Shown one piece after another: positions 1-64,000 of a DNA stretch of 64,000 nucleotides; position 1 is the first letter of the stretch, and the number at the start of each line of letters is the position of its first letter. Below the pieces are notes generated by a model. It made no database searches and was not told where the DNA came from. It saw nothing but the letters and a program-made list of their open reading frames with translations. This DNA comes from a virus. Its lineage: Duplodnaviria; Heunggongvirae; Uroviricota; Caudoviricetes. The stretch lies in the IMG/VR virus record IMGVR_UViG_3300009709_000001, positions 317,336-381,335 of that record; one strand, 5' to 3'. A program made the position numbers and the translations under genes.

Positions 1-52
1 CAGTTCGTCGAGATGATCTTCGATACATGTGACAAGGCAATAATAGAAGACT

Positions 53-238
53 TTATCCTTCGTCATCATCGGGCATCCATTCGATCGTTACCTTGATGGT
101 TCCTTTGGAAATTCCCCATTCGTCTGCCGGTACCTTGCTCATAACCGGATTATAGGATTCGCTCAAAGCTTCGCTGACATCCTGTTCGATATCAATGATA
201 CCTTCGCCGCAATAGGAACGTTCAAAGATTTTGATCAT
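53..238 (-). CDS. hypothetical protein (61 aa)
   Basis: Minus-strand ORF at window edge in a same-strand gene array; no recognisable motif. Confidence 0.35.
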   Translation of the reverse strand: MIKIFERSYCGEGIIDIEQDVSEALSESYNPVMSKVPADEWGISKGTIKVTIEWMPDDDEG

Positions 239-410
239 ACTCTAACTCCAAGCAAGTTGTGATCTGCAAGGCGAGGTCTCGTGTTACCTGAATTGAAAAC
301 TCCTCTGGGGCCAAGGATAAATCCTGTCGGAGTTTTACAATAGGAACACACCACCGGTCCCGATCTGGGGAGTGTCAGAGGCGCACCGCAAGGTTTGCAT
401 TCTTTTTGCA

Positions 411-704
411 TCATGATAGCAGATACCGGTGGAACTGATCTTGGTCTACTTCGTAGTCGTAGAGCAGCAGGAAATGTAGTTGATCTTCGGCGCGATCGAA
501 CACGAGCACTTTGTGATTATCGATGAGACGAACATTGTATTTTTTCAACACAGCCTCAACATTATCCCATCCATTTAGCCAATGAACGGTCATGAAGGTT
601 CTCCACCACCGTGGACATTCCCCTAATGAGTTGTCGCCAAGATAGAGAGTGTACCCGGGTGTCTTGGTCATTCTTGTTCCTTGTAGGAGCCGTGCACCGG
701 ACAC
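411..704 (-). CDS. hypothetical protein (97 aa)
   Basis: Minus-strand ORF tiling with neighbours; no recognisable domain. Confidence 0.45.
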   Translation of the reverse strand: MSGARLLQGTRMTKTPGYTLYLGDNSLGECPRWWRTFMTVHWLNGWDNVEAVLKKYNVRLIDNHKVLVFDRAEDQLHFLLLYDYEVDQDQFHRYLLS

Positions 705-946
705 ACATCGCCAAAATCTTCAAGGGAAAAATCTTCCCAGAATTTCGGATAATACCGGTCCTCTTCTGCAAGATAATACGTTCCGTATTTCTTAATCAGA
801 TCAAGATCGGTAATTTCTTTGTTGTGGAGCTTTACACAATCGGCAAGGTACTCGTTGTGCTTGGCAATGATCGGTGCTTGGGCCTTGGCCGCGGCCGCGC
901 GGGTCGCATCATCATAGCGGCGAGTTTTACCAAATCGTTTGGGCAT
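668..946 (-). CDS. hypothetical protein (92 aa)
   Basis: Minus-strand ORF, short overlap with neighbours typical of phage operons; no domain recognised. Confidence 0.45.
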   Translation of the reverse strand: MPKRFGKTRRYDDATRAAAAKAQAPIIAKHNEYLADCVKLHNKEITDLDLIKKYGTYYLAEEDRYYPKFWEDFSLEDFGDVCPVHGSYKEQE

Positions 947-1637
947 GGTGTTCCCTTAAAACCGAGTTTGACCATTGATAATAGTAACCGACCGAACCTT
1001 TAAGTCCCATTTTCTTTAGTGCTAAATTCGAACTACCTGTTTCGATATACAAACCCAAGAACTCATCTTTTCTCTTATCTAATTCAGCAAATTTTTTGTT
1101 ATCCTTTTTTCTACACTCTTTGCCACAGGTAAATTTTTTTACAGAATGTAGGAATTCGCAACCACAAACCCGACAAGTTTGAAAAGAATTATCAAAATCG
1201 TTAACTCTACCCTTAAGCCATCTCTGATCTAAATAAATCTGAATTTCAGAAATCTTTATCTTTTTATTCTCTCTTAGATTTCTATTATAGATCCAACAAG
1301 TTCCAAATTGGGAATTATTTTCACCACTCGATGATTCTTTAATCGATGTCTTGGCCCACTGATAAATTCTTCCCGTAAATCTTACTTGCTCCGATGACGA
1401 ACATTTTGCCATCATAATAGCTGCCCAGGCCAGTTTAGCATTTAATGGGTTTGCCTTACTCAATAGAAGATGTGCAACATAGTGTTCTTTTGCGGTTAGT
1501 TCTACAAGATTATTTAGATTGTCGGTTCCGCCCATGCACCGCGGAATAATATGATGCCTTTCGCGATACACTTCGTCGGATAAAACTCTGTCTTTTGCTT
1601 TTTCTATGAGATTATTGTATACTTTTTGATAATCCAA
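927..1637 (-). CDS. HNH homing endonuclease
   Basis: Motif 'HHIIPRCMGGTDNLNNLVELTAKEHYVAHLLL' (HNH_3-type) near N-terminus; free-standing, like T4 mob/seg-type endonucleases; C-terminal Cys-rich segment. Confidence 0.85.
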   Translation of the reverse strand: MDYQKVYNNLIEKAKDRVLSDEVYRERHHIIPRCMGGTDNLNNLVELTAKEHYVAHLLLSKANPLNAKLAWAAIMMAKCSSSEQVRFTGRIYQWAKTSIKESSSGENNSQFGTCWIYNRNLRENKKIKISEIQIYLDQRWLKGRVNDFDNSFQTCRVCGCEFLHSVKKFTCGKECRKKDNKKFAELDKRKDEFLGLYIETGSSNLALKKMGLKGSVGYYYQWSNSVLREHHAQTIW

Positions 1638-1668
1638 AATACTTCTACTCCTATGATGGAAGTAGAAG

Positions 1669-1676
1669 TATTTATC
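1669..1676 (-). promoter_or_regulatory. T4-late-promoter-like GATAAATA box upstream of HNH gene
   Basis: Minus-strand GATAAATA (plus 'tatttatc') about 31 nt upstream of the ATG at 1637; the same motif recurs upstream of other endonuclease genes. Confidence 0.35.
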
Positions 1677-1681
1677 ATTTT

Positions 1682-1760
1682 TGGTACCCCGGACAGGATT
1701 CGAACCTGCATTGACTCCATTACACTTCTACGCTTTAGAAGAGCGCTGTGGTACCGAGGT
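1682..1760 (-). tRNA. tRNA-like gene with atypical D-arm region (possible tRNA-Arg UCU), CCA encoded
   Basis: On the minus strand there is a 7-bp acceptor stem ACCUCGG/CCGGGGU with one G-U pair, followed by U8-A9. The T-arm is GCAGG-UUCGAAU-CCUGU, with discriminator A and an encoded CCA. An internal 5-bp stem GCGCU/AGCGU carries a canonical 7-nt loop CUUCUAA (U33, anticodon UCU, A37). No canonical D-stem could be drawn, and the region between the anticodon arm and T-arm is 20 nt. It lies between two minus-strand genes. Confidence 0.5.
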
Positions 1761-1768
1761 CTGAATTA

Positions 1769-2179
1769 TTATCTAAAAGCGAGAATAACTTTCTGTTTGA
1801 TTTCCATGAGGCGCATCGGACTCATCTTTGCCCGATAACACACCTCCAGCATTTCGTATTCTCTATCGCGAATTGGGGCGATCTTATGTTCTTTCCCCGA
1901 AAGCTTCAGGAATGTTTCGTACTCGCCATCAAGGCGAATAAGCATTCCGGTTCCCTCGTATACATAGAACATCGCACCACCACGAATTAGGGTCGAATTC
2001 CCTTTTATATCATATTCGGTGATTTCGATGTCTACGTAATCCTTCAACAATTCGTAGCAACCTGCAGGAAGCTCCCGAACTGCCGAAGCACGAGCGAAGT
2101 AAATCATTGCATGAGCAGCGGGGCGACAGCCATGCACAACAGTTCGGTATTGGCACCGTAAGCAGTACGATACCACCAA
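1769..2179 (-). CDS. hypothetical protein (136 aa)
   Basis: Minus-strand ORF; no domain recognised. Confidence 0.5.
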   Translation of the reverse strand: MVVSYCLRCQYRTVVHGCRPAAHAMIYFARASAVRELPAGCYELLKDYVDIEITEYDIKGNSTLIRGGAMFYVYEGTGMLIRLDGEYETFLKLSGKEHKIAPIRDREYEMLEVCYRAKMSPMRLMEIKQKVILAFR

Positions 2180-2264
2180 ACGGCCATGTAGTTGAGTGCA
2201 TCCAGGATTGTGTCCATGATCTTGCTCCTTGTTGCCTACATTTTATTGTAGGTTTAGAAAGTTG

Positions 2265-2609
2265 TCAAATGAGCGCGGCGAGCACATCGGCATCGTCTAC
2301 GAAGTTGCCGTACGAGATATCCTTGATAGCACCGGGATTAGCACCGATGCTGGTAAACCATTCATGCCAGTCCGTCATCACTGCATGGATGTCACCCTGT
2401 TCAACTTCGTAGGTATCCATCTCGATACCCGAAGTGACATCGCTGGTTACCAGCGCACCGCCACCATATTTCGCTTCCATACGGCCGACCTGTTCGATCA
2501 TATCATCCACCACAATGGCAGAAGGATTGTCGAGCTTGAAGCCAAAGATGTACTCAGTGCCATCATCAAGATCGGCATCGTAGAAAGAGAAAGAGAAAGG
2601 AATTGTCAT
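2265..2609 (-). CDS. hypothetical protein (114 aa)
   Basis: Minus-strand ORF; acidic; no domain recognised. Confidence 0.5.
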   Translation of the reverse strand: MTIPFSFSFYDADLDDGTEYIFGFKLDNPSAIVVDDMIEQVGRMEAKYGGGALVTSDVTSGIEMDTYEVEQGDIHAVMTDWHEWFTSIGANPGAIKDISYGNFVDDADVLAALI

Positions 2610-2872
2610 TATTTTACTCCAAAAATTCGTTCAAAGATAGGGCGTACACGGCGATGATATTTTTCTTCGCGCTGCCGGAGATTCAACCATTTCCTATTGT
2701 CCCACACCGGATCGTCGCCGTGTTTCTCTTCTTGGCGCCTGAACCAGAAGTGTGCCTGATATTTTGACCACCACATGATGGCGCCGTCGCAGGAATTCAC
2801 CGTTTTACTGATCCCGCCGGGGCCGGAAAGTGTAACAGCAACCTTCGGTTTAACTTTGATTTTGTCGCGCAT
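2609..2872 (-). CDS. hypothetical protein (87 aa)
   Basis: Minus-strand ORF abutting neighbours (stop/start overlap). Confidence 0.45.
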   Translation of the reverse strand: MRDKIKVKPKVAVTLSGPGGISKTVNSCDGAIMWWSKYQAHFWFRRQEEKHGDDPVWDNRKWLNLRQREEKYHRRVRPIFERIFGVK

Positions 2873-3123
2873 TACAACACCATCAGGACGAAGGCGAGAA
2901 TGAGTTGAAGAAGTAGGATTACAATCTTCATAAATCCATAGCCAGCCGCGATGGAAATGATCTGCAATTTGGTGCTGAGTTGCGAAGCACCAGTTTCACT
3001 CATGATGTAACGGCCGGCATAGAAGCCGCCAACAACCATAAGTACCAGAGAAAAGAGGGCAAATGCAAGTTCCATATTAATCTTTCGGGATGATGTAAAC
3101 GGCATGGCCGCTATAGTTGCCAA
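2872..3123 (-). CDS. small membrane protein (83 aa, ~2 TM helices)
   Basis: Two long hydrophobic stretches (LAFALFSLVLMVVGGFYAG ... IVILLLQLILAFVLMVL); holin-like size but unverified. Confidence 0.45.
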   Translation of the reverse strand: MATIAAMPFTSSRKINMELAFALFSLVLMVVGGFYAGRYIMSETGASQLSTKLQIISIAAGYGFMKIVILLLQLILAFVLMVL

Positions 3124-3227
3124 TCATCCAATCCTCCATCACCTCATTGTGGGAGAACTGGTATGCTGTGGCACCAAAGGTAGCCACAACATTCAATTTC
3201 TCTTCAGTCTGAATATAGACTTTGATA

Positions 3228-3629
3228 TCATCTAAGCGCATTCGCATCAATCAACTCTTTCAGTTTCTTATGTTGTTGTTGATTCCAGCCCATCGTTGCT
3301 TCACTCTGCACAAATTTCTCTTCAATCCAGACGTTAGGAATTTCCCATAATGACCGATAATTACCGTCGGTAAATCCGTAACGGTAATCTTGTGGCATGC
3401 GACGAACATTCAACCAGCCACAGTGACCAGTGATTGAGGTATACCAGACATGAGCTTTGTCGTATCTCGGTACAGACATGACCACATGTCCACGTTGCCA
3501 ACCAGTAGTGGTTGTATCACATTGCACCTTAAGCATGCAATCAACAGAAGCAACAATCGGACTGGCCGGCAAGTACCATGCCCCGGGGACAATGTCCCAT
3601 AGCAGAAGAGACTTGTGTTTCTTGCTCAC
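3228..3629 (-). CDS. hypothetical protein (133 aa)
   Basis: Minus-strand ORF; Cys/His/Trp-rich; no confident family. Confidence 0.5.
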   Translation of the reverse strand: MSKKHKSLLLWDIVPGAWYLPASPIVASVDCMLKVQCDTTTTGWQRGHVVMSVPRYDKAHVWYTSITGHCGWLNVRRMPQDYRYGFTDGNYRSLWEIPNVWIEEKFVQSEATMGWNQQQHKKLKELIDANALR

Positions 3630-4294
3630 AGCTTCTCCAAAAGCCGGCCCAGCAATGCATCCATTTCTTCTTCGGTGTAGCGAAGGTATGCATTGGGCGT
3701 CGGAATTGTGTCGCCGAAATCCGTCTTAGTGAAGATGCGCGAACGTTCCTTCACTGTGGGAAACTCGAACACCATGAACGATGTGAGTTGCGTGGGATCG
3801 TTTTCCACGCTGTGAATTTCGGTGTGGCCCTGGAAGTGCATGTCACCGGGACCCAACACTTGCGTATCGTGTACGCGCAAGCCCCTCTTCGTAACCAGTT
3901 CCAGTTTGATCTTCTTTTCCTTGTTGTCCGGATGCAGTGCCGACGTGAGTGCGTAGATGTTGTAGTCATCCCGCTCGTTATCGAGCTTGTAGACAGTGTT
4001 CGTGATGGTGCCGTGGAGCACCAGAATCTGGCTGTCATACAGGTGGTTGTGGATGTTGACTGCGCGCGTCTGCAGTTCGTCTTGCGGCTCCACGATATAA
4101 AGCCGAATAGTGTGCTCCGGAGTGAACTCGAAGCACACGTAATTCAGACCGGGAAAATGGAAATTCTTGATGGACAGATCACAGATCCGTTTCAGATTGT
4201 GTTTGCGCTGGAGTGCAATCCATTGCTTCCAAAAAATCGTGGACTGGTTCATCACAAACTCCTGAACTAATAGGTTGCATGCATTGTAACGCAT
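3626..4294 (-). CDS. hypothetical protein (222 aa)
   Basis: Minus-strand ORF. His-rich segments (LHGTITN ... GDMHFQGHTEIH) might indicate a cupin/oxygenase-like fold but this is unverified. The antisense plus ORF 3578..4270 is treated as spurious. Confidence 0.55.
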   Translation of the reverse strand: MRYNACNLLVQEFVMNQSTIFWKQWIALQRKHNLKRICDLSIKNFHFPGLNYVCFEFTPEHTIRLYIVEPQDELQTRAVNIHNHLYDSQILVLHGTITNTVYKLDNERDDYNIYALTSALHPDNKEKKIKLELVTKRGLRVHDTQVLGPGDMHFQGHTEIHSVENDPTQLTSFMVFEFPTVKERSRIFTKTDFGDTIPTPNAYLRYTEEEMDALLGRLLEKL

Positions 4295-4311
4295 GCAAGA
4301 CGGTGTGTCAA

Positions 4312-4731
4312 TTAGTGCAAGATAGGCGGTTTGCCTAGCCGAGTGGATTCTGGAAAAAGGTTATCAACCGCGTCTTTCAAATCCAAATCATCAAGTGTAA
4401 TATCGCTCATTTCATCAAGAAAGTCTTTCTCGATATTCTCCAGCATTTCAGTCTGCTGGCGTTCTTGGCGAAGAATCATTCGAAGAATATTCTTGGCATG
4501 ATCTTCGGTTAAATCCTGAACGAAGTAAGGAACTGCATCCGCGGTGATCCAAATCTCATCTCTATATTCCTTGCCATCGCCATGGGCGATATAGGTCTTA
4601 TGTTCTTGCCATTCGACCGTATATTCTTCGGTTTTGAGATTCTTTCGAATATCGATGAACCATTTATCTTCGGCGATCAATGGAGCAACGAATGCCTTCA
4701 TTTCTTCATAGACAAGGAATGTCTTTTTCAT
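4312..4731 (-). CDS. hypothetical protein (139 aa)
   Basis: Minus-strand ORF; acidic. Confidence 0.5.
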   Translation of the reverse strand: MKKTFLVYEEMKAFVAPLIAEDKWFIDIRKNLKTEEYTVEWQEHKTYIAHGDGKEYRDEIWITADAVPYFVQDLTEDHAKNILRMILRQERQQTEMLENIEKDFLDEMSDITLDDLDLKDAVDNLFPESTRLGKPPILH

Positions 4732-5093
4732 TATAGTTCCTTATAATTCTTTTCAATCCAGTTTGCAATCTTCTTGAAGCTTACACCGCTATCATTTGCA
4801 TCGACAAGAGATTCATACACATTGCCGGAAATAGTAAGATCATCGGCGACTGAACCTTCACCGTTGTCCATCATAGCCCAGTCCCTAACTTCAAGCGGAA
4901 GAATTGCACTCTCTCCGAGATAAAAACGAGGTTGGGATTGTTCCCTGGCAATTTTCGGATGTGCCTGTGCATGTAGATTACACAGAACACCTAGACAACA
5001 GAACCCTTCGTCATTTCGAAGAGCACCTTCGGTCTTTTTGTATTCACCACTACGAAGTGCTTTCACCCACTTTTCTGCAATCTTCTTTTTCAT
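4731..5093 (-). CDS. hypothetical protein (120 aa)
   Basis: Minus-strand ORF, ATGA overlap with upstream gene. Confidence 0.5.
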   Translation of the reverse strand: MKKKIAEKWVKALRSGEYKKTEGALRNDEGFCCLGVLCNLHAQAHPKIAREQSQPRFYLGESAILPLEVRDWAMMDNGEGSVADDLTISGNVYESLVDANDSGVSFKKIANWIEKNYKEL

Positions 5094-5394
5094 TATTGTT
5101 TTCCTCTGTGTAACCTAGTGCTTTCAACATATTATCGCACCATTGTTTCGATTCTTCTAGTGTTTCGCCCTCTAGGCCATAGCACCAATCGAGCCATTCA
5201 TCCCATTTATATTCGACGTATTTTCCACCGTCTTCAAAGTATCCGACATCCTCACGATGATATGCAGCACGGATTCGAACTCGAGGTGTCTTCTCGATAA
5301 GAGCGACACGAGTTTCTACACGGTCAGGATCGGCACCAGAAATAGTCCGAACTACGAAACCATCACATTGAATCCATGGGCTGATTTTTTGCAT
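5050..5394 (-). CDS. hypothetical protein (114 aa)
   Basis: Minus-strand ORF. Confidence 0.45.
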   Translation of the reverse strand: MQKISPWIQCDGFVVRTISGADPDRVETRVALIEKTPRVRIRAAYHREDVGYFEDGGKYVEYKWDEWLDWCYGLEGETLEESKQWCDNMLKALGYTEENNNEKEDCRKVGESTS

Positions 5395-5600
5395 ACTTAA
5401 TTATATGTGAGTTCTCTGGAAAAGTCAACTTGATTAAGAATAGTGTTTCGTCAATCAAGTTGTTGCCTAAAGGCAACACTTCTTCGAAAATGAAGAATTG
5501 GACGGCGTTTGACTCAAAAGTGTTGGTTCTGAGCAACAAAACGCTCTAATGTTTCAATGATTTTCGTTGTGATCTGATCAGATTTCGAATGAGTTTCGTG

Positions 5601-6176
5601 TCATTCTTCGTCATCAAATTTCGGCTTTGTAGTTCGGAAGAGGACCTCATATTCCATGTCTGATATCTGGCGCATCCTCTCATGTTTTTCGCATAAGACC
5701 TTGGTGCCGGGCATGTTTACCATTTTTCCGGGTGAACCACAATCTTCACAGATTCTTTTCGACATACTCTGCGCCATAAGCAGATAATAACCATGTTCGT
5801 CGGTGCCGTTTAACATACCGATTCTTAATGTACCGAACTTTTGACGAACGCTAGTAATGGTCGGAAGTTCAGCGCGGAATTCCTCTAATCTCTTTTCTTG
5901 TCCGATAATTAACTCTCGAAGGTTACCTGAATCCTTCACATCAGTCTTTTCGCATTCTTCTCGGTAATATTCAAGTCGATTTTCGACCTGCTGTACCTTA
6001 TGATAAATTGTTTCGAAAAAGGTTTCTAGAATACCTGCCCATCCCGGGCCAACTGCAAAATGATCTATATCTGATTTCTCGAATAGATAGGGCCATTGAA
6101 AGACAAAGGGTTCTATTTCTAGATCTGGAATATTATCAGAGCTCATATTGGGTAGATTTGGTAGACGATTAGGCAC
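5601..6176 (-). CDS. hypothetical protein (191 aa)
   Basis: Minus-strand ORF; C-terminal Cys cluster (CEDCGSPG...CEKHERMR). Confidence 0.5.
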   Translation of the reverse strand: MPNRLPNLPNMSSDNIPDLEIEPFVFQWPYLFEKSDIDHFAVGPGWAGILETFFETIYHKVQQVENRLEYYREECEKTDVKDSGNLRELIIGQEKRLEEFRAELPTITSVRQKFGTLRIGMLNGTDEHGYYLLMAQSMSKRICEDCGSPGKMVNMPGTKVLCEKHERMRQISDMEYEVLFRTTKPKFDDEE

Positions 6177-6272
6177 ATAGGCACGTTTTCTGTGCGGGAT
6201 TTTCCCGCAGGATTCCTGTGCAAGATTCCAAATCCTGCGTCCAAATCTGATCTGGAAATCTAGGTCAGAAAG

Positions 6273-6734
6273 TTACGCTAGAACTGGACATAGGATACTA
6301 TAGACCGGTGTCTTCTTTCCGTAGTTATAGAAGTTGTCTTTTGTATTCCCGAATTCTTTTGAATGAATTGGTGCATCTTTATTACTCGGGAACTTCGGGC
6401 CATTGAAATACATCTCATAAACTGCAGACATGATGCCAGTCTTACAGTTCATTACAACACCCTTCATCATGCTCGTGACCATAATTGTCTTACCATCGAC
6501 GTTAATGGTTGTAGGCTTGTCGAGTGTGATTAAAAAGTCGCCGCCCGAAATGACTGTATGGTCAACATAGGTTGCGATTAGTGTTGAAGAATCGAAATAG
6601 AGATGTTCACCATTCTTAGAAACAAGACCGTAAACTTCTTTCCATTCCGGTTCAGGAAAAATGAGACCGGCTGTAGCATAAATGCCGACAACAGCGAGAC
6701 CAAGGCAACATAAGATCTTATTCAGTTTTGACAT
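6273..6734 (-). CDS. secreted/membrane-anchored protein (153 aa)
   Basis: N-terminal hydrophobic signal-like segment (ILCCLGLAVVGIYATAGLIF). Confidence 0.5.
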   Translation of the reverse strand: MSKLNKILCCLGLAVVGIYATAGLIFPEPEWKEVYGLVSKNGEHLYFDSSTLIATYVDHTVISGGDFLITLDKPTTINVDGKTIMVTSMMKGVVMNCKTGIMSAVYEMYFNGPKFPSNKDAPIHSKEFGNTKDNFYNYGKKTPVYSILCPVLA

Positions 6735-7059
6735 ACTTCTTTCTCACTCCATCGGCAATTTGAGCAACCGTTATATTTACATCGATACGCTCAATGACAA
6801 TACGATTGCAGGCCAACTTCATCAGCAATGCTTCACCCGGATCCATCTTGGCATGATAGATGGTAACCAAGCCTTCGTTGCTTCTATTTGCTATGTTTTC
6901 GATGCCGACCTTATATGCATCTTGCACCGTTTGTATGCGATATGGAATGTTTCTTTGTGTAAGGTAAACACCTACATCAAAGCCGTCTGTCCATGGCTCC
7001 AGAATTTTGTAATTCAGAAGGGCCACAGGCTCCGGAAAAAGTTCTTCACGTTCAGCCAT
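6718..7059 (-). CDS. hypothetical protein (113 aa)
   Basis: Minus-strand ORF in run of small overlapping genes. Confidence 0.45.
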   Translation of the reverse strand: MAEREELFPEPVALLNYKILEPWTDGFDVGVYLTQRNIPYRIQTVQDAYKVGIENIANRSNEGLVTIYHAKMDPGEALLMKLACNRIVIERIDVNITVAQIADGVRKKYVKTE

Positions 7060-7355
7060 GGTCTATTTTTTAGAATTGTTACGCCATTGAACAGCATCTT
7101 GAGTGCTGTCATATCTTCATCATCACCAAGAATGACGAAGGTGTAAACCACATATTCGTATGTCCAATTTTCGGGAACTGTGGATCCGTAGGTTACAAAC
7201 CCTACCGCACGCTCAACCTTCTTTGGAATATAATCGAATGGGATCAGCTCTTGCGAGTAATCCGCACTTACACTATAGGCAATACCTTTGCCCTTAAGGT
7301 AAGTGACCATTTCTGTATCATCGCCACTATCAAGTGCAAAGGTAATCCATTTCAT
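7014..7355 (-). CDS. hypothetical protein (113 aa)
   Basis: Minus-strand ORF; contains 'GDDEDMTALKMLF' which echoes the acidic 'EDA' C-terminal motif family. Confidence 0.45.
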   Translation of the reverse strand: MKWITFALDSGDDTEMVTYLKGKGIAYSVSADYSQELIPFDYIPKKVERAVGFVTYGSTVPENWTYEYVVYTFVILGDDEDMTALKMLFNGVTILKNRPWLNVKNFFRSLWPF

Positions 7356-7570
7356 AGTTCTCTAATCTTTCCGGCTGTACAAGCCAATCTTAAGAAAAGC
7401 AATTCGTATTTGGTTAGTTCAACTTCATACTCGATAAACATAGTGAGTATCAAATCTTTTACGGTGCCACGCGAATTGGGTTTTTCTCGTTTCACACCGA
7501 GAAGAGCCAAAGTGGACTTTAGTTCTTCGTGGTGTGTATCTTCAATAATGATGTGGTATCTTTTCTTCAT
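7352..7570 (-). CDS. hypothetical protein (72 aa)
   Basis: Minus-strand small ORF. Confidence 0.4.
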   Translation of the reverse strand: MKKRYHIIIEDTHHEELKSTLALLGVKREKPNSRGTVKDLILTMFIEYEVELTKYELLFLRLACTAGKIREL

Positions 7571-7890
7571 CAGGGTGTGGGTGGGAGGCCATCGACCTTA
7601 ACAGTGATCTTGACCTTGTGTCGTTCGTCTTGTGCTGCTTCTTCGGCAAGCTCTTCTTCTGTACGGGCACGGCGAATCTTCAGATGCTTCATGCCCAGAC
7701 GGAAAGTCAGTGCTGCCTCGGGGTCCATCTCGATAACAGATTCGAGATCGGAATAGCGAGGATCATCGGGATTAACAACCTTGTGCTTTTCGACAACGTT
7801 GTATTCTTCTTCGTTCAGGCGTTGGAGCACTTCATCGAATTTACGCTTATCGCCCTGTTCGTAAGTGAAGGTGTAGTTAGTCCAAGTCAT
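7570..7890 (-). CDS. hypothetical protein (106 aa)
   Basis: Minus-strand ORF; charged/helical. Confidence 0.45.
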   Translation of the reverse strand: MTWTNYTFTYEQGDKRKFDEVLQRLNEEEYNVVEKHKVVNPDDPRYSDLESVIEMDPEAALTFRLGMKHLKIRRARTEEELAEEAAQDERHKVKITVKVDGLPPTP

Positions 7891-8126
7891 TGTGTTTCCT
7901 TTAGGTTTCCGATAGTCCTAGTAAAATTCATGCAACCATTCAATGGGAAGATTATTTTCATTGCTATTGCATCTTCGCTATCCATTTGCACTGAATACAG
8001 ATAATTTCCTGCACTCATATCAACCGACAGTCGACTATATTCGAGATTGTGGCTTGTTAAAAACTGTTCAAATTCATCACCACGTGGAATTTGAATTTTA
8101 ATGAAGTACCTCGATTTCAAGCTCAT
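7887..8126 (-). CDS. hypothetical protein (79 aa)
   Basis: Minus-strand small ORF; 'DSEDAIAMKIIF' motif echo. Confidence 0.4.
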   Translation of the reverse strand: MSLKSRYFIKIQIPRGDEFEQFLTSHNLEYSRLSVDMSAGNYLYSVQMDSEDAIAMKIIFPLNGCMNFTRTIGNLKETQ

Positions 8127-8359
8127 TTGATAAATTTATTGAAATATTCGGTTAATGTAAATTTGGTGCTGTCAGCCTTATCATTGATTGAATCAATGAT
8201 CTTCTGCTTTCTCATTGCAGCCTGTTCTTCCTCTAATTCCTTCAACATGGTCTCCTTGAAGATAGGCATTTCGTAATCATAGAAATATTTTGATATCTCA
8301 ATCGACTTCTTAAGACGGATTGTCTCGGAATCAAATACTCGCGGTAATAAGATAATCAC
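8123..8359 (-). CDS. hypothetical protein (78 aa)
   Basis: Minus-strand small ORF. Confidence 0.4.
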   Translation of the reverse strand: MIILLPRVFDSETIRLKKSIEISKYFYDYEMPIFKETMLKELEEEQAAMRKQKIIDSINDKADSTKFTLTEYFNKFIK

Positions 8360-8549
8360 CGTACTTCAACTTTAACCAGACCGCAGCATCTTCCGGGCAG
8401 GTAAAAGTCAATAATGTAAATCCTGTCTTCGTCTTATGAAAAAATGTAGCACTGGTTACAATGCCATCCGAATACAGATCATAACAATCGGCAATGAACG
8501 ATCCATGTACCCTAGAGTTTGTTGGTAATCCGAAATCTTGTGTTATCAT
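8331..8549 (-). CDS. hypothetical protein (72 aa)
   Basis: Minus-strand small ORF; 'CPEDAAVWLKLKYG' motif echo. Confidence 0.4.
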   Translation of the reverse strand: MITQDFGLPTNSRVHGSFIADCYDLYSDGIVTSATFFHKTKTGFTLLTFTCPEDAAVWLKLKYGDYLITASI

Positions 8550-9346
8550 TTTTCTTGTTCTCTAACCAATTGTTCCATGTCGAGAATACGAGTTCGTGTA
8601 TTGCGACTACCTAATAAGATTAGGATACGCTTACCGACAGAGGAATTCATTATCATTACTAGGCATCCACCTGCTGCATTGGTAAAACCAGTCTTTGATA
8701 GGATGATGCTAAATTTCGAAGTAAGTGGATTGGTGTTATGAACACTAATCAACCTGCCTTGCGCCCTAATTTGTGCTGCCGGTAAACTTGACAATTCAGT
8801 AATAACCGAATTATTAGCAGCAACCAACAGCATCTTCAACAGATCCCGAGCAGTGCTTACGTTACCGTAATCAAGGCCTGTGGGTTCATAAAATTTCGTA
8901 TCGTGCATCTCCAACGTTGATGCACGTTCGTTCATCTTCTCTACACAGTTCTCGAGATTCAGGCAAAGAATTTGTGCAGCGAAATTATCAGATCTAACAA
9001 GAGCAAGTGTGAGTAATTCCTTTCGGGTGAGCTGTGTCACCTTACGCGGAATTGTCGAACTTACTTCCCTTGTCTTCAGAATGTTAAGCTCTTCATTTAG
9101 ATCCTGCTCGCTTGCAAGAATACCAATCATTAACTTACTGATTGATGCAATGGATCTAACCTCATTGCCATCCTTCTCGGTAAGGATATTACCGGAGTCA
9201 TCAGCAACAAGGTAGCTCTTCGCACTAAATGTAGGAATAGGTATAGGCTTGGGTTTCTTAGCCGCGTAAGCATTGCCAGTGGCAAGGGCCAGTGTGCAGG
9301 CGATTGTTACCAAGGCTCTCATGTTTATAGCATAACACGAGCGCAT
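8546..9346 (-). CDS. secreted D-alanyl-D-alanine carboxypeptidase / PBP-like serine peptidase (S11/class-A beta-lactamase fold)
   Basis: N-terminal signal peptide (ALVTIACTLALATGNAYA). Three active-site motifs are present in the canonical order: SxxK 'SISK', SxN 'SDN' and KTG 'KTG'. Confidence 0.7.
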   Translation of the reverse strand: MRSCYAINMRALVTIACTLALATGNAYAAKKPKPIPIPTFSAKSYLVADDSGNILTEKDGNEVRSIASISKLMIGILASEQDLNEELNILKTREVSSTIPRKVTQLTRKELLTLALVRSDNFAAQILCLNLENCVEKMNERASTLEMHDTKFYEPTGLDYGNVSTARDLLKMLLVAANNSVITELSSLPAAQIRAQGRLISVHNTNPLTSKFSIILSKTGFTNAAGGCLVMIMNSSVGKRILILLGSRNTRTRILDMEQLVREQEK

Positions 9347-9357
9347 AGGTTTGTCAA

Positions 9358-9741
9358 TTAACCCGTAATAAGTCCACTATCTGGTGAGTTCCATAAAGGC
9401 CCAACAGAAACAGGCCCGTATGTCTTCACAGGTGCAGTCATCGTTGTTCCATCATCTAATCTAAAACTTAGGTGACCTGCACGGTTACAGATATCTAGAA
9501 AGTTATCAGTCACCTCAACCATAAATGTTCCTTCTTCCGGAGACAATAAAATGAGTTGACGCATCTTGAACTGTACCGAAGCTGGATTCTTTGGATACCA
9601 GTTAATGGATATAATCCTATCCAGGTCTGTTCCTAATAACCTGAAGTAACTTGGAATGCCGCTTGTGATAACAATGCCGACAAGGCCTGAGCCTTCATAC
9701 GGACTGGAGGGTAATGCCTGGATGCGAGAAATGACTGTCAT
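9358..9741 (-). CDS. hypothetical protein (127 aa)
   Basis: Minus-strand ORF. Confidence 0.45.
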   Translation of the reverse strand: MTVISRIQALPSSPYEGSGLVGIVITSGIPSYFRLLGTDLDRIISINWYPKNPASVQFKMRQLILLSPEEGTFMVEVTDNFLDICNRAGHLSFRLDDGTTMTAPVKTYGPVSVGPLWNSPDSGLITG

Positions 9742-10076
9742 CTATTATTTATCTGCAAATTATTGTTCCAGTCATAAGAGCCCGATCGAGAAATACCTTT
9801 TCGAAGCTCGAGTGTTCTTTCTTTACTAAGGAAAACTATTCTATCGGATTTTAACCTATTAAATTCCTCGTCAGTTATTAGAGGAACATTATGGCCCCAG
9901 CGAAGCTTTACATATAGGTCGAATCCCTCAGCAGATTCAATAATCCATCCATTGGACCAATCATCAAGTTTTAGATGGCCACGGCCTGTTAACTCTGCAC
10001 TAACACAGACGAGCATACCCGAATAGTCTTCTTCGAGAAGACTAATCTGAGAACTCTTTAGGTAATAGTAGCTCAT
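9738..10076 (-). CDS. hypothetical protein (112 aa)
   Basis: Minus-strand ORF, ATGA overlap. Confidence 0.45.
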   Translation of the reverse strand: MSYYYLKSSQISLLEEDYSGMLVCVSAELTGRGHLKLDDWSNGWIIESAEGFDLYVKLRWGHNVPLITDEEFNRLKSDRIVFLSKERTLELRKGISRSGSYDWNNNLQINNR

Positions 10077-10477
10077 TTCTTTGTTCTATACTTGTCTTTA
10101 AGCTCGTCGGGAATATAAGAGATTCGCATTCGTTCAGCAAGCCAACTGTTTTGCAACCTAATCATAGTTGCTGTTTCGGAATTAATCTTGCCCCATGTAT
10201 GCCAATAGGTCGTACCATAAGAATCGTCCTGATCTTGTTCTTCGGATATATCAGTACGTTCTAACTGAAATTCATCTTGTAACATTCTAACTTCATGTGC
10301 CATTTCTAGCGCTTCAGCAGCCGTACACATGAATTCGACAAGTACAAATTCTTTCATTCTATTTCTACATATTTGATCTGTATCAATCGTCGGTTGACTA
10401 TCGAACAAGTCGGTGAATAAACTCGACCACGTACTTCGAAATTTTCTATCCTTAGAATTTCGATTGCCCGTGTGCAA
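10073..10477 (-). CDS. hypothetical protein (134 aa; start may be internal)
   Basis: Minus-strand ORF; overlaps 10354..10689 in another frame, so the true start is probably a downstream Met. Confidence 0.4.
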   Translation of the reverse strand: MHTGNRNSKDRKFRSTWSSLFTDLFDSQPTIDTDQICRNRMKEFVLVEFMCTAAEALEMAHEVRMLQDEFQLERTDISEEQDQDDSYGTTYWHTWGKINSETATMIRLQNSWLAERMRISYIPDELKDKYRTKK

Positions 10478-10689
10478 GAAATTGACTTGTTCAAGGTTAC
10501 ATTAAGGATTATATCTCGATTATCGTACGATAAATCGAGGCTCTCGATACTCTCCCCAGAGTTCTTGAGCAAGGTTGGTTTCAACAGTGTCTTTTCGGGA
10601 TCGTCATTAATTAACCAGTTCAGGGTAACAACGGTTAACATTAATGACAGGACAACGGTTACCACCCCGTTGCCCAAGAACTTAGTCAT
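10354..10689 (-). CDS. hypothetical membrane protein (111 aa)
   Basis: N-terminal TM-like segment (VVTVVLSLMLTVVTLNWL); overlaps the neighbouring ORF. Confidence 0.35.
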   Translation of the reverse strand: MTKFLGNGVVTVVLSLMLTVVTLNWLINDDPEKTLLKPTLLKNSGESIESLDLSYDNRDIILNVTLNKSISCTRAIEILRIENFEVRGRVYSPTCSIVNRRLIQIKYVEIE

Positions 10690-10706
10690 ATTTCTCTCCG
10701 GAAATT

Positions 10707-11282
10707 TTATAGGTTGCAGCTCTTATAGAAATCTTGTAGGTTGGTGTTGAAATCCCGGAGATCGAAAACTGTACGGCGGCGAACGTTGTCAGTGCCTGTC
10801 CATTCAAAGCTAATGGTGCGACCAGTTTTCATGGCTTGCATCATCTGCTTTGTAGATAGGAGCGATTTCATCAGCAGGGGACCATTCTGCTCCCAGGGAC
10901 CATGATCAACGATACGACCGTCAACCTTAACCTCTGGCATTTGCGGAATGTTGCCGATAAGTGTGTTCCAATACAGCGCGATTATCGGCTCTGCTGAGTT
11001 GCCCGGTTTTGTAGAGCAAATCATCCTAAGCCCGGTAACGAACTTTTCATTCTTACCGATTTGTGTGCCGGCTGCACTGACGTGATAAATGAATCCCACA
11101 GTTGCCCTGTCCATATCCTTCACTTCGGTAAGAGTCCAGCCCGTTTGTGCTGACGCTGCAAGCGAAGTAATGGAAAGTAGGAGAGCTGCAAAGACTTTTC
11201 TCACGATAGAACCTCTGAAATTTGTAATATTGTAACTTATAATTACCTGTAAAGTCAACAGCATAAGAATAAATAACAACAT
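10707..11282 (-). CDS. secreted protein (up to 191 aa)
   Basis: Signal-peptide-like segment 'KVFAALLLSITSLAASAQT'; the true start is probably an internal codon. Confidence 0.5.
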   Translation of the reverse strand: MLLFILMLLTLQVIISYNITNFRGSIVRKVFAALLLSITSLAASAQTGWTLTEVKDMDRATVGFIYHVSAAGTQIGKNEKFVTGLRMICSTKPGNSAEPIIALYWNTLIGNIPQMPEVKVDGRIVDHGPWEQNGPLLMKSLLSTKQMMQAMKTGRTISFEWTGTDNVRRRTVFDLRDFNTNLQDFYKSCNL

Positions 11283-11296
11283 ACTTATCGAGAATC

Positions 11297-12355
11297 ATGT
11301 CACAACACGTCTATATCCTTCATAATGAATCTAATGACTATGTCGTTAAAGAAATCTGCAGACGGACAATTGTAAATTCTAGGTATTTTTGCGAAAATCT
11401 AGAACTTACTGAGGATGATTTAATCTATCTGGCCGAACATAGCCCTTCAGATTATTTCTATGTTATTTCGACTAACTATGATCTCGATATTACGTTAAAT
11501 GCATTCGATTACAAGCCACCTGCCTGGGACGGACATTACCTGCATATTTGGCCTGGCGACAATATTCGACTATACAGCAAATACTCGGTACTAGAAAGTC
11601 CCGATAGATATACCGATAAACGATTGTTCGAGGGTAAAGCCGAATTAAAGAGGATGGATAATGTTGTGGCAAAGCATCCAACATTCGATATCATCTTCCT
11701 TAGCTACGACGAGTCATTCGCCGATCAGCATTTTCATGAACTCTCTAGCCGCTATCGTCGTGCCAAGAGAGTTCATGGTGTGAAAGGAATATACGAAGCG
11801 CATAAAGAGGCGGCACGCATTGCCGAAACAGATATGTTCTATGTTGTCGATGCAGATGCCAGAATTTTAGATAGCTTCGATTTTGATTGTTATCATCTGC
11901 ATAGTTTAGATAGGCAATCTGTTCATGTCTGGACATCAAGCAATCCAGTAAATCATCTAAAATACGGATATGGTGGTGTAAAACTATTTCCGACTAAAGC
12001 ACTCAGAAACTACACCGGGTCGCCGATTGATTTTACCACAAGTGTTTCGAATGGATTTAAAGTCATGGATGAAGTCAGTAACCTTACATATTTCAATACC
12101 GACCCATTCTCAACTTGGCGAAGTGCATTTAGAGAATGTACCAAACTTGCCGCTGGATTAATTCGTAATCAAGATCATACCGAAACAGAACACAGACTTA
12201 ATATCTGGTGTACTGTTGGCGATGGGGAGTATGGAGAGTTTGCGCTAATGGGCGCAAATGAGGGAAGGGATTTTGGAACGAAAAACGCTAATCATCCCGA
12301 TATGCTCAGGATGATTAACGACTATACTTGGCTGGAAGATCGATTTAGTTCTTAA
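11297..12355 (+). CDS. hypothetical protein (352 aa), possible nucleotide-sugar transferase
   Basis: One of the few plus-strand genes. It has a DxD-like 'FYVVDADARIL' segment, but no family could be assigned from sequence alone. An A/T-rich 'GAATAAATAAC' lies about 20 nt upstream. Confidence 0.55.
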   Translation: MSQHVYILHNESNDYVVKEICRRTIVNSRYFCENLELTEDDLIYLAEHSPSDYFYVISTNYDLDITLNAFDYKPPAWDGHYLHIWPGDNIRLYSKYSVLESPDRYTDKRLFEGKAELKRMDNVVAKHPTFDIIFLSYDESFADQHFHELSSRYRRAKRVHGVKGIYEAHKEAARIAETDMFYVVDADARILDSFDFDCYHLHSLDRQSVHVWTSSNPVNHLKYGYGGVKLFPTKALRNYTGSPIDFTTSVSNGFKVMDEVSNLTYFNTDPFSTWRSAFRECTKLAAGLIRNQDHTETEHRLNIWCTVGDGEYGEFALMGANEGRDFGTKNANHPDMLRMINDYTWLEDRFSS

Positions 12356-12687
12356 CAGTGAAAGCCGAGATATTTCTCAACTAACTCATTAATGTCTCTT
12401 TCGAGTTTTTCGGTATTGATGAATACCTTAATATCTCGCATCTTCTTGAATGTTTCTTCCATCACTTCCCAGTTCGCATCTTTGTTAACTGGAATTGGAT
12501 GGGTCAATTCGCTACCGCTAAGTTCAACAACATTACCATCATAATACTGCACCAAAATGTGTTCGATGTATTTTGCTGGAATTTCTTTAGCATCTACTTC
12601 TTTCACAATCCGGTCAAAGACTGATGGTTTAGCTATTCTGCTAATAGCCTTGTCGAGATTAAAGCTCGTTGTCCTTTTCGATGGCAT
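12352..12687 (-). CDS. hypothetical protein (111 aa)
   Basis: Minus-strand ORF. Confidence 0.45.
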   Translation of the reverse strand: MPSKRTTSFNLDKAISRIAKPSVFDRIVKEVDAKEIPAKYIEHILVQYYDGNVVELSGSELTHPIPVNKDANWEVMEETFKKMRDIKVFINTEKLERDINELVEKYLGFHC

Positions 12688-13223
12688 TAAATAATCTCCT
12701 TATTTTTCTTGGCATTTTTATTGCCAATTTTTGCTAGAGATAATTTCTTTCTATGCTCATCGGACATATTCTTGGTCGCTAACGACAATTTGTCTTTTTG
12801 GGCTTGAGACATAGGGGGCCTGGATTTACCGATTAAACTATTAGAAATATTCTTTTTAGTCTCCTCGGATCTTATAGCACCGAGATGTCTTTGAGAAATT
12901 TTTTCCTTCGATTCTCTAGTATGCTTATATCCGGATGTTCCTTCGACGCCGTTGGTAAAATTCCAAAGTGTTCCTGTTTCTAGATCACGACGACCAAAAA
13001 TTGATATTAAACATTCTTCGAGAAAGAATGAATGTTCTTCGTCCAGTGCATTTATAATTTCGATATTGACGGAAAATCCCGAATCTATAATCTTTTGTTT
13101 TCTAGATTCGACATTTTTATTTTTATCGACTTTAAATCTTCTACCTGTCCCCTTACCGACATAGAATGGCTCATTATTTCTTGTCGGATCTCTAAGAATA
13201 TAGGTAAAGAATTTCTTTGCCAT
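12687..13223 (-). CDS. GIY-YIG homing endonuclease (Seg-like) with NUMOD3-type repeats
   Basis: N-terminus 'FFTYILRDPTRNNEPFYVGKGTGRR' has the GIY-YIG signature. It is followed by K/S-rich 'xxHxxESKxKIS' NUMOD-like DNA-binding repeats. Confidence 0.85.
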   Translation of the reverse strand: MAKKFFTYILRDPTRNNEPFYVGKGTGRRFKVDKNKNVESRKQKIIDSGFSVNIEIINALDEEHSFFLEECLISIFGRRDLETGTLWNFTNGVEGTSGYKHTRESKEKISQRHLGAIRSEETKKNISNSLIGKSRPPMSQAQKDKLSLATKNMSDEHRKKLSLAKIGNKNAKKNKEII

Positions 13224-13244
13224 GGTTATCTCCCGTTTACCATA

Positions 13245-13252
13245 TATTTATA
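13245..13252 (-). promoter_or_regulatory. T4 late-promoter consensus TATAAATA
   Basis: Exact TATAAATA on the minus strand 21 nt upstream of the GIY-YIG ATG (13223). Confidence 0.4.
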
Positions 13253-13287
13253 TGGAAAACATGGTTGAATAACAACCATGTTTTGGG

Positions 13288-14055
13288 TCAGGCTTTCGCT
13301 GCGCGTTCAGCATCTCTCTTGAGCTTGGCCGCAACCTTAGCATCAAGAGTAGCTTCGGCCTTTTGTACCTTAGCTTCGGCAGCTTTACGTTGATCGCGTT
13401 CACGACGCTTTTGCTTCTGCTCTTCAAGCTTCTGCGCCTTGATTTCTTCCGGCAATGCTGGACGACCACGACCCGGAATAAGTTCCGGATCCAAAGCATA
13501 CGCTTCTTCCCTTAGGGCATCGGCTTTGGCTTCAAGAGCCTGTGCTTCGGTAATGATCTTCTTTGCTCTTGCAACCGGATCAGTCATCAAGCGTGCTGCT
13601 TCTTCGGCGGCCGCAGCCTTTTCAGCCGGAGTACGAGTATCTTCCACTTTAGGTGGAAGAGTCTCGCCACGTTGCTGCGCCATGTACTGATCAACCTTCT
13701 TATCGATTGTTGCATTGATAAGGGCTAGAGGTACTGACTGTCCTGGAAGCGGAACCATTGTTACATTAGCTACCGGCTCCTTACGCAGGAATCCACGTTG
13801 GTGAAGCGAAGTAAGGCAGTTCGTGCCATCCGGGAATGTTCTACGATTTAGAACTTCATAGAAGTTATTCGTTTCTGCAGCTTCTTTCGAATTTAGTGTT
13901 TGAATGACAAAGTCATGGTAACTGTCAGGTAATCTTTCTGTCTCAACGATAAGGCAATGCGAATCGTCGGTTGGAAGAGTTCTGAACACTACAGCTACAC
14001 GTACTCCGGTGTTTACAAGCATCCCGGAGTGCTTTTTGAGGCCTTCAATTGCCAT
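13288..14055 (-). CDS. hypothetical protein (255 aa) with Ala/Lys/Glu-rich coiled-coil C-terminus
   Basis: GC-rich ORF; globular N-terminal half then a long charged alanine-rich helix (AKADALREEAYAL...KAAEAKVQKAEATLDAKVAAKLKRDAERAAKA). Confidence 0.55.
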   Translation of the reverse strand: MAIEGLKKHSGMLVNTGVRVAVVFRTLPTDDSHCLIVETERLPDSYHDFVIQTLNSKEAAETNNFYEVLNRRTFPDGTNCLTSLHQRGFLRKEPVANVTMVPLPGQSVPLALINATIDKKVDQYMAQQRGETLPPKVEDTRTPAEKAAAAEEAARLMTDPVARAKKIITEAQALEAKADALREEAYALDPELIPGRGRPALPEEIKAQKLEEQKQKRRERDQRKAAEAKVQKAEATLDAKVAAKLKRDAERAAKA

Positions 14056-14064
14056 ATTACTCCT

Positions 14065-14487
14065 TTATCCAATGACCGATGCCGGCACATTTGGAAATTT
14101 TCTTTTTAGTTCTTCTCTGAGCTTTGGCTTAACATTGTTTTCGAAATTCTCTTGCACCTTGGCAATACTTGGTGGCCTCGGTGAGAATGGCGCCATAACA
14201 ATCGGCTCGGCCCTTACCCTGATTAAATAATCGATGAGCATATTATTCAACCCATTGTGGGTCATGGCCATATTCATAAGTAAGACTTGAGTGTGCTCAT
14301 CTTCATAATCTAGACTTATAGCCATATAGTAATGTTCGACCCTAACATGCTCACTATGCTCATATTCGTCATCCGTAAGGGTTACTCGATATGAACCAAC
14401 ATTAACGGTTAGATTATTTGCTTCGAAAAAGCATTTAATCAATTCGATGTTTTGTGGTGTTGCGATAATAGTGGTATTCTTAATCAT
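14065..14487 (-). CDS. hypothetical protein (140 aa)
   Basis: Minus-strand ORF. Confidence 0.5.
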   Translation of the reverse strand: MIKNTTIIATPQNIELIKCFFEANNLTVNVGSYRVTLTDDEYEHSEHVRVEHYYMAISLDYEDEHTQVLLMNMAMTHNGLNNMLIDYLIRVRAEPIVMAPFSPRPPSIAKVQENFENNVKPKLREELKRKFPNVPASVIG

Positions 14488-14516
14488 GTTACTCCATGGG
14501 GCTGAAGCTCCATCGA

Positions 14517-14822
14517 TTACTCTGCTTCTGCGGTTGCGGTTGCGGTTGCTTCAGCTTCTTTTTCCTTGGCCTGTACGCTCTCGACGTATGCAAGGAAGCC
14601 GGCAAGCTTGTTATAAGCCTCGCCAACTTGTGAAAGCTCGGCAGCTTGGAATGCGCCACGACGCGATGCCAAATCGACAATACGTGCTAGGACCTGGAGG
14701 TCAGAAACAGAGAGTTGAACTGGTTCGAGCGAAGCAGTTGCTGGTGCGTTTTCAGCAGCGGTTACAGTTTCTTGTACTTCAGGGACAGCCTTCTTGGTAT
14801 TCTTAGCCATTGTTTTCTCCAT
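14517..14822 (-). CDS. hypothetical Ala-rich acidic protein (101 aa)
   Basis: GC-rich ORF, low complexity (ATATATAEAE tail). Confidence 0.45.
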   Translation of the reverse strand: MEKTMAKNTKKAVPEVQETVTAAENAPATASLEPVQLSVSDLQVLARIVDLASRRGAFQAAELSQVGEAYNKLAGFLAYVESVQAKEKEAEATATATAEAE

Positions 14823-14902
14823 ATGTGGTTTAATAATCTACCGTTTTTATTTAGCTGAATTTGCTAAAATCACCCATAATATTGATAATTATCTGGACGA
14901 TT

Positions 14903-15472
14903 TTACAAAGAATACAGCAATGCAGTGATTATAGCGGAATCTTTGGCTTTCTGCAAGTCTAACCAATATTTCTTCCAATATAAATCAACTTCTTCGGGAG
15001 TTTTGAATGGCCGTTGTTTATAGGTGGTATTTCTAAGAGCTTCAGCCCTTTTAGCAATATGCTCGGGTGTTTGTTTACGACCGCGATTAGCATTACCTAT
15101 CTTTTTCTTGTGTTGTTCGGATTTTGGCTTGTCTTTGTGAAGTTTTGAGATTTCTTCAGCCACACGATTTCTTAACCATCCGTACATTTTATTCCTTTTT
15201 ACTTTTCCATCTTTGGACATTCTAACCAATGCGAAAATAAGATATGGATGTTCCGGATATATACGAACTAATAACCTATGTGCAAGCCAATGTTCTTCGG
15301 CTGTTAGTTTAACGATATTTTCGGGATCATCTGTGCCACCTATGCATCGTGGAATTATATGATGCTTTTCGCAATATCCGATAATTTCACGTGATTTGGC
15401 ACATTCGATGAGTTTATTGTATGCTTCTTGATATTTCATAACTTGAGATAATACCAGTGGATCTACATCCAA
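14903..15472 (-). CDS. HNH homing endonuclease
   Basis: 'HHIIPRCIGGTDDPENIVKLTAEEHWLAHRLL' HNH motif; paralogous to the 927..1637 product. Confidence 0.85.
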   Translation of the reverse strand: MDVDPLVLSQVMKYQEAYNKLIECAKSREIIGYCEKHHIIPRCIGGTDDPENIVKLTAEEHWLAHRLLVRIYPEHPYLIFALVRMSKDGKVKRNKMYGWLRNRVAEEISKLHKDKPKSEQHKKKIGNANRGRKQTPEHIAKRAEALRNTTYKQRPFKTPEEVDLYWKKYWLDLQKAKDSAIITALLYSL

Positions 15473-15500
15473 GCCGGCAATTTGGTAAATAATCAGTGCT

Positions 15501-15536
15501 CAAAAATAAAAAAGGACTGCGCCAACAGTCCTTTGC
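15501..15536 (-). terminator. rho-independent terminator (minus strand)
   Basis: Minus-strand RNA: AAGGACUG-UUGGCG-CAGUCCUU followed by UUUUUUAUUUUU. Confidence 0.6.
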
Positions 15537-15675
15537 GAGTAACAGAAGTGAACTATCCTAAGGGATATGCAGTAAGGCCTTCGTTTAACATACCAGGCCC
15601 TACCACCTTTTGTACTCAAAGTTATTTATCATAAATGTTTCTAGTATTTATCAACATATAGAATCAACCAAGAGA

Positions 15676-15695
15676 AAGCGCCCCGCGGGGCGCTT
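15676..15695 (-). terminator. palindromic GC hairpin immediately after stop of upstream HNH gene
   Basis: Perfect 20-nt palindrome AAGCGCCCCGCGGGGCGCTT directly after the stop at 15697, followed on the minus strand by UCUCUUGGUU. Confidence 0.45.
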
Positions 15696-15696
15696 G

Positions 15697-16305
15697 TTAG
15701 TCGGAATCCTTATTACTGGGTTCCCGAAGGCGTTGCCTGGGTACATTCACCACATGGATGAGATGCTCGGGCCAATCCACATAGTATGCCCATTCCGGTT
15801 CACGAATTTGAAGTGGCATCGTTTTCTTCTTTGCCAGTATCTCGTAGTAAGTCGGAACATGCGGCATCTTCTTAGGAACAATCTTTGCATTGTCGCCCTT
15901 GGTGCTGTTACAGTCCTTGCAAGCGGTGCAAATATTTTTCCAGTTGGATTTACCACCCATAGACGCAGGGACTACGTGGTCCAGCGTGAGCTCATTCACT
16001 TTGGCTTTTCCGCGGTTTTCCTTGCAATGCTTAGTGATTTGCAGCTGGCACGTGTAGTCGTCACGCAGGTAAATGTTGCCACGTGAATACTTCACCTTCT
16101 TATCCCATGAAACGTGCTTGACCATCATGACAATAGAAGGTACCTTGATCTCAAGCTTTTGAGACTTGATAACCCAGTCGTCGTATTCCTTAACAACCCT
16201 AACCTTACCATTATAGAGCATGTGCAATGCTCGTGCGGCAGGAATCACTGAGAAAGGACTCAGTGACATCGGTTGGCCGTCGGCATTAAGCAGTAATGTA
16301 TCCAT
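15697..16305 (-). CDS. HNH-family endonuclease
   Basis: 'LDHVVPASMGGKSNWKNICTACKDCNSTKGD' is an HNH core (DH..P, N, zinc-binding C..C). Confidence 0.75.
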   Translation of the reverse strand: MDTLLLNADGQPMSLSPFSVIPAARALHMLYNGKVRVVKEYDDWVIKSQKLEIKVPSIVMMVKHVSWDKKVKYSRGNIYLRDDYTCQLQITKHCKENRGKAKVNELTLDHVVPASMGGKSNWKNICTACKDCNSTKGDNAKIVPKKMPHVPTYYEILAKKKTMPLQIREPEWAYYVDWPEHLIHVVNVPRQRLREPSNKDSD

Positions 16306-16380
16306 AAAGCACCATTATAGTTAGGGAGTTTTAATTCTTGTACCAGTATACGGGAACGTATACTGAAAGGTTAATTGGAG

Positions 16381-16614
16381 TTATCCAATTAATTCAAGGT
16401 AGTCTTGAAATTCGGGCGGGAGTCCGCGTAGACGAAGAGCAACAGCATCTTCTTGTTTTTCGAAATCGACAGTCATGGCATTACGTTCGACTTTATAGAC
16501 GACTTGTTGCTCACAAATCTGATCTACCCAATCCTTGAAGAATAATTCAACTAATAATTTCTTATCAGTCTCGATATTCTCTTTAGTCTTGAATAGTATG
16601 GATGTTCGCACCAA
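16381..16614 (-). CDS. hypothetical protein (77 aa)
   Basis: Minus-strand small ORF; 'DFEKQEDAVALRLRGL' acidic motif echo. Confidence 0.4.
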   Translation of the reverse strand: MVRTSILFKTKENIETDKKLLVELFFKDWVDQICEQQVVYKVERNAMTVDFEKQEDAVALRLRGLPPEFQDYLELIG

Positions 16615-16643
16615 TAGTCTCCTATTGATGCTATTTATCCTTA

Positions 16644-16931
16644 TCAGGATGGAGAAATGAGAAGCTTTAGATTTATGGCCGAAATAACAGCCTCGGCTTC
16701 GATGCGATATGCATCTCTTTGCTCTGCATCGTTATCTGTTGTACCATTCCACAAGGAATCGAATACACGATCCTTTGCATCATCTAGTGCATTGGTCGGA
16801 AGCCTTTTTAAGCTTTCACCAATCATTTGACCAAGTGCCTTGGTTACGTCCCTGTCCCATCGAGTGCGTGCAATCTTCTTTGCAACGAAATCGATAAATT
16901 CTTGATCTGTTGGGAGTAGGTATCCTGACAT
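16644..16931 (-). CDS. hypothetical protein (95 aa)
   Basis: Minus-strand ORF. Confidence 0.45.
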   Translation of the reverse strand: MSGYLLPTDQEFIDFVAKKIARTRWDRDVTKALGQMIGESLKRLPTNALDDAKDRVFDSLWNGTTDNDAEQRDAYRIEAEAVISAINLKLLISPS

Positions 16932-17122
16932 TAATTCTTTTCCTTAGGTGTATGTTCGACTAGCCATGTAGTCGTATCGCGATAAATTCCCCTGATCGCG
17001 AATTTGGTAAATCCGTCTTCATCTAATACATGATCCCACCAACATGGTAGAAGTATCGAAAGAAGAATAACTCCGAAAGCGAGTCTAATGACTAGCCCTT
17101 CGGTGTGTGTTCTGTTAGCCAC
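16931..17122 (-). CDS. hypothetical small membrane protein (63 aa)
   Basis: Hydrophobic segment VIRLAFGVILLSILLPCWW. Confidence 0.35.
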   Translation of the reverse strand: MANRTHTEGLVIRLAFGVILLSILLPCWWDHVLDEDGFTKFAIRGIYRDTTTWLVEHTPKEKN

Positions 17123-17346
17123 TTACAGATGTCCTTATTTATTTCAGAGATCCGCAAGGCCATGCTATCTACGAAATAGGAAAACTGCTTTTGATGCACA
17201 GCCGCACGTTGGGAAGATGCGGGGTCGTAATACCACACACCGAACAAAAACATGGACCACACACCGAACAAAAACATGGCAACTAGAAAGTATTTCATAT
17301 CAATAGTCGTAAGATCTGTCGGGATCGAAACCGTACTCAAGAACAA
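17092..17346 (-). CDS. hypothetical small membrane protein (84 aa)
   Basis: Hydrophobic segment FLVAMFLFGVWSMFLFGVWYY. Confidence 0.4.
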   Translation of the reverse strand: MFLSTVSIPTDLTTIDMKYFLVAMFLFGVWSMFLFGVWYYDPASSQRAAVHQKQFSYFVDSMALRISEINKDICKWLTEHTPKG

Positions 17347-17800
17347 TTGCAGTACGTTCCGGAGGAGTTAGGCCCCATTTGCCCTCTGCAAAACTGCGGG
17401 CGTTAAGCAACGAAATATTTGCTTTTAGCGCGTGTAAATCTGCAATTTTACGCGAGTTAAGCGCGCTGTAATAATGCCGCGCTATGTTGAGCTCACGCGC
17501 ATTTGCGTTGACCCAAATCGCGGTTGTTGTGTTGGGATTGGCTTTGACATATTCGTTGAGCAGCTCAACTGCATCGCCGTAATACGGTTCTTCGACTCGG
17601 CAAATCTGTGGAGTGTCACCATTGGGCAACTCAACCCAATAACGTGTACCTGAACCACCTGCGCCCAAAGGAATGTTATATTCCTCCGAACGAATGGTCA
17701 GAATCTTGTTCATTTCCAGCTCTGTGAACTTGGGAGTTATGCTTTCCAGCGCAACATCCTCTCTCACGAACAACGGAGCATTTTCAAGGCGTTGTAACAC
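17300..17800 (-). CDS. hypothetical protein (166 aa)
   Basis: Minus-strand ORF. Confidence 0.5.
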   Translation of the reverse strand: MLQRLENAPLFVREDVALESITPKFTELEMNKILTIRSEEYNIPLGAGGSGTRYWVELPNGDTPQICRVEEPYYGDAVELLNEYVKANPNTTTAIWVNANARELNIARHYYSALNSRKIADLHALKANISLLNARSFAEGKWGLTPPERTAIVLEYGFDPDRSYDY

Positions 17801-18251
17801 TTTTATCCTTGCATTGAAGACCAGTGATATCCGGATACACCTTTACAAACTTGTCATCAGCAATATCACCGATAAACCAAGTATTGTTCGAAGTTTTGTA
17901 GAAGTTGATACCTTCAACAAAGTACCACCCGATCAACTTATCCGGCTCACTGGTATCGTTGAACAACAGGAAGAAGGCACGTTCACGTGCACCGTCAACA
18001 CAGACCTTGGACATACGTGCATACGGTCGCACCATTGCATCGAGCATTTGTTGCGTGGTAGGCTTTTCCACAGGTTCGGCTGCTGGTTGTTCAACTGCCG
18101 ATGCAGCAGCTTCTACCTTGGCCACTTCCTTAGGCTTATCATCAGAGCAGCCGCTCATAGCGGCAGTCACCAATGCAACATTGAGTGCGGTAAGGATGAT
18201 TGTTTTTAACGGCTTCATATATCTCGTAAGAATGGGGCATTTCTGCCCCAT
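17784..18251 (-). CDS. putative lipoprotein (155 aa)
   Basis: Signal peptide with lipobox 'VTAAMSGC' then a Pro/Ala-rich linker; immediately downstream of the VWA gene on the same strand. Confidence 0.5.
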   Translation of the reverse strand: MGQKCPILTRYMKPLKTIILTALNVALVTAAMSGCSDDKPKEVAKVEAAASAVEQPAAEPVEKPTTQQMLDAMVRPYARMSKVCVDGARERAFFLLFNDTSEPDKLIGWYFVEGINFYKTSNNTWFIGDIADDKFVKVYPDITGLQCKDKSVTTP

Positions 18252-18256
18252 TGTGT

Positions 18257-19456
18257 TTACCTATTGTTTTGGGGCGAATGGTTGTCCGGCTCGTACCAAG
18301 CAGTCATACCAAACGGTGCGACCAGCCGTCGTTGCGTATCGCCGTGGATGAGGAACAGAGTGTCGCAGTAATTCTCGTCACCCCAGCTACCGCAAGGATA
18401 GCCGTCAGTCATCACGATGAAGCGTTCCGGCATCACATCATTTTCCTTCATGTAATCCCAGTTCACTGTGAAGTCGGTACCGCCACCACCCTTCAGATCG
18501 TAGGTATCGATGTCATCGATATTTTCCGGCGTAAAGATCTGCGGGTTGTAAACGCGAGTGTCGAATGTCCAAACGGTAAGCTTGAAGTCCATGAACTGTT
18601 CCATGATGCCCTTGACTTCGCCGAGCAAGTCACGCAGCATGTCTTCAGACATAGAACCCGATGCGTCAATTGCCACAGCGGCCTCGACACGTACATCTTC
18701 CTTCGTACCCGGCAGGTAGATGCCGCTCGACTGAGACTTACGCGAGCAGCGACTCCAGGTGAAGTCATTGCGAATCATCGACTGAATCTTCATGTTCAGG
18801 ATTTCACGCCAATCCATCTGCGGATTGGTCAAATCCTTCAGCATGCGCTTCACACCTGCAGGCACATTGCCAGCGCCAGCTGCCTTCGAAGCTTGCATCA
18901 CGGCAGCACGGATCTCGTCGCCCAGGATACGGCGTTCTTCCTCTGTCATCGGCTCACCCTTGCCATCGCCTGGCTCCAAGTGGATGTCGAATTCGGGGAA
19001 CTTCTGGCTCGGGTCCTTCATTAGGGCTTCGTACACTTCTTCAGCGAACATACCCTTGAACTTGGGATCGAAGCAGGCAGTCACACCAGATGTCTTGGGG
19101 TCGGGGATCTTACCGACACTGTTCTCGTGGAGTTCCCAGTTGATGACGTAGTCGGCAGCAGCGTTCCAAGCCTTCGGCTTACGCGAACCACGACGACCCA
19201 TGTGGTCATAGACGCAGTGTTCCACTTCGTGCGCAACCAAGAAAATCGTTTCTTGTTTGTTCAACTTCAGAATGAAGTTGCGATTGAAGTAGAAACTGCG
19301 ACCATCGGTGGCAGCAGTGGGGCACCAGCCATCGGGATCGTCGGTAGCGTCCTTCAGAATCAAGCGAGTGGCCAACGTGCCCCAGAACGGCTGTTGCAGA
19401 AGAAGAGAGATGCGTGCTCGCGTCAGCTGTTCAAATGCTTTTTCCTGATCGGTCAT
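18257..19456 (-). CDS. VWA-domain protein with N-terminal HExxH metallopeptidase-like domain (DUF2201-type MoxR partner)
   Basis: 'VAHEVEHCVYDH' HExxH motif in the N-terminal half; MIDAS motif 'AIDASGSMS' (DxSxS) in the C-terminal half; GC-rich. Confidence 0.8.
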   Translation of the reverse strand: MTDQEKAFEQLTRARISLLLQQPFWGTLATRLILKDATDDPDGWCPTAATDGRSFYFNRNFILKLNKQETIFLVAHEVEHCVYDHMGRRGSRKPKAWNAAADYVINWELHENSVGKIPDPKTSGVTACFDPKFKGMFAEEVYEALMKDPSQKFPEFDIHLEPGDGKGEPMTEEERRILGDEIRAAVMQASKAAGAGNVPAGVKRMLKDLTNPQMDWREILNMKIQSMIRNDFTWSRCSRKSQSSGIYLPGTKEDVRVEAAVAIDASGSMSEDMLRDLLGEVKGIMEQFMDFKLTVWTFDTRVYNPQIFTPENIDDIDTYDLKGGGGTDFTVNWDYMKENDVMPERFIVMTDGYPCGSWGDENYCDTLFLIHGDTQRRLVAPFGMTAWYEPDNHSPQNNR

Positions 19457-19509
19457 AAATTTCCTTATTTGTTGCTTAATTACACTGTAGCATCACCATT
19501 GACGGACTG

Positions 19510-19731
19510 TCAAAGGGTAGCAAACTTGAGTGCGAAGAGTGTGGCTGTCTCTTCATTCTCAAACTCAATATATGGTGTCCCAAAATGGTCAATCATTCCG
19601 TACTCTGCCTTCATTTTTCTCCAGAACTCCTTAACCTCTTCAGAATCAATATCACCATTGGTTCCATAGATGCTGACATAGTTATTCCAGGCTTTGCCAA
19701 ATTGACCTTCGTATACATTCACGAGATGCAT
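19510..19731 (-). CDS. small protein, member of tandem paralog family (C-terminal 'YIEFExEExAxLFxLKF')
   Basis: 73 aa, ends 'GTPYIEFENEETATLFALKFATL'; first of four tandem paralogs. Confidence 0.5.
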   Translation of the reverse strand: MHLVNVYEGQFGKAWNNYVSIYGTNGDIDSEEVKEFWRKMKAEYGMIDHFGTPYIEFENEETATLFALKFATL

Positions 19732-19741
19732 TTTATTCTTA

Positions 19742-19963
19742 TTATGTCCATTTTAGGAGGAAGATTGTTACATCCTCCTCGGTTTCAAATTCGAGTTTAT
19801 GTCGATCAACAACTCTGATACATTTGATGTCTCTGAATGCTCGTTCAAGGCCTCCTTTGCCATCGAATTGAACTTGATCGACAAAGTTAGACCATGCGTT
19901 ATTATTCTTTTCGGAGGCCTTGGGACCGGTAACAGTTAGGTATCGAGACATTATACTGACCAC
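19742..19963 (-). CDS. small protein, tandem paralog family member
   Basis: 73 aa, ends 'HKLEFETEEDVTIFLLKWT'. Confidence 0.5.
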   Translation of the reverse strand: MVSIMSRYLTVTGPKASEKNNNAWSNFVDQVQFDGKGGLERAFRDIKCIRVVDRHKLEFETEEDVTIFLLKWT

Positions 19964-20169
19964 CTCAGAAGAAATGCAGTTGCATCCTCATCTTCTTCAA
20001 ATTCAATATATGGTGTGTCCCACAAATTATGTCCACCGAATTTTGCCAACTCTTCGAAGATGTCGTAGTAGGGTGTCGGACTATTTTCCGAAATATAATC
20101 ACGAAATCTTAACCATTCGGTTCGGTGTAAACCACCATTGACTATATCTAATCTTGTTGTCATGCCCAT
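19951..20169 (-). CDS. small protein, tandem paralog family member
   Basis: 72 aa, ends 'DTPYIEFEEDEDATAFLLRWSV'. Confidence 0.5.
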   Translation of the reverse strand: MGMTTRLDIVNGGLHRTEWLRFRDYISENSPTPYYDIFEELAKFGGHNLWDTPYIEFEEDEDATAFLLRWSV

Positions 20170-20357
20170 CTGAGCTTGAAGATCAATTCCTGTTCTTCAG
20201 ACTGGAACGGAATTTTTAGCCAATTAATATTCGTACCTAGGTTGAATTGTCGACCTTGATCAACTAACCAGGCCTCGTATTCAAGGCCAGTACCGCCAAT
20301 ATACTTACGAAAATAATCATAAGCATTTTCGAAATAGGGTTGTATCGGGAGTGCCAT
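20160..20357 (-). CDS. small protein, tandem paralog family member
   Basis: 65 aa, ends 'KIPFQSEEQELIFKLRWA'. Confidence 0.5.
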   Translation of the reverse strand: MALPIQPYFENAYDYFRKYIGGTGLEYEAWLVDQGRQFNLGTNINWLKIPFQSEEQELIFKLRWA

Positions 20358-20418
20358 AATTTATATCATATATTTTAACAAAATTAGTTATAGTCTGCAA
20401 GATATAAACATAAATACT

Positions 20419-21405
20419 ATGGTAAATGTATTCTATAAGGAATTTCTAAAGATGAAGACACACAAATGCGAAAATATGACTTGCCAGAATAAATCCGAAA
20501 AGGATAAGTACGGCAATTATAAAAGATACTGCTCGGATGAATGCAAAAAGGTATCGAGATTATTAAAATTCAAAGAAACATATCAACATAAAGATATGGG
20601 TGCAATATTACAAAAACGAAAAGATACATTATTGTCTAAGTATGGTGTCGAGAACGCAGCATGTATATCTGAGGTCAAAGAAAAACTGCGTATAACCACT
20701 ACTAATACCGCGCAAATCCGCACAATAAAAACTAAAGAGACAAACTTAGCACGTTACGGCGTTGAGAGTACAAATTCCCTTGAGTCTGTTCAAGAGAAGA
20801 AAAAGCAAACCTTACTTGAAAGGTACGGCGTAGATCATCAACTTAAAATACCAGGAGTAGCTGCCGAAGTTTCGAAGAAGAATTCGGAAAATGCTAAGGA
20901 GCGACTAGTAAAGTCGAAGAAGACCAATCTTGAAAGATATGGATGTGAAAATCCATCTGCAAACGAAGATATCAAACTCAAAAGAACTGCAACTATGATT
21001 GAACGGTTCGGTGTAGAGAATGCATCGCAGAATGCTAAGGTTCAGTCGAAAAAAGTCAGGGCCGGCTTTAAGACTAAAAAATATACTTTCCCGTCCGGAA
21101 GAATAGACCATGTCCAAGGATATGAACCTTTGGCACTCAGTCAACTTTTACAGGAGGGATATCAAGAAAATGACATTATTACGCTTGATGAATTGATGCC
21201 GGAACTATGGTATCATGAATCGGATGGATCTAAGCGCAGATATTTCCCAGATATTTATATCCCGAAAGAAAATCTATTAATCGAAGTTAAATCCGAATAT
21301 ACTTATCGCGGATTTATTGGTTGGCTAATAACCAACCAATTAAAAGAGCAATGTGCCAGAGATGCTGGATTTAATTATCGACTAATGATAATGGTAAAGA
21401 AATAA
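20419..21405 (+). CDS. putative PD-(D/E)xK-type homing endonuclease with seven N-terminal ~22-aa 'RYGVE' repeats
   Basis: Plus-strand insert between minus-strand genes. It carries tandem repeats (LLSKYGVENAA..., NLARYGVESTN..., LLERYGVDHQL..., NLERYGCENPS..., MIERFGVENAS...). The C-terminus 'FPDIYIPKENLLIEVKSEY' fits a PD...(E)VK nuclease core. 'CATAAATA' lies 2 nt upstream of the ATG. Confidence 0.6.
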   Translation: MVNVFYKEFLKMKTHKCENMTCQNKSEKDKYGNYKRYCSDECKKVSRLLKFKETYQHKDMGAILQKRKDTLLSKYGVENAACISEVKEKLRITTTNTAQIRTIKTKETNLARYGVESTNSLESVQEKKKQTLLERYGVDHQLKIPGVAAEVSKKNSENAKERLVKSKKTNLERYGCENPSANEDIKLKRTATMIERFGVENASQNAKVQSKKVRAGFKTKKYTFPSGRIDHVQGYEPLALSQLLQEGYQENDIITLDELMPELWYHESDGSKRRYFPDIYIPKENLLIEVKSEYTYRGFIGWLITNQLKEQCARDAGFNYRLMIMVKK

Positions 21406-21434
21406 AAAAGCCCGGTTTAACCGGGCTTTTTGTT
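21404..21434. terminator. bidirectional rho-independent terminator between convergent genes
   Basis: AAAAAAGCCCGG-TTTAA-CCGGGCTTTTT has an A-run before and a T-run after, so it can terminate transcription from either strand. Confidence 0.7.
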
Positions 21435-21483
21435 GATAACTTACTTTGCAAAGGCGTTGTAAGTCATTGATTTTAAAGGATTT

Positions 21484-22710
21484 TCAGTCCTCGAGGATGA
21501 ACTTGCCGTACTTGTCGTGGAACGACTTGAACTGCTTCAGCTCACGGTGGTTGATCGGCAACGAATAGTCCCGCAGCGCGGTCTTGGCTCCCAGAACGAT
21601 CATCTCAGTCTGGAAGTTGTCCATCATGAACTTGAAGAAGTGGTCCACGCACTCGTGCCATTGCTTCATGTCGAAGCCGTCGCCATCGCCCTTGCCGTTG
21701 TTCTGCTTGGCCTTCAGCGACCATTCCTGCAGCGTGTAGCAGAGGCTGATGGTCAGCGAGTACATGGCAGACAGGTCCTTGACGTTCAGCGTCTTTTCCT
21801 TGCCCATCAGCACGTCTTCCGACTTCGGCATCTTCGCCGCAACGCGACGGTGTGCAGTGAACTCGGTAGCGTTGCCTTCACCGACGGTACCTGCCACGAG
21901 GGAGGTGTTCATCGATTCCGGCAGGCTGTCGCTGATCAGCTGGGACACGAAAGTCCAGGAACGCGGCGTAGCGAACGCCTTGTCCGGCGACTTCGGATCG
22001 AAGTCGAACAGCTTCTGCTTGTGGTGCGACAGGAAGCCCACAACGTCCGGGTGAACCTTGGCGCCGATCGCCCACTTCTGCCAGTCTTCGAAGTTCGAAG
22101 TCATCTCGATGTGAACCAGACGGTTTGCCAGCGGGCTGGGCATACGGTAGGTCACGCCCTTGTCGCTGTCGCGGTTACCAGCGCACAGCATGGACACGCC
22201 ATCGGGCAGGTGGTATTCGCCGACACGACGGTTCAGGATGAGCTGGTAAGCAGCAGCCTGCACGCTCGGAGGAGCAGCGTTGATTTCGTCCAGGAACAGG
22301 ATCGCGTTGCTCATGTCGTAAGCGGCGCGGATCGACAGGGCGTATTCGCGAGCAGTTTCAGCTTCTTCGCTGACGTCCTTCTCGTCGAACTTGGCCGCAG
22401 CGGCCTCTGCCTTCTCGACGTCCTTCTTCTTGATGGACTTCGGCAGGTCGGCAGGATGTGCCCACTTCATGGTCTTGGTCTCGACGTCGAAGTAGGGGAT
22501 GCCCTTGATGTCAGTCGGTTCGAGCAGCAGCAAGCGCATGTCGATCACCTTGCGACCGGCCTTTGCGCCGATTTCAGCGATCAGTTCCGATTTGCCAATG
22601 CCCGGGGGACCCCAGATCATTGCGGGGCGGCGCACTTCCATGCAGCGCTCCAGAAGAGTCTTGACGTCCTTCGGACGTTCTTGACGGGAAGTAGAATGAT
22701 TTGCAGCCAT
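21484..22710 (-). CDS. MoxR-family AAA+ ATPase (AAA_5; CbbQ/NorQ/CobS-like)
   Basis: Walker A 'GPPGIGKS', Walker B 'LFLDEINAAPP'; GC-rich; the long antisense plus ORF 21517..22734 is judged spurious. Confidence 0.85.
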   Translation of the reverse strand: MAANHSTSRQERPKDVKTLLERCMEVRRPAMIWGPPGIGKSELIAEIGAKAGRKVIDMRLLLLEPTDIKGIPYFDVETKTMKWAHPADLPKSIKKKDVEKAEAAAAKFDEKDVSEEAETAREYALSIRAAYDMSNAILFLDEINAAPPSVQAAAYQLILNRRVGEYHLPDGVSMLCAGNRDSDKGVTYRMPSPLANRLVHIEMTSNFEDWQKWAIGAKVHPDVVGFLSHHKQKLFDFDPKSPDKAFATPRSWTFVSQLISDSLPESMNTSLVAGTVGEGNATEFTAHRRVAAKMPKSEDVLMGKEKTLNVKDLSAMYSLTISLCYTLQEWSLKAKQNNGKGDGDGFDMKQWHECVDHFFKFMMDNFQTEMIVLGAKTALRDYSLPINHRELKQFKSFHDKYGKFILED

Positions 22711-22806
22711 GTGTTCTCCAGTTGGCGGGGTTAAAATTGCGTTGTGTCTGTATTATGTCTGCATGCAACGAATGAGTCAAACGGCAAATGCAGGTACTTG
22801 GGGAAA

Positions 22807-23478
22807 TTAAGAATAATGACCACCTTTTAGGATTTTCATAATTCGAATTTGGTCTGCTTCGTATTTGGCCTGTGCAGCCTCGAAGTCTTCATCGGCCCAT
22901 TGTTGGGCAAGGCTGGGCCAATCTTCCAAAAAGATAATTACATCCCAGCCCCATTCTTCGTTACCACCTCCCCCACTGGAAGTTTTAATTCCAACAAAGT
23001 TGAGGAGATTACTCATCGGGTAAGAACCAAAATTGGTAGTACGGCTTAGGGAACCTCGACAATAACCAGTCCACCCGGGATAACCGGTAGGTTTGTTCTT
23101 ATCTTGAGCACACCAATTCATGAGTCCCCAATCAGGACGTACATGAGAATTTGATGCATGCTTAAATGATGACATATCGAGCTTGATATTTGATATGTCA
23201 TCATTTGCGTGGAAAAAGTCTCCCCACTTGCCAGCCCTAATTGTATTACACCAATCCATAAGTTGTTTCTGGTGCTTTTGAATCCAGGGGCAGATTTCAT
23301 GAAGGTAACTTACTTCTTTCTTCAGTTCGCGAAGTTCCTTCAGAATGTTCGATACAGTCTTTTCGTACCTTGCTTGTGCTACCCGTTTCTTACGGAGTTC
23401 AAGAAGGTGTTCACCATATTCAGCTCTATCTGTGAATATAGAACCAGTGAAAGGACATTTATTAACGATGATTCTCAT
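22807..23478 (-). CDS. hypothetical protein (223 aa)
   Basis: Minus-strand ORF; Trp-rich; G-rich loop (SSGGGGNEEWGWD). Confidence 0.5.
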   Translation of the reverse strand: MRIIVNKCPFTGSIFTDRAEYGEHLLELRKKRVAQARYEKTVSNILKELRELKKEVSYLHEICPWIQKHQKQLMDWCNTIRAGKWGDFFHANDDISNIKLDMSSFKHASNSHVRPDWGLMNWCAQDKNKPTGYPGWTGYCRGSLSRTTNFGSYPMSNLLNFVGIKTSSGGGGNEEWGWDVIIFLEDWPSLAQQWADEDFEAAQAKYEADQIRIMKILKGGHYS

Positions 23479-23749
23479 ATTTCAATTTAAAAATCGTTGC
23501 ATGTTCTTCATGAAGAAAATAGAATGAGAATTCGTATCTCCAGACTACATCTTTTGACCAACACCAATCGTCACCAAACTGCTCGTCACAATAGTCGAAT
23601 ATTTCATTAAATTTTAGTCCCGGGACATTGTCAAAAGAGACTTTTGTCCAATCTTGCACCTTTTCTTGCCAATTGTCGGATGTAAGTTCGAATTTAGCAA
23701 CCTTCCGAGCAAGGCTCAGGGCCTTAATATCGGCCATCGTATAACTCAT
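23462..23749 (-). CDS. hypothetical protein (95 aa), 'EDA-motif' family-like C-terminus
   Basis: Ends 'WRYEFSFYFLHEEHATIFKLKYENHR'. Confidence 0.45.
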   Translation of the reverse strand: MSYTMADIKALSLARKVAKFELTSDNWQEKVQDWTKVSFDNVPGLKFNEIFDYCDEQFGDDWCWSKDVVWRYEFSFYFLHEEHATIFKLKYENHR

Positions 23750-24087
23750 TTAACCTTCCCGGCTAAGACTTCCCACATCAACTTAGCTTCGGCCTCTTCG
23801 ATAAACGAGGGCCAGATCTCTAAAAGCTTTTCAGGCGAAATTTTGACATAGCCCTTGCGTAGTTTGCTCTCACGCAGCTTGTTTAGGTCATGACCCGTAA
23901 TATCCGCCTTAAACTGCATGGCTTTGCCCCTGCGTCCCCAGAATATGCAGCAGTTATAGCCCCAGTCTTTAGTAGTCCATGCAGCCGCATCGGGTGTGGG
24001 GCGCAAGAAGTAACCCCAGATCTTGTCCGAATTTCCCTCTTGGCACCAACCAATAAACACAAATTCTGTAGTCATAGTGTTATTCAA
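23746..24087 (-). CDS. hypothetical protein (113 aa)
   Basis: Minus-strand ORF. Confidence 0.45.
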   Translation of the reverse strand: MNNTMTTEFVFIGWCQEGNSDKIWGYFLRPTPDAAAWTTKDWGYNCCIFWGRRGKAMQFKADITGHDLNKLRESKLRKGYVKISPEKLLEIWPSFIEEAEAKLMWEVLAGKVK

Positions 24088-24096
24088 TAGTCATAA

Positions 24097-24104
24097 GATA
24101 AATA
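24097..24104 (+). promoter_or_regulatory. late-promoter-like GATAAATA box upstream of GIY-YIG gene
   Basis: GATAAATA 24 nt upstream of the ATG at 24129, with AGGAG at 24113-24117 as RBS. Confidence 0.35.
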
Positions 24105-24128
24105 TAGTTTAGCAGGAGAATAGAAATT

Positions 24129-24881
24129 ATGCAAGAATTTAAACCAACATGGTTATACATAAAGAAACACAATATCACTGGTTTACAATATTTCGGTAAA
24201 ACAAATAGATATCATCCCGAGAAATATATAGGGTCTGGAAAATACTGGCTAGCGCATTTAAGGGTGCATGGAAAAGATATATCAACAACATGGTGTGAAC
24301 TATTCTTCGACCAGCAAACATTGGTAGAATATGCGCTTAAATTTTCAAAAGAAAATAATATAGCCGAATCAAGTGAATGGGCCAATCTTAAGTTTGAAAA
24401 CGGTCTTGATGGAGGTCACAGTGGCGTGGCAAGGAGCGATGAGACAAAGGAAAAATTATCTAAGAAAAATAGAGGAAAACGACATACAAAGGAAACCAAA
24501 AATAAAATTTCAGATTCCAATAAAGGTAAACATAACATGGTAAGACCTGCAGATGTCGGAGCCAAAATTTCGAAAGCACTGACCGGTAAAAAACGAGGTC
24601 CAATGCCAGATGAAACAAAAAGAAAAATTGGTGATGCAAATAAAGGAAAACCTTCATCAAAGAAGGGTATACCAATGCCAGATGAAACAAAAAGAAAAAT
24701 TGGTGATGCAAATAAAGGAAAACCTTCATCAAAGAAGGGTATACCTAGGTCAGCTATTGATAAAGATAAAATCAGAAAAGGCCAAGAAAATGTACCCGAA
24801 ATAACTTGCCCACACTGTCATATTTCAAATAAACCCGGATGTATGAAAAGATGGCACTTTGATAATTGTAAAAAGAAATAA
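24129..24881 (+). CDS. GIY-YIG homing endonuclease with NUMOD3 repeats and C-terminal Zn finger
   Basis: N-terminus 'LYIKKHNITGLQYFGKT...YIGSGKYW' is a GIY-YIG core. It has repeated 'ETKxKISxxNKGK' modules, including an exact duplicated one. The C-terminus is 'CPHCHISNKPGCMKRWHFDNCKKK'. Confidence 0.8.
   Translation: MQEFKPTWLYIKKHNITGLQYFGKTNRYHPEKYIGSGKYWLAHLRVHGKDISTTWCELFFDQQTLVEYALKFSKENNIAESSEWANLKFENGLDGGHSGVARSDETKEKLSKKNRGKRHTKETKNKISDSNKGKHNMVRPADVGAKISKALTGKKRGPMPDETKRKIGDANKGKPSSKKGIPMPDETKRKIGDANKGKPSSKKGIPRSAIDKDKIRKGQENVPEITCPHCHISNKPGCMKRWHFDNCKKK
24600..24743 (+). repeat. perfect 72-bp tandem duplication (2 copies) inside GIY-YIG gene
   Basis: 24600-24671 is identical to 24672-24743; in the protein this duplicates 'MPDETKRKIGDANKGKPSSKKGIP' exactly. 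Confidence 0.9.
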
Positions 24882-24905
24882 GGTGACTTAGTCACCTTAT
24901 TTAGA
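24881..24905. terminator. bidirectional hairpin terminator between convergent genes
   Basis: AGGTGAC-TTA-GTCACCT followed by TATTT on the plus strand and UAUUUCUUUUU on the minus strand. Confidence 0.6.
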
Positions 24906-24921
24906 TTGACGTCAACTGGCT

Positions 24922-25545
24922 TTAGAAGAACAAGCCGCCGAATGCAATGCAGATAATCGTCAGGACGAGCATGACCCAGAAGCCAAGCCATTCGCCGTCG
25001 GTTTTGAGGTCGCCAAAGCTCTTCGGGATGCGAATCAGCTTCGTGCCCTTGAAGAATCCACCCAGGTACGAATATTCCACCTTCTCGTAACGGGCAGTGA
25101 ACAGGCGCTTGTAGATCACACGCACCATCGTCAGGCCCACCGTCAAGAAGATCACACCGTAGAGTGCCTTCATCAGCGCTGCACCAGCGACCTTCCAGAT
25201 GATGATCAGTGCGGTCAGCTTACCCGCGTCAGACTTGAGGAAGTCATTTATCGTGACATTCAGTTCCTTGGCTGCGATGCCCATGGCCTTGGCAAAGCCT
25301 TCGGCTGCGGCAGCGGCCTGTTGGCCCCAGGTTGCAGCGAGTGTCATTGTGGCACCCACATCCTTGGCGGGCGCAGCAGCATCGGCGACACCCTTGGCCT
25401 GTTGTGCGACGATCTGGGCAGCGTGTGCCTTCAGGTCTGCGATCTGGGCATCGGACAGACCCGATGTATCGATATTCGTGCTAGCCGCGAAAGAGGTTGC
25501 GGCGCACAGTGCGAGTGCCATACCGGCGATCATTTTGCGAAACAT
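24922..25545 (-). CDS. Ala-rich membrane protein (207 aa): signal peptide plus two C-terminal TM helices
   Basis: Signal-like N-terminus (MIAGMALALCAATSFAAS), an Ala-rich periplasmic part, then TM segments (LTALIIIWKVAGAALMKALYGVIFLTVGL ... WLGFWVMLVLTIICIAFGGLFF); GC-rich. Confidence 0.55.
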   Translation of the reverse strand: MFRKMIAGMALALCAATSFAASTNIDTSGLSDAQIADLKAHAAQIVAQQAKGVADAAAPAKDVGATMTLAATWGQQAAAAAEGFAKAMGIAAKELNVTINDFLKSDAGKLTALIIIWKVAGAALMKALYGVIFLTVGLTMVRVIYKRLFTARYEKVEYSYLGGFFKGTKLIRIPKSFGDLKTDGEWLGFWVMLVLTIICIAFGGLFF

Positions 25546-25585
25546 GGTTTTCCTTTCAGAACAAAGTTTTAACTGACAAATGCAT

Positions 25586-25608
25586 TATAGGGCCACCAGG
25601 GCCCTATA
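25586..25608 (-). terminator. GGGCC-core hairpin between GC-rich genes
   Basis: TATAGGGCC-ACCAG-GGCCCTATA, a 9-bp stem; it shares a GGGCC/GGCCC core with the hairpins at 26844 and 31341. Confidence 0.4.
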
Positions 25609-25641
25609 GTCAACTGAGTTTTACGTCAATTGGAACTGGTT

Positions 25642-26820
25642 TTACCAGTCGCTGCTGCCGGAATCGCTGCTGGAGCTGCTGCCGGAGTCGGACGAACCCC
25701 AGCTGCTGCCGCTGTCGCTGCTCGAACTGGACCAGCTGCTGGAACGGCTGCTGCTGTCGTCATCGTCACGGCTGGACGAATAGCTCGGAGCAGGGGCCGG
25801 CGCGTAGTACGGTGCAGGGGCGGGAGCCGGTTCCGGGGCAGAGCTGGAGCTGAACTCGGAAGTACCACCCCACTCGGCGTCGTCCTTGGCCGAGCTGCTG
25901 AAGGTCGGTGCAGGTGCCGTGATCACGGGCGGGGTGTACGTCGAAGCACTCGAACTGTAGTCACTGGTGCCCGAGGATTCCTCGCGGCGTCGACGAGTCA
26001 CAGTGTCATCATCATGACGATGACGGAGCGCATCGCTGATCATGTTGCCAGCAACCACACCACCTGCCACTGCCACACCCGTTTCCAGAGCCGACGGACC
26101 GGTATGGACCACGGTCGGAGGAACATAGGTGGGTGCCGGAGGAGCCGTATAGGTGCGCGACGGACGGGACCATGCAGCCGGGCTCGGTGCCGGAGGCGTC
26201 GAATAGGTGCTGCGAGTGGTACCCATACCGCTACTGGCCGTGGTCACAGAGGAGGGAGCCGAGGTAGCGGTTGCAGTCACAGGACTGGAGAAGTCGACGC
26301 CACCGTCTTCAGACTTGGTCCGGCGATACCAGTAGTAGCCCAGGCCACCCAGCGTGAACAGGAACAGCAGAACCAGGAACTTGGAACCGAACGAGCTGCC
26401 TTCATCGGCCGGCTTCGTTACCGCCACGGGTTGTGCCTGCACTTGAGGTGCAGCTTGGACGACCACGGGAGGAGGGGGCGGCACATAGGCCTGGACCACC
26501 GGCTGACGGGCGCCGGCGATGTCGCGTTCCATCTTGGCGAACAGGCGCGAACCGAGCACGTCACCCTTGTGATCGTATGCGCGGACGGCGTCCAGTTCAC
26601 GCTGGGCGAGATTGGGGTCTCGTTCCAGACACATGATCGTTGCCGCATTCAGCAGGTGAGCGCGAGCGCTATCCGGGCGCGACACCAGGATCTCATTCAC
26701 GTAATTGCGCGCTTGGGCGCAGTTGCCGTTTTCCAGGGCGGATTCGACCTGCTTCGGACTGGGGAGGGCCATTGCGGTCGCAGACAGCAAGGCAAGGGAA
26801 AGGGACAGAATACGCTTCAT
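25642..26820 (-). CDS. secreted bitopic protein with TPR-like N-domain, poly-Pro linker, TM helix and Ser/Thr/Pro-rich tail (392 aa)
   Basis: Signal peptide (LSLSLALLSATAMALP), then a helical TPR-like segment and 'PPPPPVVVQAAPQVQAQP'. This is followed by the TM helix 'FLVLLFLFTLGGLGYYWY' and a long S/T/P/A-rich tail ending in SSSDSGSS repeats. About 65% GC; the antisense plus ORF 25630..26826 is judged spurious. Confidence 0.6.
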   Translation of the reverse strand: MKRILSLSLALLSATAMALPSPKQVESALENGNCAQARNYVNEILVSRPDSARAHLLNAATIMCLERDPNLAQRELDAVRAYDHKGDVLGSRLFAKMERDIAGARQPVVQAYVPPPPPVVVQAAPQVQAQPVAVTKPADEGSSFGSKFLVLLFLFTLGGLGYYWYRRTKSEDGGVDFSSPVTATATSAPSSVTTASSGMGTTRSTYSTPPAPSPAAWSRPSRTYTAPPAPTYVPPTVVHTGPSALETGVAVAGGVVAGNMISDALRHRHDDDTVTRRRREESSGTSDYSSSASTYTPPVITAPAPTFSSSAKDDAEWGGTSEFSSSSAPEPAPAPAPYYAPAPAPSYSSSRDDDDSSSRSSSWSSSSSDSGSSWGSSDSGSSSSSDSGSSDW

Positions 26821-26843
26821 GTGTAGCTCCTTGGGGGTGAAAA

Positions 26844-26865
26844 CTGGGGCCCCGAAGGGCCCCAG
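26844..26865 (-). terminator. GC-rich hairpin terminator/attenuator after AAA ATPase gene
   Basis: Minus-strand RNA: CUGGGGCCC-UUCG-GGGCCCCAG followed by UUUUCACCCCCAAGGAG(RBS)...AUG of the next gene. Confidence 0.5.
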
Positions 26866-26868
26866 GGG

Positions 26869-27966
26869 TCAGATTGCAGCCATCCAGTCGTAGTTGGCGC
26901 GGCCGTACACCTCACGGGTGAACACCACGACCGTCTGCGCCGGCGTACCTTCGTCGACCACGTAAGTGAACGTACCCGCTTCCGGTTCGATGCGCTTCAG
27001 GTGCTTCGGATTCAGCTCCAGGGTGAAGCTGTCGTCCTTGTCTTCCGGGCAGCCGGCCGACTCGCCAACGCTGATGTTCAGCTCTTCGCTGGCCACCGGG
27101 CTTCCGCGCCACGTGTCGGGGTAGATGCGGTTGGTGTCGATCGCCTTGCCTTCGCGGATGATGCTGACCTTGTGGCGCATGCTGCTGTCGGCGAACGGTT
27201 TCGCGTTGAGCAGTTCCAGCACTTGGTGCGGCGTCTCGTTGTAGCGGTTCATGTCTTCGACCAGCGCCTTCAGCATGTCGAAGTTGAAGCTTTCGTACAG
27301 CATGGCCAGACGGCAGATCGTCGGGATGTGCGTCTTGTCGTTGAGGCGATCGTTGCAGTATTCTTCGATGAACGCTGCGTCGATGCCCTTGTACTCCAGG
27401 CAGTAGAAGACACGACCCGGCCGATTGCGCATGTGGCTGTTGACGCGGTACTTGTCGTTGCAGGTCAGGATGAACAGCTTCTTGCTCGGGAACACGCCGT
27501 CGAGCAGGGTCAGGATAGCTTCCTGTTCCTTTTCGCCGAACACCTTCTCGAACTCGTCGAACACGACCACGCACGGCTGGTTGATGTTCTGAATGAAGGC
27601 GTTGAAGCCGTCACCGCAGAAGTCGCTGTTGATGACCAGGACGGGCATGTTGTGCGCTTCAACCGCGTTCTTGGCGATGAGCTTGGCCAACATCGTCTTG
27701 CCCGAACCCTTTTCGCCGGTCAGCAGCACACCAGTGCTGTTCGGGCGATCGAGGAAGGTGCTCATGATGCGATCAGCACGGCCGTGGATGTTGCCGTAGA
27801 TCTTGCCGTCGATGTTGAAGTTGTTGATGGGCTTCAAGAAGAAGCCTCGGCCCGGCATTGCACCGACCGTGTACGTGCCCGGGGGCAGCGTCTCGTGCAT
27901 GTCGAGCGCCGCTTTCGGGGTGGGGAAAAACAAGCCGCCTTCGCGGGAGAAAATGGTGCTACTCAT
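26869..27966 (-). CDS. classical-clade AAA ATPase (365 aa)
   Basis: Walker A 'GEKGSGKT', Walker B 'VVVFDEFE', SRH-like 'TCNDKYRVNSHMRNRPGRVFY'; a ~90-aa N-terminal domain; GC-rich. Confidence 0.8.
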   Translation of the reverse strand: MSSTIFSREGGLFFPTPKAALDMHETLPPGTYTVGAMPGRGFFLKPINNFNIDGKIYGNIHGRADRIMSTFLDRPNSTGVLLTGEKGSGKTMLAKLIAKNAVEAHNMPVLVINSDFCGDGFNAFIQNINQPCVVVFDEFEKVFGEKEQEAILTLLDGVFPSKKLFILTCNDKYRVNSHMRNRPGRVFYCLEYKGIDAAFIEEYCNDRLNDKTHIPTICRLAMLYESFNFDMLKALVEDMNRYNETPHQVLELLNAKPFADSSMRHKVSIIREGKAIDTNRIYPDTWRGSPVASEELNISVGESAGCPEDKDDSFTLELNPKHLKRIEPEAGTFTYVVDEGTPAQTVVVFTREVYGRANYDWMAAI

Positions 27967-28056
27967 CGCTTCTTTCTTGGTTGCGGGATAAATCCCTGGT
28001 TAAATTTGTTTAACAGTCTCTATTTTATGCAGACGCGTGCGGTGACGCAACTGATT

Positions 28057-28287
28057 TTATAGGTTGTAGTTTCTGATCCAGGAAGCCGTTTCTTCGTTGT
28101 CGGTATACAACATAATTTTCGAATGCGGATCGTAACCCTGCTTTTCGATAATATATGTTTTCGAATCAACGGAATCCTTCAGAGAGCGGAAGAAATCCGC
28201 CATTTCCAAAAGATTCTCCATATTGATCTGGCCAAAGTTGAAACCAAACTTGGCCTTCCGTGCTTTCACTTCAACAAAGACACTCAT
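28057..28287 (-). CDS. hypothetical protein (76 aa)
   Basis: Minus-strand small ORF; ends 'LYTDNEETASWIRNYNL' (acidic motif echo). Confidence 0.4.
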   Translation of the reverse strand: MSVFVEVKARKAKFGFNFGQINMENLLEMADFFRSLKDSVDSKTYIIEKQGYDPHSKIMLYTDNEETASWIRNYNL

Positions 28288-28364
28288 AGCGTACCCACCA
28301 CAGTTTCATCTTTTAATTTCCAAATGCCATCGCCAATTATTGGTCCAAAAAGATAAATAAACAT

Positions 28365-29192
28365 ATGAATACTCCATTTCTAAATAACAAATATACTGCC
28401 CGATATTATAAAATTATTAATACCGTTTTAGAATTAAATCGAAAGAAATTAAAAAGAAATAACCCTGATTACAGGTATTATGAATTGCATCATATTATTC
28501 CCAAATCATTAGGTGGTGACAATTCTTCTGCAAATCTTATACCTTTGACACCAAGGGAACATTATATATGCCACCTTTTACTCACCCGAATGACTGAAGG
28601 TAAAAATAGATATAAGATGCTCTGTGCATTCAACAGAATAACAAATAGAGGCCAGGCAGAAATTAAAAATTCTAGATTATATAATTCTATTCGAGAAGAC
28701 TTTTCGAAATCGCAGGCCGAAAATTATAAAGGTGATAAAAATCATTTTTATGGAAAGACTCACACAAAAGAAATCAGAGATTATTTAGCTGAGGTATGTC
28801 CACGATTCGGTAAAGATAATGGCAATTTTGGTAAATCATTATCTCAATCACAAAAAGATGCAATTTCGAAAAGTAATAAATCCAGAAAAATTATACCTCC
28901 ACCTCCGCAACTCGGTTCAAAAAATCATTTTTCTAAGATTTATAAAATAATCGACCCAACCGGTAATAAATTTACAATAAAATGCATGAGTGAATTTTGT
29001 GAAAGAAACAATCTTTGTAGTCGAACAATGATTTTATTTAAGGACAAAGGAAAAATTCCTGAATTGCAATTCGAACGAGAATATCGTGTAAAGAATCTCC
29101 AAGCAAAGAAGAACTGTGAAGGTTATTCTATTATTTCAATGACCTCGCCCCTTGGTCCTTTTCCATCAATCGACCATACAGTTACCGGATAA
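28365..29192 (+). CDS. HNH homing endonuclease with NUMOD-like repeats
   Basis: 'YYELHHIIPKSLGGDNSSANLIPLTPREHYICHLLL'; GATAAATA at 28352-28359 lies only 5 nt upstream of the ATG. Confidence 0.85.
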   Translation: MNTPFLNNKYTARYYKIINTVLELNRKKLKRNNPDYRYYELHHIIPKSLGGDNSSANLIPLTPREHYICHLLLTRMTEGKNRYKMLCAFNRITNRGQAEIKNSRLYNSIREDFSKSQAENYKGDKNHFYGKTHTKEIRDYLAEVCPRFGKDNGNFGKSLSQSQKDAISKSNKSRKIIPPPPQLGSKNHFSKIYKIIDPTGNKFTIKCMSEFCERNNLCSRTMILFKDKGKIPELQFEREYRVKNLQAKKNCEGYSIISMTSPLGPFPSIDHTVTG

Positions 29193-29626
29193 GTAACTGT
29201 TTCTTCAATAATGCTCTTAATTATATTCCACGAACCTCCGCCGAGGCCAGCACCAATAAACGGAATATGAATTTCCTTGGGTTGAAGATCTGCCATGCTT
29301 TCGAAGCCAGCATTTAGGTAATCCTCAACTTGTTGAAAACAAGTCTGAACTGCGTCATAACTTGTATGACGACCTGGACCACCAAACCCGTCTTGTGTCA
29401 CGGCATTCCAAATCTTGAGATTGATCGTTGCCAGAGATGGATATGCATTACCGAGTTTAAGCTTACCGGCTTCATATAGCTCACGGTAATCAAGATACAC
29501 ACTCGGATAAAGATTCTTGACTCCGAGCGCAACACCCGAACCCATCACACCTTGTGCGTTACAACCATGGACAATATGTCCGGCTGTGACATTGAACAAA
29601 TTACCGGTTTTGACTTGGATCTTCAT
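29123..29626 (-). CDS. macro-domain protein (ADP-ribose binding/processing)
   Basis: 'GHIVHGCNAQGVMGSGVALGV' matches the macro-domain N-AAN...GGGV signature, and 'IHIPFIGAGLGGGSW' matches the second glycine-rich loop. Confidence 0.7.
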   Translation of the reverse strand: MKIQVKTGNLFNVTAGHIVHGCNAQGVMGSGVALGVKNLYPSVYLDYRELYEAGKLKLGNAYPSLATINLKIWNAVTQDGFGGPGRHTSYDAVQTCFQQVEDYLNAGFESMADLQPKEIHIPFIGAGLGGGSWNIIKSIIEETVTYPVTVWSIDGKGPRGEVIEIIE

Positions 29627-29636
29627 TTCTTACCTT

Positions 29637-30155
29637 TCAGTATTCGGCAGGACCTTCTTCGATCTCGGGACGAACAATTTCGACACGAGCGCAATACTTC
29701 TCTTTCCACGACTTGTAAGCTTCCTTGACAAAGCCGTCCGGATCATTGCGATGTGCTTCCTTATATTCTTGGCGTTTCTCACTAAACCAAGACATTAGCG
29801 CTACGAAGCCTATTGCAAGGCCAAGGACAGCGATGACACCCATGGCGAGCTGGGCAACCTCGCTGAAGATGAACATGCCATACCAGAGGCTGAAACCGAT
29901 GCCAACAAGTATTTGCGACACGACAAAAGATGCAAGAGTTACACCGAGCAGAATAAGCCCGATTGTCAACAATGAAAACAGGAAGTATCTTGTGTAGGAA
30001 CAAATATCCACAAGGTCACGATCGCGTGCCGGTGTATATTTGTAAATCATCTTGTAATGCCAGCTATCGGGGCTAAACTTGAGAGTTTTCATTATTCGAT
30101 CCTTTGGTTGAGTGTTTTGGTTACATCTTCGATCAGAATGTCCTCGGGGATCCAT
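29637..30155 (-). CDS. membrane protein (172 aa, ~3 TM)
   Basis: Hydrophobic helices (YFLFSLLTIGLILLGVTLASFVV, IGFSLWYGMFIF, AMGVIAVLGLAIGFVALM). Confidence 0.5.
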   Translation of the reverse strand: MDPRGHSDRRCNQNTQPKDRIMKTLKFSPDSWHYKMIYKYTPARDRDLVDICSYTRYFLFSLLTIGLILLGVTLASFVVSQILVGIGFSLWYGMFIFSEVAQLAMGVIAVLGLAIGFVALMSWFSEKRQEYKEAHRNDPDGFVKEAYKSWKEKYCARVEIVRPEIEEGPAEY

Positions 30156-30544
30156 TCGACCTTGTGACTTTCGTACACACGGGTATAGAACTCGCTGCTG
30201 CCGAACAGATCGTGCACAAATTCATGAGCACAATCACCGAAGTCTTCGGTGTCGAGATATTCGGCAATGTTCTCATCGGGCATTGCTTCCGGAGGATGCC
30301 TCTTGAATAGTGTGCGCATTGCAGCAACGTAGGTCTTTTGCTCCCTGTCATTAGGCTCATACATATTACCGAAACCAGCCGGCCAGTTGTTCTTCGATTT
30401 GTGTAGAAGGGCAAGTTCGACCAACAACTTGACTTGAGGAAGAGTAAGACCTTCGGTAATGGTTGTGTTGTAACTATCACCGTCATTTTCCCATGACGTG
30501 ACAGTCAATCGGTAACCCTTAGGGATTCGTGTTTGGACGCTCAT
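30092..30544 (-). CDS. hypothetical protein (150 aa)
   Basis: Minus-strand ORF; partially overlaps its neighbour. Confidence 0.45.
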   Translation of the reverse strand: MSVQTRIPKGYRLTVTSWENDGDSYNTTITEGLTLPQVKLLVELALLHKSKNNWPAGFGNMYEPNDREQKTYVAAMRTLFKRHPPEAMPDENIAEYLDTEDFGDCAHEFVHDLFGSSEFYTRVYESHKVEWIPEDILIEDVTKTLNQRIE

Positions 30545-30759
30545 TTCTTACCTTTCAGTTTTTCTACTACCTTTTCCATATCGTATAATGCCTTGCATTC
30601 AGGTGGCATACCGATACTTCCTACGACTGCCATACAAGTGGTGCAGCGATAACTGATTCCACTTGAGATATCGAATTCTGCAATACTTCCACAGAGCAAC
30701 TCGATGTCAGGCTCATTACTCGGTTCTATATAAGACCAATCAGGATTTGATTTCCACAT
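30541..30759 (-). CDS. small Cys-rich zinc-ribbon-like protein (72 aa)
   Basis: 'LCGSIAEF...CTTCMAVVGSIGMPPECKAL' could form a four-Cys site. Confidence 0.4.
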   Translation of the reverse strand: MWKSNPDWSYIEPSNEPDIELLCGSIAEFDISSGISYRCTTCMAVVGSIGMPPECKALYDMEKVVEKLKGKK

Positions 30760-30762
30760 CTT

Positions 30763-31035
30763 TTATAAATTCTTTCCGGAGAGTTTCGCAATTATTTGTT
30801 CTTCTTCAATAAATTTCTTCGCTTCGGTTATGAACGTAAGTAGCTCATTCGGACTTACCTTAGTGCTTAGGCTGAAATTACCCTGAGACATAATCAGTTC
30901 GCCATTGCTCTTGATTGCTATTCTAACATCCTTACTGGCATAACCAGTACTTGCATCACACTGTTGGACTTCAATGCCGATTCGATCGGATTGACCTTCC
31001 ATCTCATTAACCGTTAAATACCGTACAGTTGTCAT
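30763..31035 (-). CDS. hypothetical protein (90 aa)
   Basis: Minus-strand ORF. Confidence 0.4.
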   Translation of the reverse strand: MTTVRYLTVNEMEGQSDRIGIEVQQCDASTGYASKDVRIAIKSNGELIMSQGNFSLSTKVSPNELLTFITEAKKFIEEEQIIAKLSGKNL

Positions 31036-31112
31036 TGTGTTTGTGTGCGTGTGGCGTTGCGTATTGTGCGTTGGAATTTAACGTTAAAACCGTGCAATTT
31101 AGCGTGGCTGCT

Positions 31113-31307
31113 TTAGATTCTGCCCTGTAGCTTTAAAAAGGTATAGCGCTCTTGCAAAGCTTCGTTAAACTCTTCGAGTGTCCAACCCCTCATTTCGCAA
31201 ATCTTGGTTAGTACTGCCGCATCTGTTATCGACGTGTTCATTCGATAAATTGCAAGTTCATTTCGCAATACATCAAAATCACACTTTACAATAGGTGAAT
31301 GGTCCAT
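31113..31307 (-). CDS. hypothetical protein (64 aa)
   Basis: Minus-strand small ORF. Confidence 0.35.
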   Translation of the reverse strand: MDHSPIVKCDFDVLRNELAIYRMNTSITDAAVLTKICEMRGWTLEEFNEALQERYTFLKLQGRI

Positions 31308-31340
31308 GCAACATTATTGCACGGACCATCGAAAACTACA

Positions 31341-31359
31341 ACAGGGCCAAGGGCCCTGT
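31341..31359 (-). terminator. GGGCC-core hairpin after SPFH gene
   Basis: ACAGGGCC-AAG-GGCCCTGT starting 6 nt past the stop at 31365, followed on the minus strand by UGUAGUUUUCG. Confidence 0.45.
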
Positions 31360-31364
31360 GTTTC

Positions 31365-32612
31365 TTAGCGCTTGTTGGTTGCTGCGCCGCCCTTGACCGA
31401 CAAGTCGATGCCCATTTCACGAGCAGTCTTTGCCGTCATCAGGTCCACCAGATCAGTTGCACGGCTGGCCGAACCACCCGAACCCGATGCGCCCATCACC
31501 ACTTGCGGGCTCCAAGCACCCGGTTGTGCCTTCTCGATCGCCGCTGCGTACAGGCCGTTGATCTTGACCAGCGCTTCCAGCTTCTTGTCCAGTTGACCGT
31601 CAGCTTCCATGACCAGGCGCTTGCGAGTTGCTTCACCTTCACCGCGCAGCACTTCAGACTTCTTGAACGCTTCTGCTTCCTTGACTTGCGCTTCCGCGAT
31701 CGTCACTCGAGCTTGGGCTTCAGCAATCGTCTTCGCAGCCAGGGTCTTTTGTTCCCATTCGGCCTTGGCAGCGTTTGCCTTACCTTGAGCTTCGGCAGTC
31801 AGCGTATCCTGGTCGGCCTTCTTCGCAGTTGCGATGGCCACCACAGCCGCGTTCGTTGCCGCCTGTTGTTCCTGAATCTGCTTCTCGACACGGTCCTCGT
31901 ACTTGAAGCCCGAGATCGTCATCGGCAGCATCTGCACGTTGTACTTCTGCACATAGCTGGCCTGAGCACGCAGCGGAGCACCCTTTTCATCCTTGATGAT
32001 CTCGGTGACCGTCATGTCCTTTTCCACACCAGCGATGTCCTTGGCACGAACCACCACGCTTCGCGTCTTGTAGACGCCGTTCAGCGTTTGATCGTTCATG
32101 ATCTGCAGGAGTTCGTTGCGACGACCAGCTGCCGATTCGAACGAAGTCATCGTCGGACCGGAGAAGGTTGCAGCCGATTCCATGGAGCGTCGGATGGCTT
32201 GCAGCTCGAAGGCTTCGGCCGAACGGAACTCCTTGTGGATCTCGATCACGTCTTTCGGCGTCAGGGGCATCAGCCACGAGATGGAGCCGCAGAGTGCCGC
32301 GTTACCGCCGTCATAGAAACGAATCGCCAGACCAGCGGATGCTTGCGCATGAGCTTTGTCAGTGTCGTTCTTGGCGCAGGCCGGGTCGATGAACTTCAGT
32401 TCGTTACGACGCGGGTACTTGGTGACAGTGCCGAAGCCTTGCCATTTCCAGCCCGGGTCGGTATATACCGCCAGTTCGCCCGACATCGGGCTTTGGATCA
32501 CCATGATCTCCGATGCATCCAGGTTCTCCACCAGCATGGGCGCCGAGATCATCAGGAACAGGGCCACGAAAGCGGCACTGCCGCCAATCAAAACACGTTT
32601 CAAGGACATCAT
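31365..32612 (-). CDS. SPFH/Band-7 (flotillin/HflK-like) membrane protein
   Basis: N-terminal TM helix, a band-7-like core, then a long Ala/Glu/Lys-rich coiled coil (AEAQGKANAAKAEWEQKTLAAKTIAEAQARVTIAEAQVKEAEAFKK); GC-rich; the antisense plus ORF 31299..32672 is judged spurious. Confidence 0.7.
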   Translation of the reverse strand: MMSLKRVLIGGSAAFVALFLMISAPMLVENLDASEIMVIQSPMSGELAVYTDPGWKWQGFGTVTKYPRRNELKFIDPACAKNDTDKAHAQASAGLAIRFYDGGNAALCGSISWLMPLTPKDVIEIHKEFRSAEAFELQAIRRSMESAATFSGPTMTSFESAAGRRNELLQIMNDQTLNGVYKTRSVVVRAKDIAGVEKDMTVTEIIKDEKGAPLRAQASYVQKYNVQMLPMTISGFKYEDRVEKQIQEQQAATNAAVVAIATAKKADQDTLTAEAQGKANAAKAEWEQKTLAAKTIAEAQARVTIAEAQVKEAEAFKKSEVLRGEGEATRKRLVMEADGQLDKKLEALVKINGLYAAAIEKAQPGAWSPQVVMGASGSGGSASRATDLVDLMTAKTAREMGIDLSVKGGAATNKR

Positions 32613-32857
32613 TCCTTCTTCTCCAGTTGTGCCTTACGGCGGTTGATTTCATCCAGTTCTTCGCGAAGGTGAACGTATTCACGCGCTTCTTCGAGCTCGT
32701 GCTCGGCAGCGTCGACCTTCACCTTCTGCTCCGTATCCTTGCGGAAATTCGGGAAAAGAGGAGTGCCGTACGCCAGCGGCAGACCGACTTGGGTTACGAA
32801 TAGAATCGCAACGCCAAACAGGGCGGCCAAAATCAGCAAATCAAGCAAAACAATCAT
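32609..32857 (-). CDS. small single-pass membrane protein co-transcribed upstream of SPFH gene (82 aa)
   Basis: TM helix 'MIVLLDLLILAALFGVAILFV', then a charged helix; its stop overlaps the SPFH gene start (ATGA), as in flotillin/NfeD-type pairs. Confidence 0.45.
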   Translation of the reverse strand: MIVLLDLLILAALFGVAILFVTQVGLPLAYGTPLFPNFRKDTEQKVKVDAAEHELEEAREYVHLREELDEINRRKAQLEKKE

Positions 32858-32926
32858 TTTTCCATCTCCTGCGGCGCAAGCAAAATTGTTGACCGCAAAT
32901 GCATTATAACAGTTACAGGAAGTGGG

Positions 32927-33292
32927 TCAACTGGCTTGCTTAGTGAGCCAGCCAAAAGATAGAATTTTAATTTCACGTTTTGCCTTTAGCATGCCGTGTT
33001 CTACCAAATCCGGACGAAATAGTGTAAATCTCCACCATCGTCGACATTTACCCAAAACATACATTCGATCACCCACAAAATTTCGACCTTCGAAAACGAA
33101 ATTAATTCGATGATGATTGTAGCCGGGCTTCACGGGATCCTTGTGCGTAGGCACAGACACCCCTTCTGGGATTTTGAGGAGGTAAAGATCGCATTTGAAA
33201 AATTCAGAAATCCAAAGCGGCATTTTAAAGTAACCGCTTCCTTGTCGACCTTCAATCCATTTAAAGCTCATCAGCCAGATCCTCAAGTTCAC
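32927..33292 (-). CDS. hypothetical protein (121 aa)
   Basis: Minus-strand ORF. Confidence 0.4.
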   Translation of the reverse strand: MNLRIWLMSFKWIEGRQGSGYFKMPLWISEFFKCDLYLLKIPEGVSVPTHKDPVKPGYNHHRINFVFEGRNFVGDRMYVLGKCRRWWRFTLFRPDLVEHGMLKAKREIKILSFGWLTKQAS

Positions 33293-34337
33293 GAATCAAC
33301 GTAACAAGGGTACCATCCTTGCACTTGTTGAATACATTGTCGATTGTCCAATCGGCACCCGAATAGAAGACATGACTTGTCTTTCCAGACTTAATCACAT
33401 CTTCAATGCAATCGTAAATAGCCTGGTCGTCGTCTCTGAATGTATCACTCTTTAGCGCATCCAACGCCAAATTGGCAAGGTTTCGAGATTCCGCGAAATC
33501 TCTATTTGCCTTGTAACTCAAGAACATATAGTATCCTGTTCTTAGATACCTATCCTTTTTAATGGTATTCTCGATTGCTGTAGCCAAGCAATAATCGATA
33601 ACTCCCGCTTTTTCTCCGGGAACCGCTTTCTGTACTTCATCCAGGATGTTTACCCCGGCTTGCATCAATGTTGCAACAAGGCGCGGATTTCCCAGGATTT
33701 TCTTGTTAACAGTTTCGGTATCTTTTTCGATGCGAGCCTTCTTATCAGCTTCTCTAGTTTCAGTAAGCCAACGAGCATAGTTTCTCTCGTATTCCTGCAA
33801 CTGGTATCTGATTGAGGGAAGATTAGTTTTCGGAACTGTTCGATTCAAGTCGCCGATATAACCTGCAGTATGTGTGATCTGCTTTTTTGTGCGGCTACGA
33901 GAGGTGGGATATTCATAGGTGCTGTAATTCGGAGTAACACCCAGACGTGTCATAATTTCAGTAACACGCTCGACAATCTTCTTATTGTGATCAGCAAGAG
34001 GAATATTTTCGAGTTCAATGACCTCGATGTGAGCTTTCTGTGCTGCGATGGCAGCCAATACTTGCTTATCAATCTCTTCAAGACTAGTTCGTGTCCTAGG
34101 TCCCCATTGACTTGATGATTTCGGCTCATACAATTCCCGATAATCGGGAAGACTATTAACCGCATCTTTTAGTGGTAAAAATCCAACATTTTCGTCGAAT
34201 CCTGCAATTTTCTCTGCCTTGGCGAACTCACGTGTGACACGATCGCGCAAATCGACAAGTTTATCAAAGATTTGGTTCAATTCGGGATCAGTGCCGTACT
34301 TGAAGGGATTATCTTTTTTGGTAATTGGAAGTGTCAT
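33261..34337 (-). CDS. hypothetical protein (358 aa)
   Basis: Long minus-strand ORF; helical; no domain recognised. Confidence 0.55.
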   Translation of the reverse strand: MTLPITKKDNPFKYGTDPELNQIFDKLVDLRDRVTREFAKAEKIAGFDENVGFLPLKDAVNSLPDYRELYEPKSSSQWGPRTRTSLEEIDKQVLAAIAAQKAHIEVIELENIPLADHNKKIVERVTEIMTRLGVTPNYSTYEYPTSRSRTKKQITHTAGYIGDLNRTVPKTNLPSIRYQLQEYERNYARWLTETREADKKARIEKDTETVNKKILGNPRLVATLMQAGVNILDEVQKAVPGEKAGVIDYCLATAIENTIKKDRYLRTGYYMFLSYKANRDFAESRNLANLALDALKSDTFRDDDQAIYDCIEDVIKSGKTSHVFYSGADWTIDNVFNKCKDGTLVTLIRELEDLADEL

Positions 34338-34340
34338 ATG

Positions 34341-34586
34341 TCACCAGGTAAGTCTAAGTTTTGTAATCAGTTCTGCTTGAGGGTGATTGATTAGCGGGAG
34401 TGGTAAACCAAACGGGCAATGGTCTCTTAGAAGAACGACATTCGTACAATAGTCGGAACCGTTATATACGGTAGTACCCCAGATATTCACAAACTCAAAA
34501 CCGATTGGAAATGTGGCTGCTTCAGCTGGGGTAATCAGTGCAAGTGTTTCATCCCATTTTATCATTTTGCTTTGAGGCTTCTTCAA
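34341..34586 (-). CDS. hypothetical protein (81 aa)
   Basis: Minus-strand small ORF. Confidence 0.4.
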   Translation of the reverse strand: MKKPQSKMIKWDETLALITPAEAATFPIGFEFVNIWGTTVYNGSDYCTNVVLLRDHCPFGLPLPLINHPQAELITKLRLTW

Positions 34587-34833
34587 ATAGCTCGTCTATC
34601 GTCCATCCATTATCGGAATAATAATTATGCCATTCTGATGACGGGCGCCCATGCGGCAATGGAGTTTTATCATTGTTAAGACGAGCCCACATCCTGATAA
34701 TCATTTGTATTCTGGATTCTCTTGAGCTACGGGCGAATATTGTCTGCGATACATGATCCACAACTTCAAGGAATGGAGTACGTGTCAGAAGACGAAATGT
34801 CTTCTCTTCCGGAGTTTCATTTTCGCGAACCAT
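34549..34833 (-). CDS. small protein, 'DTFxxLxRTPF' paralog family
   Basis: Begins 'EEKTFRLLTRTPFLEVV'; one of three tandem paralogs. Confidence 0.5.
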   Translation of the reverse strand: MVRENETPEEKTFRLLTRTPFLEVVDHVSQTIFARSSRESRIQMIIRMWARLNNDKTPLPHGRPSSEWHNYYSDNGWTIDELFEEASKQNDKMG

Positions 34834-35131
34834 TTTTGGTGAACAATTCTTTATCTTCGTGTAATGGCAAGGTCACTCTACGCCGGCATTCATTTACAGT
34901 ATCAAACCATGTCCAATTGTGCTTTGCTAGAAATTCAGGACAAGAAAGTCTTGTCAGATTTTCTGTGGGATTACCCGAATACGACCAACGATAAACAATA
35001 TCGTCGAGTGTATAGTTTCCATAGTGGCAAAATTCCTTGATATAATCAGCAATCATTATCTCAAATGGGGTTCGTGTCAACGCCTCAAATGTATCGTCGA
35101 CTGTCGGGACCTTTTTACGAAATGGCCACAT
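34817..35131 (-). CDS. small protein, 'DTFxxLxRTPF' paralog family
   Basis: Begins 'VDDTFEALTRTPFEIMI'. Confidence 0.5.
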   Translation of the reverse strand: MWPFRKKVPTVDDTFEALTRTPFEIMIADYIKEFCHYGNYTLDDIVYRWSYSGNPTENLTRLSCPEFLAKHNWTWFDTVNECRRRVTLPLHEDKELFTKNGSRK

Positions 35132-35313
35132 TACCGTGTATTGGAGTAATAGCCTTCAAGCCATGCAAAAAATTCATCAGTACCGTATTCGTATGGAATA
35201 GCACCAAGGCGAATTAGTTCCTGCATGTCCTTTTCAACAGGATTGTGGACAGCGTAAATAAAGCCTTCCTTCCAGGCTTGATATTCACGTGTCCCTTCGA
35301 CATAACTACTCAT
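35131..35313 (-). CDS. hypothetical protein (60 aa)
   Basis: Minus-strand small ORF. Confidence 0.35.
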   Translation of the reverse strand: MSSYVEGTREYQAWKEGFIYAVHNPVEKDMQELIRLGAIPYEYGTDEFFAWLEGYYSNTR

Positions 35314-35566
35314 TATTATCCTTTTTATATTTTACAGATTCATCTAACAATTCCCGAAATGTCCATCCATGTGATTTATAAAATTCAATCATTTTAACGG
35401 ACGGCCAACAATTGTCAGACGATAGTGTCCAATTTGTATAATGTCGACTCCAACCCCCGATAACCTCATCAATACTAGATCTCGGTGAATATCGAGAAAT
35501 TGCATATTCTATCACCTTAATAAAAGGTGTTCGTCTCAAGGTATTGAATGTATCATCTTCTGACAT
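35306..35566 (-). CDS. small protein, 'DTFxxLxRTPF' paralog family
   Basis: Begins 'SEDDTFNTLRRTPFIKVI'. Confidence 0.5.
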   Translation of the reverse strand: MSEDDTFNTLRRTPFIKVIEYAISRYSPRSSIDEVIGGWSRHYTNWTLSSDNCWPSVKMIEFYKSHGWTFRELLDESVKYKKDNNE

Positions 35567-35618
35567 ACATATTCTGAAAAATTAGCACTCGAGAAAATAC
35601 CCATCTATAAGAATTGGA

Positions 35619-36884
35619 TTAGCCCTTGACACATAACACCTGCTTCAAGGTGTGTACAACCTTGACCAAGTCAGTTTGGCTGAGCATCACATCGTCAATG
35701 GACTTATAGGCTGCCGGACTTTCGTCAATCATGCCTTCGTCCTTACGGCATTCCACACCTGCAGTGGCCGCCACGTGTTCTTCAACCGTAATTTCCTTCT
35801 TTGCTTTGGAACGGCTCATCTTGCGTCCTGCACCATGGCTGCATGAGCAGAAGCTTTCAACATTACCCAGGCCTTCAACGATGAAGCTCTTTGCACCCAT
35901 CGAGCCCGGGATGATGCCCAACTCACCAGCTTGTGCGCTTACCGCGCCCTTACGAGTAACGATCACGTTTTCACCAAAGTGAACTTCTTCGTTGATGTAG
36001 TTGTGGTGGCAATTGATAGCTTCCTTCGTGATCTTGAAGACAGGAAGATGACGAGTCAGCGCCGTAATAACCAGTTCCAACATTGCGTCACGGTTGCGAC
36101 GTGCGTATTCCTGCGCCCAGCTCATTGCCTCGACATAATCGTCGTAATGTTGGCTACCTTCCTGCAAGTAAGCCAGATCCTTGTTCGGAAGAACAATCTT
36201 CTGTTCTTCAGCGTCTTTCTGTGCCAGCTCGATAAAGTAACGACCGATTGCATTACCAATGCCGCGAGAACCACTGTGGAGCATAATCCACACATCGTTG
36301 TTTTCATCGATGCACAGTTCGATGAAGTGATTGCCTCCGCCCAACGAACCGAGCTGAGTACGCGCCTTCTTTTCAGCGTCCTTGACCATCTTGTCGATGC
36401 CAGGATGCTTTGCAACGATTGCTTCCAGGCCAGTCTTCAGATTCTTGAACTGGTTGTTCAGAACGGTGCGTGTATTTTGATGACCCTTGCCATTCAAACG
36501 GTCGGTACTGTGTTCGTCGAACCCAACAGGCACCATCAATTCGATTTCGGAACGAACCTTGTGCAGATTGTCCGGAAGCTGATCAGCAGTCAAGCTGGTA
36601 CGACATGCAATCATGCCGCAACCAATATCAACGCCAACAGCCGCAGGAATTACAGTGCCGTGCGTTGCAAGCACCGTACCAACAGTAGAACCAGTACCAA
36701 CGTGTACGTCCGGCATCGCAGCCACGTGCTTAAATACAAAAGGCAGTTTGGTAATGCTGCGAAGTTGATCGATCGCGCCGGATTCGACGGGGACGTGCTT
36801 AGTCCACATTTTCACATCAACAAGGTCTCCTCGAATTAAATTATATGGGAGATATTTCTCATCATTAATATCTTCTTGCATCAT
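35619..36884 (-). CDS. rtcB: RtcB-family 3'-phosphate RNA ligase
   Basis: Signature motifs 'LGSLGGGNHFIEL', 'MLHSGSRGIGNAIG' and 'AINCHHNYI' are present; 421 aa. Confidence 0.9.
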   Translation of the reverse strand: MMQEDINDEKYLPYNLIRGDLVDVKMWTKHVPVESGAIDQLRSITKLPFVFKHVAAMPDVHVGTGSTVGTVLATHGTVIPAAVGVDIGCGMIACRTSLTADQLPDNLHKVRSEIELMVPVGFDEHSTDRLNGKGHQNTRTVLNNQFKNLKTGLEAIVAKHPGIDKMVKDAEKKARTQLGSLGGGNHFIELCIDENNDVWIMLHSGSRGIGNAIGRYFIELAQKDAEEQKIVLPNKDLAYLQEGSQHYDDYVEAMSWAQEYARRNRDAMLELVITALTRHLPVFKITKEAINCHHNYINEEVHFGENVIVTRKGAVSAQAGELGIIPGSMGAKSFIVEGLGNVESFCSCSHGAGRKMSRSKAKKEITVEEHVAATAGVECRKDEGMIDESPAAYKSIDDVMLSQTDLVKVVHTLKQVLCVKG

Positions 36885-37558
36885 TTTTCCTTACAATTAT
36901 CGAAATGCCATCTTTTCATTTGGCTATTACCGCCAATTTTACCACAATATGGGCACTCAATTTTTATACGAGGAACTCTCATTTTTATTTTTTGTTCCTC
37001 GCTCATTGGTCTATTTTTACTAAATGGTTCTCTACCTTTGTTAGCCAAAGAAATTTTATTTTTCGTTTCTTGAGTTGTAATATGCCCCTTCAGGGAATTG
37101 GATCGTTTTATATTTTCTTCTATTGAAGGTTTTCTACCGGGTACACCTTTCTTAGATTTCGAAATTTTTTCTTTTGTAGAGGCTAAACACGGGCCGGTAC
37201 TCTTTCCAATTTTTGCTACAGACATTTTGGACTTGGCGGCTTCAGAATGTTTTCTTCCACCCGGACCTTCGCCGCCATCTGTTAGATTAAGCAACGGACC
37301 TTTACCGAGATCTTTTCTTCCAAATTTAGAAATAAGTTCTTCCTCAATTAAGTGCGCCAGTTCTTCATCGAGGCCAGAATAAATACCAATAATCGGAATA
37401 ATTTGGTTTCTTTCCATTAATTTTAATCGTTGTATTAATGGATGTTTTCCTTTTCTCTTTAAATGACTCCATGCACGACTATCTCTGCCTTTACCGACAT
37501 ATATCGGTTCATTATTTCGAGAAGGATCGTAGTAGATATAGGTGTAATAATTATTCAT
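36881..37558 (-). CDS. GIY-YIG homing endonuclease with C-terminal Zn finger
   Basis: 'YYTYIYYDPSRNNEPIYVGKGRDSRAWSHL' is a GIY-YIG core. The C-terminus 'CPYCGKIGGNSQMKRWHFDNCKEK' is shared with the 24129 and 46909 products. GATAAATA (minus) at 37564-37571 lies 5 nt upstream of the ATG. Confidence 0.85.
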   Translation of the reverse strand: MNNYYTYIYYDPSRNNEPIYVGKGRDSRAWSHLKRKGKHPLIQRLKLMERNQIIPIIGIYSGLDEELAHLIEEELISKFGRKDLGKGPLLNLTDGGEGPGGRKHSEAAKSKMSVAKIGKSTGPCLASTKEKISKSKKGVPGRKPSIEENIKRSNSLKGHITTQETKNKISLANKGREPFSKNRPMSEEQKIKMRVPRIKIECPYCGKIGGNSQMKRWHFDNCKEK

Positions 37559-37659
37559 TACACTATTTATCTATCAGATAAGGTCAACAAGGTCGCCCTT
37601 GATCACGTTATAGAGGTAATCACCAACTTCGTCTTCGTCAATCTTCACTTGCTCAGTCA

Positions 37660-38082
37660 TCATATACCTTTCAATCGTTCAATGATGCGCTTTTCGCGCT
37701 CGTCGTAAACTTTCTCAGCCAACGTCATCATTGGCGCTTCCATCTTTATAATTGTACTGCAAACCGTTGTGTCGCTATACATGGTATCAGTGGTTTTTTG
37801 AATATTAGTCTCGAGAGTCGTTACTTCGGCCTGTTCGAATATACAATCTTTTAGAAGATGTTGACCATCCCATGTGCTGACACGATAGAGAGTGCTATCG
37901 ATATATTCCTCTGCCTCAAAGATACCTTCGTCAGCATCTCTCCAATGGCCACGCGCCTTCTGTAGTTTACGACCACGAGAACCATACAACGTTACATTCC
38001 ACAATACCCGGTTAGTTTTCGTATTTCTAATTCGAAATCTACGTTCGACTTCCTTAACCCGAACTGTTTTCTTAACCGTCAT
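37660..38082 (-). CDS. hypothetical protein (140 aa)
   Basis: Minus-strand ORF. Confidence 0.45.
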   Translation of the reverse strand: MTVKKTVRVKEVERRFRIRNTKTNRVLWNVTLYGSRGRKLQKARGHWRDADEGIFEAEEYIDSTLYRVSTWDGQHLLKDCIFEQAEVTTLETNIQKTTDTMYSDTTVCSTIIKMEAPMMTLAEKVYDEREKRIIERLKGI

Positions 38083-38351
38083 CTTAATCTCTGGACGATT
38101 AAATCTTGCCGGATATCATCGACAATCTCCAGAATCCATCTCTCGCTCGGAACTTCTGTAAATTCGTATGCAAGAATTTGATGGTCGGAAAAATCTATCT
38201 CGACATTATTTTTGATCTGTTGTTCAATCCAATATTTTACTTCATGATAGTCCGAGGGCTCTACATGATAGGTGTAATGCGGACCGTTCCAATGATTTAG
38301 GATTGCAAATTCGTCAGTTGAGCGTTTTCTGATCTTGTAATATTTAAGCAT
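38079..38351 (-). CDS. hypothetical protein (90 aa)
   Basis: Minus-strand ORF, ATGA overlap. Confidence 0.45.
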   Translation of the reverse strand: MLKYYKIRKRSTDEFAILNHWNGPHYTYHVEPSDYHEVKYWIEQQIKNNVEIDFSDHQILAYEFTEVPSERWILEIVDDIRQDLIVQRLR

Positions 38352-38676
38352 TCTTTCTTTTAAGTTTTTCTGCCACGGCTTCTAGGGACGCTTCTTCGAT
38401 TAGACTTTTTGCTGTTTCCGAAGGTTCGCGCACCTCCCAAGTCCATGTCTCAACTTCGAAATCATCTGCGAAGTCGATTTTCGAACATAGAGTTAGAAGA
38501 CGTTTTAGGTGGTCTATTGTTATTGCTTTACACACCGGCCTTGCATCATTACCGAATTGGGCATGAAGGCCATAATCCCCAATAGTTTTCTGCCAACGAG
38601 CTTTGGATATCTTTCCAGCTTTAAAAGCTGGAAAGATATTTTCCCGTCGACTTACGCTTAATCGCGTAATATTCAA
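38344..38676 (-). CDS. hypothetical protein (110 aa)
   Basis: Minus-strand ORF. Confidence 0.45.
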   Translation of the reverse strand: MNITRLSVSRRENIFPAFKAGKISKARWQKTIGDYGLHAQFGNDARPVCKAITIDHLKRLLTLCSKIDFADDFEVETWTWEVREPSETAKSLIEEASLEAVAEKLKRKNA

Positions 38677-39281
38677 CCCTCGACTTCGTCAGCGCCATCG
38701 GCCATTTCCTTCTTCATGCGATCGATATTATCCTGAAGAATTTTGGCAACAAAGTCGTTAAAAGTCATATCTGCTTCATGAGCCAATTTCATTGCAGACA
38801 ACATCACATCGTCTTCCAGATTGATTTCAACCATGATGCGTGTATCGTAGGGTTCGCCTCGATACAATGCCGATGCCTTTTCCAACACGTCGGCAGCTAC
38901 TTCAAGATCAATGTATTTTCTTCCATCGATACTTTCTTCCGGATTTTGATTTCGTTCTTTGTGTTCGTTGAAGAGTGCTTCCTTGAAATCAGGACGGACC
39001 CAACGATACTCTCGATTATTGGCATAATCCCATATTTCCATCTCATACACAATATGCGAGCGCGTATCGTATACGACACTGATGCTACGACCATCAGCGT
39101 GTTTGCCGTCCCAATATTCCATGTGCATTGCATTCGGGCCATAACAATCGAACAAGAATGCATCACCCGTGGTGGCATCGTAATTGATGGTTTCCAGAAA
39201 GTCGGTAAGAGTAATCATGATTTTCAAAGTCCTAAAATTGGTGAAGTCAATATTGACACCCCTGCCAATTATTGACTTCAC
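38673..39281 (-). CDS. hypothetical protein (202 aa)
   Basis: Minus-strand ORF. Confidence 0.5.
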   Translation of the reverse strand: MKSIIGRGVNIDFTNFRTLKIMITLTDFLETINYDATTGDAFLFDCYGPNAMHMEYWDGKHADGRSISVVYDTRSHIVYEMEIWDYANNREYRWVRPDFKEALFNEHKERNQNPEESIDGRKYIDLEVAADVLEKASALYRGEPYDTRIMVEINLEDDVMLSAMKLAHEADMTFNDFVAKILQDNIDRMKKEMADGADEVEG

Positions 39282-39319
39282 ACTTATTACCTACAACTAT
39301 AATGCATCTTCAAGAAAAC

Positions 39320-40312
39320 TTAAAGAGTGCGCTTTTCAATATATTCATCAACCTCAAGTTTGGTAAACACTCGTGGCTCGATTTCTTTAAAGCTTGTTTC
39401 AGTCGCTTTGTAGAATTTCCAATTTTCGAGTTCAATGCAGGTTAATCCTGCCCAGCCCGGCGGAGGTGCAGAATAATCACCATACGGTGTACTTGTTGTA
39501 GGAACCGAAGCATATGCACAGGTATCGATATTAGTTTGACCATCCAATGTTAATGGATGCATCATAATAGTGTGGCCCGAAATAATATGCGACAATTCCG
39601 GATTAAAGTTATTAAGGCGCGGTCTGTATGCAACAAGTTTCTTTATCACATGACTTCTATCCGATGTATCATTTTTGTAGAACGGCATATAAAGGGCACG
39701 ATTCCACAAGAATGCATCACCATCGCCGGCGGTAATCTTAGCAAGAGCTTCGACATTGGATGCCTGTGATAATCTTTCATCGGTGATCTTACCTACGTTA
39801 AGTGGTAATTCCGCATGCAGAATATGATACTTTTTGCCTGCCCTTGTATTCACTGTGATGAGATATGGCATCTCATCAACAAGTTCTAACAAATCGATAA
39901 CTTCTTGATTTTCAGTAGTTGGATATCTGTGAGCAGGATCGTTATTCGGTAATTTGCTCGCCATATAATCGTTTACTGCTTCAGCTCCCCAGAAGCCACC
40001 GTTCTGAAACCAGTATCTACCCATGTATCCGCCGTCGAAGCACGATTGCATGAGTTGTTCATGATTGGCAAGAACAGGATGGAACCAGGGCTGACGAAGT
40101 AACTCTAGGCACTTCTTGCTTTCTGGTCCACGGTCGATTAAATCGCCTACAGAAAACATTCTATCCACTGTAGGATCGAAGTTTATGTTTTTCAGAAGAT
40201 TTTCAAATACGCGATATGCGCCGTGCAAATCGCCTATAACAAAGTCTCGTCCTTTCTCATTCGCCTGAAACGTCTTCAGGGGAAATTTCATTGTCGCTGC
40301 CATCCTTGTCAT
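39320..40312 (-). CDS. Ser/Thr protein phosphatase (calcineurin-like metallophosphoesterase, lambda-PPase type)
   Basis: 'GDLHG', 'GDLIDRGPES' and 'LANHEQ' (GDxHG / GDxxDRG / GNHE motifs). Confidence 0.85.
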   Translation of the reverse strand: MTRMAATMKFPLKTFQANEKGRDFVIGDLHGAYRVFENLLKNINFDPTVDRMFSVGDLIDRGPESKKCLELLRQPWFHPVLANHEQLMQSCFDGGYMGRYWFQNGGFWGAEAVNDYMASKLPNNDPAHRYPTTENQEVIDLLELVDEMPYLITVNTRAGKKYHILHAELPLNVGKITDERLSQASNVEALAKITAGDGDAFLWNRALYMPFYKNDTSDRSHVIKKLVAYRPRLNNFNPELSHIISGHTIMMHPLTLDGQTNIDTCAYASVPTTSTPYGDYSAPPPGWAGLTCIELENWKFYKATETSFKEIEPRVFTKLEVDEYIEKRTL

Positions 40313-41183
40313 TTTCTTCTTCTTTTTCTTCTTCTTGTTTCTTGAGCTTGTTAATCGCTCTTTGTAATTGCTTCGACTGTGTAGATTTACCAGTTAGCAT
40401 TTCAGCTGTCAAGTCAAGCATCATGACTTCTCTGAGTGTATCGTCCATTTCCCAATCGCTTAAAGCATTCTTTTCGGACATACCCGCAATGAAAAGTGCC
40501 CATTGCTTAACCGTGAGCTTGGATTTAGCAATGTTGTCTACCGTTAGCAACTTGATGATATCGGGATGCTTTCTGATAACTTCACGAATGTCAGTCTTAG
40601 TCGAGCATGTCGATGCATACTTAATGAAGACTTCTTTAAATTTCTCGTCATGCTTAATAAGCTTCAACCAGAAATTAGCATAAGTGGAAAAGCCGGTAAA
40701 ATCAGTAATGTGCTTATCGAATACCCATTTATTGGATTGAATAAGTGTACTAAGGTCACCTGATGTCAGTTTCGATGGTACAGGCTGGCCAGCATCAAGA
40801 ATTCTCTTTGGAATCTGTGCAAATAGGTTACCCTGTGCTCTAACACCCATTCCTTTGTAAAGATCTATATCAAAATATTTCTTTGGATCCTTAGCCATTA
40901 GTCTCGATTTTTGTGCGTCGGATAAGACTTCAAGTTCCTTGGTGGTTAATGTGATTAGCTTACTAGCCGAAACATTCACACCTTCGATTGCATAAACCTT
41001 TTCTCCAATACTAGAAAACTTAATCTTACTAGCCACTTCCGGCACATTGTTAAGGAGCGCAATCTTTTCACTTAGTGATAGATTTGTGAATGAAAATAAT
41101 TCAGGCTGAGACTTAGCCAATTCCACAATGTCCTTTAAGCATCCTGATAAGATACTCTTTGTCGATCCATAATAGTAACTCAT
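40257..41183 (-). CDS. hypothetical protein (308 aa) with acidic C-terminal tail
   Basis: Minus-strand ORF; ends in an E/K/D-rich low-complexity tail. Confidence 0.55.
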   Translation of the reverse strand: MSYYYGSTKSILSGCLKDIVELAKSQPELFSFTNLSLSEKIALLNNVPEVASKIKFSSIGEKVYAIEGVNVSASKLITLTTKELEVLSDAQKSRLMAKDPKKYFDIDLYKGMGVRAQGNLFAQIPKRILDAGQPVPSKLTSGDLSTLIQSNKWVFDKHITDFTGFSTYANFWLKLIKHDEKFKEVFIKYASTCSTKTDIREVIRKHPDIIKLLTVDNIAKSKLTVKQWALFIAGMSEKNALSDWEMDDTLREVMMLDLTAEMLTGKSTQSKQLQRAINKLKKQEEEKEEENDKDGSDNEISPEDVSGE

Positions 41184-41638
41184 AGCAATCCTTTTCTTGT
41201 TCTTCTAGCTATTTCTTTTTTGTATTGTTTCGGAGGAAGCTTCTGCCCATCAATCCAGTATTGTTTTGGTCCACCCGGATCTTCAATGGCAGGTCCATCA
41301 AGTCGATGGAGCTTTCCGTCCTTCATCCAAATCTTTGTGTCTTTGTGTATAATCGCCGGACCACCTTCACGGTGTCTTATGCCGTGAATATACCATTCTT
41401 CAATTTCATATTTGAAACCGATGTAGGCAGGGCCATATACGCGATGATAACGTCCTTCATCATCACGATACGCAATATCTTTAGGGTGTTCGTCTGTGTT
41501 ATGATTCCACCAGTACCACCGGTTAAAATCACTTCTCCAGGCGTCCCCTCCATAGCCGCCGTATAGGCCGCCTCGGGGATCTTCGTATCGTTTTTCTAGT
41601 GTTAGACGTTCAAAAAGTGCATCAAGATTCTCGTCCAT
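41180..41638 (-). CDS. MORN-variant repeat protein (152 aa)
   Basis: Repeated 'W..G..HR.DGPA' units (YHRVYGPAYIGF..., WYIHGIRHREGGPAII..., KLHRLDGPAIEDPGGPKQYWIDGQKL). Confidence 0.55.
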   Translation of the reverse strand: MDENLDALFERLTLEKRYEDPRGGLYGGYGGDAWRSDFNRWYWWNHNTDEHPKDIAYRDDEGRYHRVYGPAYIGFKYEIEEWYIHGIRHREGGPAIIHKDTKIWMKDGKLHRLDGPAIEDPGGPKQYWIDGQKLPPKQYKKEIARRTRKGLL

Positions 41639-41659
41639 GCTTTAATTATAGCATACTTT

Positions 41660-42040
41660 TCAATATCTGTCAATTAGGAAACAGTTCTCCAAGAACTGTT
41701 CAATTCCACCGCAGAGTTTTACGGTCATTGCATCCATTTCAGAAAAGAGTATAAGACGACGAGATGTAAAGAAGTAAGGATATTCCATATTAGCCATACC
41801 TGCATGGTGCCTGGCTTTAATTGTTTCTGGAATCTCGAAACTATAGACTGTGAAAATTCGCTTCAGGATAAGAAATCCCGAGTATGTCAACCTTAAGCCA
41901 TCTCTGTGATGAAAAATACGTTGATGGAGTTGTTCATCATTAAGTTCGGCCGCTTCTGCATTCTGTTTGCGGACCTCTTCAAAAATGGCCAACTTGAGTG
42001 GTGTCATAATCGTATTTATATTCTCGTTCTGTTCGGACAT
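41660..42040 (-). CDS. hypothetical protein (126 aa)
   Basis: Minus-strand ORF. Confidence 0.45.
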   Translation of the reverse strand: MSEQNENINTIMTPLKLAIFEEVRKQNAEAAELNDEQLHQRIFHHRDGLRLTYSGFLILKRIFTVYSFEIPETIKARHHAGMANMEYPYFFTSRRLILFSEMDAMTVKLCGGIEQFLENCFLIDRY

Positions 42041-42059
42041 TTTTTAGATAAATAGTGAT

Positions 42060-42428
42060 ATGAAACTTCGCGAAATTCTACTAGAACACATGGTAACGCA
42101 CTTGCTCGAATTATGCAAACGTGAACTAGAAATTGATCAATTTCCTCAAATACAGCTTATCAACGAGCCAACAACTCGTAGCGGCACATCATTCGGCGAA
42201 TTTGACGGAAATATTGTGGTAGTTATTAAGGGAAGACACCCGATGGATGTTATGAGAACTCTTGCACACGAGTTGGTGCACTGGAAACAAAGAGTTGAAA
42301 ATTTGGAACTAGATGGTTCCGATGGAAGTGATACCGAAAATCAGGCAAATGCGATTGCCGGTATCATAATGCGAAAATTCGGGCAAATGTATCCCGAATA
42401 TTTCTTTGAAACTCTTCCAAAATCTTAA
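42060..42428 (+). CDS. small HExxH zinc-metallopeptidase-like protein (122 aa)
   Basis: 'RTLAHELVHW' HExxH motif; plus-strand gene diverging from minus-strand neighbours. Confidence 0.5.
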   Translation: MKLREILLEHMVTHLLELCKRELEIDQFPQIQLINEPTTRSGTSFGEFDGNIVVVIKGRHPMDVMRTLAHELVHWKQRVENLELDGSDGSDTENQANAIAGIIMRKFGQMYPEYFFETLPKS

Positions 42429-42721
42429 TCGTCACTTTCGGTACACAATGTACCTTCGATTAACTTGTAGACTGCAAAGTCTTCGGTCTTGAACATCTTA
42501 TTCAATCTTTCTGCAAGGTTGAAAGCATGTCCCGAATTTGAAAAACTAACCTTCTTGTATTTTGGTCCCGGATAAGATATCAGGTGGCTGAGTGTTCTTA
42601 GATTGATTGGTTTACCTTGATAGAAAACCGCATAGATAGCTTCGGCCTCTAAAACTTGCTCAGCCTTGTAAGTTTTGGAATTAACATTCTCTAGAATGAT
42701 ATTTGGTTTAGGTCTTGCCAC
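42425..42721 (-). CDS. hypothetical protein (98 aa)
   Basis: Minus-strand ORF. Confidence 0.4.
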   Translation of the reverse strand: MARPKPNIILENVNSKTYKAEQVLEAEAIYAVFYQGKPINLRTLSHLISYPGPKYKKVSFSNSGHAFNLAERLNKMFKTEDFAVYKLIEGTLCTESDD

Positions 42722-43041
42722 TTCAATGTCTCCTTTATAGTAGTATTTATCTGATCGGAATGAAAAACACTCCGGTTGAAATAAATACTAAACTGGGAGA
42801 AACTATGAAGTTATACGAATTGGCTGAAGGTTATTGGAAAAATATCGACATTGCTCGACAGGAAAGACCTGCTCCGCCATCTGTGTTAAACAAGCCTAAA
42901 AGATTTCATGTTCTTATCAATGGTAAGGTTTGGAAGAAAAATGGAGAACCTGTAGAATTTACTTCACAGGGATCAGCTCAACGTGCAGCCGATACTATTC
43001 GTACACGTCGTAACATTACCACTCAGGTTGTTCCGGCTTAA
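42715..43041 (+). CDS. hypothetical protein (108 aa)
   Basis: Plus-strand ORF with GGAGAAACTATG RBS context. Confidence 0.4.
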   Translation: MPLQCLLYSSIYLIGMKNTPVEINTKLGETMKLYELAEGYWKNIDIARQERPAPPSVLNKPKRFHVLINGKVWKKNGEPVEFTSQGSAQRAADTIRTRRNITTQVVPA

Positions 43042-43429
43042 GTGGTCCACCTAGCACCAGCTCCCCACGCATTTTCATAATCGAAATTTGCATCAAGAAC
43101 TCTTCTGCAATAGAAGATCCACATTTACCAAGAAACTTATCGTTTTCTATAACTCTGAAATTTTTCGACTTATCGGCTAACTCTTGAGTTAGTTCTTCGA
43201 AGTCGTCTACCTTTTCGATTGTAATAGATTTACCAATCTTACCGTAGAACTTGTAATAGATCTTGTCTGGCTTACGGAACTTACGATTTACTTCGTCCCA
43301 GTAATCATAAACCATCTTGTCCTGATCTTTAGGCACGAAGTATCCCCAAAAGGAACCCTTGTTCGCATCCTTGCGAATGCCAACCCATTTAAGATCAATA
43401 TAACCGTTAATCGATAAAGGATCCGCCAT
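43016..43429 (-). CDS. hypothetical protein (137 aa)
   Basis: Minus-strand ORF. Confidence 0.45.
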   Translation of the reverse strand: MADPLSINGYIDLKWVGIRKDANKGSFWGYFVPKDQDKMVYDYWDEVNRKFRKPDKIYYKFYGKIGKSITIEKVDDFEELTQELADKSKNFRVIENDKFLGKCGSSIAEEFLMQISIMKMRGELVLGGPLKPEQPEW

Positions 43430-43607
43430 CTAATATCTTCGGTGTTGTCGATACTTCTTTGACTACAACTTGGGCTGGCTTTTTAGCCTGTTCAACAAGT
43501 GCATCAATTTCGGTTAACAAATTCCTAGCCTCCGTAACTGTCATTCTGTATTCGGGAACACCTTTAGATATATTCTTTAGGCGAGTTCTTAGTTTTTCAA
43601 TTTCCAT
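43407..43607 (-). CDS. hypothetical protein (66 aa)
   Basis: Minus-strand small ORF. Confidence 0.35.
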   Translation of the reverse strand: MEIEKLRTRLKNISKGVPEYRMTVTEARNLLTEIDALVEQAKKPAQVVVKEVSTTPKILDGGSFID

Positions 43608-43947
43608 ATTGTCGTCCCTGTAATACCGAGAATGTCATATCGATGACTGTATCCTCGAGTAGATTCCAGACTTCGCCTAACGGATGTGAAATTCCTTCGT
43701 GCGAAATATCTTCATAGATCTGTTTCAGATTGAAGATTTCGGCTCTAATATTTTTCAGACCAAAATTCTGCAGAGATCCGAGTGATTTGCAATACGATAC
43801 CGTACCGTTAACAAGTCCAACCATGTAAGATTGAAATAGCTGATCTTTTATGATATTACCGCATGATCCGGTTGGTCTAAAGATGAGGACGTGCAACTCC
43901 TCATCTCCATCCATTCTACGACCAATGAAATCAATTTTATAATGCAT
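43597..43947 (-). CDS. hypothetical protein (116 aa)
   Basis: Minus-strand ORF. Confidence 0.45.
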   Translation of the reverse strand: MHYKIDFIGRRMDGDEELHVLIFRPTGSCGNIIKDQLFQSYMVGLVNGTVSYCKSLGSLQNFGLKNIRAEIFNLKQIYEDISHEGISHPLGEVWNLLEDTVIDMTFSVLQGRQYGN

Positions 43948-44233
43948 CTTTCAACACTTTCATCGAAAGTTGTATTTCGATATCGCGTATTACCTCTGGA
44001 AAGCTCGACTTAATTCTTTCCATCGAAATATCTTTCCAGCCCTGCGTTAATTTTGTAGATCTTGTCGATCTCGGTATTTCAAAGGACCAATGAATTCTAT
44101 TCATATGCATGTGGGCCGATTTGCATTCACCGTAGACACGATAAGCATCTTGTCCGACTGTAATCGTTCCATAGAGATGATGCTTCCCGCGTTGATCGCG
44201 TTTATGCACCATCCATACTAACGACCAGCTCAT
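43937..44233 (-). CDS. hypothetical protein (98 aa)
   Basis: Minus-strand ORF. Confidence 0.45.
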   Translation of the reverse strand: MSWSLVWMVHKRDQRGKHHLYGTITVGQDAYRVYGECKSAHMHMNRIHWSFEIPRSTRSTKLTQGWKDISMERIKSSFPEVIRDIEIQLSMKVLKDAL

Positions 44234-44727
44234 TTCTTGCTGTTATTTTCTTTACGAAGTTTGTTCAACGCCAAACGCATTTCTGCTTCGGTCTTAAACG
44301 GACCGGCATATTCGTATGTTTGTAGAGTTGAGTATTTCGGGCAATGTGCAGGCATCCAATTCTTAGGGAAATGGAGACAGTAATAACCGGCACTGTAATA
44401 AACATCACTTGTCGGCTTCTTGCTGAACAATGGCAATTTATTTCCTTTGATGATTACTTCATGTGGGCTATCGAAATCTACAGGATAACCATTGATGAAA
44501 TAATCCTTCTTTACTTCTTCTTCGGGTTCGACAGCAACAACATTGTCGAATACATTTTCCTTGAAGTAACCATTTACGTCTTTCTGGGAGAGGAACAATT
44601 TCTTTTCACCCTTTACCATCAGGACATACTGATCTCTAATTTCCGACAGAAGACCAATTCGCATCTCTTCTGTGTCGCCCAATACTAACCAGCTCTTTTC
44701 TGTTATTGGTTTTAGTTTTACCGTCAT
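44230..44727 (-). CDS. hypothetical protein (165 aa)
   Basis: Minus-strand ORF. Confidence 0.5.
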   Translation of the reverse strand: MTVKLKPITEKSWLVLGDTEEMRIGLLSEIRDQYVLMVKGEKKLFLSQKDVNGYFKENVFDNVVAVEPEEEVKKDYFINGYPVDFDSPHEVIIKGNKLPLFSKKPTSDVYYSAGYYCLHFPKNWMPAHCPKYSTLQTYEYAGPFKTEAEMRLALNKLRKENNSKK

Positions 44728-44924
44728 TTGATCTCGATTATAGATTCTTTCTTAATACATACCATATCTTGACTATGTGTCAAGATGGCGTAACCCTGCA
44801 GGTCGGTACACTGTCTTCTAAATTTTGAATAAGGACTATCCCTTAGGTCACCGCGTTCAGCACGAGCAAAGCTCAAGCCAGCCAGAATAAGAACTAACAA
44901 TAGAACACCGACTGCAGATTTCAT
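44724..44924 (-). CDS. small secreted protein (66 aa)
   Basis: Signal-like N-terminus AVGVLLLVLILAGLSFA. Confidence 0.35.
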   Translation of the reverse strand: MKSAVGVLLLVLILAGLSFARAERGDLRDSPYSKFRRQCTDLQGYAILTHSQDMVCIKKESIIEIK

Positions 44925-45976
44925 TATACATACCTAGATTTTAGCATTGGCATGAACTTCTCAGAGTGATTGCCAATTCTTTGCAGATCCCATTTACCAC
45001 AGAAGCGCATAAATCCCATACCAATCTCGATTGCCGGCACTGGTGGACGATTTACTGTTTCATTGATGATAGCTAAGCTCGATGCTTTAATATCTGCAGG
45101 GATTTCAGAAAGATCAATGAGCTTCTTATTCAGCTCGTATCTTTCTTTAACACGCTGCTCGACATCATTATGATCGACCCATTTCTGCAACATGAAATTG
45201 TTCCATGCGTATCCCTTACCATTCATGTCACCGTAGGCTTCGCGAATACCGACAGTAGTCTTGGTACCCTTTTCACGAACACCGGGATATGCACTGAAAA
45301 TGTTATCGGTATTATCACCACGAATGCACTTTAGGAACAATGCATATTCATACCATTTGTCTTCGCATACAAATGTCGGATCTTTCTTACCTACTTTAAT
45401 CTTCGCCTGGCTGGTAACAGTAAACGATAACTTATTGCCGTCATCGTCATATACACCATCTTGTTTGATCAGGATATCCTTAACCGGATCGTATAATGTT
45501 ACATTCGGGAAACGCAACAACTGGAAGAAGTCTGAATCTGAACTAACCAGAATGTGCTTATCATCTGGATGCGCTTCAATAAAGATTGCAATCATATCAT
45601 CAGCTTCGGCAACTGGATTGCGCAGAACTGTGATATTGGTCTTTGTTGATAAGAATTCAACGAAATCGTCAAATGCTTCCACCGCGATCATGTGATCTTC
45701 TTGTTCTTTCGGTGTCTGCTTGGCAAAGGTGACTGCTCTATTCAGTTTATATTCTGGATAGATATTCCTGCGCCAAGAACGACCTTCCATGTAAAACACG
45801 GTATGCGTACCACCCCACTTGTTATACTCCTTTTTCATGGAGTTAAAGATCATGTGGAGTGCCATACCGATAGCACTATCCAAACCCAACGAAGGGTTGG
45901 TCATATTAATCTGTCTATGAAACAGATTACTGCCGTCGGTATGAATAAAAACGTGTGGCTTTTTCTCTTCAGTCAT
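44924..45976 (-). CDS. rnh: RNase H / 5'-3' flap endonuclease (T4 rnh-like, FEN family)
   Basis: FEN/T4 RNase H motifs are present: 'VFIHTDGSNL', 'YPEYKLNRA', 'VAEADDMIAI' and 'ILVSSDSDFFQL'. A C-terminal helical DNA-binding region follows. Confidence 0.85.
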   Translation of the reverse strand: MTEEKKPHVFIHTDGSNLFHRQINMTNPSLGLDSAIGMALHMIFNSMKKEYNKWGGTHTVFYMEGRSWRRNIYPEYKLNRAVTFAKQTPKEQEDHMIAVEAFDDFVEFLSTKTNITVLRNPVAEADDMIAIFIEAHPDDKHILVSSDSDFFQLLRFPNVTLYDPVKDILIKQDGVYDDDGNKLSFTVTSQAKIKVGKKDPTFVCEDKWYEYALFLKCIRGDNTDNIFSAYPGVREKGTKTTVGIREAYGDMNGKGYAWNNFMLQKWVDHNDVEQRVKERYELNKKLIDLSEIPADIKASSLAIINETVNRPPVPAIEIGMGFMRFCGKWDLQRIGNHSEKFMPMLKSRYV

Positions 45977-46247
45977 TAGCGAAATGTTCCCTCATTGCCT
46001 TGTACTGTTCCGGATGTGAACGCCAGTACATGGTATAGGCCTTATGTCCGGCATTGTAGTATCTATCGAAAATACGGCCACGAACTCTTTCGCTGCGAAC
46101 TTTGTGACCAATATTACCAGGACACTGATGTGTTCTATGCTCGAGAAGCTTGTCCCGAACTGTTCGATTGCATCCAATTCTGTTCTTAAAAGGAACGTGA
46201 CTTGTAGTGCCGATTTTGGCTGCTGTATGTGCGTTTACCGAAATCAT
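45969..46247 (-). CDS. small basic protein (92 aa)
   Basis: Immediately upstream of rnh on the same strand, the position dsbA occupies in T4; no sequence verification possible here. Confidence 0.45.
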   Translation of the reverse strand: MISVNAHTAAKIGTTSHVPFKNRIGCNRTVRDKLLEHRTHQCPGNIGHKVRSERVRGRIFDRYYNAGHKAYTMYWRSHPEQYKAMREHFAND

Positions 46248-46882
46248 TTGTAACCCTTTCTTCCGTCCTTAAAGACTTCTGTTTCAAAACTCCAGCGTTT
46301 CATGGCTTCAAGGTTTGCTTCCGAATCAGCAGTGAAATCACCAGTACCATCAAATTCTTCGAGTGCTACGTTTCTGCATACTTCCATAAACCATTGGTTT
46401 ACCAGATGATCAGCAGATGGGCCTACATATCCTTCAGACTTTAGCTTTTCAACAAAAGCATCGTTCCAGTCTAATTCAAAACTACCTTCGAGTGATGTAG
46501 ACTTACCGAAGTCCATATGTACCACCGTAACCCACGGCTCTCCCTTAAGTGTAGCACATTTTTTAGAATATTCTGTATCCCCAATTGAGCCTTCACGAAA
46601 GTCAAGTTCCGCCTTTGCTAAGGCACGAAGTTTATCGTCCTTAATCAAATCTAACAATCCATGTTCGTATTCTGACCTTGTGATCTTGGCATACTTCAGC
46701 CTGAGGTCTAACATTCTCTGATTGAAGTCTTCCGATGACATTTCATCTTGGCGAATTTGGAGTAATTTTTCTTCTCTCTCAAATCCAGTAAGCTCGTATT
46801 CAGCTTTAGCAGTCTCTCTTGTCTTTCCGGCTAGGCCCCAACTATAGGGCCACCAGGAAAAAGGAATTAATCGTTTAGACAT
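46244..46882 (-). CDS. hypothetical protein (212 aa)
   Basis: Minus-strand ORF. Confidence 0.5.
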   Translation of the reverse strand: MSKRLIPFSWWPYSWGLAGKTRETAKAEYELTGFEREEKLLQIRQDEMSSEDFNQRMLDLRLKYAKITRSEYEHGLLDLIKDDKLRALAKAELDFREGSIGDTEYSKKCATLKGEPWVTVVHMDFGKSTSLEGSFELDWNDAFVEKLKSEGYVGPSADHLVNQWFMEVCRNVALEEFDGTGDFTADSEANLEAMKRWSFETEVFKDGRKGYK

Positions 46883-46908
46883 TATTTCAGCTCCCAGAAA
46901 CTTATGCG

Positions 46909-47592
46909 TTGATAAATATATTTATGATCAATATTCATTTTTATAAAACATTTTTAGGTAACAAATACTCGAAATGGTATTTGTCTATTATTGTTGCTGC
47001 ACAATCGAAAAATCGTAAAAAATCCGAAGATTGCTATTACGAGCGTCATCATATTATACCCAAATCTATAAATCCTGAGATTTCGAACTTAAAATTAAAT
47101 CCCTGGAATGGAGTATTACTAACCGCGAAAGAGCATTTCATTTGTCATCTTCTTCTTACAAAAATGGCTATAGGAAAAGATAAGAATAAGATGATTTATG
47201 CATTATGGAATCTACGTAATCAGAAAACTAAATCTCAGGACCAGAGATTTACCTCAAATCTATACAACGTATACAAGAAACAGATGCAAGAAGCATTATC
47301 TGTAGATCGAAAAGGTAAATCTCTGGAAGAACGATACGGGATTACTCGTGCATCGGAGATTAAAGCATCCTACCGCACAAGAATCCCTCGTGGGAAAGTT
47401 TCCAATGAAGAAAAGGGTAAACTTTCTGAAAATATGAAAACTCTTCATCAAACCCGGCCTTGGAAAAGATTTATGCAAACCAACGGTGTTCTTCCAAAAA
47501 ATACCTGCCCGCATTGTAATAAAACAATGGATGTCGGTAATTATGGAAGATATCACGGGGACAAATGTAAATTACGCGAGATTAGCAAATAG
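46909..47592 (+). CDS. HNH homing endonuclease with C-terminal Zn finger (probable true start ATG 46924)
   Basis: 'CYYERHHIIPKSINPEISNLKLNPWNGVLLTAKEHFICHLLL'. The C-terminus is 'CPHCNKTMDVGNYGRYHGDKCK'. The ORF track starts at TTG 46909, but GATAAATA at 46911-46918 sits 5 nt before the ATG at 46924. Confidence 0.85.
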   Translation: MINIFMINIHFYKTFLGNKYSKWYLSIIVAAQSKNRKKSEDCYYERHHIIPKSINPEISNLKLNPWNGVLLTAKEHFICHLLLTKMAIGKDKNKMIYALWNLRNQKTKSQDQRFTSNLYNVYKKQMQEALSVDRKGKSLEERYGITRASEIKASYRTRIPRGKVSNEEKGKLSENMKTLHQTRPWKRFMQTNGVLPKNTCPHCNKTMDVGNYGRYHGDKCKLREISK

Positions 47593-48453
47593 ATGCATTT
47601 GCATTTGCATTCTGTAACCGTGCTCCATACAATATCTACCCACGTATTCGTGATTTTCTTGTATCTTCTGCATATTTAATAATCCCGGTTCGAAGAAATT
47701 AATAACTTCATCAACAGTTGAGCGCTCATCCATTGTGATATTGCCTTTTTCGTTGTGTAGAATTTTAATCTTCTGTGGAAGGCTGTTATACACATTCATC
47801 GGGCTAAGATATACTTCCTTAGTAGGATTATTTCTTTTCCACTCATGTGCCCATTCCGGAATTTGATTGTATGGGCTATCTGTTTCGGCACTAACGACAA
47901 ACTTCAAGCAATCTGCTCTTTCCAAAATTTGTTTGGTAGGAGAAAGATACTTAGTAGCCACACCATTCTTTTCAGCACATTTCGGGCTGCAAACGAGTGT
48001 AACACCTTCAGGAATAGGAAGATTTACAGTACCATTGCTTTCGATTTGTACTGCTCTGAAGTTAGGAACTTGTCTTTCTAGGAATGCTGTAAGGTTTGAT
48101 TGTAGTGTGGGTTCACCACCTGTAATAACCATAACAATGTTCGGGAAACTATATGCCTTCTTATCTGGATGTGCCCAAATAGGTGCTACACCACCTTTGT
48201 CTTCCCAATATTTATAGATCGTGTCACCTACCTTCTTTTCCAGTTCTTCATAAGTCATCCAATCTCCATCATCGAAGAATGTATCACAGAAAGAACAAGC
48301 TAGGTTACATTTTGTCAATCTAATGAATAGTGCAGGAGAACCGGCGTATGGACCCTCGCCTTGAAGTGTAAAGAACATACTTGTAACAAATAAACTATTC
48401 TCTGGTGCATCTTTGAAAAATTTCTGGCCAATAATTTGGTTAGTTCCGAACAT
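47572..48453 (-). CDS. queE: 7-carboxy-7-deazaguanine synthase QueE (radical SAM)
   Basis: 'FFTLQGEGPYAGSPALFIRLTKCNLACSFCDT' has the QueE C-x3-C-x2-C-DT cluster. 'VITGGEP' and 'QIESNG' are also present. The C-terminus 'MQMHLFANLA' resembles the E. coli QueE C-terminus. Confidence 0.9.
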   Translation of the reverse strand: MFGTNQIIGQKFFKDAPENSLFVTSMFFTLQGEGPYAGSPALFIRLTKCNLACSFCDTFFDDGDWMTYEELEKKVGDTIYKYWEDKGGVAPIWAHPDKKAYSFPNIVMVITGGEPTLQSNLTAFLERQVPNFRAVQIESNGTVNLPIPEGVTLVCSPKCAEKNGVATKYLSPTKQILERADCLKFVVSAETDSPYNQIPEWAHEWKRNNPTKEVYLSPMNVYNSLPQKIKILHNEKGNITMDERSTVDEVINFFEPGLLNMQKIQENHEYVGRYCMEHGYRMQMQMHLFANLA

Positions 48454-48985
48454 CTATTAATTCCTTCATTTCGTTTAGTGATAGAAATAACTTTTCACAG
48501 CTAAAACCATCTTTCTTATATTTGCTATTTTCTAAACACCAGCTTCTTATTGTTGTGTGATAAACACCGTAGAATTTGGCAGCGTGTTCTAGGGATGGAA
48601 ATTTTCCGTCTAGTGTGGTTACCAACATTTTCCATCCTTTTGCATCATCTCTGTCAATTTTGCCGAGAGAACACTCAACTTCTGGAACAACATATTCTCT
48701 AGAAAGGTAATTTATTGCACTTTGTAGAAGAGAAATATCATCCTTGAATAACCCGAGTGCGGTGTTGCAGTCAGTGCATAGTAGACCTCTGATTTTTCCA
48801 GATACATGATTATGATCAACTGCTAGATCTCTTCCGCAATAGTCGACTTGCTGGCAGATGCAACAGACACCATTTTGATCGGATTTTATTGCTTCATATT
48901 GATCGTAGTTTATTCCAAACTTCAAAAGAAGCCCATTTTTCTTTCTTCTTTTTTTAGATCTTTCCGGTGTATTAATTATTCCCAT
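48440..48985 (-). CDS. endonuclease VII-like Holliday-junction resolvase (T4 gp49 family)
   Basis: 'VCCICQQ...LAVDHNHVSGKIRGLLCTDCNTALG' matches the T4 EndoVII zinc/H-N-H core; an extra C-terminal domain follows. Confidence 0.88.
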   Translation of the reverse strand: MGIINTPERSKKRRKKNGLLLKFGINYDQYEAIKSDQNGVCCICQQVDYCGRDLAVDHNHVSGKIRGLLCTDCNTALGLFKDDISLLQSAINYLSREYVVPEVECSLGKIDRDDAKGWKMLVTTLDGKFPSLEHAAKFYGVYHTTIRSWCLENSKYKKDGFSCEKLFLSLNEMKELIDVRN

Positions 48986-49047
48986 AAAAATCTCCTTGTT
49001 TCTTATTTATACAAGGAGCTGGTAAACACTATAGAAATCTATAGTGT

Positions 49048-49629
49048 TTATTCATCGGTCCCTTTTAACTTTTCAATAATTTTAGAGGATTCCAGCATGA
49101 AAGTCAAGTCATCTGCTGTCAGGGCGCCTTTCTCCTTCGCAAACCGAATTACATCTTCAAAGACTTGATCTCGAATCTTACATTTCAGAGCGTGACTAAT
49201 ACCGAGTTTATTTTCGACACTAAAATTCAGCATCTTTTCAAATTGTCGGGATGCTTCATTGACATCTACTTCGGGCGCCCATTCGACTGATCCATCCTTA
49301 TTCAGACGAACAAGTTCTTTACCTGCGGCAGAATAGATTGTCAACAATGTCTTATCAGTTGCTGAGCTGCTGAATACATATGAAGAAGCTGGCGGAGACG
49401 CCGGCATTGTAAACCAACTCGACGAAACTCCTACGCCACCAGTAAGAATACCACTTGTGAACATTCCGCTGCTACTACCGGTAGTAGTGATCGAGCCCAT
49501 ATTAATTCCCGATGATCCTACTGCACCGACATTAGTCATTGGTGTTCCACTTGCATTACCTGTTGGTGCTGGTGGTACTACATTATTCAACGGAGTCTCT
49601 TGTCTTTTCTTAAAATATTTTTCAAACAT
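49048..49629 (-). CDS. hypothetical protein (193 aa) with Gly/Ser/Thr-rich N-terminal half
   Basis: Low-complexity G/S/T region, then a globular C-terminal domain. Confidence 0.5.
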   Translation of the reverse strand: MFEKYFKKRQETPLNNVVPPAPTGNASGTPMTNVGAVGSSGINMGSITTTGSSSGMFTSGILTGGVGVSSSWFTMPASPPASSYVFSSSATDKTLLTIYSAAGKELVRLNKDGSVEWAPEVDVNEASRQFEKMLNFSVENKLGISHALKCKIRDQVFEDVIRFAKEKGALTADDLTFMLESSKIIEKLKGTDE

Positions 49630-49913
49630 TATTCCTCCTTGCCAGCTGCCGGTCCATTAACCAGTGCTAGAATAGTTTGATATGCATCATATGCTTCCTT
49701 GAGTGCTGGATATTTCTCATGTAACTCAAGGTGCGGATGTAGAATTAGAAGCCGTGTCTCAATATTGCTGAGGCGTGCTTCTATTTGTGCAAGATTTTCT
49801 TGCGTCTTATCGGTTGTCGTTGTCCAATAAGCGGTTGTGCCTGTGCTGCCGCTCATCAGAACATTGCCAAGTGCACCGTAATTTGTCGGAAGTATTGAAT
49901 TTGTTGTACTCAT
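49629..49913 (-). CDS. hypothetical protein (94 aa)
   Basis: Minus-strand ORF. Confidence 0.4.
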   Translation of the reverse strand: MSTTNSILPTNYGALGNVLMSGSTGTTAYWTTTTDKTQENLAQIEARLSNIETRLLILHPHLELHEKYPALKEAYDAYQTILALVNGPAAGKEE

Positions 49914-50188
49914 TTTGAAAACCTTATTTTGAAAACTAATGCATCTTCAGGATTTTCAAAGCCCACGAAGACTATTACATTTCCGTGATTGCTGAGCACT
50001 TTCACATCTGCTGACCCCGACGTATTATCGTGGAGCCAGTAGAGCAATTCTAAATACATTTCCTGCTGATACGGAAACTTGATTATAGTTCTGAATTTTT
50101 CGTCGAAGTTAACCACTAATGGTTCCGGCTCCAGACTTACTGTCGGTTGCTTCCGGAACATATTCCAAAGTTGCGCCATTTTCCCCAT
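49910..50188 (-). CDS. hypothetical protein (92 aa), 'EDA-motif' family-like C-terminus
   Basis: Ends 'VIVFVGFENPEDALVFKIRFSK'; the start overlaps the QueD 3' end, so the true start may be internal. Confidence 0.45.
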   Translation of the reverse strand: MGKMAQLWNMFRKQPTVSLEPEPLVVNFDEKFRTIIKFPYQQEMYLELLYWLHDNTSGSADVKVLSNHGNVIVFVGFENPEDALVFKIRFSK

Positions 50189-50495
50189 CTTCGCTAACCT
50201 CTACGGAAATTTTACGATTTGGATAGGTCTTGCTGATGTAGTCAATTAAGTCTTCAGCAAGCATTTCGCAACTCTTGAAATCTACCTGCAATGTTGCTTC
50301 GGAATACAGAGCTTCGAGTTCTCTCTTAAATAGGATGAACTCGATATCCCTGTCATTGTGAAATACTTCCACTGTAACCCTGAAGTGGAAAATATGTCTG
50401 TGTGGATGTTTTAGAAATTCTACACCTTCTGGTGCATCGGGATACCTATGAATCCCTTCTTTCTGAAATGTTACGAAAATTGTCCGTGAAATCAT
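50109..50495 (-). CDS. queD: QueD-like 6-carboxy-5,6,7,8-tetrahydropterin synthase (PTPS family)
   Basis: 'FQKEGIHRYPDAPEGVEFLKHPHRHIFHFRV' parallels the E. coli QueD segment '[26 protein letters not shown]'; 128 aa. Confidence 0.75.
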   Translation of the reverse strand: MISRTIFVTFQKEGIHRYPDAPEGVEFLKHPHRHIFHFRVTVEVFHNDRDIEFILFKRELEALYSEATLQVDFKSCEMLAEDLIDYISKTYPNRKISVEVSEDGENGATLEYVPEATDSKSGAGTISG

Positions 50496-50701
50496 TTTAT
50501 TCTTTTTGTCTTAACCTTATACCTAGATTTGAATTCCATCTTCTTTAATTTCCGATAGTATTCTTCGAAAGTATATGGTCGAAAAATCATTGCCGCACCA
50601 ACTGGTGCAAAGCTTGTCTTGTCTTCATGCCACAGAGAAACTAAGCGTCCACTTAGTTTCTCTATGATATATAACTTCTCTGCTTCGGCACGAGTTGTCA
50701 T
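50492..50701 (-). CDS. hypothetical protein (69 aa)
   Basis: Minus-strand small ORF. Confidence 0.35.
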   Translation of the reverse strand: MTTRAEAEKLYIIEKLSGRLVSLWHEDKTSFAPVGAAMIFRPYTFEEYYRKLKKMEFKSRYKVKTKRIK

Positions 50702-51583
50702 TTACTTCTTCTTAGATGCCGCCTTTTTCGCACCCGATTCTTGGGTTTCGGTCGTGCCATCTGCATGAGCATAGAGATCAGCGACTTCCTGCTTCGTCGA
50801 GCTTCCTTGCGAAAGAACAACTTCACTCTTGACTTCTTCATCCGCTTCAGCCTTTAGTTGAGAAGGTGAGGTTGGGTCAAGGCCGAGAGATGCATCGTTC
50901 TGCACGGGTGTCTCGGCCTTCTCAACAGCCTTAACCTGCTTTGCGATCAAATCACTCGGATCGATGTAAGTAATCTCTCGTTCTGGCTCCTTGCGAACAA
51001 CATATGGAGGCATCGGTGTAGGTAATACATCATGAGACGGTGATGCAGAGATATTAACCTGACCGGTAACATCTTCATCAGTCACATAATCTTGCCAATC
51101 AGTGAAACGATTGCTGTCGGTTAATTCAGTGAAATGCCTGCACCATACACCTGGATTAGTTGCCTTGAAATCAATATCATCGATCTTAACCGTTAGATTA
51201 GGACTAGACATTTCGATCTTAGGAATACGAACACTGAGCAAGGGCACGAATAAACGAGATTGCCATACACCAGCACTGAAGATGTTTAAGACATCCTTAT
51301 GTTGATGTGCCTGATAATCGATTGTTACCCAAAAACCACGATCGAGCAAGTGTGTTGCAAGATCATTCCAATTCTTGTTTTCGACATCAGAATTTGCCTC
51401 AACATCAAATGAATGATTTGCGCCAAGGAATACATGCTGTACCTTATATTGGCGAGCATATTTTTCCACTTCTTGTGGACTCTGATATCCGACTACAAAG
51501 AGTGTCTTTTTCGAGTATGCCGGAGTATGTTCAACTTCCGGTCCAATGAAATATTTTGTTTTTTCGTGTCCTGCTCTATTCAT
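50702..51583 (-). CDS. hypothetical protein (293 aa): Rossmann-like N-domain plus acidic/Lys-rich disordered tail
   Basis: 'KTLFVVGYQSPQEVEKYARQYKVQHVFLGANHSFD' is an alpha/beta-like segment. The last ~100 aa are low-complexity E/K/S/T-rich. It sits between QueD and the glycosyltransferase-like gene. Confidence 0.55.
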   Translation of the reverse strand: MNRAGHEKTKYFIGPEVEHTPAYSKKTLFVVGYQSPQEVEKYARQYKVQHVFLGANHSFDVEANSDVENKNWNDLATHLLDRGFWVTIDYQAHQHKDVLNIFSAGVWQSRLFVPLLSVRIPKIEMSSPNLTVKIDDIDFKATNPGVWCRHFTELTDSNRFTDWQDYVTDEDVTGQVNISASPSHDVLPTPMPPYVVRKEPEREITYIDPSDLIAKQVKAVEKAETPVQNDASLGLDPTSPSQLKAEADEEVKSEVVLSQGSSTKQEVADLYAHADGTTETQESGAKKAASKKK

Positions 51584-51592
51584 AATTTCCTT

Positions 51593-52807
51593 TTAGTATT
51601 TTTCGCGGCCGACGTGCTTTCTATAATCTAGTCCGTTTCGTGCCCACTGTGCGCCGTTACCCTTTTCGCCACCCTCAAGGATATCGATGGTACGGTCAAT
51701 TGTTCCATTCTGCCAATCGCTGACTGCACCAGTTGTAAACTTTGCAGGATTGTTCAGCATTGCGGTTAGCTTTGCTGCGGCATCATCTAAGCTCCACGGA
51801 ATATACAAGTTATTCGCATTATTTGCGAACACTTCCGGGAAACTACGATAAGCTGGGAACAAGGTCAGTGTTCCAAATGTGTCGGCTTCGCTAACAGTGT
51901 TACTTACCCAATCTTGAAGGGCACAGTTGAATAAAACGACACTGTCTGCGACAATTTCGTAATAATCGTTCTTCTTCAGACCGGTATAGACCTTGAAATT
52001 AGCAGTTCCGCTAGATTCCAGGTATTTCGCAAACTCGATGTTTTGCGGATTGTTGCTCTTCAATTCAGGATGTCCAGTCACTACCGCAAATTCCACATCA
52101 GGGTGTGTCTTGAACATTTTCTGTGCGAGCTGCATATAGAAGTCGGGTTGCTTCTCATCATCCCAACGAGCTGCAAACACGACACGTTGTTCACGCGAGG
52201 TAATTGGCTTGATGTACTCAACACGTTCAAGCACTTCTTCTTTGCCAAACGGAAGACCAGTAACATAGATAGGTGCCTTGAATCCTGCGATACGCAGATT
52301 AGCAACCATTTCTTCACTTGCCACAAGGATGCCCGATACAAATTCGTCGATCATCAACTCATAGTTACGCATCCAATGACCCATTCCTTCGCGGTTAACG
52401 AAATCATCGGGATCAATGGATTGTGCAAGACAACGAACATAAACCTTCGGACGATACTTCTTAGGCACCTGGTCCATGATGTACGGTAAACATTCAATGC
52501 CTGGAGTAAACATATCTTCGTAGAAGATAACGTCATTACTTGTGACTTTACCTTCCTTCATCAGCTTGATCAGATTTGCAGTCTGCATCATGCTGTAATA
52601 TGTTCGACCGTGTGCATCAAGTACACTACCGGTAACAATGTTCTTGTCGGCAGTTAATTCTGCACCTTTGACAATCTCGTAGTCGATGCCACGAGCTTGA
52701 AATACACGTTCATTCCAGTCTTGGAGTTGCAGTGTGTATCGAGCTTCGTATGCTTCCAAGCCCATATAGAACAGTTTTTTCATAGGTCTTCCTTGTTGAT
52801 TCCCCAT
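51593..52807 (-). CDS. putative GT-B fold glycosyltransferase (possibly a DNA glycosyltransferase)
   Basis: The 404-aa protein starts 'MKKLFYMGLEAYEARYTLQLQDWNERVFQARGIDYEIV', resembling the N-terminal strand of T-even phage DNA glucosyltransferases (recalled from memory, not verified). Its C-terminal half has a GT-B-like pattern. Confidence 0.5.
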   Translation of the reverse strand: MGNQQGRPMKKLFYMGLEAYEARYTLQLQDWNERVFQARGIDYEIVKGAELTADKNIVTGSVLDAHGRTYYSMMQTANLIKLMKEGKVTSNDVIFYEDMFTPGIECLPYIMDQVPKKYRPKVYVRCLAQSIDPDDFVNREGMGHWMRNYELMIDEFVSGILVASEEMVANLRIAGFKAPIYVTGLPFGKEEVLERVEYIKPITSREQRVVFAARWDDEKQPDFYMQLAQKMFKTHPDVEFAVVTGHPELKSNNPQNIEFAKYLESSGTANFKVYTGLKKNDYYEIVADSVVLFNCALQDWVSNTVSEADTFGTLTLFPAYRSFPEVFANNANNLYIPWSLDDAAAKLTAMLNNPAKFTTGAVSDWQNGTIDRTIDILEGGEKGNGAQWARNGLDYRKHVGREKY

Positions 52808-53151
52808 TTTACTTTAAGTGTATGTATATCGTCAAAGGGGCCAGTCATTGGCTGCACTCCGAGAAGTTCATCGGCAATAATGTTAGGCATAATTCGATTA
52901 ATCATTGGAATTCTTATACCCTTAGGCTTTGGAGGGGCCTTAAGTTTTTCGATAATCTTTTCAGCCTCAATTTCCTCTGTTGTCATACCCGCAAGACGCA
53001 ATTCTTCTGCAGCCTCTGCATCAATCTTTTCGGCAAAAATCCTGGCTTGTTCTTCCAGCATATACTTGACGATATCATTATTACTACTGGTAATCGAATC
53101 TATTAATTCTTTCTTGGATTCGTTCCAGTTTTCGAATAATTTCTTTGTCAT
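52780..53151 (-). CDS. hypothetical protein (123 aa)
   Basis: Minus-strand ORF. Confidence 0.45.
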   Translation of the reverse strand: MTKKLFENWNESKKELIDSITSSNNDIVKYMLEEQARIFAEKIDAEAAEELRLAGMTTEEIEAEKIIEKLKAPPKPKGIRIPMINRIMPNIIADELLGVQPMTGPFDDIHTLKVKWGINKEDL

Positions 53152-53432
53152 TTCGACATTCTCAATACATAGGCCACGGCATCGGGTCCGTCGAGTTTAA
53201 TTGACGCGTCGCTATAAATCTGATATCCTGCCTCGGGCATCCAACCATAGCCAGACTTGGCAAGTGGCTTTACCTTGATTGTTTTCGGACTAATTGTAGT
53301 GACCTTGCTGACGATTAATTGGTTTTGTCTAGCAAATGCTACTGTATCGCCTAATTTTAGTTCAGTACCTAGAAGATCTTTTTGGACTAACGGTTCTTTC
53401 TTTTTTCTTGTTGTTTTTATTTCTTCAGTCAC
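53148..53432 (-). CDS. hypothetical protein (94 aa)
   Basis: Minus-strand ORF. Confidence 0.45.
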   Translation of the reverse strand: MTEEIKTTRKKKEPLVQKDLLGTELKLGDTVAFARQNQLIVSKVTTISPKTIKVKPLAKSGYGWMPEAGYQIYSDASIKLDGPDAVAYVLRMSK

Positions 53433-53445
53433 TTACCTACTTTCC

Positions 53446-53913
53446 TTAAATCCAGGTACCCTCTCTCGATACCTTGTTATCAATACCTGCCAATTTATTC
53501 ATCGTTTTTTGCTGATTTGCAAATTCAGTTTCTTGATCGATGCGCTTCTTTAGATATGTTCTAATCACGTCACGATGATACCAAATGAATTCTTCATATT
53601 TGGATAGACCATTACATGGACAACACAATACGAAATTAATGCCATTGATAATACGACCTGATACTGCATCGCTGTCGTAATGCAAGATCACTTTATCAGG
53701 ACTTTCTTTATATCGAAACTCGCAATGTTCTGCCCAGTTCTTTTCATCTTCTTCGTCACACTCAGACCAACCCCAATCGACATTGACGCACAAATGTTCA
53801 CGTCCGCACCAATTGCAATCCATCTGATAAGAACCGTGGCCAGGTTCTGCTTCACGGCAGGCATCTAAAAAAAGCTCCGTTGGAGCTTTTGGGCAATCTT
53901 TAGGATTTTTCAT
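53446..53913 (-). CDS. Cys-rich putative zinc-binding protein (155 aa)
   Basis: Multiple Cys pairs (DCNWCGREHLC, CPCNG, HCEF). Confidence 0.45.
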   Translation of the reverse strand: MKNPKDCPKAPTELFLDACREAEPGHGSYQMDCNWCGREHLCVNVDWGWSECDEEDEKNWAEHCEFRYKESPDKVILHYDSDAVSGRIINGINFVLCCPCNGLSKYEEFIWYHRDVIRTYLKKRIDQETEFANQQKTMNKLAGIDNKVSREGTWI

Positions 53914-54145
53914 GTCCGTCCTTTATAATATCGAATATAGTGCTCTTATACTCGTATTCAGTCGCAAAGAATATCTTGTTCATGATCATATCAAATCTTG
54001 TCCAATAGGGTTGATGAACTTGTTTTCTTAGTACAAATTCTAACCAAACTGTTTCTTTGTCATTGATCTTAACTGGATGCCAAGCAAACCAGCGGTGCCA
54101 TACTAAGCGTGGATTTTCTGACGGATTATAAACTTTCCATCTCAT
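53900..54145 (-). CDS. hypothetical protein (81 aa)
   Basis: Minus-strand ORF; Trp-rich. Confidence 0.4.
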   Translation of the reverse strand: MRWKVYNPSENPRLVWHRWFAWHPVKINDKETVWLEFVLRKQVHQPYWTRFDMIMNKIFFATEYEYKSTIFDIIKDGHEKS

Positions 54146-54978
54146 GGTTCAAAGTCCTTTGCCTGCTCGTGTGTTCTTTTAAAGCCGGATGCAGTCTTGT
54201 GGCCACCGCCTCCAAAGATTTCGGCAATCTCAGCAACATTCATACCTTCTGCAGTCGAACGTAGACCAAATTCTCTATGTGTGGCAGTGTCGTAATAATA
54301 CGCTGCGAAAGGCTCGTTTTTCGCCAAAATTGAGCAAATATCAGAACCAAACTGATAGGGAACGTTAGCAGCTGGAACATTAAACCCTGCAATATTCAGA
54401 CGTCTAACGACAACGCCAAGTAATTCCTTGACATTTTTCATGTTGGCACGCTCGATAGCTGTACCATCTCTGATTTGCTCTTCAATGCTTTGTTCCGCAA
54501 TCATGTCCCAGTTTTCGAAGTTGTATTCGTAGCTGAAAATGCTCGCGTTGACTTCACGGCAGCCCGGAATTAAAAACTTCCAACGATCCCTATCATCGAC
54601 ATAGCGGATAAACGGTGGAACTTCTAGATCCTTGAAGAAATACTTCCAAGCCAGCATTGCACCGCTTTCAGTATTCTTTGGACTGTAGAAAGATTCGAAT
54701 TTAGGATCCGAAAAACCTTCCATGTCACGAATTGCTGTTTCGTGATGGTCAATGTGAATAACCTGTTTTGCGTCACGAACAATTTGTTCCATGATCGGAC
54801 GCTTATAGCTGAAGTCGACGATGTAGACAATCTTGTCTTTTACATCAGGCGGCTCTTCTTTGTAGACGCCAGGATGATATACAATACTTTCATCCTTGCC
54901 GTGTGCTGCTCTGACTACCCATGCAGCAGTAAATCCATCAATGCATTTGCCGTGATAGATACATACAATTCCACTCAT
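54142..54978 (-). CDS. DHH/DHHA1-family phosphoesterase (NrnA-like)
   Basis: 'CIYHGKCIDGFTAAW' (DHH motif I/II region), 'IHIDHHE' (DHH motif) and 'GGGGHKTASGF' (DHHA1 GGGH motif). Confidence 0.72.
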   Translation of the reverse strand: MSGIVCIYHGKCIDGFTAAWVVRAAHGKDESIVYHPGVYKEEPPDVKDKIVYIVDFSYKRPIMEQIVRDAKQVIHIDHHETAIRDMEGFSDPKFESFYSPKNTESGAMLAWKYFFKDLEVPPFIRYVDDRDRWKFLIPGCREVNASIFSYEYNFENWDMIAEQSIEEQIRDGTAIERANMKNVKELLGVVVRRLNIAGFNVPAANVPYQFGSDICSILAKNEPFAAYYYDTATHREFGLRSTAEGMNVAEIAEIFGGGGHKTASGFKRTHEQAKDFEP

Positions 54979-55175
54979 TTGTTCCCGGCTCCGTGGCTCT
55001 GTGCGATAAACGCCTTCAACTCAGCTTCATGTGCCCTCATGAATTGCTCAGCGATAAGAAGGGAAATTCCGGTGGTTCCACCGATTACCTTCGTTGCTAT
55101 ATGTGCTTCTTGCGCTTCTTGCAGGGCGGTAAACACCTCCCCTACAGTTAGCGGATATTGAGCTAGATTTCTCAT
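54975..55175 (-). CDS. hypothetical protein (66 aa)
   Basis: Minus-strand small ORF. Confidence 0.35.
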   Translation of the reverse strand: MRNLAQYPLTVGEVFTALQEAQEAHIATKVIGGTTGISLLIAEQFMRAHEAELKAFIAQSHGAGNK

Positions 55176-55477
55176 TTCTTTCCTTTGTGTCGAACCCGTG
55201 ATTCGCGCCTAATCTTTTTCGGCATAACATAAAAGTCGGGTTTCATACCAGAAATTAGAGAATGAGAATAAATCATCCCGTTCATCATACCATGCATGTA
55301 CTGGGAGGGTTCACTTGCGGAGGACTGTAAACAATCCTCCTGTATGCCCATCATTTCCTCTAATTTTTTCAGGCGCTTTTGCAGCTCGTCATTCATCGAT
55401 CTTAGAATGATCATCTTGACCTTGATCTGCCATTTCTTCACCAGATGGTGTTTCAGCACGATGGCCATCGATATCAC
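55172..55477 (-). CDS. hypothetical protein (101 aa)
   Basis: Minus-strand ORF; overlaps the DpdA 3' end, so the start may be internal. Confidence 0.4.
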   Translation of the reverse strand: MISMAIVLKHHLVKKWQIKVKMIILRSMNDELQKRLKKLEEMMGIQEDCLQSSASEPSQYMHGMMNGMIYSHSLISGMKPDFYVMPKKIRRESRVRHKGKK

Positions 55478-56954
55478 CCCACATTACTGTGTTGGTCATT
55501 GTAGTAGTGGTTTTCTTATCGCCAAAACTTACAAAGTCGAGGAATTTCTGATTCTCTGCCAACATATTGTAAGGGTCTTTGTTGGAAGGGTCAAGTAATT
55601 CCTCAACAAAGGAGTTGAAATACAAAATTGAGTTTGGAACAAAGTTACTAATCGGTGTACTGCTCTTTTTATCACCGGGGCGATAATCTTTCCAACTAAT
55701 TTTAGGCTTCAAAATATATTCGATGTCTGCAAGACGATTAATTTCTTGCACAGCCTGAATATGATTGTATACATTATGTGCCATGACAAGAGCATAAGTG
55801 GTTGTATCCCAACTTGTCTTGCCTTCTTTGCCATGCTTGTTCAAATCGCCGGGCCCCATCACACACATATCAGATGCGTATAATCTTTCCATAATCGGTC
55901 CTTGGAACGGCATTGCAATTTTCTTATCTTTCAAATCCTTGCTATCAATGCCCCTGCCCATCGCATAGGTAAGTTGATCGGGTTTGAAATAATTGTAATT
56001 GTAGGAGAGTGCATAACCACCAGCCGCAACAAAAGGTGATGCAGCGTCGAAGCTGATATTGATATTAGGATTATCGTATTTCTTCAACAGACGCTCGATA
56101 CTAGACAAATAACATGCCCAATCTAAACGACCAATACCCAGAAAGTGAATCCAATCTTTACCCTCTAACAGTCCATCTCTGCGCAAGTCAAGAATACGTT
56201 CAAGAACAGTTTTCATGTTCTTCATGTTGATACCTGCAAATGCCCAACCTTCTAATGTTCTATCCTTGGAATAGCCCATAGCTTCAACACTCGATGGAAT
56301 ACTGAAGTGTTTTACTGTTTCATACCAATCACGAGAATTGCTATTATCACTACCCGAAAGAACATTAAGAAACTTAGTTGCTCCCGGAACCCGATTCTTC
56401 ATGAAATAATGCAAATTGTATTCGGTAACATCCAGACAGTCCTGAAACTTAGTAAGTCCAGTTTTTGCACTCAATGGTGGAAGAGCAGCAAATGCCGGCA
56501 CGTCCAATGTCATTGACCAATCAGCAGTATGTTCTAGGTAACGTAGAATTTCTTCACGTAGCTTATCACCTGCGTCTGTCATGACTGTTGACCAATCAAG
56601 CTTAATAACGCCGGTTGCAATCTGGAAGCCGCCAGAGTCGCCAATCAGTACGGTGTCATCTCCACGCTTGTGAATCATCGGTTCACGATCGTCACAACGT
56701 GATAAATTTCTATCAGCATGTCCTGCTGAATACAAACCCCACTTGTAGTGAAAATAACTATCTTCTGATTTTAGGAAATCGAGTCCTTGAATACCATATT
56801 CAAATTTTTCAGGCACACGTTCTTTCGGTACAAAGTTCTCGTCTGCAAGATCTTTACCGAGATGAGTGGTATAAAAACCACTAATGGCGGGAAGGTATTT
56901 TGCCCAACCGCCTTCGATATGTCTTTCGGTAAAATCTACTCTATTTTTTGTCAT
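55389..56954 (-). CDS. dpdA: DpdA-like 7-deazaguanine DNA transglycosylase (tRNA-guanine transglycosylase superfamily)
   Basis: 'VLIGDSGGFQIATGVI' is the TGT catalytic DSGGFQ motif. 'WSMTLDVP', 'EGWAFAGI', 'HFLGIGRLDWACYL' and 'ISFDAASPF' line up with TGT core segments. It has no C-terminal Zn-binding CxCxxC...H, as in phage DpdA. Confidence 0.85.
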   Translation of the reverse strand: MTKNRVDFTERHIEGGWAKYLPAISGFYTTHLGKDLADENFVPKERVPEKFEYGIQGLDFLKSEDSYFHYKWGLYSAGHADRNLSRCDDREPMIHKRGDDTVLIGDSGGFQIATGVIKLDWSTVMTDAGDKLREEILRYLEHTADWSMTLDVPAFAALPPLSAKTGLTKFQDCLDVTEYNLHYFMKNRVPGATKFLNVLSGSDNSNSRDWYETVKHFSIPSSVEAMGYSKDRTLEGWAFAGINMKNMKTVLERILDLRRDGLLEGKDWIHFLGIGRLDWACYLSSIERLLKKYDNPNINISFDAASPFVAAGGYALSYNYNYFKPDQLTYAMGRGIDSKDLKDKKIAMPFQGPIMERLYASDMCVMGPGDLNKHGKEGKTSWDTTTYALVMAHNVYNHIQAVQEINRLADIEYILKPKISWKDYRPGDKKSSTPISNFVPNSILYFNSFVEELLDPSNKDPYNMLAENQKFLDFVSFGDKKTTTTMTNTVMWGDIDGHRAETPSGEEMADQGQDDHSKIDE

Positions 56955-57153
56955 ATATTTCTTGTACTTTGGCTATCAGTAATTCAACTGTCCAACCGTG
57001 TTTTGCGATAGTGTCTAATGCACCAGATGGAAACCATACAGATTCATCCTGCCGAACTTCGTATAAGCGACCATATTTGGCTATCATCTCTGTGTGCAGA
57101 GTATGAAAGCTTGATCTCTTTAATCGTTCGAATGTAAGGTCAATGTCTTCCAT
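56941..57153 (-). CDS. hypothetical protein (70 aa)
   Basis: Minus-strand small ORF. Confidence 0.4.
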   Translation of the reverse strand: MEDIDLTFERLKRSSFHTLHTEMIAKYGRLYEVRQDESVWFPSGALDTIAKHGWTVELLIAKVQEIYDKK

Positions 57154-57431
57154 TATTCTTGAATTGGCACTATTTGAAAGATCCTATATTTAGATTTGTT
57201 CGGGAACATTGGATCTTTTTTCTGGTTTGCATTTAGGAAATCTCTTGATGATTTTGCACGGTGAAGTGTTCCGTGAAATATTTCACCACCACTTGTGTAA
57301 AAACCAACCTCAGAATTGGGGTTGGTTTCGTCCCAGAGAAATCCTAATGCGAAATATGCATTATCGTTCATCTTAGCTCTTGCTTGCTGGAAGAATGTAG
57401 GAATACTTACCAATGCCACTATCGATCTCAA
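57153..57431 (-). CDS. hypothetical protein (92 aa)
   Basis: Minus-strand ORF. Confidence 0.4.
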   Translation of the reverse strand: MRSIVALVSIPTFFQQARAKMNDNAYFALGFLWDETNPNSEVGFYTSGGEIFHGTLHRAKSSRDFLNANQKKDPMFPNKSKYRIFQIVPIQE

Positions 57432-58125
57432 TCTTCATTGCACCCATGTCTGAGAAGTACATGGTTGTATCCTTGGCAGTTTCGCTCAACTTCAAAATGC
57501 TGAGAACTTGTGCAAGAGGCCAAGACCACTGATGCTTTAAGCTACCGGTAACATTTTCGGCAAACGGAACAACAGTTCTATCAGTTGGACCTGTACCTAC
57601 AGAGAAGTTCAATGTGTTATTTGCATCGACACTTGCAATGAAGCGCTTTTCAAATCCACCCAATACACCCGAGAAGTAAGAAAGTTCTGCAATCTTCTTC
57701 TTTTCTGGAGTTACAGTCAGATTCCAAGTTGCACCCTTGAATGGCGGAACTTTAATCTGCTCACTAACCATAGCTTCACTCATAAAGCGATAGTTAGATA
57801 CGTGGCCTGTGCCGCTTGCGAATTTGATTTCAGTTGGCATTACATCGCCATTGCGTGTTTCTGTAACGACTTCGACCTTTGCTTTATCTCCAGCAAATGG
57901 TGGGAAGTCGATATAACCCTTGAGAATGCCCATTCTGGACAATCCAATAGTTTTATCAAGTCCATCGATTGGTTGATACATGCTGCCGAAAATAACGACA
58001 GTCTTATCAGCATCGATTGCTTCAATCTTTGCATCGTTAGCTTCGCCAACGATTTTAACCATATCAATAAAGCCCAGCGAACTGGTGTGCTTCACGATAT
58101 CTTTCATGTTATCTAAAATGCTCAT
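57373..58125 (-). CDS. putative sliding clamp (T4 gp45-like), 250 aa
   Basis: It lies immediately downstream of the DNA polymerase gene. The size and beta-rich pattern fit a two-domain PCNA-like clamp. Loose resemblance to T4 gp45 segments was recalled from memory and is unverified. Confidence 0.45.
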   Translation of the reverse strand: MSILDNMKDIVKHTSSLGFIDMVKIVGEANDAKIEAIDADKTVVIFGSMYQPIDGLDKTIGLSRMGILKGYIDFPPFAGDKAKVEVVTETRNGDVMPTEIKFASGTGHVSNYRFMSEAMVSEQIKVPPFKGATWNLTVTPEKKKIAELSYFSGVLGGFEKRFIASVDANNTLNFSVGTGPTDRTVVPFAENVTGSLKHQWSWPLAQVLSILKLSETAKDTTMYFSDMGAMKIEIDSGIGKYSYILPASKS

Positions 58126-58199
58126 AGTTGTTCCTTATGTTTCTAGTATTTCTACAGCTTTTCACAGTTTAAAGACTTTCAGCGCGAAAGTCAAATTTT

Positions 58200-61151
58200 T
58201 CAAAACGCGCTGAAGTCGAATAATGTTTCAAGGTGTGCGTGTTCTTTATTAGTTCTCGAAAGATCCCAATTCAAAACACCTAGAAGATTCTTAACCTTCT
58301 GATCGACAATCGAACCCATCATTTCATCACTGTCAAATGGGAGGTTCAAGAACCAATCTGGTAAATGGGCTTCATCAACCGGATATGCAATGCTACTCAA
58401 ATTGTTTTCGGCATTGATCTTGAGTTTACAAACAATAATCTTCTGTCCGTCAATAATCCTCATTGCATGCTGGTCACGATGAATTTCTTTCAATCGATTC
58501 CACGCAAGGCTTGCTGTAACGTGTCCTGGTACATGCAAGTTACCGACTGTAATACCTTTTGCTTTCTGAATACCTGCAAGTTCAATCTTATCACGATAGT
58601 GAGTTAGCTTGTTAACTGCTCGCGGAGTTCCTTGTTTCCAAGGCTTCAAATCTTCAAACTGTTCTTTAAACAGGCGAATTTTCTCAATAACGGCATTTTC
58701 GCCCTTGTCTAGTAGAGTATCAAGTAAGATCTCAGACAAGAATTTTTGCACGAATTTAGGTGTATCTGCACGCTTCAAATCGAGACCCATAGCCTTGACT
58801 TTACCCGGCTTTCCGTCGACATCATATCTAATGCCGTCCTTATCGTACATCAAGCAAGCATATCTCTTCTTAACAATCCAAATACCTGTTTCGGACACAG
58901 TTTCACGAGACGATGCAATAACACCAGTCGAACGCTTTTGTGGCACATTCAATTTCTTGTTCAAGAACTCGGGGAATGTAGCAGAAACTGCTTTTGCCAA
59001 ATCATTGTAAAGATCGACAATGCTTTCCTTTGTCCACATAATATCACCACGTGCAATTTCTTCACGTAGAATTGGATATGCAGAGAAATAGCACGAGTCC
59101 GTATCACCATAAACAATTGCCTTGCCGTAATGATTATATTCACCAGCAATCATTTCATTTGTCTGAGCTGCCATGTGCTTCGTGATTGTACGACCAGTAA
59201 GCGTTGTGGATTGTCCTAGACGTTGATCGAAGAATCGACTACCTGCATTCAACAAAGCGCCGTATGCCGAGTTCAAGTTAATCTTCTTAACGAGCTGACG
59301 TTTGTCCCAGAAGCCAACAATACGCTTCAAATCCTTTTGATCGCGATGAATTGCTTTACCGTCCTTGACCATAAGGTTGTGTTGATTCATGTACTGAACA
59401 ACTCTCTTCTTATGACCTTCGGCGATAATTTCCTTCAGTTTCTTCGGCTTGTACGATTCCGATTCTGAATAGGGATTAGCCTTCAATTCTACATCACTGA
59501 TATCATCATTTGTGAACAATTCTGCCGGAACTAGAGTACCTTCAATTTTGGAGTTATCCTGAATGTCTTCATAGTTGGTCATAATACCTTGAAGCGTCTT
59601 ACGCTCGGTATACCAACGTGTCAGAATTCCCGGAATAATACCGTCAATATCTGTTCTAAAGATTGTACCGTTTGCACTGATACACCATGGCTGTCCACTC
59701 TTGAAAATCAAGTCATGCAATTCCTTGCCAGTGACTTCAAATTCAGAGCCGTCTTCCATATCAAGAGTTAGCTTATTGGCAATATCTTGATTATAAAAGT
59801 CTTCCATTTCTAGAACGTTGAATCTATCGTTCCACCAGTTAGCGAATGTGTATTTCGCACCTTTCTTTTCCCAAATGCCGATTGCATCGTTTGTACGATC
59901 TAGACGAATCTGTCCAACAATTGTTTCTGGACTCATATTCAGTGCTCTAAGAACCGACGGATACAGAGACTTCATGTCAGTTGAACCAATCCAGCGATGG
60001 AATCCCTTTCTTGGAGTTGCAACCCAGCCACCTGCAGCACGATTTGCTTCTTCGTCGCTACCACGCTTCTTATCTGGACAGATAAGTCCGCGATTGTGTG
60101 CTTCGACAAGTACAGCCTGGTCAGTAACTGCAACCGCACCCATTGTGGTCTGAATTAGAACACAGTTGGCATGTGCAATCGAATTTGCAAGATCCATGAA
60201 CTGGAGCTTCTTATCTAATCGATCAAGAAGTCGCGTATCCTGGATGTTATACTGTAAGAACTGCTCAAAGTCGTCATTGTAGAGTTCGTCAAGCGTACCT
60301 TCGTATTGTACCTTAGTTTCGTTAAGTTCAATTTCCGAGATAGCATTCAACGCATAACTATGTCTTTCTTCATAGTTGTATTTCTTGTAAAGCTGAAGAT
60401 AATCAACGTGAACACGACCAATAAGGTCGTAAGTTGGTTGAGTCTTGCCGCCGCGTTCAAATTCACGAACTTTAGGTTGCTGGTCCCACAGACAAAGTCT
60501 GCGAGCTTCATGCTTACCAAGAACACGCTTGATACGATTTACAACATAAGGAATATCGTATGCTTCACTATTCCATCCACTAAGAATGTCTGCATCTTCG
60601 ACAACGTCAATGAATGCATTAAGCATGTCTGCTTCGTTCTTGAATAGAACTACATTACCTACCTTATTTGCAATTTCATTAGCTTCATCCCAGGTCAATG
60701 TCTCTGGTGGCAATGCCAAGCAGATAATTTCATCTAGCCATTGCAGATGAACAGAAATTGAAGTGATGTAATTTAGTGCTTCGCTTGCTTCTGACCAGCC
60801 CGACTCTTTATCAAAGCTGGTTTCAATGTCGAAGAATGCAATGTTAAGGGAAGGAGCATCTTGCCCCTGATAATTGTGTTCAATACAGCGGAAGATTGGA
60901 TCTACATCCGATTCCCATGTTTTCGTATTGCTTGCCACAGTTTTCATTAGCTTCTGCTTTTCAGCATAGGTGCGTGGCGCTACCTTTTTTACGGAATTAC
61001 CGTAGATGGTCTTATTAAGACCCTTCGGGTCATTAATGAAGAAGTGATAGTCAGGTTGGAATTCCCGGTAAACTCTCTTACCGTTAACACGTTCAACAAT
61101 TTTGATTACTTCGCTATCACCGCCTCTTTTGAACAAGGCGTCAATATACAT
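58200..61151 (-). CDS. family B DNA polymerase (T4 gp43-like) with 3'-5' exonuclease domain
   Basis: Exo I motif 'IAFFDIETSF', polymerase motif C 'VYGDTDSCYF', motif A-like 'MKSLYPSV'; 983 aa. Confidence 0.95.
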   Translation of the reverse strand: MYIDALFKRGGDSEVIKIVERVNGKRVYREFQPDYHFFINDPKGLNKTIYGNSVKKVAPRTYAEKQKLMKTVASNTKTWESDVDPIFRCIEHNYQGQDAPSLNIAFFDIETSFDKESGWSEASEALNYITSISVHLQWLDEIICLALPPETLTWDEANEIANKVGNVVLFKNEADMLNAFIDVVEDADILSGWNSEAYDIPYVVNRIKRVLGKHEARRLCLWDQQPKVREFERGGKTQPTYDLIGRVHVDYLQLYKKYNYEERHSYALNAISEIELNETKVQYEGTLDELYNDDFEQFLQYNIQDTRLLDRLDKKLQFMDLANSIAHANCVLIQTTMGAVAVTDQAVLVEAHNRGLICPDKKRGSDEEANRAAGGWVATPRKGFHRWIGSTDMKSLYPSVLRALNMSPETIVGQIRLDRTNDAIGIWEKKGAKYTFANWWNDRFNVLEMEDFYNQDIANKLTLDMEDGSEFEVTGKELHDLIFKSGQPWCISANGTIFRTDIDGIIPGILTRWYTERKTLQGIMTNYEDIQDNSKIEGTLVPAELFTNDDISDVELKANPYSESESYKPKKLKEIIAEGHKKRVVQYMNQHNLMVKDGKAIHRDQKDLKRIVGFWDKRQLVKKINLNSAYGALLNAGSRFFDQRLGQSTTLTGRTITKHMAAQTNEMIAGEYNHYGKAIVYGDTDSCYFSAYPILREEIARGDIMWTKESIVDLYNDLAKAVSATFPEFLNKKLNVPQKRSTGVIASSRETVSETGIWIVKKRYACLMYDKDGIRYDVDGKPGKVKAMGLDLKRADTPKFVQKFLSEILLDTLLDKGENAVIEKIRLFKEQFEDLKPWKQGTPRAVNKLTHYRDKIELAGIQKAKGITVGNLHVPGHVTASLAWNRLKEIHRDQHAMRIIDGQKIIVCKLKINAENNLSSIAYPVDEAHLPDWFLNLPFDSDEMMGSIVDQKVKNLLGVLNWDLSRTNKEHAHLETLFDFSAF

Positions 61152-61402
61152 TAGCCGAGACCTCCAGCCTTGTATAGTTCTTCAAGTTCGTCCCAATCTT
61201 CACGGGCGTCATTCATTCGACCCTTTTGAACGATCTTGATTAGCTTATTCAACTGTGCTGGTTTGACTTCTAGTTCCTCGGCGATTGCCTTCACTGTTTC
61301 ATTGAGACCTTGCTTCAGGTCTTCGCATTCCTGAAGAACTGATACACCATCTTGAACGAGTTGTTTCAGACGTGTGATATTTTCTTGGCTAAGTTTCGCC
61401 AT
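61151..61402 (-). CDS. hypothetical protein (83 aa)
   Basis: Minus-strand ORF immediately upstream of the pol gene; helical, charged. Confidence 0.45.
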
Positions 61403-62000
61403 TTTTATTTTTCTCCTGCTCTAATTTTCTTTTAGCCCATCGCTCTTTCATCGATGCACTCTGTTTCATTTTTGCTTCAGGCGTCTGTGGTTGTCCCTTA
61501 TTATAAGGCACTCTACCAGACATATTCTTACTCATTGATTCTTTTGCGGATTCTGTGTGTTTGCGACCCAACATCGGGTGCTGCAATTTAGATCTTGCTT
61601 CGGTTGCTTTTTCATAAACCCAGTCGGGTTGTCTTTTGCCGAAAAATGAGCTATTTTCACCAGAGTGTTGCTGTCTTAATTTTTCTCTAATTTCCGGTGT
61701 TTTAGCATCAGACATTTTCTGTTTGGTTTCAGCAGTATGTTTTCTTCCCGAGGCGCCTTCACCACCGTCGGTTAAATTTCTAAGAATACCTGTTCCGATA
61801 TCTTTTCTGCCATACCAACGAATATATCTTCGTTCTAGTGCAAATGCACCTATTTCTGTAAGATTAGACTCGAGTATAATAATCCGAAATTTATCCGGTG
61901 GGACATTTACAGTATGTCGACCGAGAAATCTTTTACCTGATCCTTTACCGATATAATAAGGAGTATTATCTACTCTAAGATAAGCGTAAACATAGAACAT
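61389..62000 (-). CDS. GIY-YIG homing endonuclease with NUMOD3 repeats
   Basis: '[25 protein letters not shown]' is a GIY-YIG core, followed by '[15 protein letters not shown]' NUMOD3-like repeats. Confidence 0.85.
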
Positions 62001-62079
62001 AAATTACTTACCATTTCAGTAAGTATACTCTAGACAACATTGAAAGTCAAGAGTTTCAATGCAAGTCAAAAAAGGGAGA

Positions 62080-62670
62080 TCAGAATCTTCCGTAGGCATC
62101 CCCGGTAATAGGATCGTTGGTTCCCTTATACATATGGGGATCATAGCCGTGAATTGGAGACAATAAACCCTTGGCTTGATTGTCATCACGTACATCACCG
62201 GTAAATCTGTACATTTGGTCAGGCATTACTCGCTTGAACCATTCGACAATTAGCGGTCTAACATCTTGACCGGGCTCTGATTCTTCGATTGACTTGAACT
62301 GATCTGTTAATTCATCGTCATCAATTAGGCCTTCAATAAAAATCGGTGCTATCACAGCAGGGATTGGTTTCTCAAGCATTTTCTTTGCAAGCTCAAAATC
62401 ATCATTTGAGAGTGGCAAACGATGTACTGCTTCAGATAAGGTATTTGACATGCACATTTCCGGAACTAGGCCTTTAAGTTCACGATAATCTGCACGAAGC
62501 TTATCTTTTAGGAATTCTCTGCCGTTAGGAGATGTTCCTGGGTGCATAATCTTATCAACATATCGATCCATGCGTCCTTGGAGCATGTCAATACGCATGG
62601 CTGTTTGCGGCGAGAGGCTACGATCACTCATAGCCCCTTTCGGTAATAATAGTTCTAGAATTCGCATCAT
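62080..62670 (-). CDS. hypothetical protein (196 aa)
   Basis: Minus-strand ORF. Confidence 0.5.
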   Translation of the reverse strand: MMRILELLLPKGAMSDRSLSPQTAMRIDMLQGRMDRYVDKIMHPGTSPNGREFLKDKLRADYRELKGLVPEMCMSNTLSEAVHRLPLSNDDFELAKKMLEKPIPAVIAPIFIEGLIDDDELTDQFKSIEESEPGQDVRPLIVEWFKRVMPDQMYRFTGDVRDDNQAKGLLSPIHGYDPHMYKGTNDPITGDAYGRF

Positions 62671-62696
62671 GTATTTATCACATGATGCGTCGGTTA

Positions 62697-63101
62697 TTAA
62701 CCGATAGCGAATTCTTCCGCTACGCTTGTAGGAATAAGATCGACATCAAATTCCTTAGCAAATTCAACCAACATTGGAAGAACAAAAACAGTTCCCGGGA
62801 TCGCAAGCAAGAATGCAAAGCGAGTAGAAACCATCAATTCATGTGCTATCTTGTTGGCCTTGGCAATTTCATTTACCGATGCATCACCGGTAGTTGCCTT
62901 CTGATAAATCTGCCACATTTCCTTGCTGTTCTTGGATTCAGCTTGGAAAACGGCCTTAACCTTTTCAAGCAATGCCTTCACATCAGTTTCGTTCTTTGGA
63001 AACTGAGTAAGGTAGCTCGAAGTTACTTTGAAAAATTCTTGTGGGGTCTTTGGAATGGGTCTGAACATATAGTGTCTCCTGTTTATTATTGTGCATTGCA
63101 C
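62697..63101 (-). CDS. hypothetical protein (134 aa)
   Basis: Minus-strand ORF. Confidence 0.45.
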   Translation of the reverse strand: MQCTIINRRHYMFRPIPKTPQEFFKVTSSYLTQFPKNETDVKALLEKVKAVFQAESKNSKEMWQIYQKATTGDASVNEIAKANKIAHELMVSTRFAFLLAIPGTVFVLPMLVEFAKEFDVDLIPTSVAEEFAIG

Positions 63102-63169
63102 GATATTTGTAATGTAGCATATTTACCTCTTGCAGTGCAACATTTCCTTATTACGCGGTAAATATTTGT

Positions 63170-63709
63170 ATGAATACTATCAAATATTGTGCATTACCCG
63201 AATGTGGTAAACCTTTCACTAATTGGAGAAGTTCTTGTTGTTGCAAAAGCCATCAGGGAATCTTTTCGGCTAAAAGTCGACATGGAACACTTGGTAAGCC
63301 TAACATATCAAAAGAGGAATTGAAGATAAAGGCAAAAGATAGAAAAATTCTAAATCAAGAATTTATAGGCCCAAAGAAACCAAAAGAAAAAAGAGTCTAT
63401 ACCAAGAAAGTAAAAACATCTTCCGAATATATAACAATCGAAGAAAGAAAGGCTAAATGGGCAGCTTATATTGCAAATAGGAAGAAGAAAAGGGATCAGT
63501 CAATGCCAGCATGGGCTGACAAAGATAAGATTTTAGAATTCTATATAGAAGCAAGAAAACTTACAAAAGAAACTGGAATACTTCATGAGGTTGATCATAT
63601 TATCCCTTCTAATCATAAGTTAGTCTGTGGTTTACACAATGAGTTTAATCTTCAGATATTAACCAAAGATGAAAATCGTAAGAAAAGTAATAAATTCAAA
63701 ATAGAATAA
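63170..63709 (+). CDS. HNH endonuclease with N-terminal Cys cluster
   Basis: 'ILHEVDHIIPSNHKLVCGLHNEFNLQILTKDENRKK' (HNH: DH..P, N, N); N-terminus CALPECGKPF...CCCKSH; 'GTAAATAT' 4 nt upstream of the ATG. Confidence 0.8.
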   Translation: MNTIKYCALPECGKPFTNWRSSCCCKSHQGIFSAKSRHGTLGKPNISKEELKIKAKDRKILNQEFIGPKKPKEKRVYTKKVKTSSEYITIEERKAKWAAYIANRKKKRDQSMPAWADKDKILEFYIEARKLTKETGILHEVDHIIPSNHKLVCGLHNEFNLQILTKDENRKKSNKFKIE

Positions 63710-64000
63710 TTATTCCGAAATCCTGAGCGAGCGGAAGACTCTACGAAATAGTTCCTTCTTATCTTTGTCGGATAATAGTGTTGGACACCATTTGAAAAAT
63801 TCTTCAAGCTTACCTTGCTGTGCATACTTTCGCATCTTGGATGCACTAACACCATTTACCTTGCCTGAATTATTTCTGAGGCCGGCCGATTTAACATCTA
63901 ATTCAATGCCCCATTCCTTAGCGTAGGGCATCATTCGTTCTGTAAATTCGGAAACTTGATCACTACCCACAATAAGAATGGCTTTATCGTAATTTTTCGA
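63710..64000 (-). CDS. nucleotidyltransferase-superfamily protein (NMNAT/PPAT-like), C-terminal part only; gene runs off window end
   Basis: The reading frame stays open to position 64000 (upstream residues ...AILIVGSDQVSEF...). 'GKVNGVSASKMRKY' resembles the ISSTxIR motif of HIGH-family adenylyl/cytidylyltransferases. Confidence 0.45.
   Translation of the reverse strand, partial: SKNYDKAILIVGSDQVSEFTERMMPYAKEWGIELDVKSAGLRNNSGKVNGVSASKMRKYAQQGKLEEFFKWCPTLLSDKDKKELFRRVFRSLRISE

Follow-up and report, generated by a model that had tools for sequence, protein, structure and literature searches.

A probable conserved MoxR-class AAA+ ATPase and zincin-VWA gene module with accessory DNA in its spacer

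Description of the locus

The locus is, with good probability, a conserved module of jumbo phages of the PA5oct/RaK2 type: a gene for a MoxR-class AAA+ ATPase, then a gene for a zincin-VWA adaptor, with accessory DNA in the spacer between them. The window is the whole stretch of DNA analysed, 64,000 nucleotides long. All open reading frames placed by an earlier note on this DNA were reproduced in it. Both genes are intact; neither is broken. A selfish homing-endonuclease gene and four small genes lie between them and account for the 2 kb that separates them. The separation is genuine but is ordinary phage mosaicism. The gene pair itself is already known (Iyer et al. 2021; PMC7824862).

Hundreds of large phages, and many bacteria, have the two genes next to each other. 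The order is ATPase then VWA in 66 of 66 IMG/VR loci carrying both genes; Phosso, Atu_ph07 and CBB have it too, as do 72 of 80 bacterial or MAG loci. Chromosomal copies of the module occur in cyanobacteria, Deinococcus and Chloroflexi, and Pfam-confirmed pairs occur in genome or MAG loci of Calothrix and Dictyobacter; no bacterial homologue is above 56% identity. To judge from gene order, the two are ancient neighbours and ATPase then VWA is the ancestral arrangement. Adjacency, like order, is conserved in these 72 and 66 loci.

Phage records number 849 for the ATPase and 813 for the VWA gene, with nearly identical organism distributions. Rates of divergence are similar (nucleotide identity to the endonuclease-free relative L084 ~82% for the ATPase and ~81% for the VWA gene). 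The term obligate pair, used in the earlier note, agrees with this nearly perfect co-occurrence across roughly 800 phages but may be too strict in one respect: related phages also have a paralogous zincin-VWA gene without a MoxR neighbour, and the partnership may therefore not be strictly obligate. In the window the pair sits among replication-type genes. Synteny of the flanking genes (up223, p113 and a lipoprotein gene) is kept in relatives.

Description of the ATPase gene

MoxR-class (NorQ/CbbQ-like, AAA_5) AAA+ ATPase of 408 aa, encoded at 21484..22710 on the minus strand and assigned by Pfam, PHROG and Foldseek. Walker A is GPPGIGKS (22588..22611, minus strand) and Walker B is ILFLDE (22285..22302, minus strand), both identified by motif conservation. 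Scores for AAA and AAA_5 exceed the Pfam cut-offs; AAA_3, the core MoxR model of Pfam, is under its cut-off (21.3 vs 27 bits). PHROG 1297 is matched over the full length (E 1e-96). The motifs are at least 95% conserved in an alignment of 50 ATPase homologues. Sensor-1 N179, R197 and a sensor-2-like R250 are also conserved, and residues ~92–136 form a variable helical insert. The AF2 model has a pLDDT of 79; the predicted helix-2-insert features are visible in this model alone. Its best Foldseek matches are NorQ 9qh4 (E 1.5e-7) and CbbQ 6l1q, 5c3c. A CobS/CobT-like reading of the pair, offered earlier, was rejected: the match to PHROG 249 covers the Walker A region only.

Description of the VWA gene and the downstream lipoprotein gene

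Zincin-like metallopeptidase domain (DUF2201_N) fused to a VWA domain (DUF2201), 399 aa, encoded at 18257..19456 on the minus strand; assigned by Pfam, PHROG and conservation. The zinc-binding/catalytic motif HEVEH occupies residues 76–80 (19217..19231, minus strand). The MIDAS is DASGS (DxSxS, D264-x-S266-x-S268; 18653..18667, minus strand) and is completed by T327 and D351. The N-terminal HExxH domain and the C-terminal VWA domain with intact MIDAS are thus as first described. Pfam supplies the domain assignment, with DUF2201_N 'putative metallopeptidase' at E 5e-36 and DUF2201 'VWA-like' at E 3e-12, and PHROG 1314 is matched over the full length (E 2e-104). All motifs are at least 95% conserved in 66 homologues, save MIDAS T327 (70–95%). 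On alignment neither the MIDAS nor a Walker motif is degenerate, and Pfam, PHROG and motif conservation agree on the proposed identities, MoxR ATPase and HExxH-VWA protein.

The conserved gene downstream of the VWA gene encodes a predicted lipoprotein of 144 aa with lipobox AMSGC (17784..18218, minus strand). The lipobox cysteine is present in five of six homologues. Its place downstream of the VWA gene and its lipobox bear out the earlier annotation; the start is most likely 18218 (MKPLK...AMSGC) instead of the 18251 given there.

Description of the spacer, promoters and terminator

The spacer (19457..21483) is 2,027 bp long with 37.4% GC. It contains a candidate bidirectional terminator, an opposite-strand endonuclease gene, a VWA promoter candidate and four small paralogs that are translationally coupled. 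The candidate intrinsic terminator (21405..21431, no strand assigned) is a symmetric GC-rich hairpin between an A-run and a T-run and is common to the convergent ATPase and endonuclease genes; in relatives, too, a hairpin lies just 3' of the ATPase stop codon. The candidate sigma-70-like promoter of the ATPase gene is TTGACT-17-CATAAT (22752..22780, minus strand), kept in L084 as TTGACC-17-CATAAT. That of the VWA gene is TTGACA-18-TACAGT followed by a ribosome-binding site AAGGAA (19484..19513, minus strand), with TTGACA-18-TAAACT at this position in L084. These promoter and terminator calls are consensus matches and occur no more often than in shuffled sequence.

The 96-bp spacers of some relatives still hold the terminator hairpin and then TTGACT-17-TATAAT. 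Because of this, and because the window and L084 share conserved promoter-like sites ahead of both genes, the single-operon reading fails; the genes appear to be neighbours with separate sigma-70-like promoters. Of the ancestral operon disrupted by insertions that the earlier note described, the ancestral adjacency and the varying spacer content remain. The operon and the disruption do not, as there are separate promoter candidates and both genes are intact. That separation and independent promoters have uncoupled the two proteins in this phage is very unlikely. The terminator and separate promoter-like sites between the genes would suit such an uncoupling, as would the zincin-VWA paralog that lacks a MoxR neighbour, but relatives whose spacer is 96 bp have the same layout, both proteins keep every catalytic and binding motif, divergence is similar (ATPase 82–84% amino-acid identity to nearest relatives, besides the nucleotide values for L084 given above) and co-occurrence is near perfect across the roughly 800 phages.

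In 37 close relatives the spacer is between 96 bp and 7,733 bp long. The genes are therefore 96 bp apart in some related phages, in line with the adjacency expected earlier; in the nearest relatives (82–84% ATPase amino-acid identity) the spacer is 351 or 558 bp, without endonuclease and with one or two small genes. In PA5oct this spacer carries another endonuclease, together with three small genes that are unrelated. The short stretch that separates the VWA promoter from the ATPase terminator is probably a clade-wide accumulation site for accessory DNA. It is very unlikely that the spacer genes are old residents, with nothing inserted here and the compact arrangement elsewhere due to deletion. 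Most close relatives do have at least one small spacer ORF, the nearest ones have a homologue of s1 (described below), and spacer GC equals the genome baseline. Nevertheless, the genes adjoin in outgroups at every distance (a phage group at 43–50% identity, Phosso, Atu_ph07, CBB, and 72 bacterial or MAG loci), the spacers of relatives differ in kind without a nested deletion pattern, and the endonuclease is seen in both orientations.

Description of the small paralogs

Four small genes, s1 to s4, lie on the minus strand. s1 (19510..19731, 73 aa) is homologous to the single spacer gene of L084 (E 5.7e-10); its AF2 model is beta-alpha-alpha-beta-beta-alpha with pLDDT 89. s2 (19742..19951, 69 aa) has a start overlapping the s3 stop (TAATG), and s3 (19951..20163, 70 aa) a start overlapping the s4 stop (ATGA). 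s4 (20160..20357, 65 aa) is the most divergent. s1, s2 and s3 match one another significantly (phmmer 1.8e-5, 5e-4 and 0.007–0.013 against 468 window ORFs), and s4 joins only through the family profile, the C-terminal motif that it shares and a homologue in the L030 spacer at 45% identity. Four tandem paralogs, as reported before, are thus recognised on these two grounds, with the starts of s2 and s3 revised to, most likely, 19951 and 20163 from the overlaps and gene calls. The family is unannotated and has at least 725 clusters; it appears to be a fast-evolving, undescribed family of small proteins. Not all four genes can be counted as insertions, since the L084 spacer already holds the s1 homologue: the nearest relatives share one paralog as a resident gene, and this phage has three more.

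Description of the endonuclease gene

Putative free-standing Hef-like homing endonuclease gene (DUF7487) of 328 aa and 36.6% GC, at 20419..21405 on the plus strand, tail-to-tail with the ATPase gene. It matches Pfam DUF7487 (E 7e-56) and PHROG 3339/12131 'homing endonuclease'. In the protein, a Cys4 zinc ribbon lies at the N-terminus and a nuclease domain of PD-(D/E)xK type at the C-terminus; there are also five (K/R)(Y/F)G(V/C)(E/D)x repeats. The catalytic motif PD(278)...E(289)VK(291) (21247..21291, plus strand), identified by conservation, is kept in 8 homologues; with the DUF7487 match it upholds the plus-strand PD-(D/E)xK endonuclease reported earlier between the genes. Homologues are annotated as Hef, F-LimVIII or HJR nuclease. 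Pfam matches to TnsA-like_N and DpnII-MboI are weak and sub-threshold. Among the 37 relatives, nine have homologues, always 71–244 nt from the ATPase stop, in both orientations, at 29–69% identity vs 75–90% for the flanking ATPase. About ten endonuclease-like genes are set between conserved genes in the 64 kb window.

During co-infection the endonuclease would cut endonuclease-free alleles near the ATPase 3' end or in the spacer, and recombinational repair would then copy its gene into the cut allele. A co-conversion tract joining the ATPase 3' end to endonuclease-bearing relatives was looked for and not found; recent homing is therefore unsupported. It is considered unlikely that the DUF7487 protein is no active homing endonuclease, having decayed or having been taken over as a nuclease for another task, for instance regulation or competition with co-infecting phages. 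Its absent co-conversion tract, the low mutual identity of the copies (only 29–69%), the failure to find near-identical copies in otherwise divergent genomes and a PD-(D/E)xK call made from the motif and sub-threshold Pfam matches are all compatible with this. Against it, the ORF is full length (328 aa vs 318–367 aa in six of seven homologues; the L052 copy has 663 aa), zinc ribbon, repeats and PD..EVK are all conserved, the distribution is patchy yet always beside the same conserved gene, and the family is annotated as Hef-like, Hef being listed as a homing endonuclease (Sandegren 2005, as cited in PMC3296691).

Base composition

GC content is 58.4% for the ATPase gene and 53.5% for the VWA gene, not about 60% for both as first stated; that of the window is 43%. 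GC3 is 0.79 and 0.65, respectively, with a baseline of ~0.38 (DNA polymerase 0.39). Spacer GC is at the genome baseline; it is the ATPase and VWA genes that stand out in composition. This inverts the argument from an AT-rich spacer, formerly taken as a sign of insertion. In L084 and PA5oct the two genes are likewise GC-rich outliers. The outlying GC3, shared by these phages, would fit a GC-rich pair that is itself the mobile part, brought by recent transfer or recombination into an AT-rich genome with a native spacer. A 120-nt ATPase segment, 96% identical to L003 vs 86% to the overall nearest relative, points the same way and indicates mosaic recombination. This origin is nevertheless quite unlikely. 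The GC contrast is common to lineages only 48% identical and is therefore old and maintained, not recent; bacterial homologues are all at or below 56% identity; the synteny of up223, p113 and the lipoprotein gene is kept; and codon adaptation of highly expressed genes accounts for the contrast just as well.

Proposed mechanism

The preferred reading, a conserved ATPase and zincin-VWA module, suggests the following action. By analogy with NorQ/NorD and CbbQ/CbbO, the ATPase would form a hexamer gripping the VWA domain. Through its MIDAS this domain would bind an acidic residue in the target protein, and ATP-driven pulling would remodel both target and adaptor. Cleavage or processing of the presented protein would then fall to the fused HExxH domain. 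The target could come from the host or be a protein of the virion or its assembly.

Comparison with known systems

A MoxR-vWA tail-assembly chaperone of Acidianus two-tailed virus (Scheele et al. 2011, as cited in PMC7824862 and PMC7159879) is likewise a virus-encoded pair; as described in the citing papers, it is without a peptidase domain and belongs to an archaeal virus, and the two are likened by description only.

Homing endonucleases cluster at essential or conserved genes in 'HEG islands' (Barth, Dunham and Seed 2023; PMC10448857). The ~ten endonuclease-like genes between conserved genes of the 64 kb window are similar, whereas a long identical tract with endonuclease genes on either side was not found here. 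Free-standing Hef and Hef-like homing endonucleases are known from T4-related phages (Sandegren, Nord and Sjoberg 2005, as cited in PMC3296691), and LIMEstone1 has the Hef-like F-LimIII, VII, VIII and X (PMC3296691). The putative homing-endonuclease gene of the window shares tblastn homology with such genes, including ones annotated Hef or F-LimVIII, and is free-standing, intergenic beside a conserved gene and patchy among close relatives. It differs in having only 26–38% identity over partial length to named examples and in occurring in both orientations at one site.

NorQD structures have a VWA finger in the hexamer pore (PMC13036017). NorQ/NorD and CbbQ/CbbO have the nearest solved ATPase folds and a MIDAS-bearing VWA partner encoded next door. 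Sequence identity of the phage ATPase to NorQ/CbbQ is only 12–15%. Unlike these, it has a C-terminal helical extension of ~100 aa and the variable insert; its VWA partner is short, with a zincin domain in place of the N-terminal regions of NorD/CbbO, and the metal-insertion or Rubisco context is absent.

The closest counterpart, exemplified by ASV44729.1 and ASV44728.2, is from 'group 2.2' jumbo phages: a MoxR AAA+ protein paired with a metallopeptidase-vWA protein, with a proposed role in virion assembly with proteolytic processing (Iyer, Anantharaman, Krishnan, Burroughs and Aravind 2021, Viruses 13:63; PMC7824862). In that paper the spacer is not described as an insertion hotspot, and the window genes, in contrast to its description, lie among replication-type genes with sigma-70-like promoter candidates. 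Families, N-terminal HExxH peptidase-vWA fusion and gene order are the same, as is the phage group, the database matches being PA5oct, RaK2, 121Q, CBB and Atu_ph07.

MoxR-class ATPase

Protein of 408 aa, encoded on the minus strand (22710 to 21484). The Pfam families AAA and AAA_5 are above threshold (AAA_5 26.2 bits, cut-off 22); AAA_3, the core MoxR model, scores 21.3 vs a cut-off of 27. AAA_3 hits (precomputed) and the JGI name 'MoxR-like ATPase' are carried by many homologues of 70–77% identity, and the Calothrix homologue scores 27.2 with AAA_3. Full-length match to phrog_1297 'ATPase' in PHROGs. The Walker A and MoxR/AAA_5 motifs that the earlier note had read by eye in 21484..22710 are in place, with Walker A GPPGIGKS at 22588..22611 and Walker B ILFLDE at 22285..22302, both on the minus strand. 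Together with AGN179R, PLANR197 and TPR250 they are either invariant or conserved to at least 95% across 50–56 aligned homologues.

The predicted fold, taken from an AlphaFold2 model (56-sequence alignment, pLDDT 79), is NorQ/CbbQ-like. Foldseek ranks 1–16 are NorQ and CbbQ, with E-values of 1.5e-7 to 3e-6 and a TM-score normalised to the target of about 0.6; other AAA+ clades are lower. NorQ and CbbQ are MoxR-family ATPases whose partners are the VWA proteins NorD and CbbO. As to the helix-2 insert and the pre-sensor-1 beta-hairpin, a beta-hairpin is modelled at residues 71–84, between Walker A and Walker B, and residues 160–172 are of low confidence. Sequence search of solved structures yields Midasin Walker A matches only. 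The comparison with CobS/CobT-like systems made from the sequence alone did not hold: PHROG 249 'porphyrin biosynthesis' covers only residues 14–58 (Walker A), and no NCBIfam match is obtained.

Homologues of 70–85% identity fall into two length classes, about 364 aa and about 402 aa, and the window copy is the long form. The extra segment, at about residues 92–136, falls between Walker A and Walker B (about 22303–22437; modelled as a helical hairpin); residues of about 333–350 are noted along with it. A 120-nt segment of the gene (alignment columns 600–720, about 21990–22110) is 96% identical to the homologous locus L003 and 86% identical to L084, the nearest relative overall, which suggests a small recombination tract within the gene.

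Zincin-VWA protein

Protein of 399 aa, encoded on the minus strand (19456 to 18257) and followed in transcription order by an ORF for a small predicted lipoprotein on the same strand. Pfam DUF2201_N, 'putative metallopeptidase', matches with an E-value of 5e-36 over profile positions 5–269 of 271, and DUF2201, 'VWA-like', with an E-value of 3e-12. The HExxH motif and the intact MIDAS DxSxS motif claimed for this protein are both present, as HEVEH at 19217..19231 and as DASGS at 18653..18667 (minus strand); T327 and D351 complete the MIDAS. Conservation among 66 homologues is at least 95% for H76, E77 and H80 of HExxH and for D264, S266, S268 and D351 of the MIDAS, and 70–95% for T327. D84 and H85 are candidates, by position, for the third zinc ligand of the zincin domain. 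Sequence search of solved structures gives a weak match to the MJ1213 zincin only. Degeneration of the MIDAS or Walker motif, which by the earlier note would have refuted its reading, is not seen in the 50 ATPase and 66 VWA homologues aligned.

The protein matches phrog_1314 over its full length, and the PHROG label of that family is 'HNH endonuclease'. 'HNH endonuclease' or 'homing endonuclease' is also the name of the zincin-VWA gene in many RefSeq/GenBank records, NC_071039, NC_042013, NC_041878 and NC_019526 among them. This looks like a propagated annotation error.

A second zincin-VWA paralog, 67–73% identical to the window protein, is found in loci L039–L048 of related phages (e.g. L043, 5434–12493; L037 and L043 lie on one contig of 362,810 bp). 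No MoxR ATPase is found within 10 kb upstream of this paralog or in its 1.2–10 kb downstream flank. Its neighbours form a conserved block of a ClpX-like AAA+ protein, Hsp20, a 345-aa protein, Fe/Mn superoxide dismutase, VWA2 and ATP-dependent DNA ligase.

Distribution and ancestry of the pair

The ATPase is found in 849 phage records and the VWA gene in 813, with almost identical distribution over organisms. The nearest cultured relatives by protein are the Pseudomonas phage PA5oct group (48–51% identity), followed by Phosso, SCTP-2, Atu_ph07 and the CBB/RaK2/121Q group. Megablast of 17000–24000 against sequenced phages gives no match, so the window phage has no close cultured relative. Positions 19199..24629 are 100% identical to a Logan contig of SRR5829574, and the identical ATPase recurs on a JGI contig of 385,394 bp, which makes the source an uncultivated jumbo phage; an exact match to the VWA protein was sought and not found. 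In IMG/VR, 80 loci carry a VWA homologue, and the ATPase gene is upstream on the same strand wherever both genes occur; the spacers are about 78–494 bp in a more distant group (43–50% identity), except for about 1.1 kb in one lineage of that group. Searching 185,579 species genomes with the ATPase gave 80 genome or MAG loci. In 72 the next gene, on the same strand, encodes DUF2201_N+DUF2201, and the remaining 8 are cut by contig ends. Genuine chromosomes among these loci include those of Calothrix (next to dnaA), Dictyobacter, Deinococcus and Herpetosiphon; the pair is confirmed with Pfam in two, Calothrix brevissima NIES-22 (L115, 6007–8253) and Dictyobacter kobayashii (L122). No mobile-element genes occur near the cassette in L115 and L122. 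In free-living bacteria the cassette stands in ordinary chromosomal contexts, by dnaA, HtrA-like protease and pentapeptide-repeat genes.

The order and adjacency kept across phages and chromosomes argue that the pair is an ancient two-gene cassette, with the side-by-side arrangement as the ancestral state. The proposal that an ancestral neighbouring pair was later separated by a mobile endonuclease and accessory genes is right in substance. Both genes stay intact and conserved whatever sits between them, which argues for selection on both. The pair itself is not new: a MoxR AAA+ ATPase and a vWA protein with an N-terminal metallopeptidase fusion were already reported from the 'group 2.2' jumbo phages by Iyer et al. 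2021 (PMC7824862), who suggested that they act in virion assembly coupled with proteolytic processing. No experimental work on the pair was found in the literature. Carried by about 800 sequenced phages and with over 8,000 homologues in metagenomes, it ranks among the most widespread modules of large phages that are still uncharacterised.

The spacer between the two genes

The distance from ATPase stop to VWA start, 2,027 bp in the window (19457..21483), ranges from 96 to 7733 bp among 37 close relatives (63–85% VWA identity). Shorter distances are 96, 157, 304, 316, 446, 540–597, 759–773, 847 and 979 bp; longer ones are 1217, 1540, 1634, 1996, 2430, 3090, 3825, 4757, 5458, 5493, 7217 and 7733 bp. 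The spacer of these relatives holds nothing, 1 to 25 small ORFs, DUF7487 endonucleases or other large genes. It is a natural permissive insertion site in this phage clade. Target-site duplications are not detected, and a DNA repeat search returns a single 30-nt stretch shared by two of the small genes. No tRNA or Rfam family is found in 17–24 kb, and PADLOC assigns none of the genes here to a defence system.

Putative endonuclease of 328 aa, encoded on the plus strand (20419..21405) and convergent with the ATPase gene. Matches DUF7487 with an E-value of 7e-56. Contains a Cys4 zinc ribbon, five (K/R)(Y/F)G(V/C)(E/D)x repeats and a C-terminal P277-D278...E289-V-K291; PD..EVK is present in all 8 homologues, and the zinc ribbon and repeats are conserved as well. 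Homologues are named Hef, Hef-like F-LimVIII, 'homing endonuclease' and 'HJR family nuclease'. TnsA-like_N and DpnII-MboI are PD-(D/E)xK folds, and the C-terminal domain alone matches both below the Pfam threshold (0.0036 and 0.01), a possible link to that superfamily at sub-threshold level. Sequence search of solved structures gives nothing meaningful. Among the free-standing homing endonucleases of T4-related phages, the Hef-like enzymes form an established class (PMC3296691, citing Sandegren 2005).

Homologues of the endonuclease occur in 9 of the 37 relatives, always at a distance of 71–244 nt from the ATPase stop. In 6 the gene shares the strand of the ATPase gene, and in 3 it is on the opposite strand, as in the window; orientation does not track similarity. 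The copies are 29–69% identical to one another, and the flanking ATPases 75–90%. Patchy, fixed in site and divergent, they show the pattern of a free-standing homing endonuclease gene. Related genomes free of the endonuclease, the comparison suggested in the earlier note, are the nearest relatives L084–L089 (ATPase 82–84% identical), in which the spacer either measures 351 bp and holds one gene of 82 aa or measures 558 bp and holds two small genes. The window and L084–L089 are natural alleles with and without the gene, suited to a test of homing. When the ATPase and VWA genes are compared by sliding identity with endonuclease-bearing and endonuclease-free relatives, no signal of co-conversion appears, and the ATPase 3' end is no nearer to the bearers than is the remainder of that gene; this comparison lends no support to recent homing.

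In PA5oct the spacer carries gp339, a protein of 498 aa annotated as 'putative homing endonuclease', along with three unrelated small genes. The sole feature that gp339 has in common with the window enzyme is the YGV(E/D)N repeat; it was rejected as an orthologue on this ground and counts as an independent insertion at that site.

About ten endonuclease-like genes (HNH, GIY-YIG/NUMOD3, Hef-like) are present in the window, mostly AT-rich (GC 0.32–0.37) and several on the opposite strand. They lie at 927–1637, 12687–13223, 14903–15472, 20419–21405, 24129–24881 and 28365–29192 in the first half and at 36881–37558, 46909–47592, 61389–62000 and 63170–63709 in the second. The NUMOD3 gene at 24129–24881 is missing in L084, which has an 82-bp spacer instead.

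Small-protein family s1–s4

Four small ORFs (20357 to 19510), on the minus strand, tightly packed with ATGA and TAATG overlaps. Proteins s1, s2 and s3 are mutually similar at significance; s4 is related at profile level only. The 30-nt stretch common to s1 and s3 is 83% identical. Motifs common to the four are a mid-protein W-x-(N)-F and a C-terminal (Y)IEFETEEDAxxFxLKW. At least four further, more divergent copies are in the window, at 411–704, 16381–16614, 23462–23749 and 49910–50188. Tandem arrays occur in relatives, with six copies in the L032 spacer. In L084 the one gene in the spacer is homologous to s1 (E 5.7e-10), and an ORF in the L087–L089 spacers is s3-like (E 2e-8). An HMM scan of 1.84 billion representative proteins gives at least 725 clusters (50% identity, E ≤ 1e-3), nearly all of 60–100 aa. 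No Pfam or PHROG family is matched by s1–s4 or by 45 sampled members. Likeness of G-x-P-Y-I-E-F-E-T-E-E-D-A to RRM beta3-alpha2 (nucleolin, E about 1.5) was rejected as not significant, and a match to the RNase H1 N-terminal domain was rejected because it came from one member only (E 0.004).

Transcription signals

A candidate symmetric hairpin with A-run and T-run lies at 21405..21431, between the ATPase stop and the endonuclease stop. Upstream of the VWA gene are TTGACA-18-TACAGT, to which TTGACA-18-TAAACT corresponds in position in L084, and an AAGGAA ribosome-binding site. In relatives with the minimal 96-bp spacer, a hairpin is followed by TTGACT-17-TATAAT. TTGAC(T/C)-17-CATAAT, common to the window and L084, precedes the ATPase gene. 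All these signals are consensus matches only. Transcription of PA5oct depends on host RNA polymerase, with TTGAC/TATAATA promoters (PMC7318152).

The two genes had been described as a disrupted operon. The candidate hairpin and T-run after the ATPase stop and the TTGACx-17/18-TAxxxT before the VWA gene, in the window, L084 and the 96-bp relatives, argue otherwise: at consensus level, the genes appear to be neighbours with separate signals, not one operon. The insertions would fall between the terminator and promoter candidates.

Base composition

The mean GC content of the window is 43.2%; that of the spacer is 37.4%, near baseline. GC3 is 0.30–0.45 in almost all genes of the window, DNA polymerase included. 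The outliers are the genes of the pair, with 0.79 for the ATPase and 0.65 for the VWA protein, along with a few neighbours at 24.9–28.0 and 31.4–32.6 kb. L084 has the same contrast. In PA5oct, GC3 is 0.67 in the ATPase gene, 0.50 in the VWA gene and 0.14–0.28 in all 22 neighbours; the contrast is weaker in other lineages. The GC contrast noted earlier between the pair and the sequence separating it is therefore real, but its meaning is different, since the spacer is near the baseline and the outliers are the two genes; as evidence of insertion it was rejected. The GC3 excess may stem from high expression, with codons adapted to a GC-rich host, from repeated transfer or from biased repair at a recombination hotspot.

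Besides the pair, the GC3 outliers (0.65–0.86; 21484–22710, 18257–19456, 24922–27966, 31365–32612) comprise several genes for membrane or secreted proteins and one for a classic AAA ATPase. This classic AAA ATPase (26869–27966, 365 aa, Pfam AAA E 3e-12) lies 4 kb upstream of the MoxR gene and is followed by a 392-aa Ser/Pro-rich secreted protein (25642–26820) and a 207-aa membrane protein (24922–25545). All three genes of this block, 24922–27966, are GC-rich, and the block is kept in L084.

Proposed function and comparison with known systems

By analogy with NorQD (PMC13036017) and CbbQO, the ATPase would form a hexamer and engage the VWA domain, and the MIDAS would bind an acidic residue of the target protein; ATP-driven pulling would remodel the target, and the fused zincin domain would cleave it. 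The ATPase of PA5oct carries an 'ESI-MS/MS' note in its GenBank record, and the ATPase and VWA genes sit among replication-type genes. With the ClpX-like, Hsp20, superoxide dismutase, VWA2 and DNA ligase block around the second paralog, these observations point loosely to protein quality control or assembly. Expression data for the PA5oct pair, gp335 and gp340, were not found in the PA5oct paper and its supplements.

The locus leaves current understanding unchanged. It flags the mis-annotation of zincin-VWA genes and a large unannotated small-protein family, which remains of interest along with the insertion hotspot and the GC3 excess. A broader reading, judged improbable, makes the spacer a clade-wide accessory-gene 'cradle', in which the small-protein family would be gained and expanded in tandem as a result of cuts by homing endonucleases; its members may be host-takeover or counter-defence factors travelling with the endonuclease. 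Under this 'cradle' reading, the recombination hotspot might also have left its mark in the GC3 enrichment of the two flanking genes. The arrangement would then parallel that of T-even phages, in which SegB drives the amplification of anti-defence loci (PMC13096335).

Follow-up and report, generated by a model that had tools for sequence, protein, structure and literature searches.

How does a block of three strongly GC-rich genes come to stand in the genome of an otherwise AT-rich phage, and is it a foreign module or part of the phage's own gene complement? The block occupies positions 24922..27966 of the window analysed here, a 64-kb stretch of DNA from an uncultivated jumbo myovirus of ~385 kb whose kin are Atu_ph07, Phosso, RaK2 and PA5oct. 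A sequence-only reading had proposed that the genes form one operon, acquired as a foreign module, that belongs to no described system and acts at the host envelope. Its account of the genes themselves was accurate: all three ORFs lie on the minus strand exactly as claimed, at 26869..27966 (365 aa), 25642..26820 (392 aa) and 24922..25545 (207 aa), here called AAA365, TPR392 and Mem207, and the features that it listed for their products were all found, as was a hairpin at 26844..26865, with envelope targeting predicted for two of the three products. The block is, however, probably better explained by conserved, codon-tuned genes of a jumbo phage, with a mobile TPR392, arranged in two transcription units and encoding products for which ATPase and membrane roles can be proposed.

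Base composition and synteny of the block

The block has 60.0% GC against 43.2% in the whole window and deviates by z = 6.5–7.9 from a background of 1-kb windows taken outside the four GC-rich islands (mean 41.5% GC, sd 2.7, max 48.8), so the contrast noted earlier is real and the sliding-window profile is not uniform. The figure of 60–70% previously given for the genes was slightly high, although they are strongly raised (59.2, 63.5 and 56.9% GC in AAA365, TPR392 and Mem207, respectively), while that of ~40% for replication genes agrees with the 42% of DNA polymerase B (58200..61151). The GC step of 18 points is sharp at both borders of the block, which match ORF ends and not endonuclease sites. 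Homing endonuclease genes on the plus strand flank the region, namely a GIY-YIG/NUMOD3 gene (24129..24881, 35% GC; NUMOD3 7e-14, phrog_314) that is not at this position in relatives, and an HNH gene (28365..29192, 32% GC; phrog_655 1e-34, weak HNH matches). An assembly chimera was rejected, the same proteins being found on a JGI contig of 385,394 bp and on an independent Logan contig.

The sharp borders, the endonuclease genes on both sides and the occurrence of TPR392 homologues in Burkholderiales phages and prophages of 60–66% GC all favour the view that the entire block is a recent import from a GC-rich host or phage, not yet ameliorated. This is nevertheless very unlikely for the block as a whole and largely refuted for AAA365 and Mem207. 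Both are syntenic with flanking AT-rich genes in most of ~17 related lineages, where the order macro–AAA–Mem–p223–p113–MoxR–VWA is conserved (Mem207 in ~14), and the order macro–AAA365–Mem207–p223–p113–MoxR recurs in 10 of the 13 IMG/VR loci found through Mem207. They thus show neither the absence or non-syntenic position in relatives nor the donor-like composition of an acquired island, and are syntenic core genes of the clade, not imports. All three genes do occur together again in the closest relatives (L018, L021, L023 and L047); in most relatives, TPR392 is missing from between AAA365 and Mem207. Alone of the three, it is both patchy among relatives and donor-like in composition, and it stands by itself in other phages and prophages. 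The idea of an acquired module thus survives for TPR392 only, which looks mobile and inserted here in one subclade.

Codon bias at third positions

The high GC content is a gene-specific, synonymous third-position bias towards optimal codons that end in C or G. GC at third positions (GC3) is 0.86 in AAA365, 0.69 in TPR392 and 0.70 in Mem207 against ~0.37 in background genes, and the GC2 of AAA365 (0.38) equals background. Three unlinked, conserved genes of the window, all on the minus strand, have the same excess: a MoxR-like AAA+ ATPase gene (21484..22710, GC3 0.79; domain and phrog matches, codon counts), that of its partner, a metallopeptidase with a VWA-like domain (18257..19456, GC3 0.65; DUF2201_N/DUF2201), and that of a membrane-anchored SPFH/Band-7 protein (31365..32612, GC3 0.69; PF01145 at E = 4.7e-6, above cut-off, and an N-terminal TM). 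In L018, L021, L023, L047 and L048, it is again these orthologues that are rich in GC3, Mem207 being only mildly raised (0.52–0.57) in several relatives. Where conserved residues have four-fold sites, the third base is identical in a fraction of 0.49–0.60; independent draws from the codon use of each gene would give 0.46–0.52, and synonymous sites of background genes are likewise saturated. Since orthologue synonymous sites are near saturation and yet the GC3 bias is kept, the bias is a maintained one and not a mark of recent import, against which the equally biased unlinked genes of the window also speak.

Pooled over the six GC3-rich genes, codon usage is 0.40 for CGT, 0.43 for GGT, 0.68 for GAA, 0.00 for GGG and 0.04 for CGG; preference goes to CTG, CGY, GGY, AAG and NNC, with GAA kept and GGG, CGG and AGR avoided. 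This set was defined within the 64-kb window, the rest of the 385-kb genome, capsid genes included, lying outside it. GGG, CGG and GAG are commoner in the average gene of Limnohabitans or of a Burkholderia prophage than in the GC3-rich set. The codons preferred are those optimal for translation, unlike the usage of an average GC-rich genome, which is another point against a recent import. Comparable cases are found among cultured phages. The MoxR gene of PA5oct, a phage of 33% GC with a host of 66% GC (PMC7318152), has a GC3 of 0.67 among neighbours of ~0.22, which is likewise at odds with an import confined to our block, the MoxR and VWA genes of Phosso have a GC3 of 0.77, and the AAA365 orthologue of Pumpernickel has the highest GC3 of its locus.

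The bias probably results from selection on these genes to be translated efficiently with the tRNAs of a GC-rich host, likely a beta- or gamma-proteobacterium, although the match to host-optimal codons was judged against general proteobacterial patterns, which may not be those of this phage's host. An alternative would be GC-biased gene conversion at recombination hot spots of homing endonucleases. Three such endonuclease genes directly adjoin GC3-rich genes in the window, and PA5oct has two of them ~1.3 kb from its GC3-rich MoxR gene. However, L018, L021, L023 and L048 have the same GC3 pattern without endonuclease genes there, the island borders follow ORFs, and conversion should lift all G/C-ending codons, whereas GGG and CGG are avoided, GAA stays at 0.61–0.80 and CGT, GGT and GCT are frequent, and conversion is very unlikely. 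Translational selection, which we prefer, would imply that, in a phage otherwise AT-rich, these genes are expressed strongly or very early from promoters of the host type.

Two members of the biased set have described counterparts, a MoxR AAA+ and metallopeptidase–vWA chaperone pair being known from group 2.2 jumbo phages (PMC7824862), such as PA5oct (ATPase YP_010679065). The pair in the window belongs, like the three genes of the block, to the GC3-rich codon class, and the pair itself is conserved clade-wide. Each of its genes has a sigma-70-like site of its own (22780..22752, minus strand, for the MoxR gene); of the two, only the MoxR gene showed a terminator-like hairpin downstream (21431..21405, minus strand). 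Its ATPase lies outside the block and, unlike AAA365, belongs to another AAA+ clade (MoxR/AAA_5) than the classical one.

Putative transcription units

Intergenic motifs suggest that the region comprises two transcription units and not one operon, as there is a conserved terminator-like hairpin after the ATPase gene and a conserved near-consensus promoter-like site before the third gene. Promoter-like sites are no commoner in the region than in shuffled sequence, and it is conservation that supports them. Upstream of the ATPase gene, TTGCGT-17-TAAAAT (28022..28050, minus strand), read off the sequence and below the scan threshold, is kept in position and form in L018 (TTGCAT-17-TATAAT), L021 (TTGCGT-17-TATAAT) and L047 (TTGCAA-17-TAAAAT).

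The hairpin after this gene (26840..26865 with its U run, minus strand) has a 9-bp G+C stem and a UUCG loop. It reads, from 26865 to 26844, CUGGGGCCC-UUCG-GGGCCCCAG, then UUUU, and downstream, 6 nt from the ATG, comes the Shine-Dalgarno AAGGAG of TPR392 (26827..26832, minus strand), which bears out the succession of hairpin and ribosome-binding site noted before. Its fold in a 66-nt context has a z of -1.8 only, but it is kept in L018, L021, L023 and L047, each time followed by a U run, and the pair beside the loop-closing pair is C-G, A-U or G-C depending on the lineage. Because it is kept in four relatives with compensatory changes, it is more than a chance fold. The attenuator seen in it earlier finds no backing in the 48-nt spacer, which has one dominant hairpin (frequency 0.58) and neither a leader ORF nor an alternative pairing. 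The hairpin looks like a leaky intrinsic terminator or a 3' stabiliser, and the scan gave no promoter-like site between it and the TPR392 ATG.

Mem207, on the other hand, is preceded by a near-consensus sigma-70-type promoter-like site, TTGACT-18-TATAAT (25584..25613, minus strand), found by scan and kept before its orthologue in L018, L021, L023 and L047; in L010, L027, L054 and L011, such a site stands directly after the ATPase stop codon. A 9-bp palindrome (25608..25600 / 25594..25586) in the spacer of this site overlaps the -10, and no other of the 18 promoter-like sites in the window is palindromic. An intrinsic-terminator-like hairpin with a 12-bp stem and a T run follows Mem207 (24870..24902, minus strand; z = -3.96, 0/200 shuffles as good). 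A first unit would thus run from its promoter through AAA365 to the leaky UUCG hairpin, read-through past which would give a lower expression of TPR392, and a second would begin at a strong promoter, the one with the palindrome, and comprise Mem207 up to its terminator. This arrangement recalls morons, accessory transcription units of the Hendrix type, in that composition differs from that of the neighbours and promoter- and terminator-like sites surround single genes; TPR392 also resembles them in its presence or absence among relatives. AAA365 and Mem207, unlike morons, are conserved and syntenic, not sporadic, and owe their composition to a maintained codon bias.

The three products and their possible partners

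AAA365, a soluble ring ATPase, belongs to the classical AAA+ clade and is of the 'phage BCS1-like' kind, which thousands of contigs from large phages encode. It matches PF00004 (E = 3.3e-12, 47.4 bits, cut-off 21.2) and phrog_2376 (E = 5e-92), and has >5585 homologues. Walker A GEKGSGKT (G84–T91), the DE of Walker B (D137–E138), sensor-1 N170 and the RPGR arginine fingers (R182/R185) are invariant in 40 homologues, and an alignment with p97 D2 spans the AAA motifs. The protein therefore has what characterizes classical AAA proteins (Walker A GxxGxGKT, Walker B hhhhDE, sensor-1 Asn and SRH Arg fingers), as had been read from its SRH-like motif. In its AF2 model (pLDDT 79.6), only a ~55-residue beta region is N-terminal to the AAA core, and Bcs1 and YjoB are the best PDB matches, on top in both structural search methods. 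There is no TM anchor, no 19-residue window having a Kyte-Doolittle hydropathy >1.5, and BCS1_N is not among the 12 Pfam families found at E <= 0.01. FtsH, whose hallmarks are a pair of TM helices and an M41 zinc protease domain at the C terminus, was rejected as an identity (no TM, no peptidase domain match, FtsH_fam 15.3 bits against a cut-off of 600).

The locus had not been recognized as a described system, but its ATPase corresponds to the phage 'BCS1-like' AAA+ family described by Iyer, Anantharaman, Krishnan, Burroughs and Aravind (2021; PMC7824862). With that family, Bcs1 (8t14, 6u1y) and Bacillus subtilis YjoB (7w42), AAA365 shares the classical core with Walker A and B, sensor 1, RPGR fingers and an aromatic-x-Gly pore loop, as well as a small beta-rich N-terminal domain, and with the phage proteins a broad spread in large phages (phrog_2376; phi92 gp190; Pumpernickel gp160). 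It differs in having neither TM anchor nor detectable BCS1_N, and in an additional C-terminal beta-rich domain of ~100 residues. Its clade differs from other phage BCS1-like proteins in extreme GC3 and in the membrane-protein gene downstream, which is found in this clade only. With its F-x-G pore loop, AAA365 would probably unfold or remodel proteins; a role in assembly, at the inner membrane, is plausible. PADLOC defence models gave only generic P-loop matches to the ATPase (E >= 2e-4) and none to the two membrane proteins.

Bcs1 has an N-terminal TM anchor, forms a heptameric ring and translocates folded substrates. Since it is among the best structural matches of the anchorless AAA365, the latter might form with Mem207, and with TPR392 where present, a split, membrane-docked translocase of the Bcs1 type, in which the soluble ring would sit on the conserved cytoplasmic loop of Mem207 and bring phage proteins, in folded form, to the inner membrane or through it. 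In the clade, a membrane-protein gene always comes after the ATPase gene, under the conserved palindromic promoter-like site, and a membrane-proximal assembly has been proposed for phage BCS1-like proteins (Iyer et al., PMC7824862). Such a translocase is nonetheless unlikely, as BCS1_N was not detected, the two genes appear from their motifs to belong to separate units, and no membrane-protein gene neighbours the orthologues in phi92 and Pumpernickel. A Mem-family gene lies <=5 kb from an AAA365 homologue in 7 of 72 loci, so that adjacency is limited to one clade and a general linkage is not seen. The two membrane proteins are better regarded as possible local partners of an ATPase whose family is generally independent of them.

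Mem207 is a conserved inner-membrane protein of ~200 aa whose gene has its place, in this clade, immediately after that of the ATPase. It is Ala-rich (19%) with a signal-like N terminus, as previously described, and hydropathy and an AF2 model (pLDDT 62.7) indicate a long hydrophobic helix (~107–149), a conserved basic beta-hairpin loop and a C-terminal TM (~182–207). It matches phrog_19575 over its full length (E = 1.6e-20), with 235 close homologues (58–80% identity) and 943 cluster representatives at E <= 0.001. Members of this family of phage proteins of unknown function, which extends to T5-like Vibrio phages and phage Noxifer, share its size and helix/TM layout; only in this jumbo-phage clade are they GC3-enriched and beside an AAA+ gene, the distant genes of Ceto and Noxifer having no such ATPase nearby. 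Together with TPR392, Mem207 may alter or mark the host envelope, and superinfection exclusion or envelope remodelling by these two predicted membrane proteins is possible.

TPR392 has, as had been read from its sequence, a signal peptide (MKRILSLSLALLSATAMA), a TPR-like domain, predicted to be periplasmic, a Pro-rich linker with PPPPP and a single TM (~residues 142–162), followed by a putatively cytoplasmic tail of 217 residues that is rich in S, A, P and T, contains a Gly-zipper motif and ends in SSSDSGSS...SDW, with a terminal Trp. Its own scores are below the cut-off for TPR_16 (17.6 against 32.7 bits) and give no DUF2076 match at E <= 0.01; in its family, TPR_19 matches 25 of 31 members (best E = 1.4e-7) and DUF2076 (PF09849) 21 of the 31 aligned homologues (best E = 3e-10). 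Bitopic DUF2076/TPR_19 proteins of Burkholderiales and their phages likewise have a signal peptide, an N-terminal TPR-like domain with PDSARAHLLNA, one TM, the Gly-zipper (GVAVAGGVVAGN) and a tail rich in Ser and Asp that has S-rich-W repeats and ends in Trp. Unlike them, TPR392 is encoded by an AT-rich jumbo phage, where its gene comes after that of an AAA+ ATPase.

In 18 of 19 IMG/VR loci, as in a Burkholderia anthina prophage, Pararobbsia and Limnohabitans, the family stands alone. TPR392 might thus be a moron-like gain from GC-rich temperate phages or their hosts that acts alone at the envelope, independently of the ATPase (e.g. in superinfection exclusion or in receptor or peptidoglycan masking), with Mem207 as an independent early membrane protein. 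Its presence differs among close relatives, its GC content fits the donor-type phages, and its GC1 and GC2 are raised too, so that amino-acid composition accounts for part of its GC; in T5-like Vibrio phages, distant Mem-family members are found in early or auxiliary regions, adjoining a PagP-like gene. We consider this possible, though well short of probable, since TPR392 has no promoter-like site of its own and would rely on read-through from the ATPase unit, and TPR-family genes occur beside AAA365 in at least four arrangements in the clade (between AAA and Mem, in place of Mem in L027, after AAA in L054 and upstream in L010), above the expectation for random insertion. In the explanation that we favour, TPR392 is a mobile bitopic protein whose gene would have been inserted between the ATPase terminator hairpin and the Mem207 promoter in one subclade. 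Proteins of its family are often auto-annotated as YgcG, an identity that was rejected, TPR392 having no TPM domain (PF04536) and none of the 31 family members matching it; the name, as used by JGI, probably reflects the TM and the low-complexity tail with its final Trp.

The gene block and its phage

Three ORFs had been singled out by the sequence-only reading and all were found exactly where it had placed them, on the minus strand: an AAA+ ATPase (AAA365, 365 aa) at 26869..27966, a TPR/poly-Pro membrane protein (TPR392, 392 aa) at 25642..26820 and an Ala-rich membrane protein (Mem207, 207 aa) at 24922..25545. Every protein feature listed for them (AAA core, signal peptides, TPR-like domain, PPPPP, TM and Ser-rich tail) was recovered as well. 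The claim that the block is GC-rich was borne out by computation, 24922..27966 being 60.0% GC, i.e. 6.5-7.9 sd above a background of 1-kb windows taken outside the GC-rich islands of the window (mean 41.5% GC, sd 2.7, maximum 48.8). An assembly chimera can be ruled out, as the same set of proteins is encoded by two contigs, the 385,394-bp JGI contig and an independent Logan contig. Megablast of 24000..29000 against cultured phages and tblastn of TPR392 and Mem207 against a cultured-phage collection returned no match, and no tRNA genes were found in the window.

Long antisense ORFs run on the plus strand through the ATPase gene (27001..28062, 353 aa) and the TPR392 gene (25630..26826, 398 aa). 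The publicly available gene prediction on the Logan contig picked the 353-aa antisense ORF and passed over the ATPase ORF, which explains why the ATPase of the window phage is missing from the protein collection, where the best match to AAA365 is 79% identical. Antisense ORFs created by genes rich in GC at the third codon position (GC3) can, as happened here, mislead an automatic gene caller.

The DNA polymerase B (58200..61151) shows 40-43% identity to those of Sinorhizobium phage Phosso, Agrobacterium phage Atu_ph07 and RaK2-like Klebsiella phages, while the MoxR-like ATPase (21484..22710) is 48.5% identical to its counterpart in Pseudomonas phage PA5oct. Taken with the presence in the window of RtcB, a macro-domain protein, a metallopeptidase-VWA protein and an SPFH protein, these relationships place the window phage, which is uncultivated, among the ‘group 2.2’ jumbo myoviruses, a grouping of Iyer et al. 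2021 (PMC7824862).

Third-position GC bias and codon choice

The GC bias is a third-position one and it is conserved. GC3 reaches 0.86 in the AAA365 gene and 0.79 in the MoxR gene, whose GC at the second position (GC2, 0.38 and 0.39, respectively) is that of the background, so that amino-acid composition was rejected as the source of the GC excess in these two. Values are 0.70 for Mem207 (GC2 0.44), 0.69 for SPFH (GC2 0.44) and 0.65 for the metallopeptidase-VWA gene (GC2 0.40), vs ~0.37 for GC3 in background genes. TPR392, an S/A/P-rich protein, has a GC3 of 0.69 with ~0.60 at both first and second positions, and amino-acid composition explains part of its GC. In five relatives, the GC3-rich genes were found to be the orthologues of exactly these genes, at 0.65-0.82 vs 0.35-0.50 for their neighbours. 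When the ATPase genes of these lineages are compared at conserved residues, the third base is identical at 49-60% of four-fold sites, against an expectation of 46-52% for codons drawn independently from the preferences of each gene, and background genes show an equal near-saturation. With synonymous sites this close to saturation, composition left over from an import would have faded, and the GC3 bias is therefore maintained.

The codons favoured in these genes are CTG, CGC/CGT, GGC/GGT, AAG and NNC in two-fold pyrimidine sets, GAA is retained at 0.61-0.80, and GGG, CGG, AGA/AGG and most NNA codons are missing or almost so. GGG, CGG and GAG are clearly commoner in average genes of Limnohabitans and of a Burkholderia prophage. 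We take this profile to be that of translationally optimal codons, in line with established proteobacterial codon bias, and not one left by mutational GC pressure or GC-biased conversion.

Parallels exist in cultured phages. In PA5oct, a 33% GC phage on a 66% GC host (PMC7318152), the MoxR gene (L049, 234078..235193) has a GC3 of 0.67 vs ~0.22 in its neighbours, and its product is recorded in a RefSeq note as detected by ESI-MS/MS. In Phosso (L050, 163278..165914), GC3 is 0.77 for MoxR and the adjacent 422-aa VWA gene, and in Pumpernickel the AAA365 orthologue tops its locus, whereas phi92, which has an E. coli host, is without GC3 contrast. From the optimal-codon profile, the retention of the bias and these parallels, we infer selection for efficient translation on the tRNA pool of a GC-rich host, and high or early expression in such a host is a reasonably probable cause of the bias. 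The relatives of TPR392 hint at Burkholderiales as that host. A literature search on conserved GC3 islands in jumbo phages yielded nothing specific, and conserved, gene-specific codon tuning of a few chaperone and membrane-protein genes in jumbo phages that are AT-rich and infect GC-rich hosts is, as far as we found, undescribed.

When a phage genome contains a sharp GC island, horizontal transfer is not necessarily the cause; here the island marks conserved, apparently host-tuned genes, which ‘foreign DNA’ and island-finding heuristics would misclassify. If codon tuning is indeed the cause, GC3 islands would offer a cheap estimate of host GC for uncultivated jumbo phages and would also flag their most strongly expressed non-structural genes.

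The three proteins and their genomic association

Walker A, Walker B and RPGR motifs are present in the AAA core of AAA365, and the AF2 model of the protein (pLDDT 79.6) shows, besides this classical AAA core, a small N-terminal beta region and a beta-rich domain at the C-terminus; neither a TM anchor nor a BCS1_N domain was found in AAA365. It matches the ‘phage BCS1-like AAA+’ proteins, for which a role in membrane-proximal assembly has been proposed (Iyer et al., PMC7824862), and so adds to a phage family already described, whereas the sequence-only reading had not recognised a described system. From what is known of the family and from the same proposal (PMC7824862), AAA365 may act as a substrate-threading chaperone near the membrane. 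NCBIfam and PADLOC searches gave generic P-loop matches only, and none of the three proteins matches defence-system models.

Mem207 and TPR392 belong to existing, uncharacterised families. TPR392 carries a signal peptide and, in its N-terminal part, a TPR-like domain; a PPPPP linker and a single TM follow, and its S/A/P/T-rich tail of 217 residues ends in SSSDSGSS...SDW. Its family is well defined (TPR_19 in 25/31 members, DUF2076 in 21/31) and features a conserved TPR-like domain on the periplasmic side, a single TM and, in the cytoplasmic part, a Gly-zipper (GVAVAGGVVAGN), as well as S-rich-W repeats and a C-terminal Trp. One homologue (P0126, in L021/L022) retains the TPR domain, Gly-zipper and S-rich tail, while its loss of the linker and TM segment would deprive it of a bitopic membrane topology. 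Mem207, with 19% Ala and a signal-like N-terminus, matches phrog_19575 and has 943 cluster representatives in a large library. Its AF2 model, of moderate confidence (pLDDT 62.7), consists of a signal or TM helix and amphipathic Ala-rich helices, together with a long hydrophobic helix, a basic beta-hairpin that is conserved and a TM at the C-terminus. Distant members occur in cultured phages, namely gp173 of Vibrio phage Ceto (L131) and gp203 of Pseudomonas phage Noxifer (L132), the Ceto gene having NAD-salvage genes and a PagP-like gene for lipid A acylation as neighbours. Mem207 and TPR392 are both predicted to be envelope-directed and early.

The 13 IMG/VR loci retrieved via Mem207 share the order macro - AAA365 - Mem207 - p223 - p113 - MoxR, p223 and p113 being conserved genes of this clade. 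In 10 of these loci AAA365 is the gene immediately preceding Mem207, and none of the 13 has TPR392. TPR392 sits between the two only in the closest relatives, L018-20, L021-22, L023-24 and L047, whose ATPases are 62-80% identical to AAA365. Elsewhere in the clade, a TPR-family gene is found in Mem207's place (L027), upstream of the ATPase (L010) or after it (L054, a weak match). Outside the clade, the family occurs alone in 18/19 viral contigs (contig GC 42-66%), and also in a Burkholderia anthina prophage, in Pararobbsia and in a Limnohabitans chromosome. The loci show the ATPase-Mem207 pair as clade-level synteny and TPR392, judging from its positions, as a mobile insertion, all three genes recurring together, in the loci compared, only within a narrow subclade. 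The idea of an acquired foreign module therefore holds for TPR392, which is mobile, but not for AAA365 and Mem207, which are syntenic and keep their GC3 bias in relatives; the expected co-occurrence of the trio is seen in the closest relatives, although the AAA365-Mem207 pairing is clade-limited and TPR392 is usually alone.

The ATPase family, with >5585 homologues, is far larger than the clade in which it pairs with Mem207. Only 7 of 72 viral loci with ATPase homologues of 43-62% identity have a Mem-family gene within 5 kb, a count that stayed at 7/72 when a broader Mem-family profile was run for hidden partners beside distant AAA365 homologues. No membrane-protein neighbour was seen beside phi92 gp190 or Pumpernickel gp160, nor any AAA365-like ATPase near the distant Mem-family members of T5-like Vibrio phages and phage Noxifer. 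Mem207 and TPR392 might be local partners of the ATPase, though this is improbable. That they work independently of it, e.g. in exclusion or envelope modification, is unlikely but conceivable.

A wider and quite speculative reading, to which we give little credence, is that AT-rich jumbo phages on GC-rich hosts keep a small, conserved, host-codon-optimised set (two AAA+ chaperone systems, an SPFH scaffold and inner-membrane proteins) that would form an early, highly expressed, membrane-proximal platform for proteostasis and assembly. AAA365 and Mem207, with TPR392 where present, would then work as a Bcs1-type machine in split form, docked to the inner membrane, and GC3 islands, from PA5oct to uncultivated phages, would be a sequence-only marker both of this programme and of the host's GC. 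The families of the phage BCS1-like ATPase, of Mem207 and of TPR/DUF2076 proteins are abundant and uncharacterised, and their conserved neighbourhood provides a starting hypothesis.

Transcription signals and neighbouring genes

A promoter-like element (TTGCGT-17-TAAAAT, 28050..28022, minus strand) precedes the ATPase gene and is kept in L018, L021 and L047. The hairpin that had been noted at 26844..26865, ahead of an RBS, is present (26865..26844, minus strand); it has a UUCG loop on a 9-bp G+C stem, and UUUU and the Shine-Dalgarno AAGGAG lie downstream of it. It is kept in 4/4 TPR-bearing relatives, where the base pair beside the loop-closing pair varies by lineage (C-G, A-U or G-C) and a U run follows each time. 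Its interpretation as an attenuator found no backing, neither a leader ORF nor an alternative fold being detected, and it reads as a leaky terminator or 3' stabiliser instead. Because no promoter was found between this hairpin and the start of TPR392, the latter is probably expressed by read-through. Upstream of Mem207 lies a second promoter-like element (TTGACT-18-TATAAT, 25613..25584, minus strand), whose spacer is taken up by a 9-bp palindrome that extends into the -10. This palindromic element is also found ahead of Mem207 orthologues and, in relatives without TPR392, immediately 3' of the ATPase stop; L010, L011, L027 and L054 have it in that place. Only 1/18 promoter-like sites in the window, that of Mem207, has such a palindrome, which could be an operator or make the site a dual terminator and promoter. 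A strong terminator-like hairpin (minus strand, fold z = -3.96) follows Mem207. The predicted hairpin and promoter-like elements are conserved and, with the terminator-like signal, argue for two units, split by the hairpin after the first gene and the promoter-like site before the third, rather than the single operon originally proposed. Sigma-70-like sites were rejected as a special feature of GC-rich genes, since ~20 minus-strand sites are scattered over the window and counts in the 12-kb region scanned (21000..33000) equal those in shuffled sequence.

Three homing-endonuclease-type genes of 32-37% GC, a DUF7487 gene (20419..21405), a GIY-YIG/NUMOD3 gene (24129..24881) and an HNH gene (28365..29192), lie on the opposite (plus) strand, each adjoining a GC3-rich conserved gene; in PA5oct, too, endonuclease genes are close to the GC3-rich MoxR gene. 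GC3-rich genes may be good homing targets owing to their constrained synonymous sites. The GIY-YIG/NUMOD3 gene contains an internal tandem duplication of ~72 bp at 24610..24760, which repeats the peptide MPDETKRKIGDANKGKPSSKKGIP and gives twin hairpin matches at 24738 and 24666.

The membrane-anchored SPFH/Band-7 protein (31365..32612, minus strand, 415 aa, GC3 0.69) is kept in relatives and is moderately GC3-rich in them as well. A 155-aa ORF at 17784..18251 (minus strand), without match in a Pfam search, has a lipobox-like N-terminus (…AAMSGC) that suggests a phage lipoprotein. Finally, the macro-domain protein (29123..29626, minus strand) and the RtcB RNA ligase (35619..36884, minus strand, GC3 0.54) are both kept in all relatives, which suggests that they might form an RNA-repair and ADP-ribose counter-defence set.
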